A stretch of DNA of 64,000 nt from positions 1,723 through 65,722 of the forward strand of contig JAAYYE010000011.1 in NCBI GenBank assembly GCA_012515515.1. Reading direction: 5' to 3'. The notes under the pieces are model-generated. The model was not told the DNA's origin, searched no databases, and saw only the letters and a program-made list of their open reading frames with translations. Below, in pieces: positions 1 through 64,000 of this stretch (positions are counted from its first letter, which is position 1; each line of letters opens with the position of its first letter). Position numbers and translations under genes: made by a program. This stretch comes from Minisyncoccota bacterium (GTDB lineage: Bacteria > Patescibacteriota > Microgenomatia > UBA1400 > PJMF01).

Positions 1-576
1 GTCATCATCTCCAGAAACTAGGCTCCAAAATTCTTGACCGCATAGCTTGTAGTAGCTCCGATCACCATCGCCCTTCAGTGGGTGGTTATCTTTTCCGTAC
101 ATGCAGCCATTAACAGCAATAATTTCGTTTTTGGTTGCTTTAGAAAGCAACTCTCTAGCCACGATAAAATTATTTATCATTCTATCTACCTGATCTTTGT
201 TTCCCCAAGCTGGTCCGGATTTTATGCCGACAATATAAGTTTTTTTGTCTCGATCAAAAATAAGGTCAACGCTTTTATATATACCTTGCTCAGCTTTGTA
301 CCCACCAAACACTCTTTTGCATACATAGACTGCCAAATCCTCCATGAGATTTCCAAAAATAGTTTCTTCTTGAGAGGATAAAAAGGCATCCAAAATATAT
401 TTAATCATTTCTTCTGCTGTTTGAATATTCTTTGCCTTAAATAAGTAGGGGTTCTTTCGCCTCAACACAGAGTTAAGTTGCAAGGACTCTAATTTACTTA
501 GACGCTTCTCATAAAAAGGAGAAATGACGCTTTGAGATATAAAAATTTGAATTTCTTCTTGATCTAGTTTGTCCAT
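1..576 (-). CDS. Probable Type II restriction endonuclease (PD-(D/E)XK-like), 3' end beyond window edge
   Basis: Minus-strand ORF not in the track because it has no stop in the window. ATG at 576..574 gives MDKLDQEEIQIF..., and 192 codons stay open to position 1. The segment VDLIFDRDKKTYIVGIKSGPAWGN looks like a nuclease core. The start overlaps the last 13 nt of the upstream MTase gene, which is typical R-M operon architecture. Confidence 0.45.
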   Translation of the reverse strand, partial: MDKLDQEEIQIFISQSVISPFYEKRLSKLESLQLNSVLRRKNPYLFKAKNIQTAEEMIKYILDAFLSSQEETIFGNLMEDLAVYVCKRVFGGYKAEQGIYKSVDLIFDRDKKTYIVGIKSGPAWGNKDQVDRMINNFIVARELLSKATKNEIIAVNGCMYGKDNHPLKGDGDRSYYKLCGQEFWSLVSGDDD

Positions 577-1553
577 AGTAGTTCCAGCTGACTATTATTT
601 GTGCTCGGTGTAATAATACCATTTTCTACCTTAATAGTTTTAGTGGTAGTTTTAATTATGGGTTGTTGTGTGTCGTGTGCAAAACGTTGAAGAGCGATGG
701 CATAGTTTTTATCTACAATCTCAATACCTATAGAGTTTCTTCTAAGTAAGGAAGCGGCTACTGATGTTGTTCCACTTCCAAGGAAAGGATCAAGCACCAC
801 ATCACCCTCTTGTGTAAAGAGCTTTATAAACCACTCTGGTAGGCCAATAGGAAAGGTCGCACTGTGATTTTTATTTGCACTTTCAGTGGCCATATGCAGG
901 ACGTTTGAAGGATATACAAGTTCTTTGCCAACCCATTTGGAAACATTTTTCCCAAACCCACTTCCAACTCGAGAGTTGTCTCGTTTTTTATCGGTTTCAC
1001 TGAGGTTTTTGAGTCGAGTTTTAGACCAGTCCCCAATAGGTACCTTCACACTGTCTTGGTACATGTTAAATTTTTTATTTTTATTAAACTGTAATAATCG
1101 TTCCCACGCATCTCTAAATCTATTAGGCCATTTCCCTGGATAACAGTTTTTCTTGTGCCAAATAAATTCTTCGGTCCAAAGCCATCCTTGTTTTCTCATC
1201 TCAAGTATCAACTCCATTACGTAGGTGTGTCGCTCTCCACCAACTACTTTTTCTTTAATATTTAAGATAAATGTTCCAGTGGGTTTGGTTACTCTTAATA
1301 ACTCAGCGGTGATAGGCAAAAACCATTTTACATATTCATTGGGATGAATTCCTCCGTATGTATTTTTTCTTTGGTCAGAGTAGGGTGGCGAGGTTATAGT
1401 GAGGTCAACACTATTGTCAGGAAGCTGTTTTAGGACATTCAAACAGTCTCCTAGATAGAAAGTGGCTTTAGTGTTCTGATAATTTAGAATATCTTTTCTC
1501 ATGTTTATCTGTTTTTTATATTTTAACTTATTTAATTTTACAGTTGTCGACAC
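564..1553 (-). CDS. DNA amino-methyltransferase (N4-cytosine or N6-adenine), beta-class
   Basis: Motif IV SPPY (TITSPPYSD) lies upstream of motif I DPFLGSGTT, the order that defines beta-class N4/N6 MTases. Sits directly upstream of the REase-like ORF. Confidence 0.85.
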   Translation of the reverse strand: MSTTVKLNKLKYKKQINMRKDILNYQNTKATFYLGDCLNVLKQLPDNSVDLTITSPPYSDQRKNTYGGIHPNEYVKWFLPITAELLRVTKPTGTFILNIKEKVVGGERHTYVMELILEMRKQGWLWTEEFIWHKKNCYPGKWPNRFRDAWERLLQFNKNKKFNMYQDSVKVPIGDWSKTRLKNLSETDKKRDNSRVGSGFGKNVSKWVGKELVYPSNVLHMATESANKNHSATFPIGLPEWFIKLFTQEGDVVLDPFLGSGTTSVAASLLRRNSIGIEIVDKNYAIALQRFAHDTQQPIIKTTTKTIKVENGIITPSTNNSQLELLWTN

Positions 1554-1555
1554 AA

Positions 1556-2155
1556 TTATTCTGGTCTGATTAAACCAGCGAATATCCCTCTAATCTCAAG
1601 TTGCTTTGGGATAATTATGTCATATTTCTGATTCCTTGGTTTGAGGATAAATTGACCGTTTACGTTATCGAGGATCTTTAATGTGGCTCCTTTTTCTGTT
1701 ATACCAACAACCACATCTCCAACATCAGCAGTCATTTGGTGTTTAACTAGGATAATATCATTATCTAAAATTCCCATGTCAATCATGCTGTCACCTTTAA
1801 CTTTAAGAGCATAGTAGGAATTATTTTTGTTTAATTTTATATTTGTAGGAATCTGGACAGGCTTTGAGTTTTCAATCGGCTCTATAGGTGTGCCAGCTGC
1901 AATGTATCCCAGCATAGGTACAGTGTGTTTTTGTATAGCAGGAATTATTCCACGATTTTTATAAGGATCTCGTTTGAGATATCCTTTTTTCTCTAATTCT
2001 TGAATAAAATATTGCGCTGTACTAAGGTTTTTAGTTTTAAGAAAATGAGCAAGTTCCTTGAGGGAAGGAGAGTAACCTTTTGTAGCGATGAAGGAGTTTA
2101 TAAAATCCAAGGCTTCTTTTTGTCGGTTTGTAAGAGGCTTGACAATAATGGGCAT
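1556..2155 (-). CDS. lexA: LexA SOS repressor (wHTH + S24 peptidase)
   Basis: N-terminal LexA DNA-binding domain (QKEALDFINSFIATKGYSPSLKELAHFL). C-terminal S24 autopeptidase with the Ser in VKGDSMIDMGI and a downstream Lys. Its stop lies only 2 nt before the MTase ATG. Confidence 0.85.
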   Translation of the reverse strand: MPIIVKPLTNRQKEALDFINSFIATKGYSPSLKELAHFLKTKNLSTAQYFIQELEKKGYLKRDPYKNRGIIPAIQKHTVPMLGYIAAGTPIEPIENSKPVQIPTNIKLNKNNSYYALKVKGDSMIDMGILDNDIILVKHQMTADVGDVVVGITEKGATLKILDNVNGQFILKPRNQKYDIIIPKQLEIRGIFAGLIRPE

Positions 2156-2163
2156 ATTATGAT

Positions 2164-2200
2164 AACTTTATGATAAATATACAGTGGTGTCAAGTGTGAC
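2164..2200 (-). promoter_or_regulatory. Putative lexA promoter (TTGACA-17-TAAAGT on minus strand) with overlapping perfect palindrome TGTCA-N4-TGACA (2187..2200)
   Basis: On the reverse complement, TTGACA is followed by a 17-nt spacer and TAAAGT, ending ~5 nt before the lexA ATG. The -35 box is the right half of a 5-4-5 inverted repeat. That arrangement is expected for an autoregulated repressor. Confidence 0.35.
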
Positions 2201-2310
2201 ATTAAAAGAACATAAATAACTATGATTTCAAGAATTAACAAAATAAAAAATCTTGGATTAATTTTTAGTGATTATTATATTGAGGCTAGTTGTTTTCCTA
2301 GTTTTAAAAA

Positions 2311-2976
2311 ATGCAATCTTGGTTATGTGGAACGGAAGTGAAAAACAACTTTTTAAGGCTTTTGGATGCACCAAGTGGTGTTGATATAGCGAATCTAGAG
2401 TATGAAATAGAAGAAAAGAAAATGAGTAATAACATTCATAATAAAGATTTTGGAGTAATGAGTGACTTCTCTGTAGCTAGGAAAGCACAAAGATTTCAGC
2501 AAAAGAAAAAGGATCATGAGTTAGCTCAAATAGACTTTGACAAAATAGAACATGATTACTTTGATCTTTTGAAGAACTTAACAATTTTGTCAGGGACAGT
2601 TTTTGCTTCATCCATTGCTCTGGCCTCAGGGAGAGAAGTTAACTTGCTATTTTTTACTGGAGAGTTCTTTTTGTTTCTCTCGACTTTGGTTGGAATAATA
2701 TTTCTTTGGAGTCAACTTAAAGGAAGGGAGTGGCTTCATTTCTTTTTTCAAAAAAACTGTATGGAAAGTGATTTAAATTTGAATAAAGACATAATAGACG
2801 ACTTTGAAAAAAAGATAGTACAAGACACCTTAGGGCGTTATAAGAAAATCCTTGATAGAAAAGGTATCATTTACGTGTTCCTAAACATAGTAAAGATTGA
2901 TTCGATTCCTACGCTCTTTTTTGCTTGTTTAATTCTGGGGCTTACCTTTATTTTAGCTTTAATTTTTCCAATTTAA
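2311..2976 (+). CDS. Hypothetical membrane protein
   Basis: ORF with C-terminal hydrophobic helices and no recognisable domain. The true start may be the internal Met (MSNNIHNK). Confidence 0.4.
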   Translation: MQSWLCGTEVKNNFLRLLDAPSGVDIANLEYEIEEKKMSNNIHNKDFGVMSDFSVARKAQRFQQKKKDHELAQIDFDKIEHDYFDLLKNLTILSGTVFASSIALASGREVNLLFFTGEFFLFLSTLVGIIFLWSQLKGREWLHFFFQKNCMESDLNLNKDIIDDFEKKIVQDTLGRYKKILDRKGIIYVFLNIVKIDSIPTLFFACLILGLTFILALIFPI

Positions 2977-3129
2977 TATTGTTTCCCACCCACCATCAAT
3001 TTTGTGCTATCATAGCTCTCGATATGATAACCTTAACTACCAATGCTTATTATTGGCATTATACCTCTCAAAGGGAGGCTGGTAGTTTTGTGGTCTAAAA
3101 ACTAGATTTAGCAAGAAATAACTACTCAA

Positions 3130-3151
3130 CCTCCCCAACGGGAGGTTTTTT
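3130..3151 (+). terminator. Rho-independent terminator-like hairpin (CCTCCC-caac-GGGAGG + T6)
   Basis: GC-rich 6-bp stem, 4-nt loop and a T tract, 15 nt upstream of the aminotransferase ATG. Part of a leader with two more hairpins (about 3063-3078 and 3086-3110). Confidence 0.5.
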
Positions 3152-3165
3152 AGTGGAAAAAAGTT

Positions 3166-4242
3166 ATGAAAAACACCATAAAAAACACCATGAAAAACAC
3201 ACAACCAGCCAGCTTCAGAAACCTATACGCCTTTGCTAAAAAATTGCCGATAGATCTTTCTTTGAGCGAGAACCCCCTTGGCTGTTCGCCAGAAGTGGCT
3301 CTGGTTTTAAAGCGGCTTACTCCAGCTGATTTTTTTGACTACCCAGACCCAGATTGCAAGCAACTCAAAAAAGTAATTTCCGAGCGCTTTCAAATAAAAG
3401 CTGAGGGTATTTTTGTGGCTAATGGCTCAGAGGCTATCATCAAACTTTTACCCCAAGTCTTGCTTCGACCAGGAGATGAGGTCATCATTCCGAGCCTAAC
3501 TTTTCCACTGTTTAAAATAGCCTCAACAATGAGCGGAGCTAAAGTTATTCTCTCGGAAATGACGCCAAGCCTTGATATTAACTTGGCGGATATTCAGTCA
3601 AAAATCAGCAAAAAGACCAAACTAATTTTTCTATGCAATCCCAACAATCCGACTGGTCGAGTGATCCCTAGAAAAAATATTTTAGACTTTGTTAAAAGCA
3701 CCAAAGTTCATGTCATTGTTGACGAAGCCAATATAGAGTTTGGCGGGGAAACGCTGATTAGAGATACCAGCAGCCTTGCCAACTTAATTGTCATCAGGAC
3801 ATTTTCAAAAGGATTTGGTCTAGCAGGATTGAGGGTGGGTTTTTGCGCTGCTAATCAAGAGTTGGTTCAACAATTACAAAAAATGGGCCAACCCTTTCCC
3901 GTCTCGACTGTGGCTGAAAAAGCGGCCATAGCGGCCTTTGCAGATGCCGGGTTTATAGACAAAAGTAAAAAATTTATGCAGCAAGAGAGGAATTTCTTAA
4001 GCAGGGAATTAAGCAAGCGAGGTTTTGCAGTTGTTGAGTCGGAAGCAAACAACTTACTGGTTGTTATCCATACATTTCTGCCAGATTTGGTCAGTAAGTT
4101 GAATGAAAAAGGCGTGTCGGTGGTAGATGGCTTGTCATTTAATTTAAATAATGTTAAATTTATCAGAGTCAGCCCAAGATTAAGAGCGATAAATAGACAG
4201 TTTATTGCAATAATTGATCAGCTGCTTAAGGAGCAAGGTTAA
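3166..4242 (+). CDS. PLP-dependent class I/II aminotransferase, HisC (histidinol-phosphate aminotransferase) family-like
   Basis: Signature LCNPNNPTG plus the PLP-lysine region FSKGFGLAGLRVGF. The substrate cannot be assigned from sequence. Confidence 0.75.
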   Translation: MKNTIKNTMKNTQPASFRNLYAFAKKLPIDLSLSENPLGCSPEVALVLKRLTPADFFDYPDPDCKQLKKVISERFQIKAEGIFVANGSEAIIKLLPQVLLRPGDEVIIPSLTFPLFKIASTMSGAKVILSEMTPSLDINLADIQSKISKKTKLIFLCNPNNPTGRVIPRKNILDFVKSTKVHVIVDEANIEFGGETLIRDTSSLANLIVIRTFSKGFGLAGLRVGFCAANQELVQQLQKMGQPFPVSTVAEKAAIAAFADAGFIDKSKKFMQQERNFLSRELSKRGFAVVESEANNLLVVIHTFLPDLVSKLNEKGVSVVDGLSFNLNNVKFIRVSPRLRAINRQFIAIIDQLLKEQG

Positions 4243-4308
4243 ATTGCGCTTTAAGCATTGCAAAGGCTGTTCTAAGATCTTGTAAGCTCAAATTATTTAA
4301 TTTTATAA

Positions 4309-5046
4309 TTGCGGATTTTTATGAAAAAAACATATTTTGAAAGCATCAACAACAAACAAGTTTTTTGTATTTTGACTGAGCCAGAGCCAAGTCAAAAGAA
4401 AATTGTCATCATGAGTCACGGTTTTCGTGGGAGTTCTACGGGTCCAGCCAGAACCTTTGTTGATTTTGAGAGTTTACTCTTAAAAGAGGGTTTTTCTGTT
4501 TTAAGATTTGATCAGCCATGCGGAGGCAACTCTGAGGGTGATTATTTAGACTCTTCCTTTAATGAGTGGATCCATACAACTTCGTATTTTGCTCAAAAAT
4601 ATTTGGATCTTGGATACCAAGTTGCTTTATTCGGTCAAAGCATGGGGGCAACAACTACCATGGTCGTTGCAGGGCAAGATAAATTTAAGGACCAAATTCC
4701 TTGCATTATTCTCTGGGTGCCTGATGCTAAAAGTAATATAAGTGTCGATCCTAACAAAATTTATGAAGAAGATGGGCAAAAATATCGGGGTAGTTTCTGG
4801 ACTGAGGCCGCAGCTGCTGATTTCTGTGGAGCATTAGACAAATACAATGGCGGGATTCATTTGGTTTATGGCGAACATGATAAGTATGTTGCTAAGGAGT
4901 TGCGAGAGAAAACCATTGCCAAAGTTCAAGCCAAAGGGCAGCCTTACATGATTTTGCCTGGTCAAGATCATAGCCCTTGGGATTTTGATCTGGCTCAACA
5001 AGTTTACCAAGAGGAAATTAGCTTTTTGTCTCAATACATTAAATAA
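4309..5046 (+). CDS. Alpha/beta-fold hydrolase
   Basis: Nucleophile elbow GQSMGA (GxSxG) and a C-terminal His. The start may be the Met at 4321, since a TATAAT lies at 4302-4307. Confidence 0.65.
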   Translation: MRIFMKKTYFESINNKQVFCILTEPEPSQKKIVIMSHGFRGSSTGPARTFVDFESLLLKEGFSVLRFDQPCGGNSEGDYLDSSFNEWIHTTSYFAQKYLDLGYQVALFGQSMGATTTMVVAGQDKFKDQIPCIILWVPDAKSNISVDPNKIYEEDGQKYRGSFWTEAAAADFCGALDKYNGGIHLVYGEHDKYVAKELREKTIAKVQAKGQPYMILPGQDHSPWDFDLAQQVYQEEISFLSQYIK

Positions 5047-5120
5047 TTTATTTGTGTTGATAGCTCCACTTTCAAGGTCAACAAATTCGCCAAAAAACAT
5101 GCTAAAATTTAAGTTTAATT

Positions 5121-5858
5121 ATGGAAACTCTTCTCTACATTTTACTGGCAACTTTTTTAATTAGTGCTGGGTCTTTACTGGGGATTTTTACTCTGGCCCT
5201 AAAAGAAGATAAATTAAATAAAATTTTACTTTTATTGGTGTCGCTGTCGGCAGGGGCTCTGATGGGTGGCGCTTTTTTTCACCTGCTACCCGAAGCTTCG
5301 GAGCAACTTGAGGCGTCTAGTGTTTACAACACGGTTCTTTTATCTTTTATTGCCTTTTTTTTCATTGAAAAACTTTTTCATTGGCGACATTGTCATAAGG
5401 GTCACTGCGAAGTGCACACTTTTGCCCACATGAATTTATTTGGCGATGCTCTGCATAATTTTATTGATGGGCTGATTTTGGCTGGGGCATTTATGACTGA
5501 TATTAAATTGGGTGTGGTAACCACACTAGCTATTGCTCTTCACGAAATTCCTCAAGAAATTGGTGATTTTGGGGTGCTGTTATACGCTGGTTTTAGCAAA
5601 AAAAAGGCACTTGTAGCCAATTTTTTAGTGGCATTAAGCGCTGTGTTTGGTGGTTTGGCTGCTTATTTTCTGGCATCGCTAGATCATTTTATTGCTTATT
5701 TATTACCTTTTGCTGCCGGTGGTTTTCTGTATATTGCTGCATCAGATCTGATGCCCGAAATTAGAAAAGAGCCCAGTTTAAAAAAATCTCTGGCTTCTTT
5801 TGCTGTTTTTCTGATTGGGGTGCTGATTATGTATTTAGTGACATTGCTTGAGCATTAA
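5121..5858 (+). CDS. zupT: ZIP-family divalent metal (zinc) transporter, ZupT-like
   Basis: ZIP signature HNFIDGLILAGAF ... ALHEIPQEIGDFGVLL, with multiple TM helices. Confidence 0.8.
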   Translation: METLLYILLATFLISAGSLLGIFTLALKEDKLNKILLLLVSLSAGALMGGAFFHLLPEASEQLEASSVYNTVLLSFIAFFFIEKLFHWRHCHKGHCEVHTFAHMNLFGDALHNFIDGLILAGAFMTDIKLGVVTTLAIALHEIPQEIGDFGVLLYAGFSKKKALVANFLVALSAVFGGLAAYFLASLDHFIAYLLPFAAGGFLYIAASDLMPEIRKEPSLKKSLASFAVFLIGVLIMYLVTLLEH

Positions 5859-5925
5859 GATTGGAAATAGCAATTTCAAAGGCAACAAAATTGTCAATAG
5901 GTGGTCCTGTTAATCATCAATCTAA

Positions 5926-7353
5926 CTACTGGTCGATACTACCATGTTTTTTCATTAATTCTTCTAATGTCATATCTTCGACTCGCACACCTAAGTGCTT
6001 ATAGAAGGCCACAACATAAGTCTTAAGTGTCGGGAAACTATTATCTAGTGCTGTTATTAGTTCTGGCTGATCCTTAAGTTTTATTGCTATATCATAGAGT
6101 TGAAGTGCAGTTTGTGGATCTGGTGATAATTTTTTAAGCAGTCCTTCATAATATGCTTTATGAGGACTATCTTGCCCATTAATTTTTTCGGAAATCCCTT
6201 TGAGAGTATTTCTTAAGAATTTTGTACCCAAATACTCAATTACAAGCTCAACCACACTCTCATTTGCAAGCATATCAACTAACCCTTCACCTCCACGAGG
6301 TAGTTGTAGGTGCTCTATCCCTCGCAACACAGCTTGTTGAATAAAATCAGGGCAGTCTAAAGGAACAATCTCTGTTAAAACATCACTGTCGAAAATAAAT
6401 TTATCTGCAGCATTGCAGCTATAACTGCCCATGAGATAGGGTTGAGGAGTTATGCCCTGCGTATCAACGCGAGTAGCAATATGTTCTCGTCGTTCTCTTA
6501 GTTCTTGAGGTTCTTGAGACTGTTCTAGCCCCCTATCATGGGGTGATCTTTCAAAGAATGTACTAAGTTGAAGTAAAGCATTCAGGTCTTGAGGAACAAG
6601 TCTATAATTCTCACCGCTTAAAACATCTACTTCTGCAGAATAAAGATTGCTTACTCGTGTAAGTTGTTCACTTGTTGTTATTTCAACTTGTGCGTGTGGA
6701 TCTTGTACTAGTTTTGCAACTGGGTCATCTGGTTGTGGAGGAGTAAGTTCTGCTGTTTCAGCAACCAGTTTGGGGTCTAAACGATAACTAGTACCTTTGC
6801 CCTCATAAAATCCGTAACGATGAACCATTTCAGGTGATAGTCCTGAATAACTAATACTTGCGCCAGTTTCTAAGTTAATAACTTTATAATCGGCGTTAGT
6901 TAGTGTTCCATCATTAAAAGGAGATTGTTGAATACCTCTCACTCGCTCCACAGCACGAGCAAATTTTTTCCCATCTACGTCAACAACTTCATACTGTTCA
7001 TACTGTCCCAATTTTTTCTCTACTGGCGCACTAGCAATTTTGCGTAGAAAATTAGCAAGTTGTTGGTGGGTTAATCCCAACCCCAAAACAGTTTCATTAT
7101 CATCAACAAGAACCTCTATAAGTGATTCATGGTTACCTAGAAAACCTGCTCCTGAACTAGCTCCAGGTCGCATAATATTTTCTAATTGGCTTATTGGCTT
7201 ACCGTTTAACGAGGTGAGTGAAAGGATAAGTGAAGTTTCATTTTCCCCATGAATTTTGAAGCCTTCGGGGGTTGTTATGATTTCTACATTATTGCCTTGT
7301 TCTTTTCCTCCTGAGGGTGAGCCACCTGTAGTTTCATCTGTCATATGTGGCAA
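5926..7353 (-). CDS. Hypothetical protein, 475 aa, no recognisable domain
   Basis: Long intact ORF. Composition differs from the AT-rich flanking genes. Confidence 0.5.
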   Translation of the reverse strand: MPHMTDETTGGSPSGGKEQGNNVEIITTPEGFKIHGENETSLILSLTSLNGKPISQLENIMRPGASSGAGFLGNHESLIEVLVDDNETVLGLGLTHQQLANFLRKIASAPVEKKLGQYEQYEVVDVDGKKFARAVERVRGIQQSPFNDGTLTNADYKVINLETGASISYSGLSPEMVHRYGFYEGKGTSYRLDPKLVAETAELTPPQPDDPVAKLVQDPHAQVEITTSEQLTRVSNLYSAEVDVLSGENYRLVPQDLNALLQLSTFFERSPHDRGLEQSQEPQELRERREHIATRVDTQGITPQPYLMGSYSCNAADKFIFDSDVLTEIVPLDCPDFIQQAVLRGIEHLQLPRGGEGLVDMLANESVVELVIEYLGTKFLRNTLKGISEKINGQDSPHKAYYEGLLKKLSPDPQTALQLYDIAIKLKDQPELITALDNSFPTLKTYVVAFYKHLGVRVEDMTLEELMKKHGSIDQ

Positions 7354-7421
7354 TTATAGGCGTTTTTGGTTTTGTTGGCAAGAGAGGGTGGTATATTAGA
7401 TGATTTCGCACCCGATGCCTT

Positions 7422-7449
7422 TTGACACATTAAGTATCTGTGTTACAAT
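7422..7449 (+). promoter_or_regulatory. Near-consensus sigma70-type promoter: TTGACA - 16 nt - TGtTACAAT (extended -10)
   Basis: TTGACA at 7422-7427 and TACAAT at 7444-7449, preceded by TGn. The ATG at 7458 is only ~8 nt downstream, so the mRNA would be leaderless or nearly so. Confidence 0.45.
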
Positions 7450-7457
7450 CTCTCCAA

Positions 7458-7784
7458 ATGACAAAAAAAGAAGAAGCCAAGCGAAATATTAAACAAATAA
7501 GTGACTTCTCTCCACCTATAGTTAACTGTAGAGGACCTAGTCCATGTGGCAGATTAACTAGTAGGGAAGTTGGCGATATTAAATCATTGCCCATAGCAAC
7601 AGATCTTAGAAAACAACAAGCTGTATCTAAACAATACGATTGCCCTAGGCAGGGTAATACAGAAATAGCTTATTTTCCAAAAGAAATGCTGCCAATTCTT
7701 GGAAGAAATCCTATTATTGCAATACAAGCTCTATGTTTAAATAGGACATGTAAATATAATTTGGGTTTGCCAGCGAAAAAATAA
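7458..7784 (+). CDS. Hypothetical small Cys-containing protein (~108 aa)
   Basis: ORF beginning MTKKEEAKRNIKQ, immediately after the strong promoter. No homolog recognised. Confidence 0.35.
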   Translation: MTKKEEAKRNIKQISDFSPPIVNCRGPSPCGRLTSREVGDIKSLPIATDLRKQQAVSKQYDCPRQGNTEIAYFPKEMLPILGRNPIIAIQALCLNRTCKYNLGLPAKK

Positions 7785-7906
7785 ACCAGCTTTAGCAATT
7801 ACTCCAATATTGATATACTTCAGCTCGTTTGTATCGAGAAAATTATTGTGGATAGCTTATGGGAAAAACAAAATTTGCCATTATTGCTTTTGCCTATCAA
7901 ACCAGC

Positions 7907-7975
7907 CATCAAACTTTAGCGGGCAACACTACACCAGACTAAACAGCACCTTCATCAAACTTTAGCAGGCAACAC
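7907..7975. repeat. Two 23-bp direct repeats (CATCAAACTTTAGC[G/A]GGCAACAC), 46-bp period
   Basis: The copies at 7907-7929 and 7953-7975 differ at one position. They lie in an ORF-free ~480-bp stretch. Confidence 0.6.
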
Positions 7976-8261
7976 CAAGCGCAAGCTAATTCTTGACAAA
8001 TATCCTATAATATATTATACTTAGACAATGTATTCTGACAGGGAAAATAGCAGAGTGAAATAAAAGCTATTTTATCTCTGCTTATTCTCAAGTCAGAATG
8101 CTCTTTAACTTAACAAATCTAATGATTGTCATTCTCCCTGCTTTTTCTGTGGGTAGCATAATGAGCATTTTCTAACTTGGAATGTTTATTATGCTACTCA
8201 TAGAGCTAGCAACTCCACTGTAAGTCCGCACCTTTTGGGCGGCCGTGGCGAAAGGAGAAAA

Positions 8262-8849
8262 ATGATATATAGTAATGTACCGCTATCAGCAAAAATTCGC
8301 CAAATGTCATTTGGCGAGCTCCGAGGGATTTCCCTCGGAGAACTTGGTCGAGGGAGAAAAGAGATCTTTCTCCCAGTACCATCCAACTGTCCCCCAAATT
8401 TCCCCGCGGGGGAAATAGTCCGCGGATTTTCCGTGGGCTATAGTAAAACCGGCCGTCCTCGCATTGTTGCTGAGGACGGTAATCTGTATTTAATACTAGA
8501 CTGCCAGGGGGTTTATACTAGAGGGACCCTGGGCGTGGTCAGCGGGCTGGTTGGTCACGAATACGATGTGATCGCCAACGCCTACGGTGCGTACGGGGAT
8601 GCCGGCAGGATCGGCAGCTGGTGCAGCACCATTTTCAAGGCGAAAGACGGAGACGTCTTTCGCGTGACAAAGTCTGGGGGGATGAGCAAAGTGGGACCAA
8701 GTATAGTGTACTTGGTCTCTGGAAAGAACGTCTACCACTGCGAGCAGCCGCTCGCAGAGGAAATGTTTGAAGCTCTCGGAAGAGAGCTCCCCTTCACACT
8801 GAATAGCAATAGTAGGGTTCTTTCAGAAGAATGGAAGAAGCTTATATAA
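8262..8849 (+). CDS. Hypothetical protein (195 aa), GC-rich coding sequence
   Basis: An AGGAG RBS lies 7 nt upstream of the ATG at 8262. Local GC is markedly higher than the surrounding genome. No domain recognised. A terminator follows. Confidence 0.45.
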   Translation: MIYSNVPLSAKIRQMSFGELRGISLGELGRGRKEIFLPVPSNCPPNFPAGEIVRGFSVGYSKTGRPRIVAEDGNLYLILDCQGVYTRGTLGVVSGLVGHEYDVIANAYGAYGDAGRIGSWCSTIFKAKDGDVFRVTKSGGMSKVGPSIVYLVSGKNVYHCEQPLAEEMFEALGRELPFTLNSNSRVLSEEWKKLI

Positions 8850-8879
8850 AATTCATTAGTCATTAGATTTTTAAGTTCA

Positions 8880-8916
8880 CCCCTCTCGAGGCTAAATTTG
8901 CCAAGAGAGGGGTTTT
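8880..8916 (+). terminator. Rho-independent terminator (CCCCTCTC ... GAGAGGGG + TTTT)
   Basis: 8-bp GC-rich stem with a 17-nt loop, followed by a T run. Confidence 0.55.
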
Positions 8917-9004
8917 ACTATTCTGCCCAAATTGTTTTCCACACTCTAACGAGCAAATAAAGGTATAATCAGCATTGATATTAATTGTTAATGAAGAGCT
9001 TTCA

Positions 9005-9637
9005 ATGAATAAAAATAATAATAACCCTGCCACTTTAGCGTCTCAAGATCTACTCAACGCAACGCTTCAAGCGCTTCAAGCAAAAAACATTCAGCCTACT
9101 GTGGTGAAAACTGCTGCCGAGGCTTTGGAAAAAATTAAAGGCTTAATTCCTGCAGGCAAGTCGGTCATGAATGGTTCCTCTATAACGCTTAAGCAAATTG
9201 GCTTTACAGATTTACTAAAATCTGGCAAGCACCCTTGGAATAATCTACATGCAGCAATTTTGGCTGAAAAGGACGCCGCTAAACAAGCTGAGCTCAGAAA
9301 ACAATCTGTTTTATCAGACTTTTATCTTGGCAGTGTCCACGCTCTCACCAAAGATGCTGAATTTATTATCGCTTCTAATTCTGGGAGTCAACTGCCGCAC
9401 GTTGTTTTTACTTCACCCAACCTCATCTTTGTGGTGAGTAGCAAAAAGATTGTCAATAGTTTAGATGACGCCATGAATCGTCTAGATAATGTAGTCGTGC
9501 CTCAGGAAAACGCCAGACTAATGGAAGTATATGGTGTTGAAACTTCTTTAAATCAAATTTTCATTTTTAAAAATGAAAATCCGATGATGAACAGAAATAT
9601 CCAGATGATTATTGTTGAAGAAGATTTAGGATTTTAA
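9005..9637 (+). CDS. LUD-domain protein (LutC/YkgG-like), putative
   Basis: The pattern LIPAGKSVMNGSSITLKQIGFTDLL ... ASNSGSQL resembles the LUD/DUF162 family. The start is taken at the internal Met (MNKNNNN). Confidence 0.45.
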   Translation: MNKNNNNPATLASQDLLNATLQALQAKNIQPTVVKTAAEALEKIKGLIPAGKSVMNGSSITLKQIGFTDLLKSGKHPWNNLHAAILAEKDAAKQAELRKQSVLSDFYLGSVHALTKDAEFIIASNSGSQLPHVVFTSPNLIFVVSSKKIVNSLDDAMNRLDNVVVPQENARLMEVYGVETSLNQIFIFKNENPMMNRNIQMIIVEEDLGF

Positions 9638-9821
9638 GTAATCATCGACCAACAAGTATTTTGACTAAGCTATAATTGTTTTATGAAAGTAACTCAGTAT
9701 CCAGATGTTAATGAAGTGTTGAGCTTGCTGTCCACTCAGCTCCAAGAAGTTGCTGGTAGCGAGCTTTAATAAACAAGTGTTTTGATAGGCAAAAGTAATT
9801 ATTTTCAATTAAAATAGCATT

Positions 9822-10460
9822 ATGTCAATCAAATTAATTGACTCAGCTGAAAGTCGGTCACCAATTCAAGAGATGCAACTATCTCAGCTCATGGCAGAAA
9901 CGCCGCAAGGAAACTTATATAGAAAAAGATTGTCTCCTTATAAAGCCGCCACTGTATTTCCTCAATTACATGAAAATGTTGAACAAATATTAACCGCAGT
10001 CGATCCACCTGCCAAAGAAAAACGCCGCATCTTAATGCGTAAATTAATTAGAAATGCCCCCAACAATTTCCCAATCATTGGCAAACCTAGTTCTTGTTTT
10101 GCCTTTCGTGATAAAGTTGGAAATATTTTTCTTGATTATTTGCTTGAAAGTGTAGACAAGGAAAGAGAAGGTATTACTTTACACACATTTTTACGAGAAC
10201 ATCCTTCATTAGCTCCAGCGTATCAATTAAAAAATCTATTTGCTAATTCAACTGAATCTTTAATGTCGGGTCACATTGCTGATATCACTCCAGAATACAG
10301 AACTAATGGACCAGCTCAAATTTTTTTAATTGACAAATTTTCTGCAAATTCAAAATTAACATCATTAGAAAAAGTGATGTTAAAAATAATCATCGGCAAC
10401 GGCATTGTTCCGATTGGTGGTGAAGGAGTATTAGTTGAGCCATTTAAACTAGCAGAATAA
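9822..10460 (+). CDS. Hypothetical protein
   Basis: Intact 212-aa ORF with no recognisable motif. Confidence 0.4.
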   Translation: MSIKLIDSAESRSPIQEMQLSQLMAETPQGNLYRKRLSPYKAATVFPQLHENVEQILTAVDPPAKEKRRILMRKLIRNAPNNFPIIGKPSSCFAFRDKVGNIFLDYLLESVDKEREGITLHTFLREHPSLAPAYQLKNLFANSTESLMSGHIADITPEYRTNGPAQIFLIDKFSANSKLTSLEKVMLKIIIGNGIVPIGGEGVLVEPFKLAE

Positions 10461-10546
10461 ATATGCATTATCAGGTGATTTTATGTGAGCCACTGTATAA
10501 TGCTTTAAATGAATATTCTCCAACTACTTTTAGCAAAAACTGAACC

Positions 10547-11092
10547 ATGCCAGATTTATTAGTCAAAGAAATTCAAGCAATTGTTCAAGAATTGAGTCAT
10601 TTGCCAGTGACTAATGAGTTTATTAGTCGGATACAACAAGCTAAATTAACTCGAGATGAAAACCCTCAGTCTCACTTTTGCGTTTATTTTGCCGCTTATG
10701 ATTTAGCCAATCAACAAATTTTTATCGGGCATCATAAAAAGTCTGATTTATGGCTGTTTAATGGTGGTCATATAGATCGTGGTGAAACTGCTAGCGCAGC
10801 CCTACTTAGAGAAATGCATGAAGAATGGGGCCTGCAGTTTGATCTGGAAAAAATTACTCCAGCAAAATTATTAAGCATTACTTCAGTTCTTAATCCCTCA
10901 ATTAAATGTCAAAAACACTATGATATTTGGTATTTTGTGCCTGTGTCGATGCAAAATTTCCTGCCCGATCAAGAAAAATTGGCCAGCGAATTTTACACCA
11001 CAGCCTGGAAAACGATTGTAGAAGCGAAACAGCTGATTAGCGATCCAAATACTTTATTGGCTATAAAAAATATTGAGGAATTGTTTAATTAA
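10547..11092 (+). CDS. NUDIX hydrolase
   Basis: Nudix box GGHIDRGETASAALLREMHEEWGL. Confidence 0.8.
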   Translation: MPDLLVKEIQAIVQELSHLPVTNEFISRIQQAKLTRDENPQSHFCVYFAAYDLANQQIFIGHHKKSDLWLFNGGHIDRGETASAALLREMHEEWGLQFDLEKITPAKLLSITSVLNPSIKCQKHYDIWYFVPVSMQNFLPDQEKLASEFYTTAWKTIVEAKQLISDPNTLLAIKNIEELFN

Positions 11093-11168
11093 ATTAATGT
11101 TTGGGCAATTGTTTAAAATTGTGCCAATAGCGAGTCCACTCATGTATGAGAGGTTTTTAGGTATTTTT

Positions 11169-11831
11169 TTATCTTTTTTTATGTAAATAGGGTATAAGCA
11201 TCGCTCCCAAGCTGTTACCCATTGTCATGACTAATAATAAATACCAGGCTGAAAAATTTTTAAAGGCCCCAGCTAGAGCGAAATAAAACATATTAGCCAC
11301 ACAGTGTTCAAAACCTGCCAAAATAAAGACCATAACGCAGAGGAAAATCCCCAAATAACGACCCACACCCTCTTCTTTTTCCTTGTAAATATCAACCGCT
11401 ATATACATCAACAAACCACAAAAAATAGATAAAATGAACAAGCTTAGAGGACTATCTGTTAACTTGGTTTGCACTAATATATTGGCTTTTTCGATCAATC
11501 CAACACTAGTGATGCTGTTCTGTGCTAACCTGGTGTTTTTTAGTAAAAAAGCCACAATGTTGGTACCTATTAAATTTCCCAGCCAGACGATGCCCAGAAA
11601 TTTTAAATAAGCGGCGTGTTTCTTTTTTTTGATCGCATCTGGCAAATAGCCGACTTTTCCAGTAAAAAGATTAAAAGCAAAAACGCAAATGGTATATAAA
11701 CCCAGAGCAAATAAAAAAGATCCGACTATTTTATTTTCCACGCTCAAATAAATACTGCCCCCTAGAGCAATCATTATTCCAGCCAAAATTGCTTCCATAA
11801 AGGATTGTCGATTATTTTCTTGCACTAGCAC
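11169..11831 (-). CDS. Formate/nitrite transporter (FNT)-family-like membrane protein
   Basis: Six predicted TM helices and a GFEHCVANMFY motif, matching the FNT signature (G-x-EH-x-[IV]ANMF). It is shorter than typical FNTs. Confidence 0.5.
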   Translation of the reverse strand: MLVQENNRQSFMEAILAGIMIALGGSIYLSVENKIVGSFLFALGLYTICVFAFNLFTGKVGYLPDAIKKKKHAAYLKFLGIVWLGNLIGTNIVAFLLKNTRLAQNSITSVGLIEKANILVQTKLTDSPLSLFILSIFCGLLMYIAVDIYKEKEEGVGRYLGIFLCVMVFILAGFEHCVANMFYFALAGAFKNFSAWYLLLVMTMGNSLGAMLIPYLHKKR

Positions 11832-11950
11832 CTTCCTAGAGAAATTAAATTTTTCTAATTTTTAAATTTTAGCACTTATCTAGGTGACGGCAAACGGCAG
11901 TTTAAGTTATAATTAGTACTTGCCATTATTAATTATGAAAGAATCCAACC

Positions 11951-12451
11951 ATGTCTGATCCAAAACAATCAGCAAAAAAAACCAGCGTTGAAAAAAATGG
12001 GGGTCTGTCAAAGAGCAAGCAATTACGGGCTAGTCGTAAAGGGCGTTTATGGCTCATTGTGATTTTGATGGCCATTGTTGCTATTTTATTTTTTGTTTGG
12101 GAAAAAGCTCGGATTGCTTTAGTGATCGTTTTTATCCTTTTAGCAACAGCGCTTGGATTAGAAGTTTCTCAAAACGATTGGGATTTGAAAACCCTGTGGG
12201 AAACTAAATCTTTTGAACAAGCCAAAGTTAGTCGTGATATGCAGGGTAATTTATTGTTTGATAAATCAGGCAATATTGTGACAGATAGCTCTATTGGCAA
12301 AGGAGCTGACGAATACAACTGTGACGATTTTACCACCCAAGAAGAAGCGCAATACTTTTTTGAAAAAGTTGGTGGGGTGGGGAATGATGTTAATCGCTTA
12401 GATGGCGATAAAGATGGCACAGCCTGTGAGTCTTTACCTAAAGCTAAATAA
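11951..12451 (+). CDS. Membrane-anchored protein with C-terminal Excalibur calcium-binding domain
   Basis: One TM helix, and a C-terminal DxDxDGxxCE motif ([15 protein letters not shown]). Confidence 0.6.
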
Positions 12452-12609
12452 TCGGCTTTTTGATCTATTTTTTTATTGCTCTAGTGGGGGTGTTTTTGTT
12501 GCTTTTGTAGAGGTATTTTTATGGCTTTCGTAGGGGCTTACATCTTATAATAAATAATTATATTTGCTTTTTCTGACATTTTTTGATATACTTATTAGGT
12601 ATTTAGATA

Positions 12610-12668
12610 GATTGTCTTCTATAAAAACATAGCGTTTTTGGCGAGGATAATCTAGCTCTTTAACAATC
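12610..12668 (+). promoter_or_regulatory. Conserved ~58-bp upstream element, copy A (GATTGTCTTCTATAAAAACATAGCGTTTTTGGCGAGGATAATCTAGCTCTTTAACAATC)
   Basis: Near-identical to the element at 14275-14334 (~90% identity). It contains the inverted repeat AAAAAC-atagc-GTTTTT and lies ~120 nt upstream of the secreted-protein gene at 12787. Confidence 0.5.
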
Positions 12669-12786
12669 TCACATGCTTTTTGCTGTGCGCAAAAGTGAGG
12701 GTAATACTAAATCGCCTTCACCTAGCGCACAGGAATATTGTGGTGCTAGTTAATCCCAAATTGATCAAAGTTCAAAGGAGAACGAA

Positions 12787-13962
12787 ATGAAAAGAGAGGA
12801 TGTTGTAATAGTTATTGTATTGGTGTTTTTGATGTCCTTGTTTATGGGTGTGCTTGACGCTTTTGCGCAAACCCCTGAGCAAGAGGATGTCAGTATCAGC
12901 GGTTTCCAGCTTGCTGGAGACCGTACCACGGAGTTGTTGACAACCCCGCTTTCTATTAAGCCGGGGGATTGTGGTGCGCTCCCTCCTCCCTCGTTTGAGG
13001 GAGTAAAGAGGAACCTCGAGCTTAACGAGGACTCAACAAAAATTCAGGTCTACTATGACTCAAACAAGGGCATGGTATGTGCCCAAGTTTGGGGTACCTG
13101 GCCTGGAACTGTCAACAATGACGGAGTGCAAGAGTTTGACTCCGTCATGCGGGTGTATAAGGGTTACAATCTATTGGAGGTTCAAGACGAACCTTTGATT
13201 AAAAGTAATCCATTTACAGGTGGAATTCCCTTCCACTTGTATTCATTTAAGCTCCCCAAGGGGGGTGGAGAGTATTATTTTTTGTTTGATTTTTACCAGC
13301 AACAATTGCTGGGAAAAGACCGCTTGGGGATGCCTCACCGTGACTGGTCAGGCACCTTTCGTAGCGGACCGCATAGGATATTTCTTCCTATCATCATCAA
13401 GCCGGTGCCACCAACACCGCCACCTCCTCCACCACCACCTCCTCCTCCTCCACCAACCGATTGTCCAAGTTGGACAATTGAAGCGGTTGCGCCGGGATTT
13501 AGCATTCCGGCGTTAACTTACGAGAAAGGGGGTAATCATTACCCCACCATTGGATACTTGTATTTTGGACAGACGATGTCTGTCAAAATCAAGAACAATG
13601 GTGTTGTGTCCAATCTCCCCACGGGTGGGGAGACCACCGTGTACGACGGAGCGGGTAACGTTGTGGCTGAATATGGCCGCAATGGAAACTTCAGTGTCGT
13701 CGGGGGTCAAGGTGTCTTTGGTGAAGATTTCTTCACCTTTGACTCCTCCTTCCTCTGGCAAGGGGGAAGCTGTCGTGCCTCATTCACGATTTGGGACCCC
13801 GAACCGGTCCTGAATCATTTGGAGGCAGAACTTGGCGTGAGTCGTGAAGAGGCTATTAGCCTTTTGAACGACTATTTTAACGAAATCGCCACAACCACTA
13901 CCACCACCACTACAACCCTAACTCAGGATGTCTGGGATTGGGTTGAAACTATCAGCAAGTGA
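12787..13962 (+). CDS. Secreted protein with poly-Pro and poly-Thr linkers
   Basis: Sec-type signal peptide (MKREDVVIVIVLVFLMSLFMGVLDAFAQ), a P14 tract and a T9 tract. GC-rich codons. Confidence 0.55.
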   Translation: MKREDVVIVIVLVFLMSLFMGVLDAFAQTPEQEDVSISGFQLAGDRTTELLTTPLSIKPGDCGALPPPSFEGVKRNLELNEDSTKIQVYYDSNKGMVCAQVWGTWPGTVNNDGVQEFDSVMRVYKGYNLLEVQDEPLIKSNPFTGGIPFHLYSFKLPKGGGEYYFLFDFYQQQLLGKDRLGMPHRDWSGTFRSGPHRIFLPIIIKPVPPTPPPPPPPPPPPPPTDCPSWTIEAVAPGFSIPALTYEKGGNHYPTIGYLYFGQTMSVKIKNNGVVSNLPTGGETTVYDGAGNVVAEYGRNGNFSVVGGQGVFGEDFFTFDSSFLWQGGSCRASFTIWDPEPVLNHLEAELGVSREEAISLLNDYFNEIATTTTTTTTTLTQDVWDWVETISK

Positions 13963-13970
13963 GATGTCAA

Positions 13971-14013
13971 CCAGCTGCCCGCTTTTTAGCGGGCAGCTGG
14001 AAATCTTTTCTTT
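13971..14013 (+). terminator. Rho-independent terminator (CCAGCTGCCCGC-ttttta-GCGGGCAGCTGG + T-rich)
   Basis: Perfect 12-bp stem directly after the stop codon, followed by a T-rich tail. Confidence 0.65.
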
Positions 14014-14274
14014 ATTTAAATATTTTAATTTACTGCACTTTTGTGTAGTTTTTTTAGTAGCTAAAATTTTAGAACAGCGCACCGTTATATAGTTTTTTTG
14101 CTGGCTGAAAAAAATAAAAAGGGAAAGTTGTAAGCGCAATTATCGTTTTTCTAGCAATTCTTATTCCATCAAAAAATTATAAGTAGCGTTTTATTATTAA
14201 TCATTGTCCCATAGAATATCTATATTGTATTGATTTTTTGATTTCTTTTGATACAATAATATCTGTTTTGTGAT

Positions 14275-14334
14275 AGATTCTCTTCTATAAAAACATAGCG
14301 TTTTTGGTGAGGATAGTCTAGCCCTTTAACATTC
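14275..14334 (+). promoter_or_regulatory. Conserved ~58-bp upstream element, copy B
   Basis: Copy of the 12610-12668 element, ~95 nt upstream of the ATG at 14428. Confidence 0.5.
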
Positions 14335-14427
14335 AAACATTTTGTGGACTTAAATTGACCCAACCAAAAGAGGACTCATAATAATCTTTTTTTGGTTGGG
14401 TCAATAGAAAAAAGAAAGAAGGTAGAA

Positions 14428-15408
14428 ATGATACAGACTTTGTGGGAATCACTGTTGCAACTTTTGTCCAATATAATTTTATTTATTGGGCAACTGTTTA
14501 CTGTAGGGGGCAAAATGATTGCCCTCCCAGGTTTTCTCGGCCTGGCAATTGGACTAATACTATTCGCAATTGCTTACAAAAAAACCGAGCATCTTTTAGG
14601 ATCACTCCTCCTACTGGGAGGGGCAGGTCTGACAGTATTTATAATAGTGTCGTACCTACTCTGGCCTTTTTTGTTTAAAGGGTCAGAGAACAGCGTCACC
14701 AGCTGTTACAAGGCGGCTGGAACAAATATAGCAGCCGTGTCAATCTGTGACAGCATTTCTAGTGGTTTTGTTCCCCCATCAACAACACCTGGTGAGCAAA
14801 CACCAGTTGTTGTCGTTCCCCCTACTGATCCTGATGATCAGCAGGTAGTTAGAACGTTCAAGGCAAACGCCTTGGAAATTTTAATCCTGGGGTGGAATCT
14901 AAAACCACCTGGTACGACTAATTTAATCAATCCTGCGGATGTTCCGCAGGGCATTATGTTGTCTTTTGAGTGTGACAATCCAATTGCTACACGTCAAAAC
15001 GAGGTCTGGAAGGTTACCATTTCTGGCATCGTGCCAGGACTAGGGCAAAAATCCCTAGTAATAGAAACAAATGGCTACTTCGCCAGGGACGGCTTTAAAG
15101 CTAAACCTGGCACAAGTGTTGTTGGAACAGGAACTTGGGAGGAGGTTTGTCCAAGTTGCTATACCGATGTGGTGGTTACCCCACCACCTCAACCAACACC
15201 CACTCCAGCTCCCGCTCCAGCAACGACCCAGGTCGCCTTTCCAGAACTCATTTGTGGGTACTGGGGGTGGCTTTTGCAGTCTGGCAATGCGCTGGTGGTT
15301 CCAACCACTGGTGGGCAGCCAGACTTTGCCCACGCGGTGTCCCAAGCTGCAGCCGCAGCGGACATCGCTAAGAGGTGTCCCGGCGAAACCTTGCCGGCAC
15401 CTCCATAA
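14428..15408 (+). CDS. Membrane-anchored Pro/Thr/Ala-rich surface protein
   Basis: AAGG RBS before the ATG at 14428. Three N-terminal TM helices, then a Pro-rich region (PPPQPTPTPAPAPA). Very GC-rich 3' half. Confidence 0.5.
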   Translation: MIQTLWESLLQLLSNIILFIGQLFTVGGKMIALPGFLGLAIGLILFAIAYKKTEHLLGSLLLLGGAGLTVFIIVSYLLWPFLFKGSENSVTSCYKAAGTNIAAVSICDSISSGFVPPSTTPGEQTPVVVVPPTDPDDQQVVRTFKANALEILILGWNLKPPGTTNLINPADVPQGIMLSFECDNPIATRQNEVWKVTISGIVPGLGQKSLVIETNGYFARDGFKAKPGTSVVGTGTWEEVCPSCYTDVVVTPPPQPTPTPAPAPATTQVAFPELICGYWGWLLQSGNALVVPTTGGQPDFAHAVSQAAAAADIAKRCPGETLPAPP

Positions 15409-15440
15409 AAACCATGAAATGTTTGAAGACCCAACTTCTT

Positions 15441-15470
15441 CCCGGGGTCCGCCTTTGTGTGGACTCCGGG
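15441..15470 (+). other. Stem-loop (CCCGGGGTCC...GGACTCCGGG), possible weak terminator
   Basis: 10-bp stem with one mismatch and no clear T tract. Confidence 0.3.
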
Positions 15471-15563
15471 AACTAAGGAAAAATTAAAATTAATACTATT
15501 AATAATATTTTTATTGAATTATTGCTAATTGCTAATAATTTAAAAAAACAAAACAAGGAAAAA

Positions 15564-16355
15564 ATGGCAAGAAAAGAAATACCAGGATTTAACGCTCCTG
15601 CTCCTGATAGCGATCGTCCTCGATCAAGAAAAGAAAAAATACCAGGATTTAACACTCCTGCTGATGATAGCGATCGTCCTCGATCAAGAAAAGGAAGTTC
15701 GTTTTTAAAAAACATGCTTAATGCTCCAGGAGTCGGTGTTCCTGCTGATGATAGCGATCGTCCTCGATCAAGAAAAGGAAGTTCGTTTCTAAAAAATATT
15801 TCTAATATACCAAGCATTGGTGTTCCAAATCAAAAGTTGCTTGAAGAAGAGGCCAACAAAAAACAACAAGGAGCGCAGAAACGAGCACAGATAGAAGCAC
15901 TCCAACAAGATAAAAAAGATGCAACTAATCAAGCAAAACTTGGTGCAGTTACAACAGTGGTTGGCTTAGCTATTGAGGATCCTCTAATGGCTACTGAGGG
16001 ATTTATAAATACTGCGGCAGGTGTGACTAAGAGGAAAACAGCTAAAGAACGGATTAAATCGGTGAAAAAAAATCCCAGAGCAGCCAATAGCGTTGGCTCA
16101 AGAACTGAGGATGGTGGTCAATTTAGTGGTGTAATTAAAAAAGCAGCTTCAGCCATTTTCAGTAAGATTTTTAGCAAAAAAAGTAAACCTGCTGAGACAG
16201 AACAAGCAACTCAAACGCCACCAAACGCATCAAGCAAAAGTGAGAGAGCTTATACTCCACCAAACTACTCAGATGATGAGGATATCATCGAAGGAGAGTT
16301 TACCGTCGTTGACGATGGCAAGCCCAAACAATTAACCAATGGTAAAAAGAGCTAA
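15564..16355 (+). CDS. Hypothetical protein with N-terminal 3x tandem repeat IPGFN.PA.DSDRPRSRK(GSSFLKN), no signal peptide
   Basis: Coding tandem repeats span 15585-15800. The start is taken at MARKEIPG, which has an AAGGAAAAA RBS. Confidence 0.5.
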   Translation: MARKEIPGFNAPAPDSDRPRSRKEKIPGFNTPADDSDRPRSRKGSSFLKNMLNAPGVGVPADDSDRPRSRKGSSFLKNISNIPSIGVPNQKLLEEEANKKQQGAQKRAQIEALQQDKKDATNQAKLGAVTTVVGLAIEDPLMATEGFINTAAGVTKRKTAKERIKSVKKNPRAANSVGSRTEDGGQFSGVIKKAASAIFSKIFSKKSKPAETEQATQTPPNASSKSERAYTPPNYSDDEDIIEGEFTVVDDGKPKQLTNGKKS

Positions 16356-16384
16356 TTATATAAAAACACTTAAAGAAAAATATT

Positions 16385-18397
16385 ATGTCAAAGGAAAGAA
16401 GAGGTATTCCTGGAATAACTCATCCGCCAGATGAGACTGACAGACCTCAAACAAATTATTCACGACCCGAGCCTAAAGATCATGGACTTGGTCAATTGTT
16501 ACAAGCTCCAAAAGACATAATAGTCACAGGTTTGCGAGCTATAGCTGGCGCTCTTACTATATCTTTAGCAAGAACTTTAGGCATTAGAGACTCTGTGTCT
16601 CGAGCTGAAAAAGATTTAGCCATCTATGAATCACAACTTAATAAAAGAAAAGGGAATACTGAGAAATTACAGGAAAAAATAGATAAGACAAAAGCTTTAC
16701 TGACTGAATTGAATAAGGGAGTTGAGTTGAGCGAGGCAATTTTAAATATTCAAGAAGACTATAACGAGTTATTGGCAGATGATGAACATCTTTTGTCATT
16801 GTTAGCTAAAACAATTGGCAAGGAAGGTTTAGAAACTATTAAAGGAAGTTTTTTAACTAATCAAAAAACTCAAGTAGGAGTTAAGTCCGTTACTGATGAG
16901 GAAATTAAATTAGCCCAAGAATTTTTTGCTAGAGCTGATAATGATGAAGAAAGAAGTAGCTCACTTAAACAACACATTCAACAGTTAGCCGAAACTAATT
17001 TAATTGTTTTAGGTAAACAGTTGGTTAATTTAGCAAAAATTAAAGAAATTGATGAAATTAATCAAGAGACAAATTTTCCTATTAACTGGGTGTCTTGGGA
17101 CGAAGCCTTAGCAGCTTCGGTAATGGGAGCTACGGGTAGAACTCAAGAATCTCTTCGGGGTGGTTATGGAGTGAATATGAAAGCGGGTGGATTGAATGTT
17201 TCTGCAGGACAGGATATAAGCCAAATTGGTCCTATGGAACAAATTGTAGTTCATGCTGATATACCACAAAATATTGAAGCTGCTAGATCGGTGGCAAATG
17301 GTGAGGTGCCTCTCTTTAGATCAGCAATTATTAAAAGTTTATTTAGAAAAGCTATGGGTGACCTTTCACTATTGCCTGGAAGAATTGATATTAATAACAC
17401 TGGTAATAATAATACTAAGTCATACCCCGCTTTAGATGTTAATCGTCAAATGAACAATATTACTTTAGTTCGTAAGGCTGCAATAGAAATGCAAAAAATT
17501 TTAAAAGGTCTTGAACAAATTGACCTTGGCAAAGATGATGATCAAGCAACACAAAAAAGCAAATTAATTACTGTTGGAAGTAGGGGGGCTTTAGCAATAC
17601 CAAGATATCAAGTTATTGTTGATTTAATGGAGCAAATAAGTGCAACAGATCCAGGAATTATTGCTAATTTAAGTGAGCAATATCGTGTGCTAGAGGAAGT
17701 GGCTGATGAAGACTTAAACGATCAAAATTTGGATGGCGAAGCGGATTTGGCCGAAGAACAACAAGAGGAGCAGGAAGATCAAGCTGATGAAGATGAAGAT
17801 CAAAATATTAATCAAAAGGAGAGAGATTTAATTGAAGCAGTATTTCCTCAGGGAATTGATCAGCGGAATGCAAGGCGGATTATTAACCGTCCAAAAATTT
17901 ATTTTGACAACTTCACTAAACGCTTTGGTCTAATAACAGGTATAAGAACCATGGTGGCTGTCGCAAAAGAAGCTAGAAGGCTGGTTGATACACAAAAGAC
18001 TGATCAAAACGAGGGTGATTTAGTTGAAGCAGTATTTCCTCGGGGCATTGATCAGCGAACTGCAAGGCAAATTATTAAACATCCAAAAATTTATTTTGAC
18101 AACTTCACTAAACGCTTTGGTCTAATAACAGGTATAAGAACCATGGTGGCTGTCGCAAAAGAAGCTAGAAGGCTGGTTGATCAGGAAGACAGAAGGATAT
18201 TAGAAGAAGAAGCTTTAAAACTAGCTGGTTATTTTCACGGGATGAGTATTGAACAAGCCACAAACTTTATAGACAATCTCCAAGCTAATCGTGAGAAATT
18301 ACGTAGGATGTATGGCACAAAAAAGGGCAATAAAACTGCTGATCTAATTAAAGAATTTGCTAAAAAAATTCTTGGGCAAGTGGGTAATTTTAAATAA
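16385..18397 (+). CDS. Large acidic coiled-coil-rich hypothetical protein (670 aa) sharing the N-terminal IPG..P.DE.DRP motif
   Basis: Begins MSKERRGIPGITHPPDETDRPQ. Contains an acidic EEQQEEQEDQADEDEDQ block and a 64-aa internal tandem duplication. Confidence 0.55.
   Translation: MSKERRGIPGITHPPDETDRPQTNYSRPEPKDHGLGQLLQAPKDIIVTGLRAIAGALTISLARTLGIRDSVSRAEKDLAIYESQLNKRKGNTEKLQEKIDKTKALLTELNKGVELSEAILNIQEDYNELLADDEHLLSLLAKTIGKEGLETIKGSFLTNQKTQVGVKSVTDEEIKLAQEFFARADNDEERSSSLKQHIQQLAETNLIVLGKQLVNLAKIKEIDEINQETNFPINWVSWDEALAASVMGATGRTQESLRGGYGVNMKAGGLNVSAGQDISQIGPMEQIVVHADIPQNIEAARSVANGEVPLFRSAIIKSLFRKAMGDLSLLPGRIDINNTGNNNTKSYPALDVNRQMNNITLVRKAAIEMQKILKGLEQIDLGKDDDQATQKSKLITVGSRGALAIPRYQVIVDLMEQISATDPGIIANLSEQYRVLEEVADEDLNDQNLDGEADLAEEQQEEQEDQADEDEDQNINQKERDLIEAVFPQGIDQRNARRIINRPKIYFDNFTKRFGLITGIRTMVAVAKEARRLVDTQKTDQNEGDLVEAVFPRGIDQRTARQIIKHPKIYFDNFTKRFGLITGIRTMVAVAKEARRLVDQEDRRILEEEALKLAGYFHGMSIEQATNFIDNLQANREKLRRMYGTKKGNKTADLIKEFAKKILGQVGNFK
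17825..18181 (+). repeat. Intragenic tandem duplication, 192-bp period (2 copies, distal ~100 bp identical)
   Basis: Both copies encode DL[IV]EAVFP[QR]GIDQR.AR.II..PKIYFDNFTKRFGLITGIRTMVAVAKEARRLVD. Confidence 0.7.
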
Positions 18398-18595
18398 ATT
18401 AAAAGATGTCGTTATTACTAATTAGCTTGAGGATTTTTTGATATTAGCATCAATCTAATCCTCCGCTCTTTAACAAAGCAAACAAAAATAATGGACACTT
18501 AGTGATCCTAACAAGATAAATATAGCATTTGTTTTGTTTGGGTCACTAAGTAGTTGAGTCATTAAACTAAACAATCATAAACCAGGAGGTGGTTA

Positions 18596-20368
18596 GTGAA
18601 ACGCAAATTGTTTTACACCACCTTGCTGGTGGTGTTGTTGACCCTCACCATAATGGTGGGGCCAGTTTTAGCTGGCGAAACGTGGTTAAATACTCCAGTA
18701 GTTGGTTCCATTCGATGTGGAGCTGGCTTTGGAGAAAGAAACCCGCTCGGCGGGCAAGACTTCCACAATGCCGTTGATATGGCATGTGGAATGTATCGCG
18801 CACGGGTGCTGGCAGTAGCATCTGGCGAAGTCGTTTGGAACACTTATTGGCCGATAGGCAGTGCGCCAAACGTGGGTCACGGTATTACCGTGATTATCAA
18901 GCATCATGATGGGCTCTATACCTATAGCGCTCATCTGGATGAAGCCGCGGTGAAGGTAGGTCAACAAATCGACCAAGGATCGGTAATTGGCCATGTTGGG
19001 AATACTGGGTATGTTATTAGCACTCCAGGCAATCCCAATTACCATTTACACTTTGCCGTAAGGAATACTGGCCCAGATGATGGTGGTTGTTGGGATGCCA
19101 CTTGTTGGCTTAATCCCGACAATTTTTTGGGAAAAAGTCCGGAAATTGCCAATCCGGATCCAGGCACTCCAAACCCAGAACCCAATAAGTTTAATTTAAT
19201 CACAACAATTGATGAAGTTGTTGCGATTATTAAACACATTCCAAAGTTTAAAGATTGGGATGAAAAATGGGAGGGGATTAAAGGATATATTCCTTATATT
19301 CCCTGGGTCTTGGCCGGGTTAACCTTACTGGTTTTTCTTGGCCTCTTATGGCTAATAAAACCAGTGTTGAACTGGCTCGCGAAAACTCACTGGTGGCGAA
19401 AAAGATATCATAATGTCGAGCTGTTTTGCTTAGCGTTAGGTATCAAGCTCTTTGGCGAAGGTCTCTATTGGGCACAAATGGCCCAATTCGCTTTTGCTGC
19501 CTGGGGCTTTTACTTTTCGGAGCAAATAATTGAAAGGTCTTATCGCCATTTTAATTATGATCCAGATGTTAAAAAAGACGGCCCTGGCAAAAGAGAATGG
19601 CTAAGAAAAATTATTAACATTATGTTCAACATCGCGTTAATAATGTCAATCTTGGCCTATTCATGGGGATTTTTCCTCATGAACTCAGATTTCCAGGAGC
19701 TTGTTGATGTCTGGGGGTGGTTTGATGATCCAGACCAACCAGATCAACCAGACCCACCAAGCCCGCCAGATCCACCAAGCCCGCCAGATCCAACCCCAAA
19801 GCCTCCTAATATAATTATAGGTGGAGGGGTGAAAATCGTCTTTGATTGCAATTTTAATGCAATCAAGGCTGGATTGGGACCAGTGCAGGTAGGCTGCGAC
19901 GCCCATGGTTTGCCAAAGTTTTTGATCACTTGGTGGAATGGTCAAAAGTTTAATTTCCAAATTCCATTGGAAATTTGGATAGCAGCCCTGGAGGCGGGCA
20001 ATACCCCAGAGCAAGTTTTGGGGATTATTGCCATTGCCAGTTCCGAAAGCACCGGGTTTACCAATTACCAAACGGAAAACCCCTATGGTGCCCTAGGCGT
20101 TTGGCAATTTTTGCCTGCCACCTACACTGCCTGGGCGGAACCAGGCTATGAGAATCCTGCATACCGCACCAACATCCCCATTGCTGCAAAGGCAGTTGGG
20201 AACATGATGGAAGGTGGCATGAATGAGATTTATCTCATGGATCACAGCAATTTTGTCTCCTGTTTTATGGGAGGGAACGGTTGCTGGACCTGGAACCAAC
20301 ATTCCGCGCAAGCGGATTATGCCTACCGCATCCTTTTTGCTTTAAAGGTCGCGGCAGGTCTCAAATAA
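18596..20368 (+). CDS. Bifunctional cell-wall hydrolase: N-terminal M23 (LytM) peptidase + C-terminal lytic transglycosylase (SLT)-like domain, with membrane segments and a PD/PS-rich linker
   Basis: GTG start with an AGGAGG RBS, then a signal peptide. M23 motifs FHNAVD (HxxxD) and HLHF (HxH). The SLT-like region SSESTGF ... GALGVWQF has a catalytic Glu-Ser and a GLMQ-like box. Three to four hydrophobic helices lie between the domains. Confidence 0.65.
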   Translation: MKRKLFYTTLLVVLLTLTIMVGPVLAGETWLNTPVVGSIRCGAGFGERNPLGGQDFHNAVDMACGMYRARVLAVASGEVVWNTYWPIGSAPNVGHGITVIIKHHDGLYTYSAHLDEAAVKVGQQIDQGSVIGHVGNTGYVISTPGNPNYHLHFAVRNTGPDDGGCWDATCWLNPDNFLGKSPEIANPDPGTPNPEPNKFNLITTIDEVVAIIKHIPKFKDWDEKWEGIKGYIPYIPWVLAGLTLLVFLGLLWLIKPVLNWLAKTHWWRKRYHNVELFCLALGIKLFGEGLYWAQMAQFAFAAWGFYFSEQIIERSYRHFNYDPDVKKDGPGKREWLRKIINIMFNIALIMSILAYSWGFFLMNSDFQELVDVWGWFDDPDQPDQPDPPSPPDPPSPPDPTPKPPNIIIGGGVKIVFDCNFNAIKAGLGPVQVGCDAHGLPKFLITWWNGQKFNFQIPLEIWIAALEAGNTPEQVLGIIAIASSESTGFTNYQTENPYGALGVWQFLPATYTAWAEPGYENPAYRTNIPIAAKAVGNMMEGGMNEIYLMDHSNFVSCFMGGNGCWTWNQHSAQADYAYRILFALKVAAGLK

Positions 20369-20387
20369 TTTTTGTTTGCTTTAAAGT

Positions 20388-20415
20388 GGCCCTCCTGGAT
20401 TTATCCAGGAGGGCC
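20388..20415 (+). other. Perfect 12-bp stem-loop (GGCCCTCCTGGA-ttta-TCCAGGAGGGCC)
   Basis: Immediately downstream of the M23/SLT gene. No T tract, so its terminator function is uncertain. Confidence 0.35.
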
Positions 20416-20432
20416 AATACACATTAAATTCA

Positions 20433-20441
20433 CCCCCCCCC
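20433..20441. repeat. Homopolymeric C9 tract in intergenic/promoter region
   Basis: Nine consecutive C residues, ~125 nt upstream of the surface-protein gene at 20565. Confidence 0.8.
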
Positions 20442-20564
20442 ACTAAGAGCTAAATAGCCTATCTAAAAAATGATTGCTAAATGACCCAACTTTTAGTGTT
20501 TGATATTGACTGATGATTATTAACACTGTTTAATGGATATAGTACTTTTAATATTCTTTTATAT

Positions 20565-22895
20565 ATGAAAATATCCTGCCCAAAAAAAACAATCTTTCTT
20601 GTAAGTGTTTTTGTAATTTTTTTATTGGTATTTTTTAGAAAAAATCCAAACTTTTTTGCCTTTTCAGACTCGACTAAAGGCAACTTTTATCTTAATCACC
20701 AGATGGTGAGGGCTAATGAGGACGAGTCTGATCCTTCTCCTGTCACAGTAGAATTAGATCCAGCGCCAAGCCTAATACATAATTTGACTCCTAGTTTTAG
20801 TGGCACAGCTACTACAACTAATGATTCATATATTGTTAGCGTAATGTACAGGATTGATGAAAATCCTCCAAAATATTGTTGGGCAAAAGATGAGGATTTT
20901 GATAGTGATTCTGAGGATTTCATTTGTCAAATTGATAGACCTTTAGCAAATGGGGAGCACACGATTTTTATTAAGGCTTGGGATGAGGATGAATCAGAAA
21001 GTGACCCTGAATTATCAAAAATTACTTTTACCATTAAAAATCCTAATCCCCCAGTCGCTGATTTTCCGCAAGTTGCTGGTGAAGTCTATGCCACTGCCGT
21101 GAGCGATGACGGCAAGACCTTATATATTGGTGGTGATTTTGAGAGTGTTGAAGATCCTGAAGGAACTCCAAAAGAGCGCCATAATTTAGCCGCTATTGAT
21201 TTAGAAACGATGTTGGTAACTGATTGGAATCCTTCAGATTGGTATTGGAGTGGTCCAGTTTATGACATTGAAATTGATGGAGGGTATGTCTTAATTGGTG
21301 GTAGTTTTTATTATAGTGTGGATGAAAATAATGTTAGTCAATTTGCTAAACTCCATCAAGAAACTGGCCTGATAGATGAAGCTTGCACGCCTAGGGTGCT
21401 GAGAACTGGAGATTTTCAGACATACACCATATATGATCTTAAGCTCACAAATGATTATATTTATCTTGGAGGAGACTTTGATGACATTGATGACACCAGA
21501 GTATATGGTCTCGCTAGACTTAATAGAGATACTTGTGCACTTGATACAACTTGGCTTCCTGAAGTAGGTGGCAGTGTGCAAACTATTGAAACAATGGGTG
21601 ACAGTGTTTTTATTGGTGGTGATTTTTGGGAAGTTAACGAATCAGAGCGCGAGGGATTTGCCAAAATTAGTGCCAGTACAGGCATTTTAGATAGTAATTG
21701 CATAAAAGAGTTTGATGACAACAATACAATTTATTCCATCAAAGCCGATAATAATTATCTATATGTGGGTGGTGAATTTGATCAAATTTATGATCCACCT
21801 TTAAATGCAACTTTTCAGCGCAATGGTTTAATTAGATTAAAAAATGATAATAGTTGTTTATTAGATCAGATTTGGGATCCCAATCCTCATTTTTATGATT
21901 TTGAAGATGATGATTGGTATCCTGGTGCTATTTACTCTATTAATCTTGATGAAACAGATAGTAGTATTTATGTTGGTGGTAGCTTTAGTAGTATTGGTGG
22001 TCAAAGTGGTAGTGAATTTGCTAAATTAGACATTGATACTGGTTTAGCAGACCTTAATTGGAACCCAGGAATTTGGGTGAAGGATGGAGGCGGAGGTTCA
22101 AATCCTGTTCCCAGCACCGTTCATTCATCAGTCATTACTGATAATTACTTAATTGTCGGAGGTGGTTTTGATCGAGTAGGAACTGAAGAAAGACACTCTT
22201 TGGCGGCTTTTCCCCATGAGAAAGCACTTGGTCCCACTCCAGAACCATCAACATCTTCTGCTGATAAAGCTAAAAAAGATCATCAAGACAAAACCGAAAC
22301 AGTGCAAATTCCCCACGCAGTTAAAAAACTTTTTGGCTTGATTGTGGCTAAACCGGTTAAAGACTCAAACACCAATGGCCAAGAAGTATTGAGTATTGTT
22401 TTTAAAGACACTTTAGATTTTGATGCTTATCTCTCGGTTAATCATACGCCGGTAGGCGATTTGCCAATGCTGAGAGAACAAAATAATCAAGCAAGCGCCA
22501 ATAATACAGCTGCTAATAAAGGTAATTTCCTAATTGCTGGTTGGCGGGGTCATCAATTAATGGGTTTTAAAGAAAATAAAACCATTTATTGGCAAATAGG
22601 CAATATTCAACAAATGTTTTATAAAGCCTATCCAGTTGCTGGAAAAGAAGCGCCCGTAATTATTCCAGAAATTCAACATAAATCTTCAATTATTGCGCTC
22701 AAATACAATAAGAGTCAGCTAATTCCACCTGGAGAGCCCAATACTAAATTTAGCGAATTAAAACTCAAACTTGCCCACTCAATGGATGGTGTCAACTGGC
22801 GGGTTATGCCCAATTCAGTTGTTGATCCGATCAATAACACTGTGGCCGTTATTGATAAATTGGGTGGTTACTACGTGATTGTTGCTAGTTATTAG
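20565..22895 (+). CDS. Delta-60-repeat (beta-propeller-like) surface protein, N-terminally membrane-anchored
   Basis: Reiterated motif of about 55-60 aa: LY[IV]GG.F ... FAKL/GLARL ... G.LD..W.P (for example GLARLNRDTCALDTTW and EFAKLDIDTGLADLNWNP). One N-terminal TM helix. Confidence 0.6.
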   Translation: MKISCPKKTIFLVSVFVIFLLVFFRKNPNFFAFSDSTKGNFYLNHQMVRANEDESDPSPVTVELDPAPSLIHNLTPSFSGTATTTNDSYIVSVMYRIDENPPKYCWAKDEDFDSDSEDFICQIDRPLANGEHTIFIKAWDEDESESDPELSKITFTIKNPNPPVADFPQVAGEVYATAVSDDGKTLYIGGDFESVEDPEGTPKERHNLAAIDLETMLVTDWNPSDWYWSGPVYDIEIDGGYVLIGGSFYYSVDENNVSQFAKLHQETGLIDEACTPRVLRTGDFQTYTIYDLKLTNDYIYLGGDFDDIDDTRVYGLARLNRDTCALDTTWLPEVGGSVQTIETMGDSVFIGGDFWEVNESEREGFAKISASTGILDSNCIKEFDDNNTIYSIKADNNYLYVGGEFDQIYDPPLNATFQRNGLIRLKNDNSCLLDQIWDPNPHFYDFEDDDWYPGAIYSINLDETDSSIYVGGSFSSIGGQSGSEFAKLDIDTGLADLNWNPGIWVKDGGGGSNPVPSTVHSSVITDNYLIVGGGFDRVGTEERHSLAAFPHEKALGPTPEPSTSSADKAKKDHQDKTETVQIPHAVKKLFGLIVAKPVKDSNTNGQEVLSIVFKDTLDFDAYLSVNHTPVGDLPMLREQNNQASANNTAANKGNFLIAGWRGHQLMGFKENKTIYWQIGNIQQMFYKAYPVAGKEAPVIIPEIQHKSSIIALKYNKSQLIPPGEPNTKFSELKLKLAHSMDGVNWRVMPNSVVDPINNTVAVIDKLGGYYVIVASY

Positions 22896-22973
22896 TTGAT
22901 TAATTTTATAAAAGCCCTGTTTTTTTACTAAAAGCCTTGTTTTTTACTAATAAATTTTGTTATACTGAAAGAC

Positions 22974-23780
22974 ATGCAAAATATCAATCCTGCCCCTTCT
23001 CAAAATAATTATAATCAGCCTTTAGTGGGCAATAGCAATCCTAATTTGCAAATCCCAAATTCTCAAACCCCAAATCCTCAAACACCGGTTGCACCCGCCC
23101 CAAAGCCTGTTATTGGTGAAACAATCAAGGTCACAAAAGCTAGTGGTTCGGGCAATACCTCAAACAAGTTGTGGATAATATTTTTAGTATTAGTTGCGCT
23201 GCTTGTTGGTTTTTGGCTTGGCTATTTTACCAATGATTATCTCTATCAAATGGCTGAGAAAGAGCGCCAAGAACTTCTCTCTGCAATAGATGAGCAAACA
23301 GCAAGAGATTTAGTCCAAGCACCCGATCTAATCGAAGTAGAAAAATCTTATATTAATTTTCGTGGTGAATGGAATTATATTGGCGATGCTTTAAATTTCA
23401 CTTCTGACCAAGAGTGTGTTGCCGATGAAATTGTCACCTTAACTGCCATTAACGATGATTTTGTCACAATTGAAATCAAGCACCCTGTTTTACAAGAAGA
23501 TTCTGGCGAGTACGTCATGGAGTTGGGCAATTATCTGCTTAGGGATCAAGAATGTTTAGTAGCCGAATCATCTTGTTTGGGAACTAGCATTGATCGCTGT
23601 TTCTCTCTAAAAAATATCGATGATGTTTGGCACCTGGATTATGATTTAATTGAGAGTACGACACCCGATCAAGCTGAAACAGTCGAAGCAGTTCAACCAG
23701 TCGTGCCAGTTAACACAGTCGTGCCAGTTAACACAGTCGTGCCAGTTAACACAGTCGAAGCAGTCGAAGCTGAAATATAA
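22974..23780 (+). CDS. Membrane-anchored hypothetical protein with C-terminal (VVPVNT)x3
   Basis: Gln/Pro-rich N-terminus, one TM helix and an extracytoplasmic domain. Confidence 0.45.
   Translation: MQNINPAPSQNNYNQPLVGNSNPNLQIPNSQTPNPQTPVAPAPKPVIGETIKVTKASGSGNTSNKLWIIFLVLVALLVGFWLGYFTNDYLYQMAEKERQELLSAIDEQTARDLVQAPDLIEVEKSYINFRGEWNYIGDALNFTSDQECVADEIVTLTAINDDFVTIEIKHPVLQEDSGEYVMELGNYLLRDQECLVAESSCLGTSIDRCFSLKNIDDVWHLDYDLIESTTPDQAETVEAVQPVVPVNTVVPVNTVVPVNTVEAVEAEI
23700..23753 (+). repeat. Perfect 18-bp tandem repeat x3 (GTCGTGCCAGTTAACACA)
   Basis: In-frame, at the 3' end of the CDS 22974-23780. Confidence 0.8.
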
Positions 23781-23816
23781 TTTTTCTTATTGAACTTGAT
23801 TGATAATTAATTTATA

Positions 23817-25160
23817 TTGCTGTATCTAGCTATGTTAAAAAAGAAATCTAGCTTAATTATTGCGATTGTTTTTTCTTTACTTGTTGGCGTGGGTGGTGGC
23901 TTATTGCTTAGCCACTACCAAGATCGTTTGCCGCTAATTGCTAATTTAATTAAGCAAGACTCAAAGCAAAATGAAGACAATGTTTATTTAGCTTTTTTAC
24001 AGGAGCTTCGCCAAATTATCTTAGAAAATTATTGGGACACCATTAATGAGACACAGTTTGTTAAATTACATGTTTTAGTGCTTGAACAAATAACGGGAAC
24101 AACTTTTGGTGATGCCATAGAAAATTTCACAGATTTAGATCAGCAAATTCTTGAATTACTTAAAGACTATCCCGAAGAATTGAAGCAAGAATTTACTGTG
24201 CAGTTGGCCGATTTAGTTTTAACTAATCTAGAGCCTTTTGGTCGCAGTCGACTTTATTCTCAACAATTAGAAGATGATTTAGCTGAACGGGTCAACAATA
24301 TCGATCCAGAAGCTGATCATTATCAGTCTTTAAATGTAGCTAAAGACGCTACCAGCGAGGAAATTAGTCAGGCTTTTGTAGAGCAAGAAGCTATTTTAGA
24401 AAAAGAGAATACTCCAGAAGCAGCAGCTCAATTAGCAGAAATTCGCCAAGCTTATCAGACCTTAGCCAATGAAGAAAATCGCCAGCGTTATGATGAGGCA
24501 GGGGTTAATCCTAGTATGGAATGGCGTTTGCTTAATTCTGCAGTTTTTTATGTGCATATTAAACAATTTACACCAAACACCGTTCAAGAACTTTTAGAAG
24601 TCAGCCAAAAAGTTGATGATCGAGGAGAAGAGTTGGACTCATTAATTCTAGATTTGCGAGGCAATATTGGTGGAGCTATAGACGGTTTGCCCTACTTTTT
24701 GGGGCCATTTATTGGTCAAAACCAATACGCCTATCAATTTGTTCAACAGGGAAAAATTACCGATTATAAAACTCGTAGCAGCTATTTACCCTCTCTGGCT
24801 CGTTATAAAAAAGTGGCTATCTTAATCGATGAGCAAGTACAATCAACAGCCGAAGTGATGGCCAGTGTACTGAAAAAATACAACGTGGGGGTATTAATTG
24901 GCACTAATACTATGGGTTGGGGCACAGTCGAACGAGTTTTTCCTCTTGAAAAGCAAATTAGCGAGAGTGAGCGCTATTCAGTTTTTTTGGTTCATCATCT
25001 AACTTTGCGTGAAGATGGCGTAATTATTGAGGGCAATGGGGTGGCGCCGGTTATCAACACTCAAGATGTGGCTTGGCAACGGCGTTTAGCTAGTTATTTT
25101 GGTGATTCAGCCATTGTGTCAGCGGTGACAGAGCAATTTGCTTTCCCAGAAGCAAATTAA
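23817..25160 (+). CDS. S41-family (C-terminal processing) peptidase-like protein with N-terminal TM anchor and degenerate J-like segment
   Basis: LDLRGNIGG matches the S41 DLRxNxGG box, and QSTAEVMA looks like the Ser-containing segment. The J-domain-like stretch (DHYQSLNVAKDATSEEISQAF...RQAYQTL) lacks HPD. Confidence 0.5.
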   Translation: MLYLAMLKKKSSLIIAIVFSLLVGVGGGLLLSHYQDRLPLIANLIKQDSKQNEDNVYLAFLQELRQIILENYWDTINETQFVKLHVLVLEQITGTTFGDAIENFTDLDQQILELLKDYPEELKQEFTVQLADLVLTNLEPFGRSRLYSQQLEDDLAERVNNIDPEADHYQSLNVAKDATSEEISQAFVEQEAILEKENTPEAAAQLAEIRQAYQTLANEENRQRYDEAGVNPSMEWRLLNSAVFYVHIKQFTPNTVQELLEVSQKVDDRGEELDSLILDLRGNIGGAIDGLPYFLGPFIGQNQYAYQFVQQGKITDYKTRSSYLPSLARYKKVAILIDEQVQSTAEVMASVLKKYNVGVLIGTNTMGWGTVERVFPLEKQISESERYSVFLVHHLTLREDGVIIEGNGVAPVINTQDVAWQRRLASYFGDSAIVSAVTEQFAFPEAN

Positions 25161-25240
25161 TGCCATATTTCAATTAAAACTTAACTTGTTTTCGATAAAA
25201 AAACTGGCTATACTGGAAGTGTTAATAAACTACTAGTTTT

Positions 25241-26905
25241 TTGTTGAAAAACCTGCCTTTAATGCTCAGGATATTTAATTTACTTTACCAGAGAAAAACA
25301 AAATTCATTTCCCAAGAGGTTTATTTTTGTGAATATGCCGGCAGCGTTTATCTGATTGTTCAAGATAAAGAGACGGGCAAAATCATTAAATCAGCCAAAA
25401 GTAAAGATGGTTTTTTATTTCGTAAGGTGAGAATTAAGGAAGCTGCAGTTAAGCAATACCCCCCCTTTAAAGAAAAAAGACGCAAATTTATTCAAGATCG
25501 CTATGTCGGACATTTAGCTCCATCCAGTGAATTCATTGATAAATCAAAGATCGCTGTGCAAAATGCTTTTAGCACTCCCGATGGCGTCTTGTTGTTTTAT
25601 CATTATCACAATCATCAATCTTTTCAGGTGGGCGTGGCAGGTTTTACCCATGGCAATAATCCGCAGTTAATCTGGCGCCACCACCAGCCAGTTTGGGAAA
25701 TGTATGATCAGATCGCGGATAAAAAAATTGAATTTATAGATTTAATTGAAATTCGGGGTCAGTTAATTGCCTATTGGCTAGTAGAAAATGAAGCGGTTTG
25801 GGCAACTGTTTATCCTAATTATCGCATTACTGAGCAAATTGAAATTGTTAAAGGTTCACAGCTTGAGCGACCCAGTGGCAATCCCCTAATCAGTCCAAAT
25901 CCTAGCCACGATTGGGAAGCTTTTACCACTTTCAACCCCGGTGCCCTCTACGACGCCGGCAAAGTTCACTTGCTTTATCGTGCTCAAGGTTATGACTATG
26001 TGTCTTCGATTGGTTATGCCAGTAGCACTGATGGTGTGCATATTGAGCAGCAATTGCAAAATCCAGTTTTTATTCCCACTCAACCCTTTGAAATTCCGCT
26101 CCAACCAGGCAAAGTCAACATGAATTTTATGTCAGCTGGTTATGGTGGTTGTGAAGATCCGCGCATCACTAAAATTGATGACCGGATTTATATGACTTAT
26201 GTAGCTTTTAATGGTTATTCAGAACCTAGAATTGCCATGAGCTCGATTGCTGTGAAAGATTTTCTAGACCACAATTGGTTGTGGACTCATCCCGTTTTGA
26301 TTTCTCAGCCTGGAGTGGTAACCAAAAGCGCTTGCATTTTACCGGAAAAAATTGATGGTAAATATGTGATTTTTCATCGAGTTTTTCCTGATATTTTAAT
26401 TGATTATCGCGATGATTTAGATTTTAGCGACGGACAATATTTAACTGCGCAAAAGAAAATCAGTCCTCGTTCGGCATTATGGTGGGATAGTCGCAAAATT
26501 GGGGTGGGCGCTCCACCGCTAAAAACTCGAGATGGTTGGTTATTAATTTATCAATCAATCGATGACAAAGCTGGCTACCCCTATAAAGTTGGAGCCATGT
26601 TGCTCGACTTAGCAGATCCAAGCAAAGTTTTGCATCGTTCTCGTCAGCCAATTCTTGAACCACAAGAGTGGTATGACAATGATGGTTTTAAAGCAGGAGT
26701 AGTTTATCCCTGTGGAGCAGTAATTATTGATAATACCCTGTTTGTTTATTATGGTGGAGCTGATTCACGAGTCTGTGTGGCGACTGCCAACTTAGCAGAG
26801 TTTTTAGATCAGCTCAAAAAAGAAGGCGATGCTCGAGTTGAACCGACTGTAATTGCCAAACTAGATCAAGAAAATTTAGCCAAAAAAGGGTTTTTTCATC
26901 GGTAA
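25241..26905 (+). CDS. GH130-family-like glycosidase/phosphorylase (PH1107-related)
   Basis: GCEDPRITKIDDRIYMTYVAFNG motif. Paralogous to the next gene. The track start is TTG at 25241, and the first ATG is at 25262. Confidence 0.6.
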   Translation: MLKNLPLMLRIFNLLYQRKTKFISQEVYFCEYAGSVYLIVQDKETGKIIKSAKSKDGFLFRKVRIKEAAVKQYPPFKEKRRKFIQDRYVGHLAPSSEFIDKSKIAVQNAFSTPDGVLLFYHYHNHQSFQVGVAGFTHGNNPQLIWRHHQPVWEMYDQIADKKIEFIDLIEIRGQLIAYWLVENEAVWATVYPNYRITEQIEIVKGSQLERPSGNPLISPNPSHDWEAFTTFNPGALYDAGKVHLLYRAQGYDYVSSIGYASSTDGVHIEQQLQNPVFIPTQPFEIPLQPGKVNMNFMSAGYGGCEDPRITKIDDRIYMTYVAFNGYSEPRIAMSSIAVKDFLDHNWLWTHPVLISQPGVVTKSACILPEKIDGKYVIFHRVFPDILIDYRDDLDFSDGQYLTAQKKISPRSALWWDSRKIGVGAPPLKTRDGWLLIYQSIDDKAGYPYKVGAMLLDLADPSKVLHRSRQPILEPQEWYDNDGFKAGVVYPCGAVIIDNTLFVYYGGADSRVCVATANLAEFLDQLKKEGDARVEPTVIAKLDQENLAKKGFFHR

Positions 26906-26969
26906 AAATTATTCAATTATGCGCATTAAAATAATTGCGCACATCAAAAGAGCTTTCTAAAAGGTAATT

Positions 26970-28922
26970 ATGAAGCAAGATCAGCAACAAATACAATTTA
27001 AAAGACATCCAAAAAATCCACTTTTTTCTCCTCTTAGCAATAAGCTCACAAATCAAGAATGGCAAGCCAAAGCGGCTTTTAATCCTAGCCTAATTAAAGA
27101 AACAGCAGATAGTTATCACATGTTATATCGGGCCGTGTCTTTAGAAAAAGAGCATGCTGGTCAGTGGATGAATTTATCTAGCATTGCTTATGCAGAAAGT
27201 CGCAACGGGCTAGATTTTGAGCACTCACGCCAGTTAATTGTTCCAGAATATGATTGGGAAAAATTTGGTTGTGAGGATCCGCGAGTGACCTTTATAAATG
27301 GTCAGTATTATATTTTTTACACGGCGCTTGCCGATTATCCACACAGCGCCGATGGCATTCGCGTGGCAGTGGCTATTAGTGATGATTTAAGAACTATTAA
27401 AGAGAAACATTTGGTGACGCATTTTAACGCCAAAGCGATGGCCCTTTTTCCAGAAAAAATTAATGGTCAATATGTAGCAGTTTTAACACCCAACACCGAT
27501 CAGCCACCATCAATGATTGCTGTAGCTAGATTTGACGAGCTAGAAGATATTTGGTCTCCAGGATATTGGGAAAAATGGTATCAATGTGTGGGGCGCCACC
27601 AAATTAATTTAGAGCGCATCGACAGCGATCAAATTGAAGTGGGCGCAGTCCCAATCAAAACGAAGGATGGCTGGTTATTAATATATGCTCATATTCAAAA
27701 TTATCCCACCGAAAACAAAAGAATATTCGGGATTGAGGCTGCTCTAGTAGATTTAGCAGATCCACGAACAATAATTGCTAGAACCAAAGGGCCACTGCTC
27801 ACACCAGCAGCCGACTATGAAGGCGACGGCATGGTACCCAATGTTATTTTTCCCTCATCAGCTTTAATTGAAAATGATAAATTGCGTTTATATTATGGAG
27901 CCGCCGATACCCATTGTGCTGCTGCAGATATTTCTTTAGCAGAGCTGATTAAAGACATGAAAGCCAATCCCTTTAAAGAAACTTATCACTTAGTTAAATA
28001 TCGACGCAATCCAATTTTAAGCCCGCGTAGTGAGAACTTTTGGGAAGCAAATTCAGTTTTTAACCCAGCAGCAGTGCATGTTGGAGATAAATATTACTTG
28101 GTGTATCGTGCTCAATCTCCAGATAATACCTCAACATTGGGTTTAGCAGAAAGCGACGATGGTTTTAATTTTAAACGCTATCACGAGCCAATTTATGTGC
28201 CACGCAAAGCCTTTGAACAAAAAGCTGAACCTGGCAGATTATCTGGCTGTGAAGATCCGCGCATTACTCGCATGGGCGATGAATTTCTGATGTTTTATAC
28301 TGCCTATGATGGTATTAATCCACCCAGAGTGGCACTGAGCTCGATTGCTGTCAGTGATTTTGTTAATCATAATTGGCAGTGGTCAGAGCCGATAGTTATT
28401 TCTTCACCAGAAATCGATAATAAAAATAGTTGTTTGTTCCCTGAAAAAGTCCGCGGTCGCTATGTCATTTTACATCGTATGGCTGGCAAAGAAATTGCCA
28501 TCGATTACCTTGACGATCTCAGTCAACTGCAAAACGAAGGCGTTTGGTTGGAAAAAGAACAATCAATTTCTCCGATTACAGAACACTGGGACGGTCTTAA
28601 AATTGGTATTGCTGGCCCCCCTTTACTAGTGGATCAAGGCTGGCTGTTGCTTTATCACGGTGTGTCAGATATCGATCATCATTACCGAGTTGGTTTTATG
28701 CTTTTGGATAGAGATGAGCCTGGAAAAGTTTTATATCGCTCACCTTATCCAATTTTACGACCCACCGAACCCTTTGAGCGCATTGGTGATGTGGACAATG
28801 TTGTTTTCCCCTGTGGAGCAGTGATTGTTGATGGCACCTTGTTTGTTTATTACGGTGGAGCAGACAAAGTAGTCTGTGTGGCCACAGCCGATCTCAGCGA
28901 ATTATTAGCCCAAATTAAATAA
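26970..28922 (+). CDS. Tandem two-domain GH130-family-like glycosidase/phosphorylase
   Basis: Two copies of the family box (FGCEDPRVTFINGQYYIFYTAL and SGCEDPRITRMGDEFLMFYTAYDG). The C-terminal 45 aa nearly match the C-terminus of the previous gene. Confidence 0.65.
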   Translation: MKQDQQQIQFKRHPKNPLFSPLSNKLTNQEWQAKAAFNPSLIKETADSYHMLYRAVSLEKEHAGQWMNLSSIAYAESRNGLDFEHSRQLIVPEYDWEKFGCEDPRVTFINGQYYIFYTALADYPHSADGIRVAVAISDDLRTIKEKHLVTHFNAKAMALFPEKINGQYVAVLTPNTDQPPSMIAVARFDELEDIWSPGYWEKWYQCVGRHQINLERIDSDQIEVGAVPIKTKDGWLLIYAHIQNYPTENKRIFGIEAALVDLADPRTIIARTKGPLLTPAADYEGDGMVPNVIFPSSALIENDKLRLYYGAADTHCAAADISLAELIKDMKANPFKETYHLVKYRRNPILSPRSENFWEANSVFNPAAVHVGDKYYLVYRAQSPDNTSTLGLAESDDGFNFKRYHEPIYVPRKAFEQKAEPGRLSGCEDPRITRMGDEFLMFYTAYDGINPPRVALSSIAVSDFVNHNWQWSEPIVISSPEIDNKNSCLFPEKVRGRYVILHRMAGKEIAIDYLDDLSQLQNEGVWLEKEQSISPITEHWDGLKIGIAGPPLLVDQGWLLLYHGVSDIDHHYRVGFMLLDRDEPGKVLYRSPYPILRPTEPFERIGDVDNVVFPCGAVIVDGTLFVYYGGADKVVCVATADLSELLAQIK

Positions 28923-29027
28923 TTTATTCTTGGCTTGCCAGACAATTATCTTAATTTTATATTATAAATATATGTAGATATATCCACTTATACATATATA
29001 TAAGTTTATTTTCACGGATAAAAAGAC

Positions 29028-29055
29028 TTGCACAAGTCAATAAGTATAGTAAAAT
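29028..29055 (+). promoter_or_regulatory. Candidate promoter TTGCAC-16-TAAAAT for the giant surface-protein gene
   Basis: Hexamers at 29028-33 and 29050-55, in an AT-rich region upstream of the ATG at 29133. Confidence 0.3.
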
Positions 29056-29132
29056 AAGGGCAAACACTCGTTGATTATGTGTTAATTAATTGGTCTGTTG
29101 CAACACGACGAGTAGTACAAAAGGTATCTATT

Positions 29133-32100
29133 ATGAAAAAACGCACCCGCGCTCTCTTTCTTAAAGTAATTACTTTTTTCCAAATTTTCTCTCTCATTTT
29201 TCAACCCCTAAGCTTATTATCTTTGTTAGTACTTGATCCTGTCGTGGCAAGAGCTCAAGATGAAGTTGTACTTGAGGAGCAGATTTCTGTAGAGCCAATG
29301 GCAGAAGCCAATGTTCAAGCAGAATCAGTAGTGGATGAAGATGCCGAAGAGATCATTGAGCATGAAGACGCAGATGATGATCTAATAGATATTGAAGAAG
29401 ATCTTGAAGAAGAATCTGAAGAAGAGTCTGAAGAAATTCCAGAAGAAATTCTGCCAGTGGCAGATGAAGAAGAGCCTAGCGAGGATGATGCTAGTGCTGA
29501 AGCAGATCTAGAATTATCAATCCCAGAACCAACTTTAACTTTAATTCCTACCCCGATGCCAACAGAGTCAGTAGCTGAAAGTAAGGAAGACAATTCTTTA
29601 ATGCTGGGTGATTTTATGTTTAGTTTAAATTCCGAAGGAGCAGGAGAATACACTATTTCTGGTACTAGTGGTATTTGGACATCAACAAGTAATAATAACA
29701 TCGTTAGTGGTAGAAATACTAACTATATAAAATGGCCAACATCTGGTAATCAAAGTGGTCTTCGCTTTACAGGGGTTAGTAGCTTTAACTTTAACGAAGA
29801 GCAGACTTTTTCTCTAGGTAAGTTGGAGCATTTTAACTATCCTGTAAGTAGTGCAATAACGAAAGCTACTCTTAGTGTGGATATAAATATATCTAATCCT
29901 AACTTAGGTACAAAAACTTTCGAATTTGAAATGCTTATTGATGAAACTGATAATGTTGCTGGGAGATGTCCTAGTTGGCATACGTATGGCCACCCCGCCT
30001 GTGATGACAAAATTACTTTTCCCACATCATACGCTAAACAAACCTTTGACATGGGTGGGAAAAAATATACATTAGAGATAACAGGATTTATTAATTCTTC
30101 TGGAACTAAGGTTAATGAATTTATTACAGAAGAGAGCAAAACAAATGAGGCTACATTAGTTGGTAAGCTAACATCTGTAGATTCCGAGGTAGCTATTTGT
30201 CATGCAACTGGAGATGAATCTAATCCTTATCAAAAAATTACTGGTGTTGATGCAAATGCTACTGTAGGTGATCATGATAGTGACAATGGAGATGCTTGGT
30301 ATCCTGGGATTACTGGAACTTGGGGCGATATTATTCCTAGATTTTTGTATTTTGATGGAAGCGGTAATATTCAAGCATATGAAGGAAAAAATAATGATGA
30401 ATACGGTCTTTCCCTTTTAGCAAATAATTGTGAACTTCCTAGTGGAGAAATTGAAGTAAAAAAGGTTACTGTTCCAGAGGGAAACAACACATCTTTTGGT
30501 GTTACTGGAACTGGTGTAGCTTCTATTTCTAACTCTCCAGTTACATTTATAGATGGAAATACAGGAACTATTTCAGCGACAGAGTCAAAAACATTCAAAG
30601 TATATCCAGGTAAATATTCATTTACTGAAACTCTACCCAGTGGTTGGATACAAACAGGTAATACTTGTAATAATATTGAAATTGAAAATGATGATGAAAA
30701 GTCTTGTACTATTACAAATACTCTTCAGCACGGAACATTAACACTCGTTAAAAAAGTTGTTAACAATAATGGGGGACAATCATTAGCCTCTGCTTGGACA
30801 TTATCTGCTATTGGAAGTGAGGAAAACTTAAGTGGTAAAGGAACTCAAGATCAAAATGAAAATAAAGCCGTACTGGAACTAAAAAATGTTAAAGCAGGAA
30901 CATATACTCTCTCAGAAGCAGGTCCTGCTGGATATGGTGCAAGTGATTGGAGTTGTAAAGATGATGATACAGGAAATGATGTAGCTCACCCAGTTACATT
31001 AGCAGGAGGCCAAAAAGTCACCTGTGCTATTACTAATGATGATATTCAACCTAAGCTTACTGTGACAAAAATAGTTGAAGGTGGAAATAAAAATGTAAGT
31101 GATTTTAAACTCTATGTCGGAAACACTGAAGTAACTAGTGGTCAGCAAACAGGGTTTAATGCAGGAACATATACTGTTAGAGAAGATACCGATTTAGATT
31201 ATAAATCTGTCATAGGAGATGATTGTGCTTCAAATGGCAGTATTACTCTAGCCCCAGGAGATGTTAAAGAGTGTACTATTACTAATACTAGAAAAACTGG
31301 ACAAGTCTCCTTTACTAAAAATGTCACATACGGTGATGCACAACCAAGCAATTGGTCTTTTGCTGTGTATAAAGAAGGTGTGTTGGTGGGTACGTATGAT
31401 CACAATAGTTCAGTGGCATTAGCTACAGGAGTATATACAGTACAAGAAGTGGGTTCCACTTCTTCTTTACCTTACTATTTAGATAGTATAGGAGGGACAG
31501 CATGTAGTGGAACTGTTTTATCTGGAGTTGCACAACTTACAGTAACAGAAAGTGGAGGTACCTGTATATTTGGAAACTCAAAGAAACCTCAGCTTACTGT
31601 TATCAAAGTAGTAGAGCCTACGGATAGTACAGATATCTTTGGTTTTACAATAACTGAAAGTGATGAAGATATAAGTGAATTTACTTTAGGTCATAGCGAA
31701 CCAAAAACTGTAGATGTTATGCCTGGTTCATACACTATTACAGAAACAGGAGCTACAGGATACAGTACTAAAATAGAGTGTACTGATGATCTAATTCCTA
31801 CTTTTGCTACTGCACGCACTATTTCATTAAATGCAACAGAAAATAAATTCTGTAAATTTACTAATACAAAATTAGGTTCTATCTCTGGAACTAAATGGAA
31901 CGACATAAATGGTGATGGAATTAAAGATGAGGGAGAAGAAGCTGTAGAAGGAGTACAGATTTGTATAGATGCAAATGCAAATAGTGTTTGTAATGAGGGT
32001 GAGGTTTCTGTAGCTACAGATGCTTCTGGAAGCTATACTTTTTCTAACCTCTTACCTGGTTCATATACCATTATTGAAACACTTAATTCGGGTTGGGAGC

Positions 32101-35100
32101 AGACATATCCAGCAGGAAGCCATACGGTTGTACTCTCGGCTGGAGAGGTTGAGACTGATCATAATTTTGGCAACTGGAAACTTAAACCAGGAATTAATGT
32201 GGTTAAAAAATCAACCACAGAATTTGTTACGGATGCCGGTCAAGTAGTGCCATATACTTTTACTGTTACTAACATTGGAAATCAGATTTTAACCGGAATT
32301 ACTGTTTTAGATCTAAACTGTGATGTTGCACCTGCTTATCAGTCAGGTGATACAAACGAAGATAGCGAGCTTAATTTAAACGAAACTTGGATTTACACCT
32401 GTAGTCACACTGTCACTCAAGATGAAGTTGATGTTGGTGGCGAGCTTCATAACAAGGTCACTGTCGATTCTAGCGAATCAGAACCTGAAGAAGATGAGAA
32501 AGATATTCCGATCACACAAAGTCCTAAACTATCTATAGAAAAGACTGGAGTATTTGATGATGGAACTGATGGCATTACAAATCCAGGAGATTTAATTACC
32601 TACACCTTTAAGGTAACGAATACGGGTAATCTTACTTTAACGGGAATAACTGTTACAGACCCATTACTAGGAGGTGCTATTACATCTTGTTCAGCTACCG
32701 TTCTAGCAGTAGGTGCAGATATGACCTGTACAGCAACTTATGCAATTACCCAAGCAGATATTGATGCGGGTAAAGTAGATAACACAGCAATTGCAGATTC
32801 AGAAGAATCAGAAGAAGCAAAAGATGATGAAACAGTTGAATTAGAACAAAGTCCTGAATTATCTATAGTTAAAACAGCAAATCCTATTACATACAACAAG
32901 GTTGGAGATAAGATATCTTACAGTTATGTTGTAACCAACACAGGTAATGTTACCTTAAAAGGCCCATTTACTGTTACAGATGACAAAACAGATACGAGCT
33001 GTCCAGAACCAGAAAGTTTAGCACCAAACGGATCTATTACTTGTGGTGCAACTTATACTATCACTCAGGCGGATCTTGAGAGCCAATCGGTTACCAATAT
33101 TGCATTTGCTTCCAATGATAAAGTAACTTCTGATAAAGATAGTGCAACAGTAACTTCTGTAGCAGGAAAAATAATAATTGAAAAACAAACTCTTCCTGAT
33201 GGATCTGCAGAATCATTTGAATTTAATCCAACTTGGAGTGAAAGTAACTTTAATCTAACAGATGGAGAGAAAAACGAAAGCGGATGGTTAGCTGCAGGCA
33301 CATATTCAGTTTCAGAAATTGTCCCAAGTGGTTGGCAATTAACTGATATTGAGTGTGATAGTGAAAACACTACATCTACTGTAGGTTACAATACAAACTC
33401 TGCTAATATAACTCTTGGAAATAGTGATATTGTAACATGTGTATTCACTAACTCTAAAAAAGGTACTCTTACAGTAATTAAGGATGATAATATCGATAGT
33501 GGTCAAGAATTTACATTCTACGCATTACAAGGAGGAGCACAGAGAGAAACCCGATTCACCCTGTCTGATGATGGAAGTAATAATGCTGAAAAGAATAGCA
33601 AAACATTTGTAGGATTAGTATCTATTCCATACAAAGTAAGAGAAGTTGTTCCAACAGGATGGAGTGCATCTTTGGTAAGCTGTACATCTAACAATCCAAT
33701 GCCTAACCCAGATAACAGCTTGGGAACCGGAGAAATGAGTATTTCATTAAGACCAGGTGAAAATATTATCTGTACCTTCATAAATACTCGAGACACAGGT
33801 TCTATAAAAGTAAATAAATATACAGATATAAATGGAGATGGTGATTGGAATGATAGAAACGAAAAAGATAATTCTAATGCAAATAAATTAGGATTTAGAT
33901 GGAGTATAGATGGTGGAGACGAGAATAAAATGGGAGATAAAGTATCTGGTATACATACAGGAACATATTCAATAACGGAATCAATGCCCGATGGCTATCA
34001 CTTCGTTTCTTGGTACTATACTAAGGAAAATGGCAAATCCTGTACTAATCCAAATGGAACAACTTTTCCTTCTTCACTTGATGTTACAAAGGGAAACACA
34101 ACTGAAATCACAATGTGTAATGTAAGAGATACGGGTACGGTTACCATTATTAAAAATTCTGTCAATGAAAGTGGACAAGACTTTTACTTTAAGACAGATT
34201 TCCCTTCTGGAGGATTTTTCTTAGAAGATGATGGGCGTGATAATCATGGAACTCCCAATCAAAGAACATTTACCCTGCCAACGGGTGAGTATTATGTCGA
34301 TGAAAGAGAATATACTGGTTGGCAATTAACTGATCTGGATTGTGAGGGAGATGCTGAGTCTGTAGTTGATTTGGCTACGGGACGAGTAGATATCAACTTA
34401 CAGGCCAATGAAGAGATTACCTGTACCTTTACCAATACCCAATTAGCAAAAATTTGGGGATATAAATATAATGATAAAAATGGCAACGGCTCTTGGAATT
34501 TGGGTGAATGGGGTTTGGGTAACTGGAGAATCTTTTTAGATGAGAATGGTAATGGGATATATAACAAGCCAGAAGCCAGTACCCTCACCAGCAATTTCCC
34601 ACTGTTACTCACTTTGGGATATTACCAATTCGACAATCTATTACCAGGAGATTATACAGTCTGTGAAACACAAAAAGCTGGCTGGAGCAATACAAGTCCG
34701 CTTTGTAGAACCATCACTTTAAAGCCTGGTGAAATTGCTAATGTGAATTTCTTCAATATTCAGTATGGGCAGTTAAGCGTGCACAAGTATTATGACCAGA
34801 ATGGTGATGGACTTTTAGACGAGGGCGAGCAAGGATTAGAAGGCTGGGAGATGAATGTCTACAAAGGTAATAATTGTTGGGGCGAGCCAATGGCTAGTGA
34901 TCTTACTAATGATCATGGTTATGCAGTCTTTGAAAACTTAGTGCCTGGACAATACTCTGTTAAGGAAACTCTAGAGGATGGTTGGGAAACAACCAGCGAT
35001 GTTTGTACTACTATAAAAGTGGACCCAGCAAGCCATAAAACTGTTGATATTGGCAATCGATTGATCGATAGTCAATTAATGATCGAAAAAACCAACGATG

Positions 35101-36692
35101 CTTGGCCAAACGATCAAGAAATTGGTGACGAGGTGACTTATACCATTAAACTTATGGCAACTGATGGCCCGGTTTATGATGTGTCACTCTTTGATTTACC
35201 ACCGCATGCTTTTAGCTATGTGGCAGGTAGTTATACGGCTGACTCTTCGATTGCTGGTGATTTAAGTCTCTCTGAACCCAATTATGCTTCGCCAGGAGAA
35301 TGGCAGCTAGGTGATTTAGCCAAAGACGAAATTGTCACCGTGAGCTATAAAGCGATTATTGGTGATGAGGCTGACGCGGGTATTTACCCAGATGCAGCTT
35401 GGGCTACTGGCACTAGCGCTGAAGCTCAATATTTTGGGAAAAAAGCAGATTTATTAGCTTTGTCTGATCCAGACTTTAAGGCTGATAATGGTGAAGTGGC
35501 TTTCCTAGGTGAGCAGGGTCATTATGGCGAAGAGCATTTTGTTGGCACTCGGGTGGCAGTGGTCACTGATGAGACGCCAAGCGCTAAATACAAGGTTGAG
35601 AAGATTAAAGAAAAAGAGGGCGCAGTGCTCGGTGCGATTTTACCAGCAACTGGTGCCAACTTCTGGCTCAGCCTCTTAGCCATAATAAGTATTTTAACTG
35701 GTACGGGCTTACTCTTAGTGCCCAATCGTAAGCGTCGCCAAGGAAAGGTGCTAATGATGCTTTTAATGCTAGGTTTAGGCTTATTAATGGCCAAACCAGT
35801 TCAAGCGCTAACCTCAGTTAGACTGGCTCAGCCATATAATAGCAGTGCTGAGCTTGATCAAGATGCGATCACTAATCAAGACGAATTCCGCATTGATTTT
35901 GTGATCCTCAATACTGATGGTGCAAGTCTTACTGCTCAATGTCAGCAACAAGAAGATGGTGGAGCTTGGACTAATATTGACACTGTTTATACGGCGAAAG
36001 CTGGCGGCAATTCTGGTTATTGTGAGGCTAAAGATTTAGCTAACAGCAGCCAATATGCTTTCCGAGTCTTAACTAGCGACGGAGAAGAAAGTCAAAGCGT
36101 CAAGGTTGGTCTAGAAACCGATCGTCCTAAAAAACCAGTCAGTTACGAGAAGCATGAAATCAGTTCTTGTAAATATGAAATTAAATTTAAAACGGCTGAT
36201 GATGGACGAACCAGCAAGGTTGAGGTCTATCGTAGCGATGACAATGTTTCATTTACTGCTAAAGCCAGTAGTCGCATTAAAACGATTACGATTGGCTCAG
36301 ATGAAAAACACAGTTTTGAAACAACTCGACCTGATTGCGACAAAGATTATTATTATGCTATTCGCGCTTTTGACCAGTATGGCAACGCCTCAGACTTAGT
36401 TGGTGATCGGGAAGTGAAGACGGTCATTGTTGAAGGCACTGAAGCAGAAGAAGCAGGCGCTCTTGCAGTCACTGAAACCGTCGTTTTAGACGGAGATGTA
36501 GGTGATGCTGGCGTCCTCAGCGAAGGTTTACTTGGCGAAGAAGTGGCAGAAGACGAAAAAGGGACAATTTTAGGCATAGATACAGAAAGTCTAGTGTCCT
36601 TTTTAACCAAAGTTGCTTTACCAATTTTAGTCTTTGTTACCATCGCGATTTTAGTTTATCGCTTGGTCATTGCGAAGCGTAATGAAAAATAA
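29133..36692 (+). CDS. Giant (~2,500 aa) surface adhesin: signal peptide, acidic region, multiple DUF11 and SdrD-B/CnaB-type repeats, internal LPATG sorting signal, then FN3-like module with C-terminal TM anchor (possibly two genes, see findings)
   Basis: MKKRTRALFLKV... signal peptide. Acidic DE-rich block. DUF11 repeats (VTNTGN.TLTGITVTD). CnaB/SdrD-B-like repeats (GTKWNDINGDGIKDEGE...). LPATG at 35640-35654 followed by a hydrophobic stretch and NRKRR. The frame then continues into a second signal-peptide-like segment and FN3-like domains. Confidence 0.7.
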   Translation: MKKRTRALFLKVITFFQIFSLIFQPLSLLSLLVLDPVVARAQDEVVLEEQISVEPMAEANVQAESVVDEDAEEIIEHEDADDDLIDIEEDLEEESEEESEEIPEEILPVADEEEPSEDDASAEADLELSIPEPTLTLIPTPMPTESVAESKEDNSLMLGDFMFSLNSEGAGEYTISGTSGIWTSTSNNNIVSGRNTNYIKWPTSGNQSGLRFTGVSSFNFNEEQTFSLGKLEHFNYPVSSAITKATLSVDINISNPNLGTKTFEFEMLIDETDNVAGRCPSWHTYGHPACDDKITFPTSYAKQTFDMGGKKYTLEITGFINSSGTKVNEFITEESKTNEATLVGKLTSVDSEVAICHATGDESNPYQKITGVDANATVGDHDSDNGDAWYPGITGTWGDIIPRFLYFDGSGNIQAYEGKNNDEYGLSLLANNCELPSGEIEVKKVTVPEGNNTSFGVTGTGVASISNSPVTFIDGNTGTISATESKTFKVYPGKYSFTETLPSGWIQTGNTCNNIEIENDDEKSCTITNTLQHGTLTLVKKVVNNNGGQSLASAWTLSAIGSEENLSGKGTQDQNENKAVLELKNVKAGTYTLSEAGPAGYGASDWSCKDDDTGNDVAHPVTLAGGQKVTCAITNDDIQPKLTVTKIVEGGNKNVSDFKLYVGNTEVTSGQQTGFNAGTYTVREDTDLDYKSVIGDDCASNGSITLAPGDVKECTITNTRKTGQVSFTKNVTYGDAQPSNWSFAVYKEGVLVGTYDHNSSVALATGVYTVQEVGSTSSLPYYLDSIGGTACSGTVLSGVAQLTVTESGGTCIFGNSKKPQLTVIKVVEPTDSTDIFGFTITESDEDISEFTLGHSEPKTVDVMPGSYTITETGATGYSTKIECTDDLIPTFATARTISLNATENKFCKFTNTKLGSISGTKWNDINGDGIKDEGEEAVEGVQICIDANANSVCNEGEVSVATDASGSYTFSNLLPGSYTIIETLNSGWEQTYPAGSHTVVLSAGEVETDHNFGNWKLKPGINVVKKSTTEFVTDAGQVVPYTFTVTNIGNQILTGITVLDLNCDVAPAYQSGDTNEDSELNLNETWIYTCSHTVTQDEVDVGGELHNKVTVDSSESEPEEDEKDIPITQSPKLSIEKTGVFDDGTDGITNPGDLITYTFKVTNTGNLTLTGITVTDPLLGGAITSCSATVLAVGADMTCTATYAITQADIDAGKVDNTAIADSEESEEAKDDETVELEQSPELSIVKTANPITYNKVGDKISYSYVVTNTGNVTLKGPFTVTDDKTDTSCPEPESLAPNGSITCGATYTITQADLESQSVTNIAFASNDKVTSDKDSATVTSVAGKIIIEKQTLPDGSAESFEFNPTWSESNFNLTDGEKNESGWLAAGTYSVSEIVPSGWQLTDIECDSENTTSTVGYNTNSANITLGNSDIVTCVFTNSKKGTLTVIKDDNIDSGQEFTFYALQGGAQRETRFTLSDDGSNNAEKNSKTFVGLVSIPYKVREVVPTGWSASLVSCTSNNPMPNPDNSLGTGEMSISLRPGENIICTFINTRDTGSIKVNKYTDINGDGDWNDRNEKDNSNANKLGFRWSIDGGDENKMGDKVSGIHTGTYSITESMPDGYHFVSWYYTKENGKSCTNPNGTTFPSSLDVTKGNTTEITMCNVRDTGTVTIIKNSVNESGQDFYFKTDFPSGGFFLEDDGRDNHGTPNQRTFTLPTGEYYVDEREYTGWQLTDLDCEGDAESVVDLATGRVDINLQANEEITCTFTNTQLAKIWGYKYNDKNGNGSWNLGEWGLGNWRIFLDENGNGIYNKPEASTLTSNFPLLLTLGYYQFDNLLPGDYTVCETQKAGWSNTSPLCRTITLKPGEIANVNFFNIQYGQLSVHKYYDQNGDGLLDEGEQGLEGWEMNVYKGNNCWGEPMASDLTNDHGYAVFENLVPGQYSVKETLEDGWETTSDVCTTIKVDPASHKTVDIGNRLIDSQLMIEKTNDAWPNDQEIGDEVTYTIKLMATDGPVYDVSLFDLPPHAFSYVAGSYTADSSIAGDLSLSEPNYASPGEWQLGDLAKDEIVTVSYKAIIGDEADAGIYPDAAWATGTSAEAQYFGKKADLLALSDPDFKADNGEVAFLGEQGHYGEEHFVGTRVAVVTDETPSAKYKVEKIKEKEGAVLGAILPATGANFWLSLLAIISILTGTGLLLVPNRKRRQGKVLMMLLMLGLGLLMAKPVQALTSVRLAQPYNSSAELDQDAITNQDEFRIDFVILNTDGASLTAQCQQQEDGGAWTNIDTVYTAKAGGNSGYCEAKDLANSSQYAFRVLTSDGEESQSVKVGLETDRPKKPVSYEKHEISSCKYEIKFKTADDGRTSKVEVYRSDDNVSFTAKASSRIKTITIGSDEKHSFETTRPDCDKDYYYAIRAFDQYGNASDLVGDREVKTVIVEGTEAEEAGALAVTETVVLDGDVGDAGVLSEGLLGEEVAEDEKGTILGIDTESLVSFLTKVALPILVFVTIAILVYRLVIAKRNEK
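35640..35654 (+). other. Internal LPATG sortase recognition motif (LPxTG + hydrophobic + RKRR tail) not followed by a stop codon
   Basis: The sequence ILPATGANFWLSLLAIISILTGTGLLLVPNRKRRQGK then continues in frame. An AAGGAAAGG RBS lies 5 nt before the in-frame ATG at 35754. Confidence 0.6.
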
Positions 36693-37308
36693 AAAAGCTT
36701 GCCCTAAGCTAAGGCTGGTTTTGGCCAGCCTGTTGATTATCGCTGGGTTAACGATTTTACTGGTGGCTTATGGGCCAATTTTAGTGGCTGAACTGCGCTT
36801 TGTTTTTCGCCAGCGTAATTCTCAATTAATTGACAATGGTCAAGCTAGCTCTCAATTTACCGAAATCAAGCCTGTCGACGAGGACTTTAGCATCGTAATT
36901 CCCAAGATTAATGTGAATGCCGCCATCGTCCAAGATGTTGATCCTTATAGTTCTTTTGAGTATCAGCGGCAGTTGGCTAAGGGTGTGGCTCATGCGGCAG
37001 GCACCGCTTTGCCCGATGAGGAGCGCAGTATGTTTTTGTTTGCTCATGCTAGTGGCGATATTTTGATGGCGCGCCGCTATAATTCAGTGTTTTATTTGTT
37101 GAACAAATTGGAGGCGGGCGACCAGCTGCTGATTTACTATCGCGGCGCGCCCTATCACTACCAAGTTATCTCTAGTAAAGAGGTTGCTCCTGATGCTATT
37201 GCTTATTTAGAAAACAATGATGAAAGTGATCTAATTTTAATGACTTGTACGCCTCCTGGAACTACTTGGCGTCGCTTATTGGTTTTTGCTGATAAAATTT
37301 CTCCCTAG
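36682..37308 (+). CDS. Sortase-family transpeptidase (class E-like)
   Basis: One N-terminal TM helix. The catalytic segment LILMTCTP matches the sortase TLxTC motif. The ATG at 36682 overlaps the 3' end of the adhesin ORF by 11 nt. Confidence 0.6.
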   Translation: MKNKKACPKLRLVLASLLIIAGLTILLVAYGPILVAELRFVFRQRNSQLIDNGQASSQFTEIKPVDEDFSIVIPKINVNAAIVQDVDPYSSFEYQRQLAKGVAHAAGTALPDEERSMFLFAHASGDILMARRYNSVFYLLNKLEAGDQLLIYYRGAPYHYQVISSKEVAPDAIAYLENNDESDLILMTCTPPGTTWRRLLVFADKISP

Positions 37309-39990
37309 TTTATAAAGCTCGCCAACAACTAACACCAAGCTCGATAAAAGAAGGGCTCTAATCACTTCTACACTACTTAGATTGGTAAATCTTAGAAGGC
37401 TAGCCATAAAACTATTGCTTATGGCAAAATATAATAGTCCTAGGGAGGCTAGTACAGCTATTACTAAGGATTTATTGCTGAAAAAACCAATGCTAAATAC
37501 AGATCGATCTAGAGAGCGCATATTAAAAATATTCACCAACTGAGTTAAACAAAGTACTAGGAAGGCTCCTGTTCTAGCTTTTTCTACGCCCTGAGGTAGC
37601 AAATCAATAAACATCCAGAGGGAACTGGCAACCATACACAACATAATTGGTGTTAAAAATCCCAGCATTTTTACTGATAAGATATTTTCATCTTTGGCTC
37701 TTGGCTTTTGATTTAAAACATCACCGTGTCCTGGTTCGACTGCTAAGGGCATATCAATCAATCCATCGGTTACCAAGTTAACCCATAAAATTTGTGAGGC
37801 AAGTAGGGGCAGTGGTAATCCAAAGACGATAGAAATCATGATTACTAGATATTCAGCTAAATTTGTTGTAATTAAAAAGGCGCTAGCTTGTCTGATGTTA
37901 TTAAAAACTACTCTGCCTTCTTCAACTGCATCAATTAGAGAAGCAAAATTATCATCGGCTAAAACAATATCACTTGCTTCTTTCGCAACATCGGTCCCTA
38001 TTTGGCCCATGGCTATGCCAATATTGGCTTTTTTAAGGGCTAGAACATCGTTAACACCATCGCCAGTCATGGCTACGATGTGTCCAAGTTCTTGCAATCT
38101 CTCTAAAATCCTTAGTTTCATTTTGGGTGTTAAGCGTGCAAAAACAGAAACTTGTTCAATTGCTTGATCAAACTCTTGGCAGCTTAATTTTTCTAAATCA
38201 GCTTCAGTCATCACTAAGGAAAATTCAGTGCTTACTTCTTTTTCGTCAATAATCCCAACTTGCTTGGCAATTGCTAAGGCTGTTTCTTTATGATCGCCAG
38301 TTTTCATAATGACTCTGACGCCAGCTTTTTTGGCTTTTTTAATTGCTTCAGCAACGCCTTTGCGAGGAGGATCAATCATGCCGACAAAGCCAACAAAGAC
38401 TAAATTATTGAGTGAATTGGTTGAAAGCTTGGCAGTTTCTTCGTTGCTTTTTTTATAAGCATGAGCAATGACCCTCATGGCTTGGGTAGAAAACTCTTTG
38501 ACTTTTTCTAACAACAGTTCCTTATCTTTTGCGTTGAGTTCAATGACTTCTTTATTTAGCAATTGTTTATGACACAGTTTAATAATTGATTCTGGAGCGC
38601 CACTCACATAGATTTCTTTTGTGTCATTTTCTTCTATGAGTATTGCTTTTAACTTTAAATCCTGGTCAAAGGGTAATTGGTGTTCGATTTCAATTTTTTT
38701 TAATTGTTCGTTTAATTGGGCTTTATAGCTGAGCACAGTTGCAGCTCCATCAGTAGGATCACCACTAATTTGGTAATCGGGCTTATTTTTAGTACCTTTA
38801 TTAATTAAGCGAGCACGACTGTTGAGGCCGGCAATTGATATTAACTTTTTTAGGGCAAAATTATTTTGTGGATTAACAGCTTCTCCTTTTTTGAAAAATT
38901 TTCCTACTGGATTCCAGCCTGAGCCAGACACAGAAACAACTTGATTGTTTAGATAAATTTCTGTGATAGTCATGCTGTTTTGCGTGAGGGTGCCGGTTTT
39001 ATCGGTGGCAATAATATCGGTGACGCTTAGGGTTTCAGTGGCTGGTAGAGATCGAATAATGGCATTTTTTTTGGCCATTCTTCTGGCTCCAAAAGCTAAT
39101 ACAATAATGAGAATGATTGGTAGTCCTTCAGGAATGCCAGCCACCAAAGACGCCACTGTAAAAGTAAAAACATCAGCAAAACTCATTTGCTTGGAAAAGT
39201 AGCTGGTGACTAAAATAAACAAGGCGCCAAAAATTGAAATCAACGACATTTGTTTTACTAAGCGTTCGGTTTTAATATGAAAATGAGATTTTTCTTTTTT
39301 GATTTCTCCGAGAGTTTTAGCGATTTGCCCAAAGGCTGTCTGCACTCCTGTTTCAGTAACTAGGAATTTAGCAAAACCACTGACCACAAAAGTGCTCATC
39401 CACACATAATTATGTCGATCTGCCAATGGGGTTTTGTGTTTTATGCTTTCTGTTGTTTTCTCTACGGCAAAGGATTCGCCTGTTAGTGAAGACTCAATCA
39501 CTTGTAAATTGTGACTTTCTATTAAGCGACCGTCAGCGCCAACCTGATCGCCTTCTTCTAGTAAAACAATATCGCCAGGAACTAGGTCTATTGTTGCTAA
39601 TTCAATTAATTGACCATCACGATAAACTTTACTAGTGTCAACAACAATTTTCTTCAATGATTCTATAGCTCGATTAGCTTTATATTCCTGAATAAAACCA
39701 ATGACCACATCTGTTAATAGGGCAAAAATTATGAAATATGTATCAATTTTATGGTCGAGGAAATAGGTAATAATAGCCGCGCTCAGCAAAATAAAAAACA
39801 ACAGATTGTTAATTTGATCCCAAAGCAGATTAAGAATTAAGTGCTTGGGTTTATTGTCTGTAATTTTATTGGGCCCGTATTGTTTTTGGCGCTTGGAGGC
39901 TTCGACAGTGCTTAAACCATTAATTGGGTCAGTCTGCAGTTCTTCTAAAGCTTCTTGATAATCTACACTGTAATAGGGAATTTTTGGCAC
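37276..39990 (-). CDS. P-type cation-transporting ATPase, P2 (Ca2+)-type
   Basis: DKTGTLT phosphorylation motif, IPEGLP, GDGVND and TGES motifs. About ten TM helices. Confidence 0.85.
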   Translation of the reverse strand: MPKIPYYSVDYQEALEELQTDPINGLSTVEASKRQKQYGPNKITDNKPKHLILNLLWDQINNLLFFILLSAAIITYFLDHKIDTYFIIFALLTDVVIGFIQEYKANRAIESLKKIVVDTSKVYRDGQLIELATIDLVPGDIVLLEEGDQVGADGRLIESHNLQVIESSLTGESFAVEKTTESIKHKTPLADRHNYVWMSTFVVSGFAKFLVTETGVQTAFGQIAKTLGEIKKEKSHFHIKTERLVKQMSLISIFGALFILVTSYFSKQMSFADVFTFTVASLVAGIPEGLPIILIIVLAFGARRMAKKNAIIRSLPATETLSVTDIIATDKTGTLTQNSMTITEIYLNNQVVSVSGSGWNPVGKFFKKGEAVNPQNNFALKKLISIAGLNSRARLINKGTKNKPDYQISGDPTDGAATVLSYKAQLNEQLKKIEIEHQLPFDQDLKLKAILIEENDTKEIYVSGAPESIIKLCHKQLLNKEVIELNAKDKELLLEKVKEFSTQAMRVIAHAYKKSNEETAKLSTNSLNNLVFVGFVGMIDPPRKGVAEAIKKAKKAGVRVIMKTGDHKETALAIAKQVGIIDEKEVSTEFSLVMTEADLEKLSCQEFDQAIEQVSVFARLTPKMKLRILERLQELGHIVAMTGDGVNDVLALKKANIGIAMGQIGTDVAKEASDIVLADDNFASLIDAVEEGRVVFNNIRQASAFLITTNLAEYLVIMISIVFGLPLPLLASQILWVNLVTDGLIDMPLAVEPGHGDVLNQKPRAKDENILSVKMLGFLTPIMLCMVASSLWMFIDLLPQGVEKARTGAFLVLCLTQLVNIFNMRSLDRSVFSIGFFSNKSLVIAVLASLGLLYFAISNSFMASLLRFTNLSSVEVIRALLLSSLVLVVGELYKLGRNFISKNQ

Positions 39991-40079
39991 AATAATTTAG
40001 TTTAACAAAATTATCAAGTTGCAACAAGCTTTTAGTCTAGTGTTTCTGTTCACTAACTGCTAAACTATAGCGGTTAATT

Positions 40080-41927
40080 ATGCTAAAACGAATTTTAGAA
40101 TACGCCAAGCCTTTTCGTAAAACCTTAATTTGGGTTAGTTTTTTGATATTGCTGATGGCTTTGCTTGGTCAGGTTGAGCCTTTTATTACTCGATCTATTA
40201 CTGATAGTTTAGTGCAGAGTCAGGGCGATGGTCAGGGTTTATTTACTTATATTGGTATTTTGCTTTTGGTTTTATTGCTAGTGAAGCTAGTTCAATCAGG
40301 ATTGAATCGTTTGTCTTGGTTTCTTACTAATATTTTTGTGATTAAATTTGAGGCACATTTAAAATCATTGAGTTTTGATCATTTGATGAACTTATCTTTA
40401 TCATTTTTTAATCAACAAGAAAGCGGTAAGATCATCAGTAAGCTTGATCGAGGCGTAAATCGCTTAATTTCAATTATCAATAATTCAGGCATGCATTTTC
40501 TGCCCAATGTTATTACGGCTATTATTTCTTTTGCGATTGTTATTTATTATGAATGGCGGATTGGCGTAATTACGGTGCTGGCTTTTATTCCTTATATTGT
40601 AATCAATCGTTGGCGTTTTGAAAAAAATAGTAAATTGGAGCACGAAGAGCATCAGCTTTACGACAGGCACTATGCTCATTTTTACGAAGTTTTAAGCTCC
40701 ATGGAATTAATCAAAGCTTTTCGAGCTGAAGAATTTGAAAAAAAGAATCTGAGAACTTTTTTCAAAAAAGCTATTCGTCTTCGTCAAGAAATGGAAAACA
40801 ATACCAATCGATCTATGGTTGGTGATATTCTTTTAGAACTCCTCAGCTGGTTTATGTATGCTTATATTGTTTATATTACTTGGCAGGGTCAAATTACCAT
40901 TGGCACTTTAATTTTATTAGTTAGTTTAATTCAATTGATTAGGCAACCGCTTTGGCAGCTGAATTGGATTTTTTGGGAAGTTAAAAAAGCTCAAATTGGG
41001 GCAAGAGATTTTTTCAAAATTATGGATGCCAAGTCCGATGTTGTCGATCCAGTTAAACCTTTAGAGATTAAAGATGTTAAGGGTGAAATTGTTTTTGATA
41101 ATGTTTCTTTTACTTATAAACAAGACGCCTTTAACTATTTTGACAAAAACTATGATGAGCAGACTAAAAATGAACAACAAGACGAGGAGAGGCCCAAGCA
41201 AATCCCACGCAATTTACAAGTTTTTAAGGATGTGTCTTTTACGATTAAGCCAGGAGAAATGACGGCTTTTGTTGGTCCTTCTGGGGCTGGAAAAACCACT
41301 ATTGCGAGTATGCTGATGCGTTTTTTTGATCCTGATCAAGGAAAAATTCTCTTAGATGGTGTGGATGTTAAAAATTTTCGGCAACGCGATTTGCGCTCGC
41401 AAATTGGCTTGGTGAGTCAAAGTGTTTATTTATTTTCTAGTTCTATTGAAGAAAATCTGCGCTATGCCAAACCCAATGCCACTGAAGCTGAAATGTGGCA
41501 AGCTTGTAAAATTGCCCGAGCCGATGAGTTTATTGAAAAACTTGATAAAGGTTTAAAAACTACCATTGGCGAACGTGGGGTAAGACTCTCTGGGGGACAA
41601 CGCCAGCGCTTATCTTTGGCAAGAACTATTTTGCGAGATCCAAAAATTATTATTTTAGATGAAGCGACTAGCGCACTCGATTCAGAATCCGAAATGTATA
41701 TTCAGCAAGCCTTGACTGAAGTCTTAAAAAATCGCACTTCAGTGGTTATTGCTCATCGTTTATCAACGGTGCAGCGCTCTGATAAAATTATTGTGATTAA
41801 AGATCAACACTTGTTAGAAGAGGGCACTCATCAACAATTACTCAAAAAAGATGGTTTGTATGCAAGCCTGTTTAAGATTCAGTCTGGAGATTTAAGCAAA
41901 TTAAAAGAGTGGGATTTAGTGGGATAG
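40080..41927 (+). CDS. ABC exporter, fused permease-ATPase (MsbA-like)
   Basis: Six N-terminal TM helices. Walker A GPSGAGKTT, ABC signature LSGGQRQR, Walker B IIILDEATS. Confidence 0.85.
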   Translation: MLKRILEYAKPFRKTLIWVSFLILLMALLGQVEPFITRSITDSLVQSQGDGQGLFTYIGILLLVLLLVKLVQSGLNRLSWFLTNIFVIKFEAHLKSLSFDHLMNLSLSFFNQQESGKIISKLDRGVNRLISIINNSGMHFLPNVITAIISFAIVIYYEWRIGVITVLAFIPYIVINRWRFEKNSKLEHEEHQLYDRHYAHFYEVLSSMELIKAFRAEEFEKKNLRTFFKKAIRLRQEMENNTNRSMVGDILLELLSWFMYAYIVYITWQGQITIGTLILLVSLIQLIRQPLWQLNWIFWEVKKAQIGARDFFKIMDAKSDVVDPVKPLEIKDVKGEIVFDNVSFTYKQDAFNYFDKNYDEQTKNEQQDEERPKQIPRNLQVFKDVSFTIKPGEMTAFVGPSGAGKTTIASMLMRFFDPDQGKILLDGVDVKNFRQRDLRSQIGLVSQSVYLFSSSIEENLRYAKPNATEAEMWQACKIARADEFIEKLDKGLKTTIGERGVRLSGGQRQRLSLARTILRDPKIIILDEATSALDSESEMYIQQALTEVLKNRTSVVIAHRLSTVQRSDKIIVIKDQHLLEEGTHQQLLKKDGLYASLFKIQSGDLSKLKEWDLVG

Positions 41928-41991
41928 TATATAATCAATGAGTTATATTAATTATTACTTTAAAAGCAATATAAAAATAATTTAAAAACAT

Positions 41992-42429
41992 ATGAACAAA
42001 ACTAACAAAAATCTCAATATTATTTTAATTGTTGTCGCCGTAGCCATTGTTGCTTGGGTGGCTTTGGACTTGTTTGTTTTAAATGGTCAAGGACTATCTA
42101 AAAAAGCAGACAATGCCGAACAAGAATCAGTCGTAGCGCAGGTCGGAGAGCCAGTTGATAATGACATTTTTTATTGGGGCGATGGTTGTCCTCACTGTCA
42201 GGATGTTAAAGATTGGATGGCAGCCAATAAGGCTGAAGAAAAAATCGAAATTGAGAGTAAAGAGGTTTATAACAATCGCACTAATTCTGCCGAATTAACT
42301 GCTAGAGCGAAAAGCTGTGGCATGGATACTCAGCGTATTGGCGTGCCTTTTTTATATACCGTTGATGGTCAATGTTTAGTGGGTTCTCCACCAATTATTG
42401 AATACTTGACGGCCAAGATTGCTGAATAA
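41992..42429 (+). CDS. Membrane-anchored thioredoxin-fold protein with CPHC active site (DsbA/thioredoxin-like)
   Basis: N-terminal TM helix. WGDGCPHCQD redox motif. Confidence 0.5.
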   Translation: MNKTNKNLNIILIVVAVAIVAWVALDLFVLNGQGLSKKADNAEQESVVAQVGEPVDNDIFYWGDGCPHCQDVKDWMAANKAEEKIEIESKEVYNNRTNSAELTARAKSCGMDTQRIGVPFLYTVDGQCLVGSPPIIEYLTAKIAE

Positions 42430-42512
42430 AGCTGTTCCAAATAATTCTTTTTTTTGCCTGAGTTTTATCTGAATTTTGTAGTATATTATACTCAAGTTAA
42501 CGAAAGGATTTT

Positions 42513-43769
42513 ATGTCACGTCGTGATTTTTTCAAAGTTTTAGAAAAAGAGGTAGCCCGCATTGATGAGGCTAGTGTTACTAAAAGAAAAGAGCACTTAA
42601 TTGAGGGTTTTACCCAGGAAGCTTCACCCAAAGCTTTGATTAATGGCAAAACCTATCGGATTTTTAATTCCAACGACTACTTAGGTTTGCGTCATCATCG
42701 CAAATTAAAAAAAGCTGAGCATCAAATGACTGAATTATGTGGGACGGGTCCTGGAGCGGTGCGCTTTATTTCTGGATCTTTTAAAGTCCATCGTGATTTA
42801 GAAAAAGCTTTGGCTAATTTTCATGGTCAAGAAGATGCTATGGTTTTTTCCAGCGCTTTTGCCACAAATTTAGCTGTGCTATTTAGTTTAATTAAAGGTC
42901 AAAGCAAGGATTCTCTCCTACAAAGTGAGGCTTTAGTTATTTCCGATGAATTAAATCATCGCAGTATTATTGATGGTATTCGGGTGGCCAATTTAGCCAG
43001 TGAGCAAAAGGCTATTTTTAAACATTTAGATCCCAAATCATTAGAAGAAATTTTGGCAAAAAATAGTAAAAAATTTAAACGAGCCTTAGTGGTGACTGAT
43101 GGCGTATTTTCCATGCTTGGCGAATACCAAAATTTGAAAAAACTACGCACTATTATTAATCGCTATGACAAAATTTATCCAGAAGGAGTTTTGCTGGTAG
43201 TTGATGATTGTCATGGAGTGGGAGCCTTTGGCAAAACTGGTCGTGGGACTGAAGAAGTGTCTGGAGCTAAAGCCGATGTGATGATTAGTACTTTAGGCAA
43301 AGGCTTGGGTGCTGATGGTGGTTATGTGGCAGGTAAACAGGCTATTATCGATTACTTGCGAGAATCAGCTGCTACTTATATTTACTCTAACTCAATTTCA
43401 CCAGGAACAGCCGCTGCCGCTTTAGCTGCGGTCAAATTAATTGACACTGAAACTGGAGCTAAATTGTTAAGGAATTTAGAAAATAATTTGGCTTATGTTA
43501 AAAAAGAATTATTAGCTTTAGGTTTTCAATTTGCCGCTGAATCTATTCATCCCATTCAAGCCATTTTAATTGGCGATACAGCAAAAACCAAAGCTCTCAC
43601 CCAAAAAATGTTTGAGCGCGGTTTCATGTTAACTAATATTAACTATCCTGTAGTGCCTAAAGGTAAAGACGAAATTAGAGTGCAAATTAGTGCCAGCCAC
43701 AATAAAGCAGATTTAAAAGCCTTCTTAAAAAATATTAAAGAAGTTGGCAAAGAGCTAGAAATTATTTAA
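42513..43769 (+). CDS. Alpha-oxoamine synthase family PLP enzyme (KBL/BioF/serine palmitoyltransferase-like)
   Basis: The PLP-lysine segment STLGKGLGADGGYVAG is typical of the 2-amino-3-ketobutyrate CoA ligase / AONS / SPT family. Confidence 0.75.
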   Translation: MSRRDFFKVLEKEVARIDEASVTKRKEHLIEGFTQEASPKALINGKTYRIFNSNDYLGLRHHRKLKKAEHQMTELCGTGPGAVRFISGSFKVHRDLEKALANFHGQEDAMVFSSAFATNLAVLFSLIKGQSKDSLLQSEALVISDELNHRSIIDGIRVANLASEQKAIFKHLDPKSLEEILAKNSKKFKRALVVTDGVFSMLGEYQNLKKLRTIINRYDKIYPEGVLLVVDDCHGVGAFGKTGRGTEEVSGAKADVMISTLGKGLGADGGYVAGKQAIIDYLRESAATYIYSNSISPGTAAAALAAVKLIDTETGAKLLRNLENNLAYVKKELLALGFQFAAESIHPIQAILIGDTAKTKALTQKMFERGFMLTNINYPVVPKGKDEIRVQISASHNKADLKAFLKNIKEVGKELEII

Positions 43770-43817
43770 TTTCTTTACTTGGCTTATTTGTTTTTTGCTA
43801 ATAGAATTAAATTAGCT

Positions 43818-44942
43818 ATGAATAATTTTTTGCAAAAACTTCTTATTGTTTTGATTCTTTTAGTCTCTTTTTTCAGTCCAAAGCATGTTCAAGCCCAAGA
43901 AATTAGGGGAGAAACACTCGAGGGTCGAGTCACAGACATTATCGAAAGTGGTGAAAAAATCATCGATGACCAGGCTTTTCCTTATCAAGTTTTAGAAATT
44001 CTTCTCAATAAAGGGAGTTTAGCAGGTTCAAAAATTCAAGTCGTCAATGAATCTAGCCTAGAAGCTAATAGTCTTACAGTAGTTAATTACCGCGAATATA
44101 AACTAGGCGAAAATTTAAGAATTTATACTGATTTTAATTTAGAAGAAGAGCGTTTTTTTGTCATTGAGGGTTTAGTTAAAAGACAGGCGCTCTTGTTTTT
44201 ATTAATTTTATTTGTGGTGGCAGTGTTGGTGGTGACGGGACGCTTGGGTTTATTTGCTTTGCTGAGTTTATTCCTTTCTTTTTTTGTCATTAGCAAGGTC
44301 TTAATTCCGATGATTATGGCTGGTCGTCCTCCTTTATTATCGGCTTTTGTGAGTTCCTTAATCATTATTCCAACTGGCTTTTATTTGGTTCATGGTTTTA
44401 ATAATAAAACTCATAGTGCCGTGATCGGGACTTTATTGTCTTTGCTCATCACCATGTTGTTGGCTTTTTATTTTGTTAATTCAACTAATTTAACAGGCTA
44501 TGCTAGTGAAGAGGCTATTTTTGTGCGCAACATGAGTCAGGGAAAAATTGACTTATTAAGTTTGTTGTTTGCGGGAATCATGATTGCCGCCTTGGGCGTA
44601 CTAGATGATGTGACTATTGGTCAGGCATCAGTGGTTGAGCAACTCAAATTAGCTGATCCGAAATTAGATAACTCCTCATTATTTCTAAAAAGCATGAAGG
44701 TCGGTCGAGACCATGTCTCATCAATGATCAACACCTTAATTTTAGTCTATGCGGGATCAGCCATGCCTTTATTACTTTTATTTTTTGATGGTCAACATAG
44801 CTTTATTGATGTGATTGAATTAGAAATTGTTGCCGAAGAAATTGTGCGCACCCTAGTGAATAGCTTGGGCTTGATGCTGGCAGTTCCTTTAACAACTTTT
44901 CTCAAAGTTTTTGTCTTTGAGACTAAAGCGCAGTCGGATTAG
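43818..44942 (+). CDS. YibE/F-family-like polytopic membrane protein
   Basis: Signal peptide, an N-terminal extracytoplasmic domain, multiple TM helices and a GVLDDVTIGQ motif. The start is taken at MNNFLQK. Confidence 0.45.
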   Translation: MNNFLQKLLIVLILLVSFFSPKHVQAQEIRGETLEGRVTDIIESGEKIIDDQAFPYQVLEILLNKGSLAGSKIQVVNESSLEANSLTVVNYREYKLGENLRIYTDFNLEEERFFVIEGLVKRQALLFLLILFVVAVLVVTGRLGLFALLSLFLSFFVISKVLIPMIMAGRPPLLSAFVSSLIIIPTGFYLVHGFNNKTHSAVIGTLLSLLITMLLAFYFVNSTNLTGYASEEAIFVRNMSQGKIDLLSLLFAGIMIAALGVLDDVTIGQASVVEQLKLADPKLDNSSLFLKSMKVGRDHVSSMINTLILVYAGSAMPLLLLFFDGQHSFIDVIELEIVAEEIVRTLVNSLGLMLAVPLTTFLKVFVFETKAQSD

Positions 44943-45648
44943 TGCTTTGCGTGGCTAATTCAAAGATGATTTTTTTCTCGTTTCCTACGATGGTTGAGGC
45001 CAAACGACTATTAACTTCTAGATAAAGTTTTGTCCAGTCCTTTTTCTTTTTTTCTAAACTTTTAAATTTTTGACTAAACATTTCTCCATAGTCTTGCATT
45101 GCTTCCGTAATTTCAGGTGTTTCTTTTTGAATATCAATATTTGCTTGTTCTGCTTGTTGATATTGTTGCTTTTCTTCTTCAATTTTATTAAGTTCATTAG
45201 CTATCAGTAATTGAATTTGTCGAAGAATGAATTGTTCAAAGCGCTTAGCTAATTGATCGGTTTTTATAGCGCTCTCGCGGCTATCTTTTTTGGCCAAAAC
45301 CTCTCTTTGAGCTAATTCAGCAAAAACCGCTGATACTAATGGATCACCTGGAGGTCCAAATTGCTCTCTGAGATATAAGGAAGCAATTTGTTCTTCTTTT
45401 TTGTCTAGTAATTGGGCAATTTCTGTTTGGAGAGTGGTAATCATTGTTTCGCCAGTGAGACTGATGCTTCTAATTAAATTTTGGCTGGTATTGTCAACTT
45501 GCTCAGTCAAATTTTTCAAAAACTCAACGGGATTTTGCTCTATCATTCTTAAATCTACGCCATCATCTAGATGCGCAGAAACTTCTTGTTTCCAATTTTC
45601 TCCATACCAATTATTAGCGTATTCGCGGGAAGAAACATTTTCTTTCAT
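44923..45648 (-). CDS. Hypothetical coiled-coil protein
   Basis: Intact ORF rich in E, K and Q. No domain recognised. Confidence 0.4.
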   Translation of the reverse strand: MKENVSSREYANNWYGENWKQEVSAHLDDGVDLRMIEQNPVEFLKNLTEQVDNTSQNLIRSISLTGETMITTLQTEIAQLLDKKEEQIASLYLREQFGPPGDPLVSAVFAELAQREVLAKKDSRESAIKTDQLAKRFEQFILRQIQLLIANELNKIEEEKQQYQQAEQANIDIQKETPEITEAMQDYGEMFSQKFKSLEKKKKDWTKLYLEVNSRLASTIVGNEKKIIFELATQSTNPTAL

Positions 45649-45904
45649 TAAGCCTTTCTTAAGCTCTATTAGCTAAGTTCATGTTCAATGAACTTCAATT
45701 AATAATTGCCGTGGAAAAGCCTTGAAAAATCGTTTGATGCTCGTCAAAACTGATTTGGGCTGAAGATCGGACTTAGTTGCCTTGAGGACAAAATTACCGT
45801 TGCGGCACAGTCATGGAATTTCACCATGTTCCACAGCAAATTCAATTTAACAGAAAATTTTTATTAAGGCAATGCTTAATTTACTTTGGCTTGAGTTTGC
45901 TATT

Positions 45905-46015
45905 TACTTGCAGGGGCTATTCATTTGCAGTGCTTATCAGCAGCGGGGGCTTAATCTACAGCTATTCACCCGCAGGGATTTCACTTGTGGGGACTATTCA
46001 CCGGCAGGGGTTTCG
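45905..46015. repeat. Cluster of three degenerate ~18-bp direct repeats (G/A)CTATTCA(C)..GCAGGG
   Basis: The three copies are GGGGCTATTCATTTGCAG, AGCTATTCACCCGCAGGG and GGGACTATTCACCGGCAGGGG. They straddle the stop codon of the LCP gene. Confidence 0.4.
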
Positions 46016-47133
46016 CTGGCAAGGTTTTGTTGAATAAAACTTTGCAGCTCGCTCCAGTTGTTATGACCAACTTTAGGTATGAGCACAGAACCATTATTAC
46101 TCTTAGAACTCGTTAAAACGTTTTCAGTGCTAATATTAATATTTTTGATAGCAAAATCATTGGCGTTGATTAATAATGGAGCAAAATATTGAAGAATAGT
46201 TAAATCAAAATCGCTAGCCACATGTTGACCCACTTGTTTAAAAAAACGAGGAATGTTGCTTAAGGCATCTAAATCAAATAATTTTTTTCTAATACCCGTT
46301 AGTACCTCAACTTGACGACGACTGCGATCAAAATCACTTGAGCTGTGGCGAGAGCGAACATATTTTAAGGCATCTCCTCCCTCCATTTTTTGTGTTCCAG
46401 CCGAGAAATAAATTTTTTCATATCTACAAGCAAATTGTTTTTCTAATTCAAAACCACTTAAAGTTTCCGTTAAATGGGCTATTTCTTCATTACTATGCCC
46501 ACAAGGATCGAGTTGCCTGCCTTCAATCGGATACCATTGGTCAGCAAAGTCTGTTTTGACATCAACTTCTATACTGCCAAGCTCCTGACCAACCAAACGC
46601 TGAAAACCCACAAAATCTATGGCAATAAAATATTTGATGTTTAAATTGCTGACCGAAGACAATAAATTTTTAGTGACTTGGCCGGCATTTATTATCGGTT
46701 CTGAACCACTCATGTGTGAGCTAAATACCGTATTAATTTTACGATAACTGCCATCGTTTAGTTTTAATTCTAAATCTCTGGGTATGGAGATAAAGGCAAT
46801 AATTTTATTTTCAAAATCTATATGAGCAATTTGAATGAGGTCGGCTAACATGCCACCTTGATGACCAGCACCTCCATAGCCAATTAATAAAACATTCAGC
46901 TCTTTTTGATCGTCACTGGCAATTTGACTCAGATCATCATTTAACTGAGGTATTTGCTGATTTTCCTGAGCGACATCAGCTTTTTGCTCTTTTTGTAATT
47001 GACGAAAAGTAACAGCTGTTGAAACCCCAACACTCATGAGCAATAAAAATAAAAAAGTAAAAAATAATCTCTTCTGTTTTTTACTTAATCCTCGATATGA
47101 ATTTAATAATTTTTGTTTTAGTTTCTGTAGCAT
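45994..47133 (-). CDS. LytR-CpsA-Psr (LCP) family cell-envelope protein
   Basis: N-terminal TM helix, then the LCP core (LNVLLIGYGGAGHQGG ... ISIPRDLELKL ... KINTVF). The start is taken at the second Met (MLQKLKQK), because the first (47175) would overlap the divergent gene. Confidence 0.7.
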   Translation of the reverse strand: MLQKLKQKLLNSYRGLSKKQKRLFFTFLFLLLMSVGVSTAVTFRQLQKEQKADVAQENQQIPQLNDDLSQIASDDQKELNVLLIGYGGAGHQGGMLADLIQIAHIDFENKIIAFISIPRDLELKLNDGSYRKINTVFSSHMSGSEPIINAGQVTKNLLSSVSNLNIKYFIAIDFVGFQRLVGQELGSIEVDVKTDFADQWYPIEGRQLDPCGHSNEEIAHLTETLSGFELEKQFACRYEKIYFSAGTQKMEGGDALKYVRSRHSSSDFDRSRRQVEVLTGIRKKLFDLDALSNIPRFFKQVGQHVASDFDLTILQYFAPLLINANDFAIKNINISTENVLTSSKSNNGSVLIPKVGHNNWSELQSFIQQNLASETPAGE

Positions 47134-47173
47134 TTGCGTGATTTTAGTATATCTTAAATGATATAATAAACAC

Positions 47174-47893
47174 ATGTCAAAAAATTCTTTTTTTACTTTG
47201 CAAAATAATCAATTTCCTTATAATAAATTAAGATTTCCTGGTCAAGGTAGTGATGAAAAAATCCTATATGTGACGCGAGAGCATGTCATATTTTTAGTCT
47301 ATAAAATCCTCTTCATCTTATTAATTGCTGTAACGATTATTGTTGCTAGTGTGATGTTAAATAGAAGTTTTGGTCAAGTTTTTCATAATCAGCTTTTATC
47401 CAGCATCTTGGCGATTGGATTATTAGTCTTTTTTGTATTTATTTTATTGGGCGTGTGGTGGGTGTTTACCTTGTGGAAAAAATCAGTGGCCATTGTCACT
47501 AACAAGCGTCTAATTAAATTTATTTACACAACCCCAGTCAATCGTTACAACATGAGCTTACCCCTAGAAATGATCGTTGACACTAGTTATCACAACAAGG
47601 GTTTTCTTAGTTCATATTTAAATATTGGCAGCATTACTGCCCGATCTAGTGCCAGCAGTTCTGGAGTGGCAACAGATGATGTTACGCGAGTTAATAAAAA
47701 ATATTTTTATTTAGAAAATATTCAATATGCTGAAGATTTACAGCAATATTTAAATAAGCTTATCAATGCTTTACACAAAGATTCCTCAGCTTTAAATGAT
47801 TTGCGTCCATTTTTACCCAATTTAAAAGGGGAGGAGAGAGAAGAATTTTTAAGAGAAAATTATCCTCAATACGCAAAAAACGCAAAAAAATAG
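47174..47893 (+). CDS. Membrane protein with bacterial PH (bPH_2/DUF304-like) domain
   Basis: Two TM helices, followed by IVTNKRLIKFIY...LPLEMIVDTSYHNKGFL, which resembles YdbS/YdbT-type bPH domains. Confidence 0.4.
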   Translation: MSKNSFFTLQNNQFPYNKLRFPGQGSDEKILYVTREHVIFLVYKILFILLIAVTIIVASVMLNRSFGQVFHNQLLSSILAIGLLVFFVFILLGVWWVFTLWKKSVAIVTNKRLIKFIYTTPVNRYNMSLPLEMIVDTSYHNKGFLSSYLNIGSITARSSASSSGVATDDVTRVNKKYFYLENIQYAEDLQQYLNKLINALHKDSSALNDLRPFLPNLKGEEREEFLRENYPQYAKNAKK

Positions 47894-47931
47894 GCCAGTC
47901 AGACACTGCTTAAATCTGTTAAACTACCCTT

Positions 47932-49116
47932 ATGACTGCTGATTTTAATCAAGTGTTAAGTGATTTTCACTATCCCCTGGCTAAAGAAAAAATTGCTCAT
48001 CAGCCACTGGCTAAACGCGAGCAATCACGACTCTTAGTTTTTAATCGCCAAACGGGCAAATTTAGTGATCGGCATTTTTTTGAATTAAGTGAATTATTAA
48101 ATGCAAACGATGTTTTGGTCTTAAATGAAACTAAAGTTTTCCCCGCTCGGCTTTTGGGCAAAAAAGATACTGGTGGCAAAGTGGAATTGTTGCTTTTAAA
48201 AAAAACAGCGGCTAATGCTTGGCAAGCCATTAGCAAACCCGCACTAAAAATTAATCAGCGCCTATATTTTCCACCTAGAAATTTACTTTTAGATGAAGAT
48301 TATGATTTAGCTGATTTTTTACAAGCTCGAGTATTAAAAAATCAAGAGACTAGTGCGCTAGTCGAAGTTGAATTTAATTATGCAGCTGATAAATTGTGGC
48401 AAGCAATTGAAAGAACTGGTTACACCCCTCTGCCTCCATATATTAGAAATCAACAAAGTGAAGACTTGCGTCGTAGTGAATATCAAACCACCTTTGCCAA
48501 AAACATTGGTTCAGCGGCAGCTCCCACTGCTGGCTTACATTTTACCGATGAATTGTTAAAAAAAATAGCCGATCGAGGAGTGCAGATTGAAAAAATTGAT
48601 TTAGCAGTTGGTTTAGGTACTTTTGCCAAATTAACTCAAGAAAATTGGCAAAACCAAAGGCTTCATGAAGAACATTATCAAATTCAAGAAGCTGTGGCTG
48701 ACAGATTAAGCCAAGCCAAAGCAGCCGGCAAACGCCTAATTGCGGTTGGTACCACTAGCTTGCGAGCTTTAGAAAGCGCTGTTATTAATCCAAAAATAAT
48801 TAAAAAAAATAAATCAGAAGTGCCAAAAAATTCGCAAAAAAATCAAAAAAATGATTTGCTATTTAAAACTGGCCAGCAAAGCACGAACATTTTTATTAAG
48901 CCTCCTTATCAATTTCAAGCAGTTGACGCTTTAATCACCAACTTTCATTTACCAGCATCCAGTTTGCTCATGCTGGTGACGGCTTTTAGCACTCAGCCCA
49001 ATTCTCCCTTTGTTTTTAAAAACTTTTTAAGATCGCCTATCGGTCAAGCCTATCAACACGCCATTAATAATGACTACCGCTTTTTTAGTTTTGGCGATGC
49101 GATGTTGATTCTTTAA
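47932..49116 (+). CDS. queA: S-adenosylmethionine:tRNA ribosyltransferase-isomerase
   Basis: QueA motifs YTPLPPYIRN, GTTSLRALES and FHLPASSLLMLVTAF. Confidence 0.8.
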   Translation: MTADFNQVLSDFHYPLAKEKIAHQPLAKREQSRLLVFNRQTGKFSDRHFFELSELLNANDVLVLNETKVFPARLLGKKDTGGKVELLLLKKTAANAWQAISKPALKINQRLYFPPRNLLLDEDYDLADFLQARVLKNQETSALVEVEFNYAADKLWQAIERTGYTPLPPYIRNQQSEDLRRSEYQTTFAKNIGSAAAPTAGLHFTDELLKKIADRGVQIEKIDLAVGLGTFAKLTQENWQNQRLHEEHYQIQEAVADRLSQAKAAGKRLIAVGTTSLRALESAVINPKIIKKNKSEVPKNSQKNQKNDLLFKTGQQSTNIFIKPPYQFQAVDALITNFHLPASSLLMLVTAFSTQPNSPFVFKNFLRSPIGQAYQHAINNDYRFFSFGDAMLIL

Positions 49117-49145
49117 TTATTTCTTGCTAGGCTGAGCTAAATATA

Positions 49146-50339
49146 ATGACAAAAAAAGAAGAAAGAACCCTGCTTTTATCAGCTGATAAAAAAATTGTTT
49201 TAAAACAGATTTTACACTGGTTAGAATTTCAAAGCCAAAAACAGCCATATTTAACCATTGGTGGTTATGCTGGAACTGGTAAAACCACTTTATTAGCAGT
49301 CTTACGCCAATTATTGCACAAAAAGAATCCAAAATTAAAAGTGGCCTTTGCCGCTTTTACTGGGAAAGCCACTCAAGTTTTACAAAATTATTTAGCTGAA
49401 TTTAACCTGCTTTATGCCCAAGATTCAGTGAGTACCATTCATTCGCTCATTTATAGTGTAGTAGAAAACGAACAACAACAAATTGTTGCCTGGCGCAAAA
49501 AAGAGCGTTTAAAAACTGATTTGATTATTATTGATGAAGCCTCGATGCTTGATCAAGACATTTGGCTCGACCTGCTTTCTTACCATATCCCAATTTTGGC
49601 AGTTGGTGATCATGGGCAATTACCCCCAATTCATGGTTACTTCAATTTAATGAAAAAACCAATGTTGCGCTTAGAAAGTATTCATCGTCAAGAAATAAGT
49701 AATCCCATTATTGATATATCAATTTTGGCACGGACGCAGGGCCAGATTCCTGTCGCCAGTTATGGCAAAAAAGTTAAGAAACTCTTAAAAAGTGATCCAG
49801 ATACCGCCGAGCAAATTGAAAATTATTTGCAAATGGCTGACGAGGACACCCTCATAGTTTGTGGATATAACAATACTCGCTTGCGCCTCAATCAATACCT
49901 GCGCACTCTCAAAGGTTTTGAAACTGCAGAACCACAAGTCGCTGATCGCGTCATTTGTTTACGCAATAATCATCAAAAACAAATTTACAATGGAATGTTG
50001 GGTACAATTGAGAGAATTAGGCGGATTGATCAACATTTTTATGATATTGTAGTAAATTTTGACGACCAAGATCGAGTTTATGAGGGCTTAGCCTTAGCAA
50101 AACAATTTAATAGTGCCAGCACCATAAGTTATAACAGTCCCGATCGCCAACTGTTAAAAAAAGCTGATTTATTTGATTTTGCTTACGCCCTCACCGTCCA
50201 TAAAGCGCAAGGAAGTCAGGCGGCGCGGGTCATTGTTTTTGAAGAACGCTTTAAACAAATGAGCGATGAAGATTGGCGCCGGTGGCTATATACGGCCGTG
50301 ACCCGCGCCGAAGAGGAATTAATTATTATTGGTAATTAA
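49146..50339 (+). CDS. RecD/Dda-like SF1 DNA helicase
   Basis: Walker A IGGYAGTGKTT, Walker B IIIDEASML and the C-terminal ALTVHKAQGSQA motif. Confidence 0.7.
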   Translation: MTKKEERTLLLSADKKIVLKQILHWLEFQSQKQPYLTIGGYAGTGKTTLLAVLRQLLHKKNPKLKVAFAAFTGKATQVLQNYLAEFNLLYAQDSVSTIHSLIYSVVENEQQQIVAWRKKERLKTDLIIIDEASMLDQDIWLDLLSYHIPILAVGDHGQLPPIHGYFNLMKKPMLRLESIHRQEISNPIIDISILARTQGQIPVASYGKKVKKLLKSDPDTAEQIENYLQMADEDTLIVCGYNNTRLRLNQYLRTLKGFETAEPQVADRVICLRNNHQKQIYNGMLGTIERIRRIDQHFYDIVVNFDDQDRVYEGLALAKQFNSASTISYNSPDRQLLKKADLFDFAYALTVHKAQGSQAARVIVFEERFKQMSDEDWRRWLYTAVTRAEEELIIIGN

Positions 50340-50447
50340 TGAATGTTTGTAATTAGTTCGTTCTCTCGCACGCTTAATTTATGTTCTTACAAGCGACAAA
50401 ATTAATTTCAATCTTTCAAGATTAGCGTATATAATTAAGCATATTCT

Positions 50448-51200
50448 ATGAAAGGTCGTATTAATAAAATCTTGGCTGATTTGGGGCTAGCTTCTCGGAG
50501 AGAGGCTGATGCTTTAATTCAAGCTGGTCAGGTTCAAATTAATGGTCGGCGAGCTAAACTGGGCGAAAAAATTGATTTAAGTCATGATCAGCTCAAAGTT
50601 AAGGGTAAAATCATTGATGATGCTTTAATCCAAACTGTGGCCAGTGGTGAAAAATTTGAATATTGGCTATTAAATAAACCAAGAGCAGTAGTGTCAACAG
50701 TCAGCGATGAGCTTAATCGTAAAACGGTCATGTTCTTTTTAAAAAATAAAAGTCAGGCTCGTTTATATCCAGTTGGTCGTCTTGATTATGATTCAGAGGG
50801 TTTATTGTTAATGACTAATGATGGTGACTTGGCTTATCGTCTTACGCACCCCAAATATCAGGTAGAAAAAGAATATCTGGTGGAGGCTCAGGGAATTTTT
50901 AGTCAAGATAAAATTAGTCGTTTAGAAAGAGGCGTGCTGTTAGCTGGCAAGCGGGCTCGGGCAGAGCAGGTTGAATTAGTGGATAAAAAAGGTCGCGACT
51001 TAGTATTAAAATTTATTCTTCATGAGGGTCGCAAGCATGAGGTACGTCGTTTGTCTGCCAAAGTGGGCTGGGAAGTGACGCGTTTAACCAGAACGCGCCT
51101 GGCTAATTTAGAACTAGGCAACCTACAAGCAGGTACGGTAAGAAAATTAAGTGATGAAGAAATTTCGGCCTTAAAAAAGACCGTCCAATTAAGCAACTAA
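50448..51200 (+). CDS. Pseudouridine synthase, RsuA/RluB family (S4 domain + catalytic domain)
   Basis: S4 RNA-binding N-terminus (RINKILADLGLASRREA), and the catalytic Asp segment PVGRLDYDSEGLLLMTNDGDLA. Confidence 0.8.
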   Translation: MKGRINKILADLGLASRREADALIQAGQVQINGRRAKLGEKIDLSHDQLKVKGKIIDDALIQTVASGEKFEYWLLNKPRAVVSTVSDELNRKTVMFFLKNKSQARLYPVGRLDYDSEGLLLMTNDGDLAYRLTHPKYQVEKEYLVEAQGIFSQDKISRLERGVLLAGKRARAEQVELVDKKGRDLVLKFILHEGRKHEVRRLSAKVGWEVTRLTRTRLANLELGNLQAGTVRKLSDEEISALKKTVQLSN

Positions 51201-51202
51201 CT

Positions 51203-51841
51203 ATGTCTAATAATTTTAAATATTTAATTTTTGATTTTGATGGTACTTTAGCCGATACTGAGTTTATTCATCTTGAGGCTTACAAGCGGATTTATCGCCG
51301 TTTTGATTTGCCAAAATTTACCCAAGCAGAATTAGTAAAAATTAAATCAAGCAAGATTAAAGATTTGATTACAGAATATAAGATTGGTCCTGTTAAATTG
51401 TTAAAAATTGCTCAAGCTCTAAATCAAGAAACTGCTTCTCTAATTACTCAGGCGAATTTTTATCCAGAGATTAAAAAGATTTTACTGCAATTAAAAAAAG
51501 ATCATGTTTTAGGCATTTTAAGCTCGAACCAATTAAGCACTATTGAAAGTTTTTTTAATCAACAAAATTTACCCTTGGCTAGTCTGTTTACTTTTTGGCA
51601 CTGTGAAAAAGAAATATTTGCTAAAGATCGAGCACTTAAAGCCCTGATGAAAAAACATAAAATTCCACGCCAAGAAGTTTTATATTTTGGTGATCAAGTT
51701 AGAGATGTTGAAGCTTGTCAGAGAGCTGGTGTGGCAGTGGCAGCTGTTACTTGGGGTTTTGCTAATGAAGAATTGTTAGCTGGTGCTCAAGCTAATTTTT
51801 TGCTTAATCGGCCAAATGAAATTTTAGACCTATTATCTTAA
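51203..51841 (+). CDS. HAD-superfamily hydrolase (subfamily IA)
   Basis: Motif I LIFDFDGTLADTE. Confidence 0.75.
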   Translation: MSNNFKYLIFDFDGTLADTEFIHLEAYKRIYRRFDLPKFTQAELVKIKSSKIKDLITEYKIGPVKLLKIAQALNQETASLITQANFYPEIKKILLQLKKDHVLGILSSNQLSTIESFFNQQNLPLASLFTFWHCEKEIFAKDRALKALMKKHKIPRQEVLYFGDQVRDVEACQRAGVAVAAVTWGFANEELLAGAQANFLLNRPNEILDLLS

Positions 51842-51898
51842 TTGTCTGTTATTTTTTTGTTGAAAAGAGTATAATCTAGCTTTTGTTTTTAATAAATT

Positions 51899-53749
51899 AT
51901 GCAAATTCGTAATATAGCTATTATCGCTCATGTTGATCATGGTAAAACCACCCTGATTGATGGGATGTTGAAGCAAACTCATGCTTTTCGAGCTAATCAG
52001 GCTGAAATGGGACAAGAAACCATTTTAGATAGCAATGATTTGGAACGAGAAAAGGGCATCACGATTTTAGCCAAAAATACCTCAGTATTTTATCAAAGCT
52101 TAGCTGGAGAAGAATATAAAATTAATATTATTGATACTCCAGGACACGCTGATTTTGCTGGAGAAGTTGAGCGAGTAATTAGCATGGCAGATGGCGCTAT
52201 TTTATTAGTTGATGCTGCCGAAGGCCCTTTGCCTCAAACTAAGTTTGTTTTGCAACAAGCTATTCAGCAACAATTACCGATTATTGTTTTAATTAATAAA
52301 ATTGATCGCCGTGATGCTGAGCCAGCAAGAGTCTTACAGCAAGTTGAAGAATTATTTTTGAACTTAGCTAGTGACAGTAGTCAATTAGACTTTCCAGTTT
52401 TATATGCGGTGGGTCGCTTGGGAAAAATTTGGTCAGCATTGCCAGCGCTAAATCAATTGCAAGATTTGCCTCAAGCAACAGGTAATTTACAAGTCTTATT
52501 TGAAGAAATTATTCGCACTGTTCCCGCTCCTCAATGTGATACTCAGGCAGCTTTTAAAATGCAGGTGTCGACTTTGGACTTTGACTCATATAAGGGTATT
52601 TATGCCATTGGTAAAGTCACCCAGGGAGTGGTTAAAAAAGGCCAACGCTTAGTCATTTTGCAAGAAGAAGAAAAAGTGGGGGAAATATCTGTTAATCAGT
52701 TATTTGAAAGTGTGGGTTTAGAAAAAAAAGAAATTCAAGAGTCACCAGCGGGAGACATCATCGCTATTACAGGAGTGGAAAAAATTGCTATTGGGCAAAC
52801 TTTGGCTGCCTTGGGGGAAACAAAGGGTTTTCCTATGATCAAAATTACCGAGCCGACTTTAAAAATTGCGATTACTGCTAGTGCCTCACCCTTTGTTGGT
52901 AAAGAAAGTGAATTTTGTACTGTTCGACAATTGGCAGAGCGCCTCAAGCGTGAACAAAAAACCAATTTAGGTTTAGATATTCAACAAAAAGAAGGCGGAG
53001 TTTTTATAGTGGCTGGACGAGGAGAATTACATTTAGCTGTCTTAATTGAAACGATGCGCCGCGAAGGCTATGAAATGGAAATTGCTCGACCTCAGGTTAT
53101 TTTTAAAGAAATTGATGGTGTACAGCAAGAGCCAATCGAAGAATTAATTGTCGAAATTGAACAAGCTTATGTGGGAGTCATTACTGAAGAATTGGGCAAG
53201 CGTCATGCTCAGCTACAAAGCAGTTCAAGCAATAGCCGAGGTGTAAATCACATGCTTTATCATATTAGCAGTCGCAATCTCTTGGGTTTTCGCAGTGAAA
53301 TCTTAACAAAAACCAAGGGCAATGGCTTATTTACTAGCTCTTTTTTACATTATGCACCTTTGCAGGCCAGTAGATTAAAATTGAGAAATGGGGCTTTAAT
53401 TGCTACTGAAGGCGGGATGGTCACTGCCTATGCTTTGGAAAGCGTCCAACAGCGTGGTAAAACTTTTGTCATCCCTGGCGAGGAAGTTTATGAGGGGCAA
53501 ATTGTGGGTTTATGTAAACAAAAAGGCGATTTAGAAGTTAATGTTTGTAAAAGTAAAAAATTAACTAATTTTCGATCAAATGCAGATGTTTTGACAGTGC
53601 TCAATGCAAAAGTTGATTTAAGTTTAGAGCAATGTCTAGATTTTATTGAAAATGATGAATTGCTTGAAGTCACACCAAAAAATCTTCGTCTCCGTAAACG
53701 TTATTTAAGCAAGTTAGAACGCAATAAAAAAGCTCAAGCTCGGGATTAA
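51899..53749 (+). CDS. typA: Translational GTPase BipA/TypA
   Basis: G-domain motifs [18 protein letters not shown] and NKID. Overall colinearity with BipA ([18 protein letters not shown]...). Confidence 0.85.
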
Positions 53750-53836
53750 TAAAAGTCAAACTTAGGCTTAAGTAATGGTCAAGCATAAATCTGCTTGTTT
53801 TAGCCAATTGTTAAAAATGAGTGTTAGAATAGGCTT

Positions 53837-55027
53837 GTGTCTGATTTTAATGAACCTTTAGCCTCCCTACTGCGTCCCAAAAATTTAGCAGAATTTGTTG
53901 GTCAAAGCCAACTAGTTGGTGAAGGTAAACCCTTGAGCACGATGATTGCCATGGGCTCGCCCTTTTCCTTAATTTTTTGGGGACCTCCAGGAGTGGGAAA
54001 AACGACTTTAGCCAAAATTATTGCCCGAGAAACTGGTCGTTCATTTATTGAATTGTCGGCAGTATCAGCGAGTAAAGCTGATGTGAAAAAAGTCCTTGAT
54101 CAAAGTAAAGAACAAAAAAGCTTATTAGAATCTTATCAGGCGCCAGTACTCTTTTTAGATGAAATTCATCGCTTTAATAAAGCCCAGCAAGATTTTTTAT
54201 TACCCAGTGTTGAAAGTGGCCAAATAATTTTAATTGGGGCAAGTACGGAAAATCCTTCTTTTGAAGTGATCGCTCCCTTGTTATCAAGAATGCGAGTTTT
54301 TGTTTTACAGCCTTTGACAACTGAAGATTTGATCGCCATCACCAACAGAGCTTTAAAAGTATTAAAAATTAAAAAAATTGCGCAAGCTAGTCAAGAATTT
54401 TTGCTAAATTATGCTGATGGCGATGCACGTCGACTGTTAACCATAATTGATAATGCTTATGCACTTTACGGTAATTTAAAATTGTCCTCACTCAAAAATG
54501 CTCTCCAATCAAAACAAATACTCTACGACAAAAAAGGAGAAGAGCATTACAACATCATTAGTGCTTTTATTAAAAGTTTAAGAGCCAGTGATGTTGACGC
54601 TGCGCTTTATTATCTGGCTAGAATGGTCAAAGCTGGCGAAGATCCAAAATTTATTGCCAGGAGAATGGTAATTTTTGCTAGTGAAGATGTAGGTATGGCT
54701 CAACCAACCGCCTTAGTAGTAGCCAATGAAGTTTTTGATGCCGTGATGAAAATTGGTTATCCAGAAGCGCAAATTAGTTTGGCACATGGTGTGGTTTATC
54801 TTGCTTTAGCCAAAAAAGATCGGCGAGCCTATGACGCTTATTTTCGAGCTTTGAACGATGTCGAAAAACACGGCAGCTTAGCAATTCCTCTTAAACTGCG
54901 TAATGCGCCAACTCAATTAATGAGAGACTTGAATTATGGTAAAGACTATCAAATGTATAAGCCGGGAAAAGATAAAAAATTAGAAAGTTATTTACCAGAA
55001 AAACTGCAAGGCAAAAAGTATTATTGA
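53837..55027 (+). CDS. rarA: Replication-associated recombination protein A (AAA+ ATPase)
   Basis: GPPGVGKTTLA Walker A, DEIHRFNKAQQD and ARRLLT segments. GTG start. Confidence 0.8.
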   Translation: MSDFNEPLASLLRPKNLAEFVGQSQLVGEGKPLSTMIAMGSPFSLIFWGPPGVGKTTLAKIIARETGRSFIELSAVSASKADVKKVLDQSKEQKSLLESYQAPVLFLDEIHRFNKAQQDFLLPSVESGQIILIGASTENPSFEVIAPLLSRMRVFVLQPLTTEDLIAITNRALKVLKIKKIAQASQEFLLNYADGDARRLLTIIDNAYALYGNLKLSSLKNALQSKQILYDKKGEEHYNIISAFIKSLRASDVDAALYYLARMVKAGEDPKFIARRMVIFASEDVGMAQPTALVVANEVFDAVMKIGYPEAQISLAHGVVYLALAKKDRRAYDAYFRALNDVEKHGSLAIPLKLRNAPTQLMRDLNYGKDYQMYKPGKDKKLESYLPEKLQGKKYY

Positions 55028-55236
55028 TCAAAATTTTATAAAGAAGTTGGGGTAAATTCAGCAAGACATTCGGCAATAAGTTCAGCAATATACTCAACTG
55101 GGGCTACTTAAATTAAGAAACAAATTTTTACTCTTAAAACTTATTAAAGATTGATAAATAAATGTTTTTTGTTTATTGATTATTTTATTTTTTTTGTTAA
55201 ACTCAGAACACTAACTATTTAAACAGAAAGGTTTAC

Positions 55237-55983
55237 ATGTCAGAAAAAAAATTAAAAAATTGTTGTCCGGATTGTCCTTGCCGAGATTGTCAATGTCCCG
55301 AGCAGTGCAACAAGCATTGTGCTCAAAGCACTTCATCTTTTCCCTTAATTGGTGATCAGTTTCCTGAAATAAAAGTGCTAAGCACGCATGGCCCTCTTTC
55401 TTTCCCAAAAGACTTAATGGGCAAGTGGACGGTCTTATTTAGTCATCCAGGAGATTTCACTCCAGTTTGTACCACCGAATTTGTCGCTTTTGCTAAAATG
55501 GCTCCAGATTTCAAAAAAATTAATACACAATTAATTGGTTTGTCCATTGATCAGGTTTTTTCTCACATTAAGTGGACAGAATGGATTAATGATAAATTGG
55601 GCGTGAAAATTCCTTTCCCAATTATTGCAGATAGTATGGGTAGGGTTGGTAAATCATTGGGCATGATTCATGAAAAAAAAGGTAGTGACACCGTGCGGGC
55701 AGTTTTTGTGATTGATGACCAGGCAATTATTCGTTTGATTCTATATTACCCTCAGGAAGTAGGTCGCAACATGGAAGAAATTTTACGAGTAGTTAAAGCC
55801 CTACAATTTTCGACTGCTAATAAAGTAGCTATGCCAGCTAATTGGCCTAATAATGATTTTCTAGGTGATCATGTCATCATCCCACCTGCGAAAAGTGAGG
55901 CAGAGGCTGAGAAAAGACGTGGTAAAAAAGATTGTTTTGATTGGTGGTTTTGTCACACCAAAGTAAAAGAACAAAAAAAATAA
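55237..55983 (+). CDS. 1-Cys-type peroxiredoxin (Prx6-like) with Cys-rich N-terminal extension
   Basis: [12 protein letters not shown] peroxidatic-Cys motif. It is preceded by ~30 aa containing 9 Cys ([20 protein letters not shown]). Confidence 0.8.
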
Positions 55984-55998
55984 TTTCACTTGAAATCA

Positions 55999-56025
55999 CC
56001 CCTATTGAACTAGGGGCTTGTTTTT
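55999..56025 (+). terminator. Rho-independent terminator (CCCCTA-ttgaac-TAGGGG + CTTGTTTTT)
   Basis: Hairpin plus a T tract, directly after the peroxiredoxin stop. Confidence 0.55.
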
Positions 56026-56049
56026 GAGATAATAGGGACTTGAGAAAAA

Positions 56050-56126
56050 GCGCCCATAGCTCAGTTGGATAGAGCGTTTGTTTGCGGAACAAAAGGTCAG
56101 AGGTTCGAATCCCCTTGGGCGCACCA
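56050..56126 (+). tRNA. tRNA-Arg (anticodon GCG by hand fold), CCA encoded
   Basis: Cloverleaf folded by hand: acceptor GCGCCCA/TGGGCGC, a D arm and a TTCGAAT T-loop. Anticodon stem TTTGT/ACAAA with loop TTGCGGA. Confidence 0.65.
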
Positions 56127-56198
56127 TTTTCTACAATTTCCAAGAGTGAAGACGATTGCTTTGTTTTTTTTCGTTTATTGGTTTAGAATACACGCATT

Positions 56199-56366
56199 AT
56201 GCTAGAAAGAAAAAAAGACAGAGAAAAAGCACTAGATCAAGTTCAGCCTTTAATTGATGAAAAAGGCAGGATTTTGCGATTACAAGCCGAGACAGGAAAA
56301 AATTATTCTGCTGTACTAAAAGACCTTGATCAGCGGATTAAACAAGCTCTTCGAGGTAAAAAATAA
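56199..56366 (+). CDS. Small ORF (55 aa, Lys-rich, MLERKKDREKALDQVQPLIDEKGRIL...) between two tRNA genes
   Basis: Not in the ORF track because it is shorter than 60 aa. It is followed by a clean terminator. Its coding status is uncertain. Confidence 0.3.
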   Translation: MLERKKDREKALDQVQPLIDEKGRILRLQAETGKNYSAVLKDLDQRIKQALRGKK

Positions 56367-56412
56367 ATAACTGATTAGAAATATTTGTCTTTAAGCTAGA
56401 TTGAAGATAAAT

Positions 56413-56447
56413 AAAAAAACTGCTTGCGAGCAGTTTTTTGTTTTTCT
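56413..56447 (+). terminator. Rho-independent terminator (AACTGCT-tgcg-AGCAGTT + T-rich)
   Basis: 7-bp stem followed by TTTTTGTTTTT. Confidence 0.6.
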
Positions 56448-56473
56448 GGACTTTTCGCGTTAGAATTACAATA

Positions 56474-56557
56474 GGAAGGGTCGCATAGTGGCTATTGCAT
56501 CAGTTTCGAAAACTGACGCCCTTTTGGGCATCGTGGGTTCGAGTCCCGCCCCTTCCG
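56474..56557 (+). tRNA. tRNA-Ser (anticodon CGA), long variable arm
   Basis: Acceptor GGAAGGG/CCCTTCC, 3-bp D stem and anticodon loop TTCGAAA. A 16-nt variable arm, GTTCGAGTC T-loop and discriminator G. Confidence 0.7.
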
Positions 56558-56694
56558 CATCCATTTATTCTATTTTTGGTAAAATTACTCTAGACTGAGG
56601 ATTGAGGGCTAAAGCTACTCCATTACTAATTTCACCAAAGCCAATTAAATTCCTCAGTGCTGATAAATTTTATTTTTCAGTTATAATTTCCTTC

Positions 56695-57501
56695 ATGAAG
56701 CAAAAACAAAAAAAATTAGGTTTAGCGCTGGGTAGTGGCGGCTGGCGTGCTTTAGCTCATTTGGGGGTGATTAAGGAGTTGCTGAATAATGATATTGAAA
56801 TTAGCTATATCGCTGGTAGTAGTGCTGGAGCATTAGTTGGCGGTATGTATAGTGCTTTACTTGACATTAATCAGGTCGAAGAAATTTTTCGCCAAAACAT
56901 GAATTACCGAAGCTTACTTTACGCTTTTTCTGATCCCCGACCAGCTAGAGGAATTTTTAGGGGCGATAAAATGGAAGAGATTTTTGCTCATTATCTAGCT
57001 GGGCGTCGCATTGAAGATTTAAAAATTCCTTTTTGTGCGATGGCTTGCGATCTGATTACCGGTCAAGTTGTTGAATTGAAAAAAGGTAGTCTGAGTAAGG
57101 CAATTCATGCCAGCATAACGGTGCCTTTTGTATTAGAACCAGTCAAGCGGGGTAAAATGCGCCTAATTGATGGTGCTTCAGCTGTGCCGGTGCCGGTTAA
57201 AACGGTGAAACAAATGGGTGCAGAAGTGGTGATAGCAGTCAACTTACAAAAAAATCAATTTCCAATGAGCAATGACAAGATTTCTGCCTTGCGAACGGTT
57301 CTAAAAACTTCTCAGGTGATGTTGCATCATTTGGCCAAACATACACAAAAAGATGCCGACCTAGTTTTATTCCCCGATATCAAAGAAAGCGGTGAGTACA
57401 GTAATCCTTTTTCAGGGTTTGTGACACGAGGTGATGTCTTAAGTAATGGTCAAGCGGTTGTCAAAGAAAATATCGAAAAAATTAAAGAATTATTATATTA
57501 A
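56695..57501 (+). CDS. Patatin-like phospholipase
   Basis: GSGGWRALAHLG (GxGxxG), GSSAG (GxSxG) nucleophile and a DGA catalytic Asp motif. Confidence 0.8.
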   Translation: MKQKQKKLGLALGSGGWRALAHLGVIKELLNNDIEISYIAGSSAGALVGGMYSALLDINQVEEIFRQNMNYRSLLYAFSDPRPARGIFRGDKMEEIFAHYLAGRRIEDLKIPFCAMACDLITGQVVELKKGSLSKAIHASITVPFVLEPVKRGKMRLIDGASAVPVPVKTVKQMGAEVVIAVNLQKNQFPMSNDKISALRTVLKTSQVMLHHLAKHTQKDADLVLFPDIKESGEYSNPFSGFVTRGDVLSNGQAVVKENIEKIKELLY

Positions 57502-57517
57502 TTTTAAAAGCAAAAAA

Positions 57518-58267
57518 ATGGCAAAAATTGCTGATAAAATTATTTTAACTTTTAAAGAAGCAGCTAATCCGCAAAAAGCCCAACACTCTCAAAGATTTTT
57601 TAAAACTGCGAAGGGTGAATATGGTGAAGGCGATTTATTTTTAGGTGTAACAGTTCCGCAAGTACGAAGTATTGTTAAACAGTATCAGAATCAAGTTAAA
57701 ATTGAAGATTTGGTAGAGTTGGCAGATTTACTCATTATTCATTACCATGAAGTTCGCCTAAGCGCTTTACTACTATTGCTAGAATTATTTAAAGGCGCAA
57801 GCACTCAAACAGCTAAAAAACAAATTGTTGATTTTTATTTAGCGCACAGCGCTTATGTTAATAGTTGGGATTTGGTTGATTTATCTGCCGACAAAATTCT
57901 TGGTCAATATTTATTGGAGACAAATCAAAATAAACCCCTGCAACAAGCTCCCAGCTTATTAATTAACTTGGCTAAATCGGAAATGCTTTGGGAAAGGCGC
58001 ATCGCAGTTTTGTCGACTTTTGCTTTTATCAGAGCGGGGGAATTTCTGCCCACCCTAAAATTAGCCAAGATTTTACTTAATGATCAAGAAGATTTAATTC
58101 ATAAAGCAGTGGGTTGGTTGCTTAGAGAAGTGGGCAAGCGCGATGAAAAAAGCTTAATTAATTTCTTAGATCAATACACTTTGCAGATGCCTCGCACCAT
58201 GTTGCGCTATGCCATCGAAAAATTGCCCGAGAACAAAAGACAGTTTTATTTAAATAAAAAATATTAA
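57518..58267 (+). CDS. AlkD-like DNA alkylation repair (HEAT-repeat glycosylase) family protein
   Basis: The segment RFFKTAKGEYGEGDLFLGVTVPQVRSI resembles the DNA_alkylation family. Confidence 0.55.
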   Translation: MAKIADKIILTFKEAANPQKAQHSQRFFKTAKGEYGEGDLFLGVTVPQVRSIVKQYQNQVKIEDLVELADLLIIHYHEVRLSALLLLLELFKGASTQTAKKQIVDFYLAHSAYVNSWDLVDLSADKILGQYLLETNQNKPLQQAPSLLINLAKSEMLWERRIAVLSTFAFIRAGEFLPTLKLAKILLNDQEDLIHKAVGWLLREVGKRDEKSLINFLDQYTLQMPRTMLRYAIEKLPENKRQFYLNKKY

Positions 58268-58291
58268 GTAATATTGTGCTAAAGTAATGCT

Positions 58292-59857
58292 ATGTCTTTA
58301 ATTAATTTTTCAAACAAATTTAAACAGCGAATAGCCATTTATTTAATTTTTTTTATAGTAGGCGCTTTATACCGCTTTTGGCTTATTAGTAACAATAATG
58401 TGTTGTTTTGGTTTGATCAGGGTCGAGATGCAATTATTGTTAAACAAATGGTGGATGAAAAAGATATTAAAATTCAGGGTCCATCTGCGAGTGGCACAGA
58501 TGATGCTGTTTATCATGGGGTTTTATATTATTATCTAATTGCCCCTCTGTATGCGCTTGCTGAAGGAAACCCCCAGATTGTTTCTGGCTTATTAGGTGTA
58601 ATTAGCATGTTGGCCTTAATACCGATAGGCGAATTAGCTTGGCAGTTGTCGAAGTCAAAATATGCATTTGTTTTAACCTTATTTTTATTTACTTTCTCCA
58701 CCGATAGTGCACAACTAGGCACCTGGCTCTCTAACCCAATGATTGCGCTTATTACTATTCCCGCCTTTTATTATTATTTGTATCGGGTTTTTTGGCAAAA
58801 TAAAACTAATGAAGCTTGGCTATTAGCCTTGTTTTTAGGCCTGTCTCATCAGGCTATTATTTTTGCACTTTATCTTTTCGGAGTCTTAATAATAGCTTGG
58901 TGGTTTAGAAATAATCAGGGTCATAAATTAAGATTTTCCAGAAAAGAACTAATTAGCTCGGGGTTAATTTATCTGGCAAGCATCAGCACTATGCTTGTGA
59001 CTCAATTGCAATTGGCTGTAAGAGGCATTTTTAATCCTTTGTCATTTTTTAATAAACTCAGTTCTACTGGATTAGCTCCATCTGAAATACTTATTGGAAC
59101 AAGTAGTAATTATTTAAAAATTATTACTCAATCGCTTTTTCCAACCATGCCGCTTTTATCAATATTTTTCTTTCTTGGAATAATATGGTTTGTGGTGAAA
59201 AAACTCAGTAAAAAAAACGGATTTTTATTTTTACTATTTTTTCTCGGACCAATCATTTTATTTACTCTACAATATCGAGATTCTTACTATACCTTTATAG
59301 GTGTAGCTCCTTTATTATATGTCTTTGCCGCTTTATTTTTGCTGTTTATCAAGGACAAGCTATATCTAGGTAAATTTATTGTTTTTGTTATCTTAATGTT
59401 ATTTCTTATGACAAATATAAAAGAATTAAGATATTCAAACAAAACCGGTTACCATCCTGTAGCAATTCAGACAGGAACAATACTTAAAGATCAGCTTGAG
59501 TTAATTGATTACACATATCAAGTGGCCTCGTTTGAACCATTTAGCTTTTCCTCATTCACTGCTCCCTACGACTACAATACAACTTGGGCTTATTTATATG
59601 GTTGGTATGGTAACAAAACCTACTCTTATACCCCAAAATTTATTGGTCCGTCTCAAACTGGAATTTTTGGAGGGGATTTGCTAGAGGAAGATAAAATTCC
59701 GGATCAGGGTCCTCATTTTGCTTTATACGAGCCTCTCGGTGGTATTGCAGAACATTTATTAAAAAACTTTGTTGATAGACAAAATGGTTTTTCAATTAAA
59801 CAAAGTGAAAAACTATTCGGTTCAATGGCAGTCGAAGAGAGGTTGGTTTTTAACTAA
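58292..59857 (+). CDS. Polytopic membrane protein, possibly GT-C-fold glycosyltransferase (ArnT/PMT-like)
   Basis: At least 10 TM helices. The first loop is acidic (FDQGRDAIIVKQMVDE). This architecture is common in CPR/Gram-positive surface glycosylation, but the call is weak. Confidence 0.35.
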   Translation: MSLINFSNKFKQRIAIYLIFFIVGALYRFWLISNNNVLFWFDQGRDAIIVKQMVDEKDIKIQGPSASGTDDAVYHGVLYYYLIAPLYALAEGNPQIVSGLLGVISMLALIPIGELAWQLSKSKYAFVLTLFLFTFSTDSAQLGTWLSNPMIALITIPAFYYYLYRVFWQNKTNEAWLLALFLGLSHQAIIFALYLFGVLIIAWWFRNNQGHKLRFSRKELISSGLIYLASISTMLVTQLQLAVRGIFNPLSFFNKLSSTGLAPSEILIGTSSNYLKIITQSLFPTMPLLSIFFFLGIIWFVVKKLSKKNGFLFLLFFLGPIILFTLQYRDSYYTFIGVAPLLYVFAALFLLFIKDKLYLGKFIVFVILMLFLMTNIKELRYSNKTGYHPVAIQTGTILKDQLELIDYTYQVASFEPFSFSSFTAPYDYNTTWAYLYGWYGNKTYSYTPKFIGPSQTGIFGGDLLEEDKIPDQGPHFALYEPLGGIAEHLLKNFVDRQNGFSIKQSEKLFGSMAVEERLVFN

Positions 59858-59926
59858 AATTATTTACCCAATGCTCTAGCTTGATACTTCTAGCTTCGAT
59901 AAAAAACGTTATAATAAGAGTTTTAA

Positions 59927-60009
59927 GGAGGTGTCGCATAGTGGTCAATTGCACACGCTTGGAAAGCGTGAGCCTCACGGCTCCAAGGGTTCGAATCCCT
60001 TCACCTCCG
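59927..60009 (+). tRNA. tRNA-Ser (anticodon GGA), long variable arm
   Basis: Acceptor GGAGGTG/CACCTCC and anticodon loop TTGGAAA. A 14-nt variable arm and TTCGAAT T-loop. Confidence 0.7.
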
Positions 60010-60071
60010 CGTAAGTATCGAAAAGCTTTATCACCCTAGTTAATAGGTGTTTTTTCTCGTATACTAATTAT

Positions 60072-60584
60072 ATGAATCAGGGTTATATAACACTAATTCT
60101 ATGGATTGTCGTTCTCTTTTTTATTAGGTTTGTAATTTATACTTTTAAAGCTTTTACTAAGAAAACAGATTTCCGCTATAAAGCTAAAGGTCCTTACCTA
60201 CTTAGTAAAGGAGAGAAAATATTTTTTGATGCTTTAATGCAATCAGTTCATTCGGATTTATATATCTGTCCCAAGGTGAGAGTTGCTGATTTAATTGAAG
60301 TTGATTTGCCTAAGGGTGATAAGCGTTTTTGGACACTGTTTAATAAAATTTCTAAAAAACATGTAGATTTTGTGTTGTGTAGTCGAGTAGACTTTTCTCC
60401 TCAATTAGTTATTGAGCTTGATGGTGGTAGTCATAACACACGAGCTCGCTCACAAAGAGATATTTTTGTAGATGAAGTTTTTACTCAGGCTGGTATCCCA
60501 ATTTTACACGTGCCTGTGCAGAGTTTTTATGATCAAAACCAGATAATAACTCAAGTTCAAGATGCTTTGGCGAATAATTTTTAA
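60072..60584 (+). CDS. DUF2726-like protein (restriction-endonuclease-like fold), N-terminal TM helix
   Basis: The pattern HVDFVLCSR...LVIELDGGSHN...RDIFVDEVFTQAGIPILHV is typical of DUF2726/NERD-like nuclease-fold proteins. Confidence 0.45.
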   Translation: MNQGYITLILWIVVLFFIRFVIYTFKAFTKKTDFRYKAKGPYLLSKGEKIFFDALMQSVHSDLYICPKVRVADLIEVDLPKGDKRFWTLFNKISKKHVDFVLCSRVDFSPQLVIELDGGSHNTRARSQRDIFVDEVFTQAGIPILHVPVQSFYDQNQIITQVQDALANNF

Positions 60585-61288
60585 TTAAACAAACCCTCAT
60601 CATTGAGCAAGGTTAGATCTATTTTTTTATCGAGAGAGAGTAGGGCGTCTTTCATGCCTACCAACTTGTCTAAAGAGTTCAACTTAATTAAAAATAGAAA
60701 CTCAGCTTGATTATCTTTTTCATCGACTCGCTTTAAATCAATAAAGCTACAATATTGATCTAAAATATTATTGATCTTTTTTAAATCAATTTTGGCATCA
60801 GCTTTAATATTTAAATATAAAACTTCATCAGTTTTAAGGTTTAAAAAGTTAAACTTTTTCGCGATCAGGCTTCTTAGTATAATGACAAGACTAATTAAAA
60901 CAAAAAAGACAATTGCCACTTCCCGTTGACCGGCACCAAAAGCCAAACCCAATGATACCGCTAGAAAAATATATGCTAATTCTTCTGGCTCTTTGATGGC
61001 TGAGCGAAACCTAATAATTGACAAAGCTCCAACCAAACCCAAAGATAGGGCTAAAGATGATCTAATCACAGAAATGATCATCATAGTAATTAATGATAAT
61101 AAAACAAAATTTGCCGCAAATTTTTTACGATTGGATAGAGAATTACCAAATTTTTGATAAATTATTGACAATAAAAAGGAAATTAAAACTAAAATGCCGA
61201 CGTCTAAAATAAACTCATTTAATGAGCCGGTAATTTTACTATCGTCAAAGTAGGAACTTAAAAATTCCAGTTGATTAATTTTTGCCAT
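60581..61288 (-). CDS. DUF4956-like membrane protein
   Basis: TM helices and the segment LSLGLVGALSIIRFRSAIKEPEELAYIF. Confidence 0.4.
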   Translation of the reverse strand: MAKINQLEFLSSYFDDSKITGSLNEFILDVGILVLISFLLSIIYQKFGNSLSNRKKFAANFVLLSLITMMIISVIRSSLALSLGLVGALSIIRFRSAIKEPEELAYIFLAVSLGLAFGAGQREVAIVFFVLISLVIILRSLIAKKFNFLNLKTDEVLYLNIKADAKIDLKKINNILDQYCSFIDLKRVDEKDNQAEFLFLIKLNSLDKLVGMKDALLSLDKKIDLTLLNDEGLFN

Positions 61289-61361
61289 AAGCTTCTTTCT
61301 TTGCTAAGTGTTTATAATAAAGCAAAAAGAGGTGAATAAAAACACCCAAATACATTGCTAG

Positions 61362-62357
61362 CTAAGTATACTCTGACCAGGAACGGAATTTAAAAGGGAA
61401 ATCGATGCTTGTTTGGCCACTCAAAAAATCATATAAAAATTTAAGAAAAAAGAATAATGAAGCAGGAAATATGATAAAAAAATGCTTGATGATTGGCTCT
61501 ATTTTTTTAAATTTTCTTTTCAAAATTTCATAAATAATAAAAGAAAAGCTCCCATAAGCGCCAATAAATAAATATATTTGACCCAAATATTGCACGATCC
61601 CTTGCGTATTATGAATGCTGACTTCATTTTGACTATCAGCGTGTTGCAGAATTAGTTCCGGTGTTTGAAAATTAAAGATTCTTTGTCCCCAGGAGATTTC
61701 ATCGCCTGCTACAAATAATAAGACTAATCCGCCAAACAGGTAGAATAGAAAGTAGAAAGTGTTTTTTTGTTTTTGATGCAACAAGGCCAGTAAGAAGGCT
61801 AAGCCAGCTGAAAATATTACTACAAAAAATTGCAATGTTTCAATCAACTGATCTTCTTTATTAATTTCAATAAAGAAATTTACTGGAAAAGTATAGGTAA
61901 ATAAGCCCATTAATAGAAAAAAGAGAAATAAAGTGCTAATTAAAACATTAATTCTTTTTTTGAACCAATCCCAACAAGTTAATAAGCTTAGCACTGCCCC
62001 CTCAATAAAAAAGAGCACAAAATAGGCATGATTGATATGAAACAAGTTGTAAACATAATTTTCGTAGTGAATGAACTCTAAGTAAGAAAAGCCAAGCATA
62101 AGGATCAAGTTGATCAACAGGAAGGAAATGCTAAATCTTTTTAAAAATTTATTTTTAAAAAATTCTTTATTTTTGAAAAATAATAAAATTAAACTAGCAA
62201 TTAATAAAACGAATAGATACTTTGAATCCAGAAAAAAATGTTTTTTGAAAAAACCAGGATATTTATAACTGTCTAATAAGACAGTTAAATTAACAAAAAT
62301 AAAAAAAACAAAATAAAAAATATTAAAAATTTTTTTATTTATAATTATTTTTTTCAT
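61362..62357 (-). CDS. Polytopic membrane protein, hypothetical
   Basis: Eight to nine predicted TM helices. No motif recognised. Confidence 0.4.
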   Translation of the reverse strand: MKKIIINKKIFNIFYFVFFIFVNLTVLLDSYKYPGFFKKHFFLDSKYLFVLLIASLILLFFKNKEFFKNKFLKRFSISFLLINLILMLGFSYLEFIHYENYVYNLFHINHAYFVLFFIEGAVLSLLTCWDWFKKRINVLISTLFLFFLLMGLFTYTFPVNFFIEINKEDQLIETLQFFVVIFSAGLAFLLALLHQKQKNTFYFLFYLFGGLVLLFVAGDEISWGQRIFNFQTPELILQHADSQNEVSIHNTQGIVQYLGQIYLFIGAYGSFSFIIYEILKRKFKKIEPIIKHFFIIFPASLFFFLKFLYDFLSGQTSIDFPFKFRSWSEYT

Positions 62358-62365
62358 AATTATTA

Positions 62366-64000
62366 TTATTTATAATTAGCAATTAAATTAATATTGGCAT
62401 CAAGTAAAAAATTAATTTTCTCATTGTCCGACTCAATATCACCAGTCCAAGAAACAAATTTACAGCCGGCGCTTGAAATTGCTTCTACATCAATTCTAAC
62501 ATCATTAAAATATTCTCCAACCCAAGGCATTTGTTCTTTATCAATAACAATGCTATTGACCTTAATTGAGCCACAGGCAGGATTATTAGTATTAATGCTT
62601 ATATTGCTCATGCCTGAAAGATTAAAAAACTTGATTGTATGTTCTTTCATATAGATTGGTCGCCAGTAAGCATAGACTTTTAATAGTTCAACATTATTTT
62701 TCCATTCCTCATAAGAGCCTATGCTTTTAATTTTATCAATATTTTCTTGATTATTTATGATTCCTGGCCAAGTTTCTTTATTGTGCCAGCGCTCAATTTG
62801 TCTAGGCATTTCCGAGTCAATTGCGCCTGCCAACTCATCAATTTTTGCTACGACATTTTCATATTTAAAGGATGTATTTAATAAATCAGCGTATTGATTG
62901 ACAAACTCATTAGCAAAGCTGTAGTTATAAAATAAATTTCTAAAGGGGAAGTGGTCATCAACTAAACGATCTTGATAAGGATTGGCTCTGGCAGATCTTT
63001 GCATGTCTTCTTCACTTTGCTTGCCAGCCCCAAATCCTACATCTAAATCAAAAAGTAACCAGCGGAAGCGTCCATCTAAACCATAGGGAGCATTCGGTTC
63101 AAAAGCATTGGTTTCATAGCGCCAAAGTTTAGCGTTACCATAGGGCCAATCAAAATTATTAAAATGTAATTCAGTAATTAAATAATCGCGGTAATTAATT
63201 GGGTCCAGATATTGTTGTAAATTATTTAAGTCGGTGCAACTTTGGCAACTTTTTGTTTGATCAAAAAGTTTGTTATAAAGCTCAACGCCCCCGGTGTCTT
63301 TTCCCTCATCTAGTTTTATGCGACCGCGATCAACGCCAACATCATGAGGCACATAATAAATATTGACGCGTTTTGCATCGGCACCGTAGTGGTTGCTGAA
63401 ATAGTCTTGGTCATATCTTTCACGAATGTCATATAAACCCCAATATTGACCATTTAAATAGAGAACTGCTGGGCGATAGTCTTGTAAATCAACTGTTAAA
63501 TTAGCGTCTTCAACGATTTCTTGCATCAAGGCATCTCTTAAATGGGTATGACTCCAATCACCACCAGCATTTCTTAAAATAAAAGAATTAAAATTCTGTA
63601 CTTTGCCATCAGGAAATAAGGGGTACTTAAGAGTTTGATTATTTTCCTTATTAGTAATTAAAATCCGAAAAGATTTTTGCGGCAGTCCTCGTGTTCCACC
63701 ACCATGAATTCTAATCCCTACTTCTCGAGAAAATCCGCGTGTTCCATCTTCTTCATAAAAATTTATTACCCCATTTCTTTCCCACTCCTTACCCTTTTTT
63801 GCATAATTTTTTTCCGTATAGATGCCAATTTCTTCATCCCACAAATTAACTGGGTCTGTGGATAAAGAAATTACTGCTAGATCGTGCTGGGTATTAATAA
63901 ACACATCATGGGTTTGCACTGCCCCCAGCTGTTTGCCTTTTTTATAAAGGACAAATTTTAAAGTAGTGCTTTCCTTGATTTCAATGGGATTTTGGTATTT
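62366..64000 (-). CDS. CotH-family (spore-coat protein H-like kinase) protein, 5' end beyond window
   Basis: Core segments GIRIHGGGTRGLPQKSFRI ... PAVLYLNGQYWGLYDIRERYD. The reading frame stays open through 64000, so the N-terminus lies outside the window. Confidence 0.6.
   Translation of the reverse strand, partial: KYQNPIEIKESTTLKFVLYKKGKQLGAVQTHDVFINTQHDLAVISLSTDPVNLWDEEIGIYTEKNYAKKGKEWERNGVINFYEEDGTRGFSREVGIRIHGGGTRGLPQKSFRILITNKENNQTLKYPLFPDGKVQNFNSFILRNAGGDWSHTHLRDALMQEIVEDANLTVDLQDYRPAVLYLNGQYWGLYDIRERYDQDYFSNHYGADAKRVNIYYVPHDVGVDRGRIKLDEGKDTGGVELYNKLFDQTKSCQSCTDLNNLQQYLDPINYRDYLITELHFNNFDWPYGNAKLWRYETNAFEPNAPYGLDGRFRWLLFDLDVGFGAGKQSEEDMQRSARANPYQDRLVDDHFPFRNLFYNYSFANEFVNQYADLLNTSFKYENVVAKIDELAGAIDSEMPRQIERWHNKETWPGIINNQENIDKIKSIGSYEEWKNNVELLKVYAYWRPIYMKEHTIKFFNLSGMSNISINTNNPACGSIKVNSIVIDKEQMPWVGEYFNDVRIDVEAISSAGCKFVSWTGDIESDNEKINFLLDANINLIANYK

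Follow-up and report, generated by a model that had tools for sequence, protein, structure and literature searches.

A restriction–modification gene pair behind lexA in Microgenomates and its probable expression from the lexA promoter

At one end of the 64-kb stretch of Microgenomates DNA analysed here (hereafter the window), lexA, a methyltransferase gene and an endonuclease gene follow one another on the minus strand in the same orientation, with LexA as the only DNA-binding protein of the three-gene unit. The locus raises the question of what sets the expression of the restriction–modification (R–M) pair. In R–M systems generally, the balance of methylation against cutting is kept by C proteins, self-regulating methyltransferases or antisense RNAs; a first-pass annotation of this DNA had proposed that the pair here runs from the lexA promoter rather than under a C protein. 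The features of the locus are as follows.

1..576 (−): type II restriction endonuclease of the EcoO109I/PmeII family, cut by the window edge after 192 of its 252 codons
564..1502 (−): amino-methyltransferase of the beta class, 312 aa, SPPY motif present; best solved relative M.PvuII (N4-cytosine)
1503..1555 (−): lexA–methyltransferase spacer, 53 nt, with no consensus promoter or terminator; contains ACTGTAAAATTAAATAAGTTAAAATA
1556..2155 (−): lexA, 199 aa, with a winged-HTH domain and an S24 peptidase domain; Pfam and TIGR00498 matches
1754..1782 (−): promoter-like site within lexA itself, TTGACA-17-GATATT, 10 of 12 consensus positions, its TTGACA derived from conserved IDMG codons
2158..2186 (−): candidate LexA operator, three heptads with an 11-nt period, cACTGTA-tatt-TATCATA-aagt-TATCATA
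2165..2193 (−): lexA promoter, −35 box TTGACA at 2193..2188, 17-nt spacer, −10 box TAAAGT at 2170..2165
2188–2201 (strandless): exact palindrome TGTCAAGTGTGACA, of which 2188–2193 is the −35 box (TTGACA, minus strand) and 2197–2201 the distal arm

The first gene product, described in the first pass as a canonical LexA with winged-HTH and S24 domains, matches both expected Pfam families (PF01726, LexA_DNA_bind, 2e-15; PF00717, Peptidase_S24, 4.8e-21) and scores 141.9 bits against the TIGR00498 equivalog, above its cut-off of 110.95, which confirms that description. The Ala87–Gly88 cleavage site and the Ser123 and Lys160 dyad, found in the translation within IAAGTPI, GDSM and TLKIL, are invariant in an alignment of 25 orthologues. 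Judged by these features, the protein is the bona fide, orthologous and self-cleavage-competent SOS repressor of the clade. A look through the 10 largest candidate ORFs of the window turned up no SOS gene.

The methyltransferase matches PF01555 (N6_N4) with an E value of 3.7e-44 in a Pfam search and M.PvuII (1boo) with 1.1e-29, and its motifs run in the beta-class order, TSPPY being N-terminal and FLGSGTT C-terminal; TSPPY and DPFLGSGTT are invariant in an alignment of 6 homologues. The earlier call of a beta-class amino-methyltransferase is thus borne out, and the enzyme is probably PvuII-like and of the N4-cytosine type. The endonuclease ATG at 576 overlaps the methyltransferase stop codon (564–566) by 13 nt, exactly as first annotated, and its product, 252 aa on identical contigs, matches PF14511 (RE_EcoO109I) with an E value of 4.9e-69 in a Pfam search, the direct match to 1wtd being weak (1.5e-7); its homologues carry the source name ‘PmeII family type II restriction endonuclease’. 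A methyltransferase with motifs I and IV and an adjoining endonuclease of a recognised family together point to a type II R–M system. Within the 64-kb window we found no avoidance of candidate target sites, with observed-to-expected ratios of 0.85 for GGNCC and 0.88 for RGGNCCY, sites that may not be those of this enzyme. The GC content of the cassette, 0.36–0.37, is that of the host (0.376) and so gives no sign of recent foreign origin.

How closely the pair is joined to lexA depends on where the methyltransferase begins. Five homologues (69–84% identity) begin at the internal methionine encoded by ATG 1502 or at most two residues away, gene callers chose the same codon on identical contigs, and the alternative GTG at 1553, which opens the longest ORF, is ruled out by the homologue alignment. 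The 2-nt gap reported earlier between lexA and the methyltransferase holds for that longest ORF only; from ATG 1502 the gap is 53 nt, so the proposed translational coupling of the unit is unsupported at the lexA–methyltransferase junction, and survives at the methyltransferase–endonuclease junction with its 13-nt overlap.

This 53-nt spacer is longer than the gaps at most other lexA–R–M loci and shares no homology with the sequence that precedes the cassette in other genomes. It holds no consensus promoter, and its segment ACTGTAAAATTAAATAAGTTAAAATA loosely resembles the operator region of lexA; a search of positions 1–2400 on the minus strand revealed no terminator-like site. No Xre-type HTH controller gene occurs between or upstream of the methyltransferase and endonuclease genes, and the pair does not classify as a C-protein system.

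The methyltransferase–endonuclease pair is kept in five other genomes, where homology is confined to the stretch that begins 4 nt ahead of the methyltransferase start codon and ends 7 nt short of the endonuclease stop codon. There the cassette either stands alone or lies behind a small gene for an HTH_17/excisionase-like protein, as at loci L155 and L157, where this gene directly precedes it, 7 nt away or overlapping it by 20 nt. Given these other settings of the cassette, LexA occupies the position of a controller. HTH_17/excisionase-like proteins are also known before R–M cassettes or those of methylation-associated defence (MADS MAD1-like); those of L155 and L157 share the position of LexA, but have another fold and size, lack a peptidase domain, and lie beside recombinase genes outside the lexA context.

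The best promoter-like site on the minus strand is that of lexA, TTGACA-17-TAAAGT, which matches 10 of 12 consensus positions. The lexA ATG lies 9 nt downstream of the −10 box and, across 57 unique orthologous lexA promoters, the distance from the −35 box to the ATG is fixed at 37–38 nt; together these indicate a leaderless mRNA, and the sequence implies that the lexA transcript is leaderless or nearly so. The same promoters share a conserved block, TTGACA-N2-ACTGTA-N5-ATCATA-N5-ATCATA. The first-pass annotation had pointed to the TGTCA-N4-TGACA palindrome as a possible autoregulatory operator. The palindrome is exact and its promoter-proximal arm is indeed the −35 box, but the operator role fails, as the distal arm is unconserved: in front of orthologous lexA genes, such as those of L015 (84% LexA identity) and L020–L042, it is either absent or degenerate, and the conserved non-promoter positions fall downstream of the −35 box rather than in this arm. 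The palindrome is also absent from the five Microgenomates recA promoters compared. A second exact copy lies at 25117–25130 of the window, and matches with at most one mismatch number 8 against 1.8 expected, mostly within genes.

The conserved positions instead trace out the three heptads (TAYNRTA), which overlap the promoter spacer, the −10 box and the start site. These heptads probably form the LexA operator, to which the repressor would bind. A 19-mer derived from the lexA promoters matches two of the five recA promoters (background probability 0.004 per window), and the other three score poorly for heptads and show a TAACA-N6-TGTTA palindrome instead; we hold the assignment of the operator to the heptads as weak. 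Scans with a position weight matrix over the window and about 1.3 Mb of related loci, including the regions before convergent endonuclease genes, scored only at lexA promoters, and two marginal scores (L102 and L022) led nowhere. As a general box, TAACA-N6-TGTTA was rejected, being neither present at lexA nor enriched in the window. The recA promoters, considered with those of lexA, provide evidence for the use of leaderless starts by both genes in the clade.

LexA boxes differ among bacterial groups, from CTGT-N8-ACAG in E. coli and GAAC-N4-GTTC in Gram-positive bacteria to the direct repeat GTTC-N7-GTTC of alphaproteobacteria. We take the ACTGTA unit of the heptads to be the core of the E. 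coli half-site, and their 11-nt period presumably resembles the alphaproteobacterial direct repeat. As in the canonical SOS regulon, the LexA here is orthologous, has an intact cleavage machinery, and the conserved non-promoter positions overlap its own promoter; the locus departs from that regulon in its candidate motif of three heptads, in its leaderless mRNA and in having an R–M partner rather than a repair or cell-division gene.

Scans of GTDB and metagenomes returned 75 distinct Microgenomates LexA sequences, 61 of them evaluable. An R–M gene follows lexA on the same strand in 54 of these 61 lineages, usually within about 40 nt, a fraction that overstates the number of independent events because the lineages are not phylogenetically independent; 7 lineages lack an R–M neighbour. 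In 53 of the 54 positive lineages the gene nearest to lexA is the methyltransferase, and gaps measured to the longest ORF run from −32 to +66 nt in 51 of them, mostly being 36 nt or less or overlaps. Behind lexA we found at least 17 R–M gene combinations, with methyltransferases of the C5, N6_N4, D12 and gamma/Eco57I types and nuclease partners of the MvaI, ThaI, AlwI, BglI, MamI, TdeIII, PstI, HNH and EcoO109I types. At L122, LexA and the methyltransferase are fused in frame. Only two positive loci have large gaps, L027 (102 nt) and L110 (161 nt). As controls, 14 WWE3 lexA loci were inspected over 3.5 kb around lexA and none showed an ORF resembling a methyltransferase; of 19 other LexA/S24 loci only 2 have one, neither of which is both lexA-proximal and co-oriented.

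This clade-wide recurrence suggests a role of LexA as controller of R–M defence genes, and occurrence with at least 17 unrelated R–M systems in one CPR class speaks for a selectable design rather than an accident. The arrangement, which had been called unusual, is so relative to the searchable literature, in which we found no paper on a lexA–R–M link in CPR bacteria; within the clade it is the rule. A study by Sanchez-Osuna et al. (2017) in Environ Microbiol, which reportedly treats the Patescibacteria SOS network, lay outside that search.

The recurrence could have arisen with no regulatory meaning if lexA were a homology arm downstream of which R–M cassettes pile up by recombination. R–M types are indeed patchy on the LexA tree and the flanks vary on both sides of lexA; between the window and L015, identity is 90% in the neighbouring aminotransferase gene and 84% in lexA, yet the R–M genes are unrelated, and in one sublineage a conserved element of about 100 nt stands behind three different modules. 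Such a neutral hot spot nevertheless appears unlikely to us. All 54 R–M-positive lineages are co-oriented with lexA, which argues against neutral insertion, the gaps mostly leave no space for a terminator and a promoter, and at L122 LexA and the methyltransferase are a single fused protein. Methyltransferases with a fused N-terminal HTH domain of the SsoII/EcoRII/MspI type autoregulate, and a methyltransferase of this kind (HTH_17/MerR-C5, with its own N-terminal HTH domain) occurs at L027, one of the two loci with a large gap, which fits the other loci borrowing their regulation from lexA; the methyltransferase of the window differs from it in having no DNA-binding extension in the homologue alignment.

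Quite unlikely, too, is a LexA-like protein that travels with the R–M genes as a private analogue of a C protein and is not the SOS repressor. Among loci that share an R–M type, nucleotide homology begins exactly at the lexA −35 box and stops at the end of the R–M genes, two lexA–R–M modules lie 7.6 kb apart on one contig (L076 and L077), and one genome carries two lexA copies (L019 and L042), all as expected of a travelling unit. Against it stand the equivalog score and the invariant cleavage site and dyad of LexA, its single copy in most genomes returned, the 7 lineages that have the same LexA with no R–M genes, and a promoter/operator block that is alike across all R–M types, where private controllers normally diverge in specificity. 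No Microgenomates-type lexA was found in IMG/VR viral contigs, and carriage of the module by phages is not supported. The adjacency to lexA would be incidental if the R–M genes were expressed from a promoter of their own, in the 53-nt gap or in the 3′ part of lexA, which we judge improbable. The site at 1754..1782 might act as an internal promoter independent of LexA, the AT-rich gap looks loosely like a degenerate copy of the lexA promoter, and the methyltransferase has no obvious Shine–Dalgarno sequence in a clade with leaderless starts at lexA and recA; however, the conserved IDMG codons dictate the internal TTGACA, a search of the gap gave no consensus promoter, and the gaps of most other loci are too short to hold one.

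The explanation that we favour, and consider rather probable, is that the three genes form a lexA–methyltransferase–endonuclease module, in which a mobile two-gene R–M cassette is controlled by LexA and transcribed by read-through from the lexA promoter. Expression from that promoter rather than under a C protein, as first proposed, agrees with the lack of a regulator, gap promoter or terminator of the pair's own, with the recurrence in 54 of 61 lineages and with the HTH_17 gene at the position of LexA elsewhere, all of them observations on sequence. A strong sigma-70-type promoter, overlapped by the three heptads, would drive lexA as a leaderless mRNA, and the mobile two-gene cassette 53 nt behind would most likely be co-transcribed with it, LexA taking the role held elsewhere by C proteins or small HTH proteins. 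Autorepression by LexA would then keep both enzymes low and buffered, and RecA-stimulated LexA cleavage, possibly triggered by endonuclease breaks on under-methylated host DNA or by phage attack, would raise methyltransferase expression first. A broader proposal is that lexA of Microgenomates controls interchangeable R–M cassettes in general and is the docking point for them, any incoming methyltransferase being set straight behind lexA or, in one case, fused to it; methylation capacity, and often restriction, would thereby be wired to LexA autoregulation and RecA-sensed damage. For this proposal we would put the chances somewhat below even.

In the type II systems with C proteins, such as PvuII, BamHI and Esp1396I, a small upstream regulator is co-transcribed and autoregulating. 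The locus resembles these in having a gene for a DNA-binding regulator upstream of the R–M genes and a methyltransferase related to M.PvuII, but in place of an Xre-type HTH C protein it has LexA, which is 199 aa long and carries a self-cleaving S24 domain. The lexA gene stands before the methyltransferase gene and not before that of the endonuclease, LexA would make the system responsive to DNA damage, and its one candidate operator type serves many unrelated R–M systems. The EcoO109I system of E. coli is said, in work by Kita and colleagues from 2002, to be controlled by C.EcoO109I. With that type II system the locus shares the endonuclease family (PF14511, structure 1WTD) and the adjacency of the two genes, and differs from it in its M.PvuII-like beta-class amino-methyltransferase, which is not that of the prototype, and in having lexA upstream and no C-protein gene.

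If it holds, a LexA-fronted R–M operon would receive DNA damage as an input, such that self-restriction or phage breaks directly raise methyltransferase expression, and a docking point of this kind would give organisms largely without CRISPR a built-in feedback against self-restriction. The arrangement also offers a way into the study of gene regulation and defence among uncultured bacteria with reduced genomes, along with a candidate SOS box for the clade. As a separate observation, the element of about 100 nt, in which we found no tRNA, no Rfam family and little covariation, is conserved after three different modules in the one sublineage.

Three genes lie in a row on the minus strand of the window, and the identities given to them in the first-pass annotation are borne out:

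2155..1556, minus strand: lexA, 199 aa, LexA winged-HTH and S24 peptidase domains
1502..564, minus strand: methyltransferase (M), 312 aa, PF01555
From ATG 576, minus strand, truncated by the window end: endonuclease (R), PF14511 RE_EcoO109I (4.9e-69)

The organism belongs to the Microgenomates, within the CPR, and bears the source labels Pacebacteria or Roizmanbacteria. LexA passes the cut-off of the NCBI LexA equivalog (141.9 bits against 110.95), and its Ala-Gly cleavage site and Ser/Lys dyad show no variation among 25 orthologues. In the methyltransferase, SPPY comes before FxGxG, the beta-class motif order, and the best solved relative is M.PvuII, an N4-cytosine methyltransferase (1.1e-29). 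The REase-like ORF, whose first 13 nt lie inside the end of the methyltransferase gene, has a full length of 252 aa in identical contigs, and its homologues carry the source label 'PmeII family'. Each protein is an ordinary member of a known family; the lexA–M–R arrangement, unlike its parts, is not ordinary. The 2-nt gap originally described between lexA and M is true only for the longest ORF (GTG 1553). Because the five closest methyltransferase homologues (69–84% identity) start at an internal Met or within two residues of it, and gene callers on identical contigs also place the start there, we assign the methyltransferase to 1502..564, with a gap of 53 nt.

Two scans, one of GTDB and one of metagenomes, yielded 75 distinct LexA sequences of the Microgenomates clade, 61 with enough downstream sequence. 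A same-strand restriction-modification (R-M) gene comes next after lexA in 54 of the 61, and a methyltransferase precedes the other R-M genes in 53 of these 54, the exception being locus L113, where an EcoO109I-like endonuclease is first. Measured on longest ORFs, the gap from lexA to the R-M gene is −32 to +66 nt in 51 cases; only two positive loci exceed 66 nt, L027 (102 nt) and L110 (161 nt). LexA orthologues of 82–84% identity have a methyltransferase directly next, but a different one from that of the window, and across the clade the systems behind lexA are very different from one another.

R-M systems behind lexA, by Pfam (partial list; others exist)
Eco57I-like type IIG enzyme + M.Eco57I-like methyltransferase
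N6_N4 methyltransferase + MvaI/BcnI endonuclease
TaqI-like gamma methyltransferase + convergent gene of no named family
gamma methyltransferase + C5 methyltransferase
C5 methyltransferase + ThaI endonuclease
D12 methyltransferase + AlwI endonuclease
D12 methyltransferase + convergent TdeIII endonuclease
N6_N4 methyltransferase + convergent BglI endonuclease
gamma methyltransferase + convergent MamI endonuclease
gamma methyltransferase + BsuBI/PstI endonuclease
C5 methyltransferase + convergent HNH nuclease

A methyltransferase-like ORF lies within 3.5 kb of lexA in 0 of 14 WWE3 control loci and in 2 of 19 other LexA/S24 controls, neither of them both lexA-proximal and co-oriented. Within the library open to searching, no paper was found that connects lexA to R-M systems in CPR bacteria.

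R-M types are scattered across the LexA tree, and between loci of the same type nucleotide homology runs from the lexA −35 box to the last R-M gene. The window lineage and locus L015 share 90% identity in the neighbouring aminotransferase gene and 84% in lexA; their R-M genes are unrelated. One contig (Ga0210019_1000107) carries two lexA–R-M modules, L076 and L077, with 7.6 kb between them; a C5 methyltransferase and HNH nuclease make up the R-M part of one, an Eco57I-like system that of the second, and the lexA copies of the two modules share only 79% DNA identity. Two copies of lexA are likewise present in genome MFDN01, one with an R-M system (L019) and one without (L042). The window's M–R cassette is found in five other genomes; homology begins only 4 nt ahead of the M start codon and stops 7 nt short of the R stop codon. 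At lexA's place, cassette loci L155 and L157 have a 57–61-aa HTH_17/excisionase-like gene, and L156, L158 and L159 have no gene; neighbours include a serine recombinase (L155) and an integrase (L159). These homology limits, the swapped upstream gene and the recombinase neighbours point to a mobile M–R unit with an exchangeable upstream regulator. Viral contigs searched for Microgenomates-type lexA yielded none. A GC-richer, conserved non-coding element of ~100 nt lies 40–65 nt past the last gene of three different lexA–R-M modules:

L011:8301-8440
L077:10275-10375
L017:10255-10366

It has no tRNA or Rfam match and weak structural support, and is absent after the window-type module.

Upstream of lexA, TGTCAAGTGTGACA at 2188-2201 is an exact palindrome, as first reported, with its proximal arm forming the −35 box of TTGACA-17-TAAAGT. 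Its proposed role as an operator fares poorly, as the distal arm is kept approximately, in the closest sublineage only, and both L015 (84% LexA identity) and L020-L042 lack it. The block that 57 unique orthologous lexA promoters conserve is instead TTGACA-N2-ACTGTA-N5-ATCATA-N5-A(T/C)(C/T)(A/G)TA, then ATG, with a fixed spacing of 37–38 nt between −35 and ATG, a geometry that implies a probably leaderless lexA mRNA. Three TAYNRTA heptads with an 11-nt period occupy the spacer, −10 box and start site, positions on which a promoter by itself would place no constraint; these heptads are our candidate for the LexA operator. WWE3 lexA promoters (L043-L052, L062) have a different direct repeat in the promoter spacer, TTCGGTAC-like, with an 11-nt period, and lexA has no R-M genes behind it at these loci. 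TGTCA-N4-TGACA recurs without mismatch at 25117-25130 (TGTCAGCGGTGACA), where ORF 23817-25160 ends, and there are seven one-mismatch sites. Allowing up to one mismatch, the window has 8 matches, most of them within genes, where 1.8 are expected from shuffles. The 155-nt intergenic region next to lexA is shared with a divergent ORF (2311-2976, plus strand, 221 aa) that has hydrophobic stretches and no match in Pfam or NCBIfam; L015 has a 1368-aa gene in its place.

Judging from the sequence, M and R are most likely transcribed by read-through from the lexA promoter. LexA autorepression would hold both low, and DNA damage, through LexA cleavage, would let both rise; on the transcript the methyltransferase precedes the endonuclease. 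Heitman and Model are said to have found that a restriction enzyme cutting DNA in under-methylated cells induces the SOS response; such induction would close a protective feedback loop. In its working the arrangement would be like C-protein-controlled R-M systems, with the regulator upstream, but it lacks that family's defining feature, an Xre-type C protein, in line with the original suggestion that control may not be by a classical C-protein. Au and colleagues reportedly placed the BsuM methyltransferase genes ydiOP in the B. subtilis LexA regulon in 2005; if so, this would be a precedent for SOS control of a methyltransferase, yet with no lexA operon and no clade-wide rule.

Transcription of M and R might instead be driven by an independent internal promoter. 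The claim that the only obvious promoter lies upstream of lexA holds for the gap, where neither a consensus promoter nor a terminator-like site was found on the minus strand, but the sole other promoter-like site, 1782..1754, lies within lexA, with its TTGACA dictated by the conserved IDMG codons. The spacer (1503-1555, minus strand, gTCGACAACTGTAAAATTAAATAAGTTAAAATAT) loosely resembles the lexA promoter/operator TTGACAccACTGTAtatttATCATAAAGTTATCATA, with indels, and may represent either a remnant or a second, weak site. The adjacency of lexA and mobile R-M genes might also mark a neutral hot spot without regulatory sense. A functional link is supported by L027, where the C5 methyltransferase at the 102-nt gap has its own HTH_17/MerR domain, and by L122:4992-6809 (metagenome contig Ga0307380_10000012), where a full LexA is fused in frame to a gamma-class N6 methyltransferase (605 aa) and a convergent ORF of 276 aa comes next; the fusion is either of the Rosetta-stone kind or results from loss of a stop codon or an error in sequencing. 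Alternatively, the LexA-like protein may be a private controller and not the SOS repressor. Among five distinct Microgenomates promoters upstream of recA (L158, 6900-6951; L160; L163; L165; L168), the TGTCA-N4-TGACA palindrome is absent from all, which also counts against it as an operator, and two match the lexA-derived 19-mer at a score of at least 10, a level reached by 0.4% of random windows. The recA promoters share the geometry of lexA, with the −10 box 6–9 nt before ATG, implying that their mRNAs, too, may be leaderless, and carry in the spacer a TAACA-N6-TGTTA palindrome not seen at lexA.

Elsewhere in the window, ORFs 16385-18397, 12787-13962 and 14392-15408 have no Pfam match, and there is one long ORF:

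29079-36692, plus strand: ORF of 2537 aa

Over the whole window GGNCC is not under-represented; GGCC (observed/expected 0.59) and GAATTC (5 observed against 13.8 expected) are scarce, which hints at other R-M pressures on the genome.

Follow-up and report, generated by a model that had tools for sequence, protein, structure and literature searches.

The window, the whole 64,000-nt stretch of DNA from an uncultured CPR (Paceibacterota) bacterium analyzed here, carries two near-identical copies of a short element on its + strand, at 12606-12665 (copy A) and 14272-14331 (copy B), which match at 56 of 60 positions and share a fully identical core of 27 nt (TCTTCTATAAAAACATAGCGTTTTTGG). The initial annotation had reported this pair, and its reality is borne out: none of the shuffles of the window produced even one match to the copy pair, and a repeat search extends it to 76 nt at 87% identity (12599-12674 and 14265-14340), which together rule out a chance repeat as its origin. 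Upstream of these 76 nt, weaker similarity runs on through a -35 and extended -10 promoter. The inverted repeat AAAAAC-N5-GTTTTT, described earlier for both copies, is present in each and forms the tip of a longer, imperfect hairpin of 19 bp. Counted from the element ends as first placed, the distance to the downstream start codon is 119 nt for gene A (ATG at 12787) and 94 nt for gene B (ATG at 14428), in agreement with the earlier description.

The products of the two genes are unrelated to each other (BLASTP E = 3.4), and neither protein matches a Pfam family. By inspection of the translations, the gene A product begins with a signal-peptide-like segment, and the gene B product contains hydrophobic membrane segments.

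Relative to the orthologous genes, both copies are placed identically in at least six related lineages of Paceibacterota, whose orthologous proteins are only 39-75% identical, and every related locus has the element at both syntenic sites, with two copies per window or locus. Across five species, promoter and leader are 0.8-0.98 identical, compared with 0.45-0.8 for coding sequences and 0-0.25 for spacers; the conservation of leader A begins abruptly at about 12543, with an A/T-rich conserved block upstream of its promoter. With filters off, a covariance model of the element recovers only the two copies in the 64-kb window, at 94 bits (A) and 90 bits (B), and the next-best + strand match scores 12 bits. 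A first genome scan gave no matches; a second, covering all GTDB representative genomes, gave exactly two, both on one syntenic contig of a single Paceibacterota MAG, and a metagenome scan returned the same organism only. Anaerobic-digester samples in which this organism occurs include ERZ4240871, SRR5007707, SRR8925811, and JGI 3300009671. No copy was found in viral contigs, and the four matches that a loose pattern gave there have unrelated flanks and were set aside as chance. Paralogous copies A and B differ at 5-9 of 64 positions and orthologous copies at 1-11, with promoters clearly of A type or B type. Because the paralogue distance equals the orthologue distance and the promoters are type specific, gene conversion between the copies is not needed to account for their similarity. 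Curated Rfam families gave no match at gathering thresholds; relaxing the threshold to E <= 10 or E <= 1 brought up nothing beyond chance miRNA- or sRNA-like matches, none of them on the element.

Each copy lies downstream of a predicted sigma-70-type promoter. For leader A, this spans 12564-12592, with a -35 hexamer TTGCTT (12564-12569), a 17-nt spacer that includes a TGn extension, and a -10 hexamer TATACT (12587-12592). For leader B, it spans 14230-14257 (TTGATT, 16 nt, TGnTACAAT), is called with its TG by a promoter scan, is conserved in the aligned copies, and lies downstream of the gene A terminator (13971-14000). Aligning all 11 copies yields the consensus TTGATT-16/17-TGnTAYAAT, with a perfect TATAAT in the A copy of locus L012 and the B copy of locus L014. 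The tRNA-Arg gene is preceded by a similar extended -10 promoter (TTGAAC-17-TGaGATAAT), which makes the leader promoters plausible. From these hexamers, transcription would start about 8-10 nt before the hairpin. Two other readings of these signals were dropped: FNR/CRP boxes in the TTGAT repeats, which are direct and not inverted, and ECF or sigma-54 promoters starting at TTTAAC, for which there is no conserved second element.

The main body of each copy is a 47-nt hairpin, at 12608-12654 in leader A and 14274-14320 in leader B; in leader A it comprises 12 bp, a 2x2 internal loop, and a further 7 bp closed by the loop AUAGC. Several observations favor RNA over DNA as the form in which this hairpin is read. 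The minimum free energy fold of the leader A hairpin has z = -3.5 on the + strand and is not significant on the - strand, the leader A element scores 94 bits against the covariance model on the + strand and 30 bits on the - strand, and across the window and related loci the - strand falls about 55-70 bits below the + strand. Among the 19 pairs of the A/B hairpin, 13 are invariant and five vary on one side, always remaining paired through G-U or C-G on the + strand. For the A/B hairpin alone, divergence is too low for the covariation statistics to reach significance; the support for an RNA lies in the direction that the substitutions take and in the hairpin of a third leader (leader C, below). 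The near invariance of the A/B hairpin sequence may mean that an additional factor reads it specifically.

As judged from the sequences, the informative part of the element is the single-stranded motif that follows the palindrome and not the palindrome itself. Directly 3' of the A/B hairpin stands GCUCUUUAACAA, identical to the core of the E. coli rrn boxA (UGCUCUUUAACAA), through which rRNA transcripts acquire Nus proteins and escape premature termination. The leader A motif, GCTCTTTAACAA at 12655-12666, perfectly matches the published boxA consensus GYTCTTTAANA (PMC5725501), a comparison that rests on this consensus and on E. coli rrn and may not reflect the boxA of the present lineage. Together with the next base, T12667, the motif forms 13 nt (GCTCTTTAACAAT) shared with the E. 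coli rrn leader, in which the sequence was confirmed at seven places per genome and lies 104 nt upstream of the 16S gene in the locus fetched. A 10-mer within it, GCTCTTTAAC, is invariant in all five A copies. The leader B motif at 14321-14332 reads GCCCTTTAACAT in the window and GCTCTTTAACAT in L012, L014, L018, and L020/L025; it is a perfect boxA in four of seven lineages and carries C at consensus position 3 (T3C, GCCCTTTAACA) in the window lineage, L015, and L024. In the distant locus L022, the B leader has a different hairpin and a perfect boxA (GTTCTTTAACA).

How unusual such motifs are depends on their length. The loose consensus GYTCTTTAANA is not rare in this A+T-rich window, with two exact occurrences against 0.88 expected and 22 against 24 expected when one mismatch is allowed. 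The exact 12-mer GCTCTTTAACAA, by comparison, occurs twice, in leaders A and C, against 0.03 expected, and GCTCTTTAAC three times against 0.20 expected. Four sites fit the pattern GCYCTTTAAC, each of them on the + strand, immediately 3' of a hairpin and 5' of a + strand gene; they fall in three of the four longest intergenic regions (450, 335, and 465 nt) and in one of 198 nt, with intergenic DNA making up 9.6% of the window. Every boxA copy has the sense orientation, is unpaired in the majority of predicted folds, and lies downstream of a conserved sigma-70-like promoter, except that leader C lacks a convincing one.

Leader C lies upstream of an M23/SLT gene that starts at 18596. The initial annotation had noted a related short core there, CTCTTTAACA (18466-18475), and the relationship holds, but as a 10-mer with one mismatch this core occurs at chance frequency (10 observed, 8.4 expected). 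It was therefore discarded as evidence by itself and is meaningful only with its context and the longer 12-mer. That context is a leader at 18429-18476, consisting of a hairpin (18429-18463; GAGGAUU..AAUCCUC enclosing UUGAU-AUUAGC-AUCAA) and then boxA GCTCTTTAACAA at 18465-18476, which is conserved in the window, L023, L025, and the distant L022. Compensatory double changes affect 4 of its 12 hairpin pairs among four sequences, a result reached by 1 of 500 shuffles, and the whole leader has eight pairs with compensatory changes. Leader D, upstream of a 204-aa open reading frame (8235-8849), spans 7993-8111: a promoter TTGACA-17-TATACT (7993-8021), a long hairpin 1 at 8030-8099 (z = -9.7), and a boxA-like motif GCTCTTTAACTT at 8100-8111 that matches the consensus at 10 of 11 positions, ending in T instead of A. 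It is conserved in a second strain, L001, with boxA intact. Its gene product has no Pfam match and, by inspection, no evident signal peptide or membrane segment, so the set of leaders is not strictly a set of surface-protein leaders.

Leaders C and D thus have the same build as A and B with different hairpins. In the predicted folds of all four, a hairpin stands directly 5' of the motif, and a GU-rich stretch 10-35 nt to its 3' side opens a further helix of 20-27 bp. In leader A, GCUGUGCGC (12682-12690) is predicted to open a long composite helix with GCGCACAG (12725-12732); this boxC-like region (12682-12732) starts 15 nt after the boxA 12-mer, where boxA-boxC spacing in Enterobacteriaceae is 18-19 nt, and is 0.7-0.98 identical across five species. 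In leader B, UUUGUGGAC (14341-14349) precedes a near-perfect 21-bp helix at 14354-14405, which is 0.92-0.98 identical across species and whose inner stem changes compensatorily in L022. Hairpin 2 of leader C (18495-18554), a long helix with z = -5.1, looks homologous to it. In leader D, UCUGUGGGUA (8146-8155) opens a 27-bp hairpin 2 (8147-8203; boxC-like region 8146-8203). The resemblance to E. coli boxC (UCUGUGUGGG) is good only in leader D and partial in leader A, at 6 of 10 positions. In rrn leaders, the order is boxB-boxA-boxC, with boxC being the 5' strand of a long helix (PMC10250234; PMC8632103).

We consider it probable, at roughly 0.6, that the shared element forms the 5' portion of two paralogous mRNA leaders whose build follows the rRNA antitermination signal and which would serve as Nus-factor (NusB/S10) antitermination leaders on protein-coding operons. 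A sigma-70-type promoter (-35 TTGATT, extended -10 TGnTAYAAT) would start the transcript shortly before the 47-nt hairpin, the presumed counterpart of rrn boxB; the single-stranded GCUCUUUAACAA directly after it would be boxA, and the GU-rich stretch 10-35 nt further on, opening a helix of about 20-27 bp, would correspond to boxC and the leader-trailer helix. On the nascent RNA, boxA would be bound by NusB-S10 and, with NusG and NusA, would make RNA polymerase termination resistant, with antitermination rather than suhB-type boxA-mediated repression as the presumed outcome. The resistant complex would then traverse the leader, a long, structured stretch of 180-250 nt that is not translated, and the operon that follows, and the long helix may afterward be processed in an RNase III-like manner to yield a mature mRNA 5' end. 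Protein-coding genes would then have taken over a mechanism that is already known, and the element would not be a new kind of switch.

The element had been proposed to be a dedicated module for a surface-protein regulon. A cis-acting module common to unrelated genes is what we find, and co-regulation of the genes downstream is plausible, but the rrn boxA match points to the general Nus-factor antitermination machinery and not to a dedicated surface-protein regulator, and the leader D gene is not evidently a surface-protein gene. The window contains no gene for nusB, nusG, nusA, rho, or rnc, no Nus, Rho, or RNase III gene was found in the related loci, and there are no rRNA genes in the window or in any locus fetched. 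According to PMC5725501, Nus factors are widely conserved among bacteria; our search of the literature for CPR leader RNAs or for Nus factors in Patescibacteria found nothing.

Among the alternatives, one that keeps a structured 5' leader but takes the boxA identity as coincidental is the most serious, if unlikely: the single-stranded CUCUUUAAC would be a cis anti-Shine-Dalgarno sequence or the site of some other RNA-binding factor, with translation or mRNA decay under its control. In most of the five species, the RNAalifold structure has CUCUUU of boxA paired to the Shine-Dalgarno region of gene A, so that the motif could act in this way, and in the single-sequence minimum free energy fold its partner is AAAGAG, immediately 3' of the start codon; the hairpin also sits near the predicted 5' end, as in known stabilizing 5' stem-loops, and matches to the loose boxA consensus are no rarity in A+T-rich DNA. 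The pairing with the Shine-Dalgarno region is, however, only 6 bp long, includes G-U pairs and several broken cells, and is not predicted for leaders B, C, and D. Nor does this account explain why 12-13 nt are identical to rrn boxA or why a boxB-boxA-boxC-like order recurs in four leaders that otherwise differ. It appears very improbable that the element is a riboswitch-like attenuator or conditional intrinsic terminator, in which the hairpin and CUCUUU stop transcription unless a factor intervenes. The hairpin is stable (-17 to -19 kcal/mol) and followed by a pyrimidine-rich stretch, and leader A can form the mutually exclusive helices CUGUGCGC/GCGCACAG and GCGCACAG/UGUGGUGC. Yet the terminator scan that calls the gene A terminator does not call the element, the stem is A-U rich with only four U in the 8 nt after it, the true terminators of the locus are G+C rich (13971-14000 and a stem at about 20390-20417 after the M23/SLT gene), and no Rfam family matches the element even at E <= 10.

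The initial annotation had also allowed for an operator, a promoter, or a 5' UTR RNA element; a promoter plus an RNA element is what the data favor. An operator, with the palindrome TAGATT..AAAAAC-N5-GTTTTT..AATCTA downstream of the promoter serving as the binding site of a dimeric repressor through which genes A and B are co-regulated, has little to recommend it, though somewhat more than the terminator. Both arms are near-invariant across species, and 13 of 19 pairs never vary although a mere hairpin would allow compensatory changes; relative to the predicted promoter, the site covers roughly +10 to +57, and in one related species a Crp/Fnr-type regulator gene adjoins the locus (L025, 6985-7668). 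As DNA, however, the arms match at only 16 of 21 positions, each observed change worsens the palindrome yet keeps a G-U pair in the + strand RNA, leaders C and D share the architecture with unrelated hairpin sequences (that of C with compensatory changes), and no conserved regulator gene stands beside the locus in the window lineage. That the pair is a small mobile or repetitive element (MITE or REP-like) or a recent functionless local duplication is the least credible possibility of all. Two near-identical sequences 1666 bp apart, each with an internal inverted repeat, would suit it, but there are only two copies in 64 kb, one syntenic pair among GTDB representatives, and none in viral contigs, and the pair is syntenic in at least six lineages and better conserved than coding sequence. 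A MITE, which had been named as the finding that would overturn the regulatory proposal, is thereby refuted within the sequence data covered here. Three further ideas were also abandoned: ANTAR dual hairpins, given the single hairpin present, and, for lack of fit, a sigma-dependent pause element (TAGATT) with a Q-like factor and CsrA sites.

The closest known relative of the proposed antitermination leaders is the rrn signal (boxB-boxA-boxC, read by NusB-S10, NusG, NusA, SuhB, and S4 in the rrnTAC). The leaders share with it 12-13 nt of E. coli boxA, the order of promoter, hairpin, boxA, and GU-rich 5' strand of a long helix, and, in leader A, a similar boxA-to-boxC spacing; leader C, as a second signal inside an operon, parallels the signal in the 16S-23S spacer. 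They differ in that they precede protein-coding genes, that a short loop closes their long helix, which in rrn encloses an rRNA, and that hairpin 1 far exceeds E. coli boxB in length. Consensus boxA in non-rRNA leaders has precedent in the 5' UTRs of suhB, rpsJ, prsA, and other protein-coding genes (Baniulyte et al. 2017, PMC5725501), showing that Nus factors also act on transcripts other than rRNA. There, boxA is no more than 50 nt from the start codon, and at suhB it causes translation repression followed by Rho-dependent termination (PMC5725501). In the present leaders, boxA stands about 95-150 nt upstream, has a boxB-like part on one side and a boxC-like part on the other, and recurs on several transcription units, and the host is a CPR bacterium rather than a gamma-proteobacterium. 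Stringer et al. (2020) reportedly described boxA upstream of CRISPR arrays, with Nus-dependent antitermination of long untranslated transcripts and protection from Rho by boxA; here, the untranslated stretch is a 180-250-nt leader followed by translated genes.

In lambda nut sites, which act with N protein and Nus factors, boxA and a hairpin on the nascent RNA nucleate a termination-resistant complex, as proposed here, but in the reverse order of boxA and then boxB (PMC8632103). No N-like gene is evident in our case, and the leaders are chromosomal and syntenic across species. Abundant envelope-protein mRNAs can carry stabilizing 5'-terminal stem-loops, as in the E. coli ompA leader. Here too, a secreted-protein gene has a long leader with a stable hairpin close to its 5' end, but an ompA-type model leaves the invariant single-stranded boxA and the shared architecture unexplained. 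Surface-structure operons are also subject to antitermination by NusG paralogues, through JUMPstart/ops read by RfaH and through LoaP leader hairpins. The leaders resemble these in that a short conserved leader element is common to non-homologous surface-component operons and would act by processive antitermination; they differ in sequence from ops (GGCGGTAG), which acts as non-template DNA, and no NusG paralogue was seen near the locus.

A more far-reaching and rather speculative version, to which we give only slight credence, would see the leaders as miniature rRNA operon leaders (A/T-rich block and promoter, boxB, boxA, boxC, and a loop-closed leader-trailer-type helix) that a genome-reduced CPR bacterium co-opted, coupling its envelope machinery (the secreted protein A, the membrane-protein operon of B, and the M23/SLT peptidoglycan hydrolase) to the transcription apparatus of ribosome synthesis. 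The invariant A/B hairpin would then dock a lineage-specific N-like protein or other RNA-binding co-factor that sets A and B apart.

Because CPR organisms are uncultured and few regulators can be recognized in them, their gene regulation is almost unexplored. Should the boxA identity be coincidental, the finding reduces to a lineage-specific conserved leader hairpin with no assigned role. The four leaders are well-conserved structured RNAs absent from Rfam. If the antitermination reading is correct, boxA/Nus antitermination acts in Paceibacterota on protein-coding envelope operons with a complete rrn-like leader, and the short list of non-rRNA Nus targets grows beyond the proteobacteria. A hairpin followed by GYUCUUUAACA near a promoter would then offer a handle on co-expressed, probably highly expressed CPR genes.

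The window holds two plus-strand copies of the element, each 60 nt long (copy A, 12606-12665; copy B, 14272-14331), which differ at 4 positions and thus bear out the near-identical repeat upstream of two genes described in the initial annotation; shuffled versions of the window gave 0 matches to the pair. With ungapped repeat finding, the match spans 76 nt (12599-12674 and 14265-14340; 87% identity), and pairwise alignment detects fainter similarity reaching ~25 nt further upstream. These are the only two copies in the 64 kb recognized by a covariance model built from all known copies and searched without filters, with scores of 94 and 90 bits and the next plus-strand match at 12 bits. By the coordinates of the initial annotation, 119 and 94 nt separate the ends of the copies from the start codons of genes A (12787-13962) and B (14428-15408), which agrees with the spacing it reported. 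Its view of these genes as non-homologous also holds: sequence comparison found no relation between proteins A and B, and neither has a Pfam match. On inspection of the translations, one carries a signal-peptide-like N terminus and the other hydrophobic membrane segments.

The element is retained at the same place in related genomes. A JGI metagenome contig and several other assemblies encode an identical protein A, and their intergenic DNA is identical too. When one genome per GTDB species was scanned for the pattern, just one record ("MAG: Candidatus Paceibacterota bacterium AS22ysBPME_311") contained the element, with two occurrences in all, both on the same contig and preceding the orthologs of genes A and B. 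Homologs of protein A (57-75% identity) and protein B (39-75% identity) led to syntenic loci in at least six further lineages, and the element lies upstream of both genes in every syntenic locus close enough. This persistence upstream of both orthologous genes leads us to reject a mobile repeat; MITE scattering had been named as a refuting possibility, and the search for further copies, in the window and in the GTDB-species scan, returned only the syntenic pair. Across five species, the blocks at 12543-12748 and 14227-14405 are 0.8-0.98 identical, compared with 0.45-0.8 for coding sequences and 0-0.25 for terminator-to-promoter spacers, so no other part of the locus is as tightly constrained as these non-coding blocks.

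Alignment of 11 distinct copies resolves the shared module into a promoter (-35 TTGATT or TTGCTT, 16-17 nt, extended -10 TGnTAYAMT, with a perfect TATAAT in 2 of the 11), a 47-nt hairpin ~15 nt past the -10, and an invariant GCYCTTTAACAWTC directly 3' of the hairpin. Beyond GCYCTTTAACAWTC, leaders A and B, the predicted 5' mRNA leaders of the two genes, differ from each other, and each is kept among species. The tRNA-Arg in the window has a comparable extended -10 promoter (TTGAAC-17-TGaGATAAT) in front of it, which makes this promoter type plausible here, and the strong terminator after gene A (13971-14000) implies that gene B needs a promoter of its own. The putative transcription starts of the leaders were placed from the promoter sequence. 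The promoter region also contains TTGAT three times at ~10-bp spacing (14230-14257 and aligned copies; TTGATTT-TTTGATTTCTTTTGATA), recalling direct-repeat response-regulator sites, though it may be just the -35 and extended -10 in A+T-rich DNA. Within the second hairpin of leader B lies a near-consensus sigma-70 promoter-like site (TTGACC-16-CATAAT, 14355-14382; TATAAT in other species), which could be a second gene B promoter or simply part of the helix. One related lineage has a Crp/Fnr-type regulator gene (cNMP_binding plus HTH_Crp_2; fetched loci L025, 6985-7668, and L018, 2644-3327, both minus strand) immediately upstream of the gene A locus, a position at which the window lineage lacks it.

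The plus strand of the module folds into a 12-bp and a 7-bp stem, separated by a 2x2 internal loop and capped by a pentaloop ANNGC, with z-scores of -3.5 and -2.1 for the two copies; minus-strand folds are not significant, and the minus strand scores ~55-70 bits lower with the covariance model. Among the 11 copies, 13 hairpin pairs are invariant, one position is mismatched in most copies, and five pairs change on one side only (G-C to G-U, U-A to U-G, A-U to G-U, U-G to C-G), with all 10 changed cells staying paired. All but one of these stem changes would produce A-C mismatches on the opposite strand and leave a DNA palindrome less symmetric. Covariation in the A/B hairpin alone is not significant by shuffle test of the 11 copies, because divergence is small. 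Upstream of the M23/SLT gene, by comparison, the hairpin at 18429-18463 in leader C shows compensatory double changes in 4 of 12 pairs (AGGA/UCCU to GGGA/UCCC; UUGAU/AUCAA to UUGAA/UUCAA to UUGGU/GCCAA), a level reached by 1 of 500 shuffles, from only four sequences. The direction of change and the leader C evidence together favor a structure in RNA over a symmetric operator in DNA; of the options initially offered (operator, promoter or 5' UTR RNA), promoter plus 5' UTR RNA fits best, with the G-U-keeping changes pointing to the RNA structure and the decay of the palindrome speaking against the operator.

Leader C (18398-18595) is conserved in four lineages, the most distant included. A related short core had been noted here, and it is the longer motif and the conserved hairpin leader that substantiate it: as a 10-mer with one mismatch, CTCTTTAACA occurs at chance frequency, and GCTCTTTAACAA lies directly 3' of the hairpin, followed by a long helix resembling the second hairpin of leader B. 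Leader D (7993-8264, plus strand), outside the coordinates of the initial annotation, comprises a perfect TTGACA-17-TATACT promoter, a 70-nt hairpin (8030-8099), GCTCTTTAACTT and a 27-bp hairpin; its overall fold has z = -9.7, and it is conserved in a second strain. The 204-aa ORF behind it has no Pfam match and no signal peptide evident by inspection.

The motif shared by the leaders is over-represented: GCTCTTTAAC occurs 3 times in the window against 0.20 expected, and GCTCTTTAACAA twice against 0.03. The four GCYCTTTAAC sites all read in the sense direction and sit immediately 3' of a hairpin, and all fall in intergenic DNA, which makes up 9.6% of the window. By sequence, GCUCUUUAACAA is boxA as it stands in E. 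coli rRNA (rrn) operons; the published consensus is GYTCTTTAANA (PMC5725501), a loose 11-nt pattern that is not rare in A+T-rich DNA. E. coli genomes carry TGCTCTTTAACAATTTATCAGACAATCTGTGTGGGCACTCG at a median of 7 positions, and in one fetched E. coli locus it follows a hairpin and the P2 promoter, with the annotated 16S gene 104 nt downstream. In rrn operons, a boxB hairpin is followed by boxA and then boxC; boxA is both required and sufficient for Nus-factor recruitment, boxC (UCUGUGUGGG), 18-19 nt past boxA, is the 5' strand of a long leader-trailer helix with an RNase III site, and a second signal sits in the 16S-23S spacer (PMC10250234; PMC8632103). The same order of parts recurs in all four leaders. 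Leader A has 13 nt in common with E. coli (GCTCTTTAACAAT), and its GCUGUGCGC starts 15 nt past the boxA 12-mer and opens the long helix; UCUGUGGGUA opens the 27-bp helix of leader D, and UGUGGAC and UGGAC precede the long helices of leaders B and C. Points that weaken the comparison are a partial boxC match, a C at consensus position 3 of copy B in three lineages, the final T of copy D and the frequency of the loose consensus. In the B leader of the most distant relative, L022, the hairpin is swapped for a shorter unrelated one and GTTCTTTAACA is kept as a perfect consensus. Leader C, inside the B operon and lacking a convincing promoter, parallels the rrn spacer signal. It is a further weakness that the window and the fetched loci contain no rRNA, nus or rho genes.

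We consider it somewhat probable (roughly 60%) that the leaders act in rrn-type Nus-factor antitermination, a reading that joins the sequence and architecture observed here to binding, outcome and processing extrapolated from E. coli. NusB-S10 would bind boxA on the nascent leader and, with NusG and NusA, form a termination-resistant elongation complex of the rrn type, shielding both the long, structured 5' untranslated regions (~180-250 nt) and the downstream operons against early termination, which would probably be Rho-dependent. Tethering of the 5' region may aid formation of the long helix, which may then be cleaved. The A/B hairpin is nearly invariant, with a paralog distance of 5-9 of 64 that equals the ortholog distance, even though the promoters clearly separate into A and B types; this suggests that something reads this particular hairpin, a requirement that the plain rrn model does not have.

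BoxA could also repress, as upstream of suhB, but this is less likely because suhB-type sites are no more than 50 nt from the start codon (PMC5725501) and those here ~95-150 nt upstream. A live rival for gene A is that CUCUUU of boxA acts as an anti-Shine-Dalgarno sequence: in most of five species, RNAalifold pairs it (12656-12661) with the gene A Shine-Dalgarno region (12774-12780), which suggests a possible link of Nus-factor binding to translation initiation. Elsewhere in leader A (12682-12750), GCGCACAG (12725-12732) pairs with upstream CUGUGCGC in the single-sequence MFE or with downstream UGUGGUGC in the RNAalifold consensus; both helices are conserved and mutually exclusive, so leader A might switch between two conformations.

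The nearest known counterparts are the rrn nut-like signal and the boxA elements that gamma-proteobacteria have in front of protein-coding genes such as suhB and rpsJ (PMC5725501). The present leaders differ in their CPR host, their full boxB-boxA-boxC-helix architecture, the distance of boxA from the start codon and their recurrence: the 64 kb contain at least four transcription units with such a leader, and three of these serve envelope-related genes. No Rfam family covers them, and we found no paper on such leaders in CPR; they offer an entry point into gene regulation in these uncultured bacteria.

Several other features lie in the window or in related loci. A 670-aa gene of the B operon contains a 189-nt tandem duplication (17801-18181, 92% identity, 192-nt spacing), and the adjoining 277-aa gene has internal 60-84-nt repeats encoding DSDRPRSRK motifs. 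In L022, a DUF87/TrwB-type ATPase gene (5182-7353, minus strand) is situated close to the B-C genes, a hint that the B operon, together with the M23/SLT hydrolase, may be part of an envelope apparatus akin to those for secretion or conjugation. At 29079-37308, a sortase gene (36670-37308) comes immediately after a 2537-aa ORF, probably a giant sortase-anchored surface protein. An AdoCbl-II (cobalamin) riboswitch match (45753-45848, minus strand) upstream of a minus-strand ORF without Pfam match (44923-45648) scores just above the Rfam gathering score (37.9 versus 36.5 bits). At the window start, a LexA-like repressor gene adjoins an N6/N4 DNA methylase gene (564-2155, minus strand), and the related locus L012 has umuD/umuC-like genes near the gene A locus.

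Follow-up and report, generated by a model that had tools for sequence, protein, structure and literature searches.

Several bacterial cell-wall hydrolases are held in complexes that are controlled by membrane proteins from the cytoplasmic side, as in FtsEX-EnvC/PcsB/CwlO/RipC, SpdC-SagB, and ActH-LytH. CPR/Patescibacteria, which account for much of bacterial diversity, live attached to other cells, and their envelope biology is mostly uncharted. In the stretch of DNA analyzed here (64,000 nucleotides, referred to as the window), an uncultured ultra-small bacterium of this group was found to carry an uncharacterized cell-envelope module. It is a four-gene cassette which encodes, in this order, a 3-TM Cys-rich membrane protein (TM protein), pA, pB, and a TM-anchored peptidoglycan hydrolase (Table 1). 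Similar to the FtsEX, SpdC-SagB, and ActH-LytH systems, it places a hydrolase with an M23 domain at the membrane, where polytopic membrane proteins and coiled-coil partners from adjacent genes accompany it. Unlike these systems, the cassette contains no FtsE/FtsX ABC transporter pair and no CAAX-like or rhomboid-like protein, the hydrolase itself bears a 4-TM core, and no relatives of pA and pB were found by sequence or fold. The only ABC gene of the window (40080-41927) encodes a fused exporter and is found 20 kb from the cassette. The likeness to FtsEX-type hydrolase control is one of analogy only.

A second likeness is to the multidomain VirB1-type hydrolases of conjugative systems in monoderms (PrgK with LytM, SLT, and CHAP domains; TraG of pIP501; CwlT), which are likewise membrane-anchored and combine M23 with SLT-like domains. 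In Patescibacteria, VirB1 homologues often contain M23 domains (PMC12102498). The cassette hydrolase has this VirB1-type feature, which alone does not define membership in a type IV secretion system (T4SS). An orphan VirD4/TrwB-like ATPase is found upstream of the cassette at three distant loci. However, VirB4, VirB6, VirB3, TrsD, and a pilin array are absent from the window and from the surroundings of the cassette (the Pfam scan took in 37 window ORFs of ≥100 aa, the longer non-overlapping ones, and left out a 2537-aa ORF and eight shorter ones). Moreover, the ATPase is absent from the window's clade, and pA and pB match no T4SS component. With neither VirB4 nor VirB6 found among these ORFs, a T4SS component was ruled out.

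What is defined here is a conserved four-gene envelope module, two apparent orphan families within it, a short motif which links them, and candidate docking sites for this motif. In the reading that we tentatively prefer, with a probability of about 0.4, pA and pB are cytoplasmic subunits close to the membrane, and the short linear motif common to both, which would be multivalent in pA, serves for docking.

Table 1. Positions of the SP gene, the cassette genes, and their features in the window.
Feature	Position	Strand	Remark
SP, secreted protein with signal peptide and poly-Pro linker	12787..13962	+	first gene of the hypervariable island
SP internal APGFSIP	13489-13509
Terminator-like strong hairpin, 13-bp stem, 10 G-C pairs	13971..14000	+	3' of the SP gene
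Promoter-like site TTGACC-16-CATAAT in a 15-bp inverted repeat	14355..14401	+	just 5' of the TM gene
TM protein, cassette gene 1	14428..15408	+	start (ATG) from orthologue alignment
pA, 263 aa	15564..16355	+	start ATG 15564, MARKEIPG, backed by orthologues
Four pA motif copies	15579..15827	+	in recent 60-bp and 84-bp tandem repeats
pA copy 1, IPGFNAP	15579-15599
pA copy 2, IPGFNTP	15639-15659
pA copy 3, APGVGVP	15723-15743
pA copy 4, IPSIGVP	15807-15827		degenerate
pA G/A/T-rich hairpin	15939-16025		weakly hydrophobic
pA C-terminal motif DIIEGEFTVVDDGKPKQL	16281..16334	+	most widely conserved part of pA
pB, 670 aa	16385..18397	+
pB N-terminal motif GIPGITHPP	16403..16429	+	in predicted disordered stretch, residues 1-40, pLDDT <50
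pB G/A-rich helix, residues 43-67	16511..16585	+	moderately hydrophobic
pB central beta-rich domain, residues about 230-350	17072..17434	+
pB hyper-acidic disordered linker, residues 433-476	17681..17812	+	net charge -19
Two 192-bp tandem copies in pB	17811..18194	+
Membrane-embedded peptidoglycan hydrolase	18596..20368	+
Hydrolase M23 motif HxxxD	18761-18778		intact
Hydrolase M23 motif HxH	19043-19057		intact
Hydrolase predicted cytoplasmic loop ERSYRHFNYDPDVKKDGPGKREWLRK	19532..19609	+	conserved in motif-bearing lineages
Hydrolase SLT-like motif ES	20039-20059
Hydrolase SLT-like motif GALGVWQF	20087-20110		GLxQ-like

Gene order and cassette proteins

All recovered relatives, including those with a pB identity of only about 20%, have the same gene order, with pA and pB at the core of the cassette. 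The cassette is chromosomal, and in deep lineages it adjoins rpsB-tsf-frr(-rseP); this synteny and the lack of phage genes ruled out a prophage remnant. The pA and pB genes overlap or abut in five lineages (L010, 8 nt; L011, 38 nt; L012; L014; L015), which points to translational coupling, typical of co-assembling subunits. In the window the gap between them is 29 nt. The preliminary description had placed both genes in a block of envelope proteins that ends with an M23/SLT enzyme, and this was borne out by domain scans and by the gene order of the relatives. Upstream, the SP gene was found in the window's clade only and is divided from the TM-pA-pB(-hydrolase) unit by the terminator-like hairpin. 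The intergenic DNA around the promoter-like site is 97% identical to that of L007, and no RNA family was found in an Rfam scan of the region.

The TM protein, for which the mechanical ORF would start at TTG 14392, consists of three N-terminal TM helices, a short cytoplasmic loop (AYKKTEH in the window, AW[KR]QT[RK]N in relatives), and a Cys-rich (7-8 Cys) extracytoplasmic domain. In the hydrolase, a signal peptide is followed by the M23 domain (E=8e-19), the 4-TM core, a Pro-rich linker, and an SLT/lysozyme-like domain which lies under the Pfam gathering threshold (E=1.5e-3, 1.9e-4). Deep lineages keep this TM core and have VanW or Amidase_2 in place of the catalytic domains.

pA is basic (pI 9.8), lacks Cys, and is mostly low-complexity. 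From the N- to the C-terminus it contains the motif repeats, a charged helix, the G/A/T-rich hairpin, and an acidic-aromatic C-terminal motif, whose counterparts are EIIDVEYRIIDD in L011 and EDGVFRVIDG in L015; L017 has two copies. pB opens with MSKERRGIPGITHPPDETDRPQ. It was initially described as acidic, which is true of its 44-residue linker and less so of the whole protein, which is only mildly acidic (pI 5.5) and has a basic C-terminal region. The most conserved part of the family is the central domain (GATGRT..S.RGGY, LLPGRIDIG.TG), for which weak PH-like fold matches only were found (Foldseek probability <0.4). The AF2 model of pB had a pLDDT of 49.6 with 14 close sequences and of 77 after six distant homologues were added.

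As first described, the two are neighboring ORFs whose products lack a Sec signal. The first 40 residues of both are polar, and neither a Sec/Tat signal nor any other signal-like or TM-grade hydrophobic segment was found in pA or pB. Their best 19-residue Hessa sums are +8.5 (pA) and +4.6 (pB), compared to -3.2 to +0.3 for the real TM and signal segments of neighboring proteins. A type IV pilin-like class III signal was not found in pB either, where MSKERRG is followed by the polar IPGITHPPDETDRPQ and the only hydrophobic helix begins at residue 43. In this helix G49, A52, and G55 are invariant, a polar or charged residue lies mid-helix, and hydrophobicity stays below TM grade. The helix could be a weak signal-anchor which makes pB a bitopic surface protein, with a 600-residue coiled-coil, beta-domain, and repeat body outside and a 40-residue motif tail inside that meets a cytoplasmic adaptor, pA. 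As the most hydrophobic segment of pB (KD 1.4-1.8, Hessa +2.7 to +5.4), it falls between soluble and TM values and follows a basic tail; moreover, the pB body is hypervariable, varies in repeat number, and is nearly Cys-free, and the enterococcal surface protein PrgA is among the weak coiled-coil fold matches. Nevertheless, such a topology is quite unlikely. R/Q/E/K occur mid-helix, the flanks have no charge bias, all real TM segments nearby have much lower insertion scores, and the helix is absent in P0021, P0022, and P0028, whose best segment lies elsewhere. The exported domains of this organism are also Cys-rich, whereas pB is not: pA and pB contain 0-1 Cys, and the exported parts of the same cassette 4-10, mostly in even numbers.

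That neither protein belongs to a known family, as had been noted, held in all searches. Pfam, NCBIfam, PHROG (no match <E=0.009), and PADLOC gave no family for pA or pB, and the PADLOC models matched none of seven window proteins, four cassette proteins among them. When profiles of pA, pB, and the TM protein were searched against PDB sequences, only coiled-coil noise was returned. Foldseek of the pB model against PDB and BFVD found nothing <E=1e-2, the best BFVD match having E=0.014 and TM <0.12. tblastn against phages (50,697 records) and plasmids gave no match. Among 1.84 billion proteins pB has 13 cluster representatives in total, and a large protein search with a further profile returned only 14 sequences, all of them known already. 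Genome contigs scanned with the pB alignment yielded no relative, the alignment of TM proteins diverged too far for use as a scan seed, and a metagenome scan added three loci, all of known types and L020 among them. On the evidence of these searches, pA and pB are best regarded as two orphan protein families.

The motif shared by pA and pB

Near their N-termini, pA and pB share the core (I/A)PG[VIF][TNG]xP, which is kept in both families in orthologues down to 24-30% identity. The motif had been given as IPG..P..D.DRP; its core stands in the form above, and the DRP extension was found only in the window's closest relatives. Three copies had been reported for pA; the first three found here are all followed by D(S)DRPRSRK, and a fourth is degenerate. 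TRF places the copies in a 60-bp x2 (94% matches) and an 84-bp x2 (86%) repeat, the 60-bp duplication being absent from the pA orthologue P0016 (79% identical). Three copies are present in L016 and L017, and in L014 pA contains four spaced copies of a related motif, DLNxP[IF]TxP.

The six-frame ORFs of the window and 11 related loci, about 105,000 residues in all, were searched with the regex PG[VIF][GTNS].P. The regex matched pA, pB, the secreted SP, one spurious reverse-strand ORF, and nothing else, with about 0.5 matches expected by chance. The motif common to pA and pB exceeds chance. The preliminary description had allowed that no other protein might carry the motif and that the genes might be recent partial duplicates of each other. 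The former holds for the ~250 kb of related DNA sampled, save for the regex match in SP; the latter is not so. A functionless resemblance, arisen by chance or by recent partial duplication or gene conversion of the two 5' ends, would suit an identical core of only 5-7 residues in a region prone to tandem duplication. This is largely refuted, and it appears extremely improbable: the motif is conserved in both families at 24-50% overall identity, the regex is otherwise private to the cassette, 5/7 identical residues are encoded by different codons, and no profile-profile homology was detected (hhalign E=0.21). The likeness of pA and pB is at the protein level only, and the motif is a real, selected feature. 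RNA-level conservation of the motif was ruled out, as synonymous sites differ. The match in secreted SP, taken by itself, is an observation that goes against docking.

The distribution of the motif is uneven. Its Pro is lost in both proteins of L017 (pA EIQGFN, pB GISGIT), a co-variation that counts as a single event. pB lacks the motif in L012, L014, and L015, and deep-branching cassettes of the same architecture are without it. Deep-lineage N-termini begin with an amphipathic MG-h-h-x-K-h-h followed by (I/A)PG[VIF][TNG]xP, with a basic patch instead in the window's clade. Hydrophobic moments are 0.46-0.63 for the amphipathic N-termini MGFLEKLLNAPG, MGLLKKLKDIPG, and MSFWNAFKQ; in the window's clade the N-terminal helix is lost and kept only internally in pA (SSFLKNMLNAPG). 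An amphipathic extreme N-terminus on signal-less proteins acting at the membrane is also seen in SepF, in helix alpha-0 of PspA/Vipp1, and in MinD/FtsA targeting, although there is no homology to these families, and we know of no counterpart of the PG[VIF]xxP turn in them.

A short, conserved, Pro/Gly-rich motif in disordered tails with acidic residues after it could also be a site of processing, regulated proteolysis, or a degron, where a protease matures or removes both N-termini. A DnaJ-S41 peptidase gene is indeed syntenic in the window's clade; however, in deep lineages it lies outside the cassette, and cleavage at the internal copies would fragment pA. To our knowledge, no protease specificity matches the motif. 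This role is considered very unlikely.

Docking weighed against export

If docking is correct, Microgenomates-type CPR bacteria would have a lineage-specific envelope module with pA and pB as its cytoplasm-side subunits. Two polytopic membrane proteins, the 3-TM Cys-rich protein and the hydrolase, would form its core, with the M23 and SLT domains directed outward from the 4-TM core. The N-terminal element, part of a disordered tail, would be a short linear motif for docking or membrane targeting that takes pA and pB to one site. Candidates for this site are the membrane, the conserved cytoplasmic loop in the hydrolase core, and the central, possibly PH-like domain of pB itself. pA, with its 1-4 motif copies and the conserved acidic-aromatic peptide at its C-terminus, could then act as a disordered, multivalent adaptor. 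Its large structured partner would be pB, which comprises a helical bundle and a beta domain as well as an acidic linker and 2-3 helical modules of basic character. The two may jointly position or gate the wall-cutting enzyme from the cell interior. The hydrolase loop is a putative docking site by its distribution, as RHFNYDP..GGPGKREWLRK is conserved exactly, and only, where pA and pB have the motif. This motif-loop correlation is confounded by phylogeny, since it concerns one clade only. Scanning with a degenerate DNA pattern of this loop gave six chance matches, and one CPR genome of the L021 type was recovered. A docking peptide would provide a handle for complex pull-down and a route into the minimal-cell control of a membrane-embedded wall hydrolase without FtsEX.

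It was originally proposed that the motif is an export signal. In this case pA and pB would be substrates of an unrecognized Sec-independent export which recognizes their N-termini, with the TM protein and/or the 4-TM core of the hydrolase as conduit, M23/SLT opening the wall, and possibly an orphan T4CP-like ATPase as power source. The two proteins lack a Sec signal and yet lie within an envelope operon, the motif is in a disordered N-terminus, and at least three divergent alleles, a variable module number, and an acidic linker are typical of exposed or host-facing proteins. A 725-aa TrwB/DUF87 ATPase gene is also found 2-4 kb upstream of the cassette in L011, L014, and L015. T4CP homologues often occur as orphans in Patescibacteria, where they may have been exapted (PMC12102498). 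As in T3SS, T7SS, and T4SS effector signals, a short terminal motif within a disordered tail is common to unrelated neighbors, and the pA C-terminus loosely fits the T7SS-like [FY]xxxD (EGEFTVVDD; EYRIIDD in L011). Unlike in these systems, no EssC/EccC, T3SS, or VirB4 machinery is present, and the motif is internally repeated. No EssC-like gene is found in the window, and 16 pB homologues gave no Pfam match to a WXG/LXG domain at E<1.

On balance, export in this form is unlikely. The three ATPase-linked loci share general synteny and are therefore not independent evidence. A tblastn search with the T4CP-like ATPase found no match in the window, L001-L010, L012, or L013, and the cassette encodes neither an ATPase nor a recognizable translocase. 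Two of the three lineages whose pB lacks the motif, L014 and L015, do have the ATPase. Moreover, no further motif-bearing protein was found in the DNA sampled, and pA and pB are translationally coupled. The repetition of the motif inside pA suggests a multivalency that suits a ligand rather than a terminal signal. Taken together with the absence in deep cassettes, these observations lend no support to the export signal as first proposed, and docking fits them better. Were export nevertheless correct, the motif would mark a new secretion route and offer a means to list its substrates. A related, distinctly doubtful, possibility is that the cassette is a self-contained, previously unrecognized envelope-crossing device of CPR bacteria, in which the wall-opening hydrolase with its own 4-TM core and the 3-TM protein export or display pA and pB via (I/A)PG-h-x-x-P, with the orphan T4CP-like ATPase supplying energy in some lineages. 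Once exported, pA and pB would be exposed to hosts or phages, and this would account for the multi-allelic, recombining island that they belong to.

A multi-allelic island

SP, TM, pA, and pB form a recombining, multi-allelic island which differs sharply between otherwise near-identical strains. Across these four genes dS is 0.9-1.7 (1.45 for SP against L007), compared to 0.24-0.35 in the flanks, and at least three very divergent alleles are found on backbones that are 91-96% identical. The pB of L016 is closest to that of the window (71%), whereas for the pA of L016 the nearest alleles are from L007 and L017 (60-62%), which indicates that pA and pB alleles recombine separately. With such shuffling, their interplay probably rests on conserved short motifs. 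DGR-type diversification left no sign, as divergence runs along whole genes and includes synonymous sites. This population-level signal, several deeply divergent, recombining alleles on near-identical genomes, makes the hypervariable island a candidate locus for host or phage interaction under either docking or export.

Rapid evolution of pB, with a very recent 192-bp duplication, had been proposed earlier and is supported. Each copy encodes one of the three C-terminal helical modules of about 60 aa; the copies have 12 mismatches in the first 80 nt and none in the following 99 nt. The duplication is missing in the near-identical strain L020 and in P0003, and P0002 has its own two-copy array. 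For pA and pB dN/dS is 0.42-0.48, compared to 0.03-0.26 in neighboring genes, with the exception of a beta-propeller gene (0.30). Values this high, like deep allelic divergence, are seen more often in exposed proteins than in cytoplasmic scaffolds, and to this extent both go against docking. Linkage to the genes for the exposed SP and TM proteins could explain the divergence of pA and pB.

Two new protein families in a conserved cassette

Both open reading frames in question, pA (263 residues, basic) and pB (670 residues), are present as originally described, on chromosomal CPR/Patescibacteria DNA. All orthologues open with MA(R)KEIPG, which makes the ATG at 15564 the most likely start of pA. 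The earlier impression that neither protein belongs to a known family was borne out: no match was found in Pfam, NCBIfam, PHROGs, PADLOC or PDB sequences, nor by tblastn among phage or plasmid collections. Only 13 pB relatives emerged when 1.84 billion cluster representatives were searched exhaustively by HMM. The two families are new and the cassette encoding them is uncharacterised.

All relatives recovered share one gene order: a membrane protein (TM), pA, pB and a peptidoglycan hydrolase. The envelope setting noted in the preliminary description, with an M23/SLT enzyme at its end, is confirmed in that the M23 + SLT-like hydrolase is the fourth cassette gene. In deep lineages its catalytic domains are VanW-like, Amidase_2 + VanW, or M23 + an unidentified domain. 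In three loci (Table) the 4-TM core of the hydrolase is kept and its outer domains are exchanged among Amidase_2 + VanW, VanW-like + SLT-like, and split M23 with an unknown C-terminal domain. Its place directly ahead of rpsB-tsf-frr-rseP in deep lineages identifies the cassette as an old chromosomal module and not a mobile element.

In five lineages the pA and pB genes are directly adjacent or overlap; in the window 29 nt separate them. Given a strong terminator behind the gene of an upstream secreted protein (SP) and a promoter-like site ahead of the TM gene, TM, pA and pB, probably with the hydrolase, look like one transcription unit. The 15-bp inverted repeat TTGACCCAACCAAAA...TTTTGGTTGGGTCAA overlaps the promoter-like site and might act as an operator or attenuator. 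Upstream of TM the intergenic DNA is 97% identical to L007, a related locus in another genome, compared with only 53-82% for adjoining coding DNA.

The nearest functional analogues are membrane-controlled wall hydrolases (FtsEX-EnvC/PcsB/CwlO, SpdC-SagB, ActH-LytH) and the VirB1-type M23/SLT hydrolases of monoderm T4SS. The defining components of these systems were looked for and not found, so cassette membership in them is not claimed; a Pfam scan of 37 of the window's larger ORFs gave no VirB4, VirB6, FtsEX or EssC genes.

Features of the window and related loci, with divergence of island genes between window and L007
Feature	Locus	Position (strand)	Description	aa identity	dS	dN/dS
SP	window	12787-13962 (+)	signal peptide, poly-Pro linker	67%	1.45	0.18
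SP motif	window	13489-13509	APGFSIP
Terminator	window	13971-14000	3' of SP gene
Intergenic	window	14100-14401	upstream of TM
Promoter-like site	window	14355-14401	within inverted repeat
TM	window	14428-15408 (+)	gene 1; ~335 aa, three TM helices, Cys-rich ectodomain	53%	1.70	0.23
pA	window	15564-16355 (+)	gene 2; 134-263 aa across relatives	38%	1.26	0.48
pB	window	16385-18397 (+)	gene 3; 480-673 aa across relatives	54%	0.87	0.42
192-bp duplication	window	17811-18194	in pB
Hydrolase	window	18596-20368 (+)	gene 4; signal peptide, central 4-TM core, catalytic domains facing outward
Hydrolase loop	window	19532-19609	predicted cytoplasmic
DUF5122 protein	window	20565-22895	secreted beta-propeller
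Hypervariable stretch	window	20700-22200	second
DnaJ-S41 peptidase	window	23817-25160
2537-aa ORF	window	29079-36692
Sortase	window	36670-37308
241-aa ORF	window	44923-45648 (-)
AdoCbl-II riboswitch	window	45753-45848 (-)
pA	L017	1276-2001
Hydrolase	L014	8213-10366
Hydrolase	L011	10095-11891
Hydrolase	L015	11629-13587
T4CP-like ATPase	L011	1517-3688 (-)
T4CP-like ATPase	L014	1-1980 (-)
T4CP-like ATPase	L015	3735-5912 (-)
Small-ORF array	L015	6611-7687	non-hydrophobic
Small-ORF array	L014	3039-4302
Small-ORF array	L012	5451-6024

Neither pA nor pB has a signal peptide, as first noted, and neither has a TM-grade segment. Hessa-scale values, simply summed over 19 residues, came to +6 to +13 for pA and +2.7 to +8.1 for pB, compared with -3.2 to +0.3 for real signal or TM segments of their neighbours and +7.9 to +11.5 for cytoplasmic proteins. 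Both contain 0-1 Cys, whereas the exported parts of this cassette have 4-10. The best segment of pB is the Gly/Ala-rich helix 43-67, whose middle holds a polar or charged residue in nearly all orthologues; a bitopic pB, weakly anchored at the surface with only its motif-bearing tail in the cytoplasm, is quite doubtful.

AlphaFold2 (AF2) modelling of pB reached a pLDDT of 49.6 with 14 close sequences and a usable 77 once six distant homologues were added. Residues 1-40, including the motif, are predicted to be disordered, followed by a helix (43-64), a helical bundle up to residue 228, a beta-rich domain (230-350) holding the family's most conserved motifs, and further helices. A linker at 433-476 is disordered in the model (net charge -19), and the C-terminal part comprises three helical modules of ~60 residues (net charge +14). 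Foldseek comparison with PDB and BFVD gave nothing significant, only coiled-coil noise and, for the beta domain, weak PH/PTB-like matches (probability at most 0.38).

The motif shared by pA and pB

A shared N-terminal motif was the central claim of the preliminary description. The motif is real; its conserved core, however, is not the one first written, since the 'DRP' extension is confined to the window's nearest relatives. pA carries IPGFNAP, IPGFNTP, APGVGVP and a degenerate IPSIGVP within tandem repeats (60-bp x2 and 84-bp x2), with D(S)DRPRSRK directly after each of the first three, and pB opens with MSKERRGIPGITHPPDETDRPQ. Among 14 pB orthologues (40-100% identity) G7, I8, G10, T12, P14 and E17 are invariant. 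Distant pB homologues (24-30% identity) contain GGIPGVTR (P0018), KGIPGVTRP (P0019) and GGIPGVTRS (P0022), and the pA proteins encoded beside such homologues contain MGFLEKLLNAPGVGTP (L010) and MGLLKKLKDIPGVGTP (L011), from which the common element (I/A)PG[VIF][TNG]xP was derived. An amphipathic stretch (hydrophobic moment 0.46-0.63) precedes the core in deep lineages; in the window pA it is internal only, as SSFLKNMLNAPGVGVP. This start resembles SepF and PspA-type membrane-targeting helices in character only. The L014 pA has four spaced DLNxP[IF]TxP copies, and the conserved C-terminal motif is doubled in the L017 pA (DDIIDGEFIVFEDIVDGEFTVVEDG), so copy number varies at both pA ends.

When six-frame ORFs of the window and of 11 related loci (~105,000 residues) were searched, the core expression matched only pA, pB, SP and one spurious ORF, with about 0.5 matches expected from composition. 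Profile-profile comparison of pA and pB gave no homology (E=0.21, alignment not at the N-termini). Their codons differ at 5/7 identical motif residues, so the peptide is conserved and not the DNA or RNA. The motif proline is gone from both L017 proteins (pA EIQGFN, pB GISGIT), which is suggestive of a correlated change, though as a single event. Chance resemblance or recent duplication, countered by these four observations, is scarcely credible, and use of the motif as a processing or degron site is highly improbable.

The SP match, APGFSIP, directly follows the poly-Pro linker and is kept as APGF[ST][IV]P in the L001, L007 and L008 orthologues (chance probability about 0.01). The match may be coincidental, or it may hint at an extracytoplasmic partner for the motif.

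Allelic divergence of the locus

Rapid evolution was also proposed at the outset, and comparison with L007 agrees. Flanking genes are 90-98% identical (dS 0.24-0.35), whereas dS in the island reaches 0.87-1.70 (Table). Nucleotide identity falls from ~0.92 to 0.53-0.82 over ~12.9-18.3 kb and recovers sharply at the end of pB. Three very different alleles (window, L007, L017) lie on backbones 91-96% identical. The alleles are mosaics in their turn: the L016 pB is nearest that of the window (71%) and its pA nearest L007 and L017 (60-62%). In the L020 strain TM and pA are identical to the window's, and pB and the hydrolase are 89% and 80% identical. The island is recombining and multi-allelic, beyond mere fast protein evolution.

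The 192-bp tandem duplication reported in pB is present, with 12 mismatches in the first 80 nt and identity over the next 99 nt. The L020 pB (606 aa) has a single copy of the module, and the duplication is therefore very recent, as had been proposed. The homologue P0002 has its own two-copy array and its close relative P0003 one copy.

Within the N-terminal half of the DUF5122 protein, directly downstream of the hydrolase, lies another hypervariable stretch, with 66-77% nucleotide identity to L007 on a ~92% backbone.

Probable docking, possible export, and neighbouring genes

The favoured reading, with a probability of roughly 0.4, is that pA and pB are cytoplasm-side, membrane-proximal subunits docked via the motif. 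The disordered motif would bring both to one common site, for which the hydrolase loop, the PH-like domain of pB or the bare membrane are candidate receptors; cytoplasmic control of a membrane hydrolase complex would be the most probable kind of function. Docking is suggested by the tight coupling of the two genes, the lack of signal or TM-grade segments, the scarcity of Cys, the multivalency of the motif inside pA and the joint proline loss in L017. Moreover, pA and pB alleles recombine freely, which suggests that conserved short motifs carry the interaction. The predicted cytoplasmic hydrolase loop RHFNYDP..GGPGKREWLRK is conserved exactly where the motif exists, a correspondence confounded by phylogeny.

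The preliminary description took the motif for an export signal. Its view of a functional motif in a fast-evolving locus stands, but export is rather improbable and, on balance, a less likely role than docking. Allelic diversity, repeat-number variation and the acidic linker would suit exposed proteins. In addition, L011, L014 and L015 encode a 725-aa TrwB/DUF87/DUF8128 ATPase (orphan T4CP- or HerA-like) on the strand opposite the cassette and 2-4 kb upstream of it; the ATPase is 71% identical between these loci, whose pB proteins barely align. However, the motif occurs internally and in several copies, deep-branching pB proteins lack it even beside the ATPase, and no further carrier was found among ~250 kb of sampled DNA. 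The ATPase was not found in the window, L001-L010, L012 or L013, and within the window's clade the cassette has no energiser. According to a recent survey, orphan T4CP homologues of this kind abound in Patescibacteria, for the most part without linkage to virB4 (PMC12102498). Compared with docking as hydrolase control, there is a small chance that the cassette does something much more novel.

In L015 spurious plus-strand ORFs overlie the ATPase in public gene calls. Deep lineages have three or four small ORFs (36-105 aa) arrayed between ATPase and cassette.

Elsewhere in the window, a fusion of an S41 (C-terminal processing) peptidase and a DnaJ domain, with an N-terminal TM segment in front, shares synteny with the cassette among members of the window's clade. 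The 241-aa ORF directly downstream of the AdoCbl-II (cobalamin) riboswitch, itself scored at 37.9 bits and above the gathering score, has no Pfam match and may encode an unrecognised B12-related transporter or binding protein. The 2537-aa ORF, slightly overlapped by the following sortase gene, presumably encodes a giant sortase-anchored surface protein.
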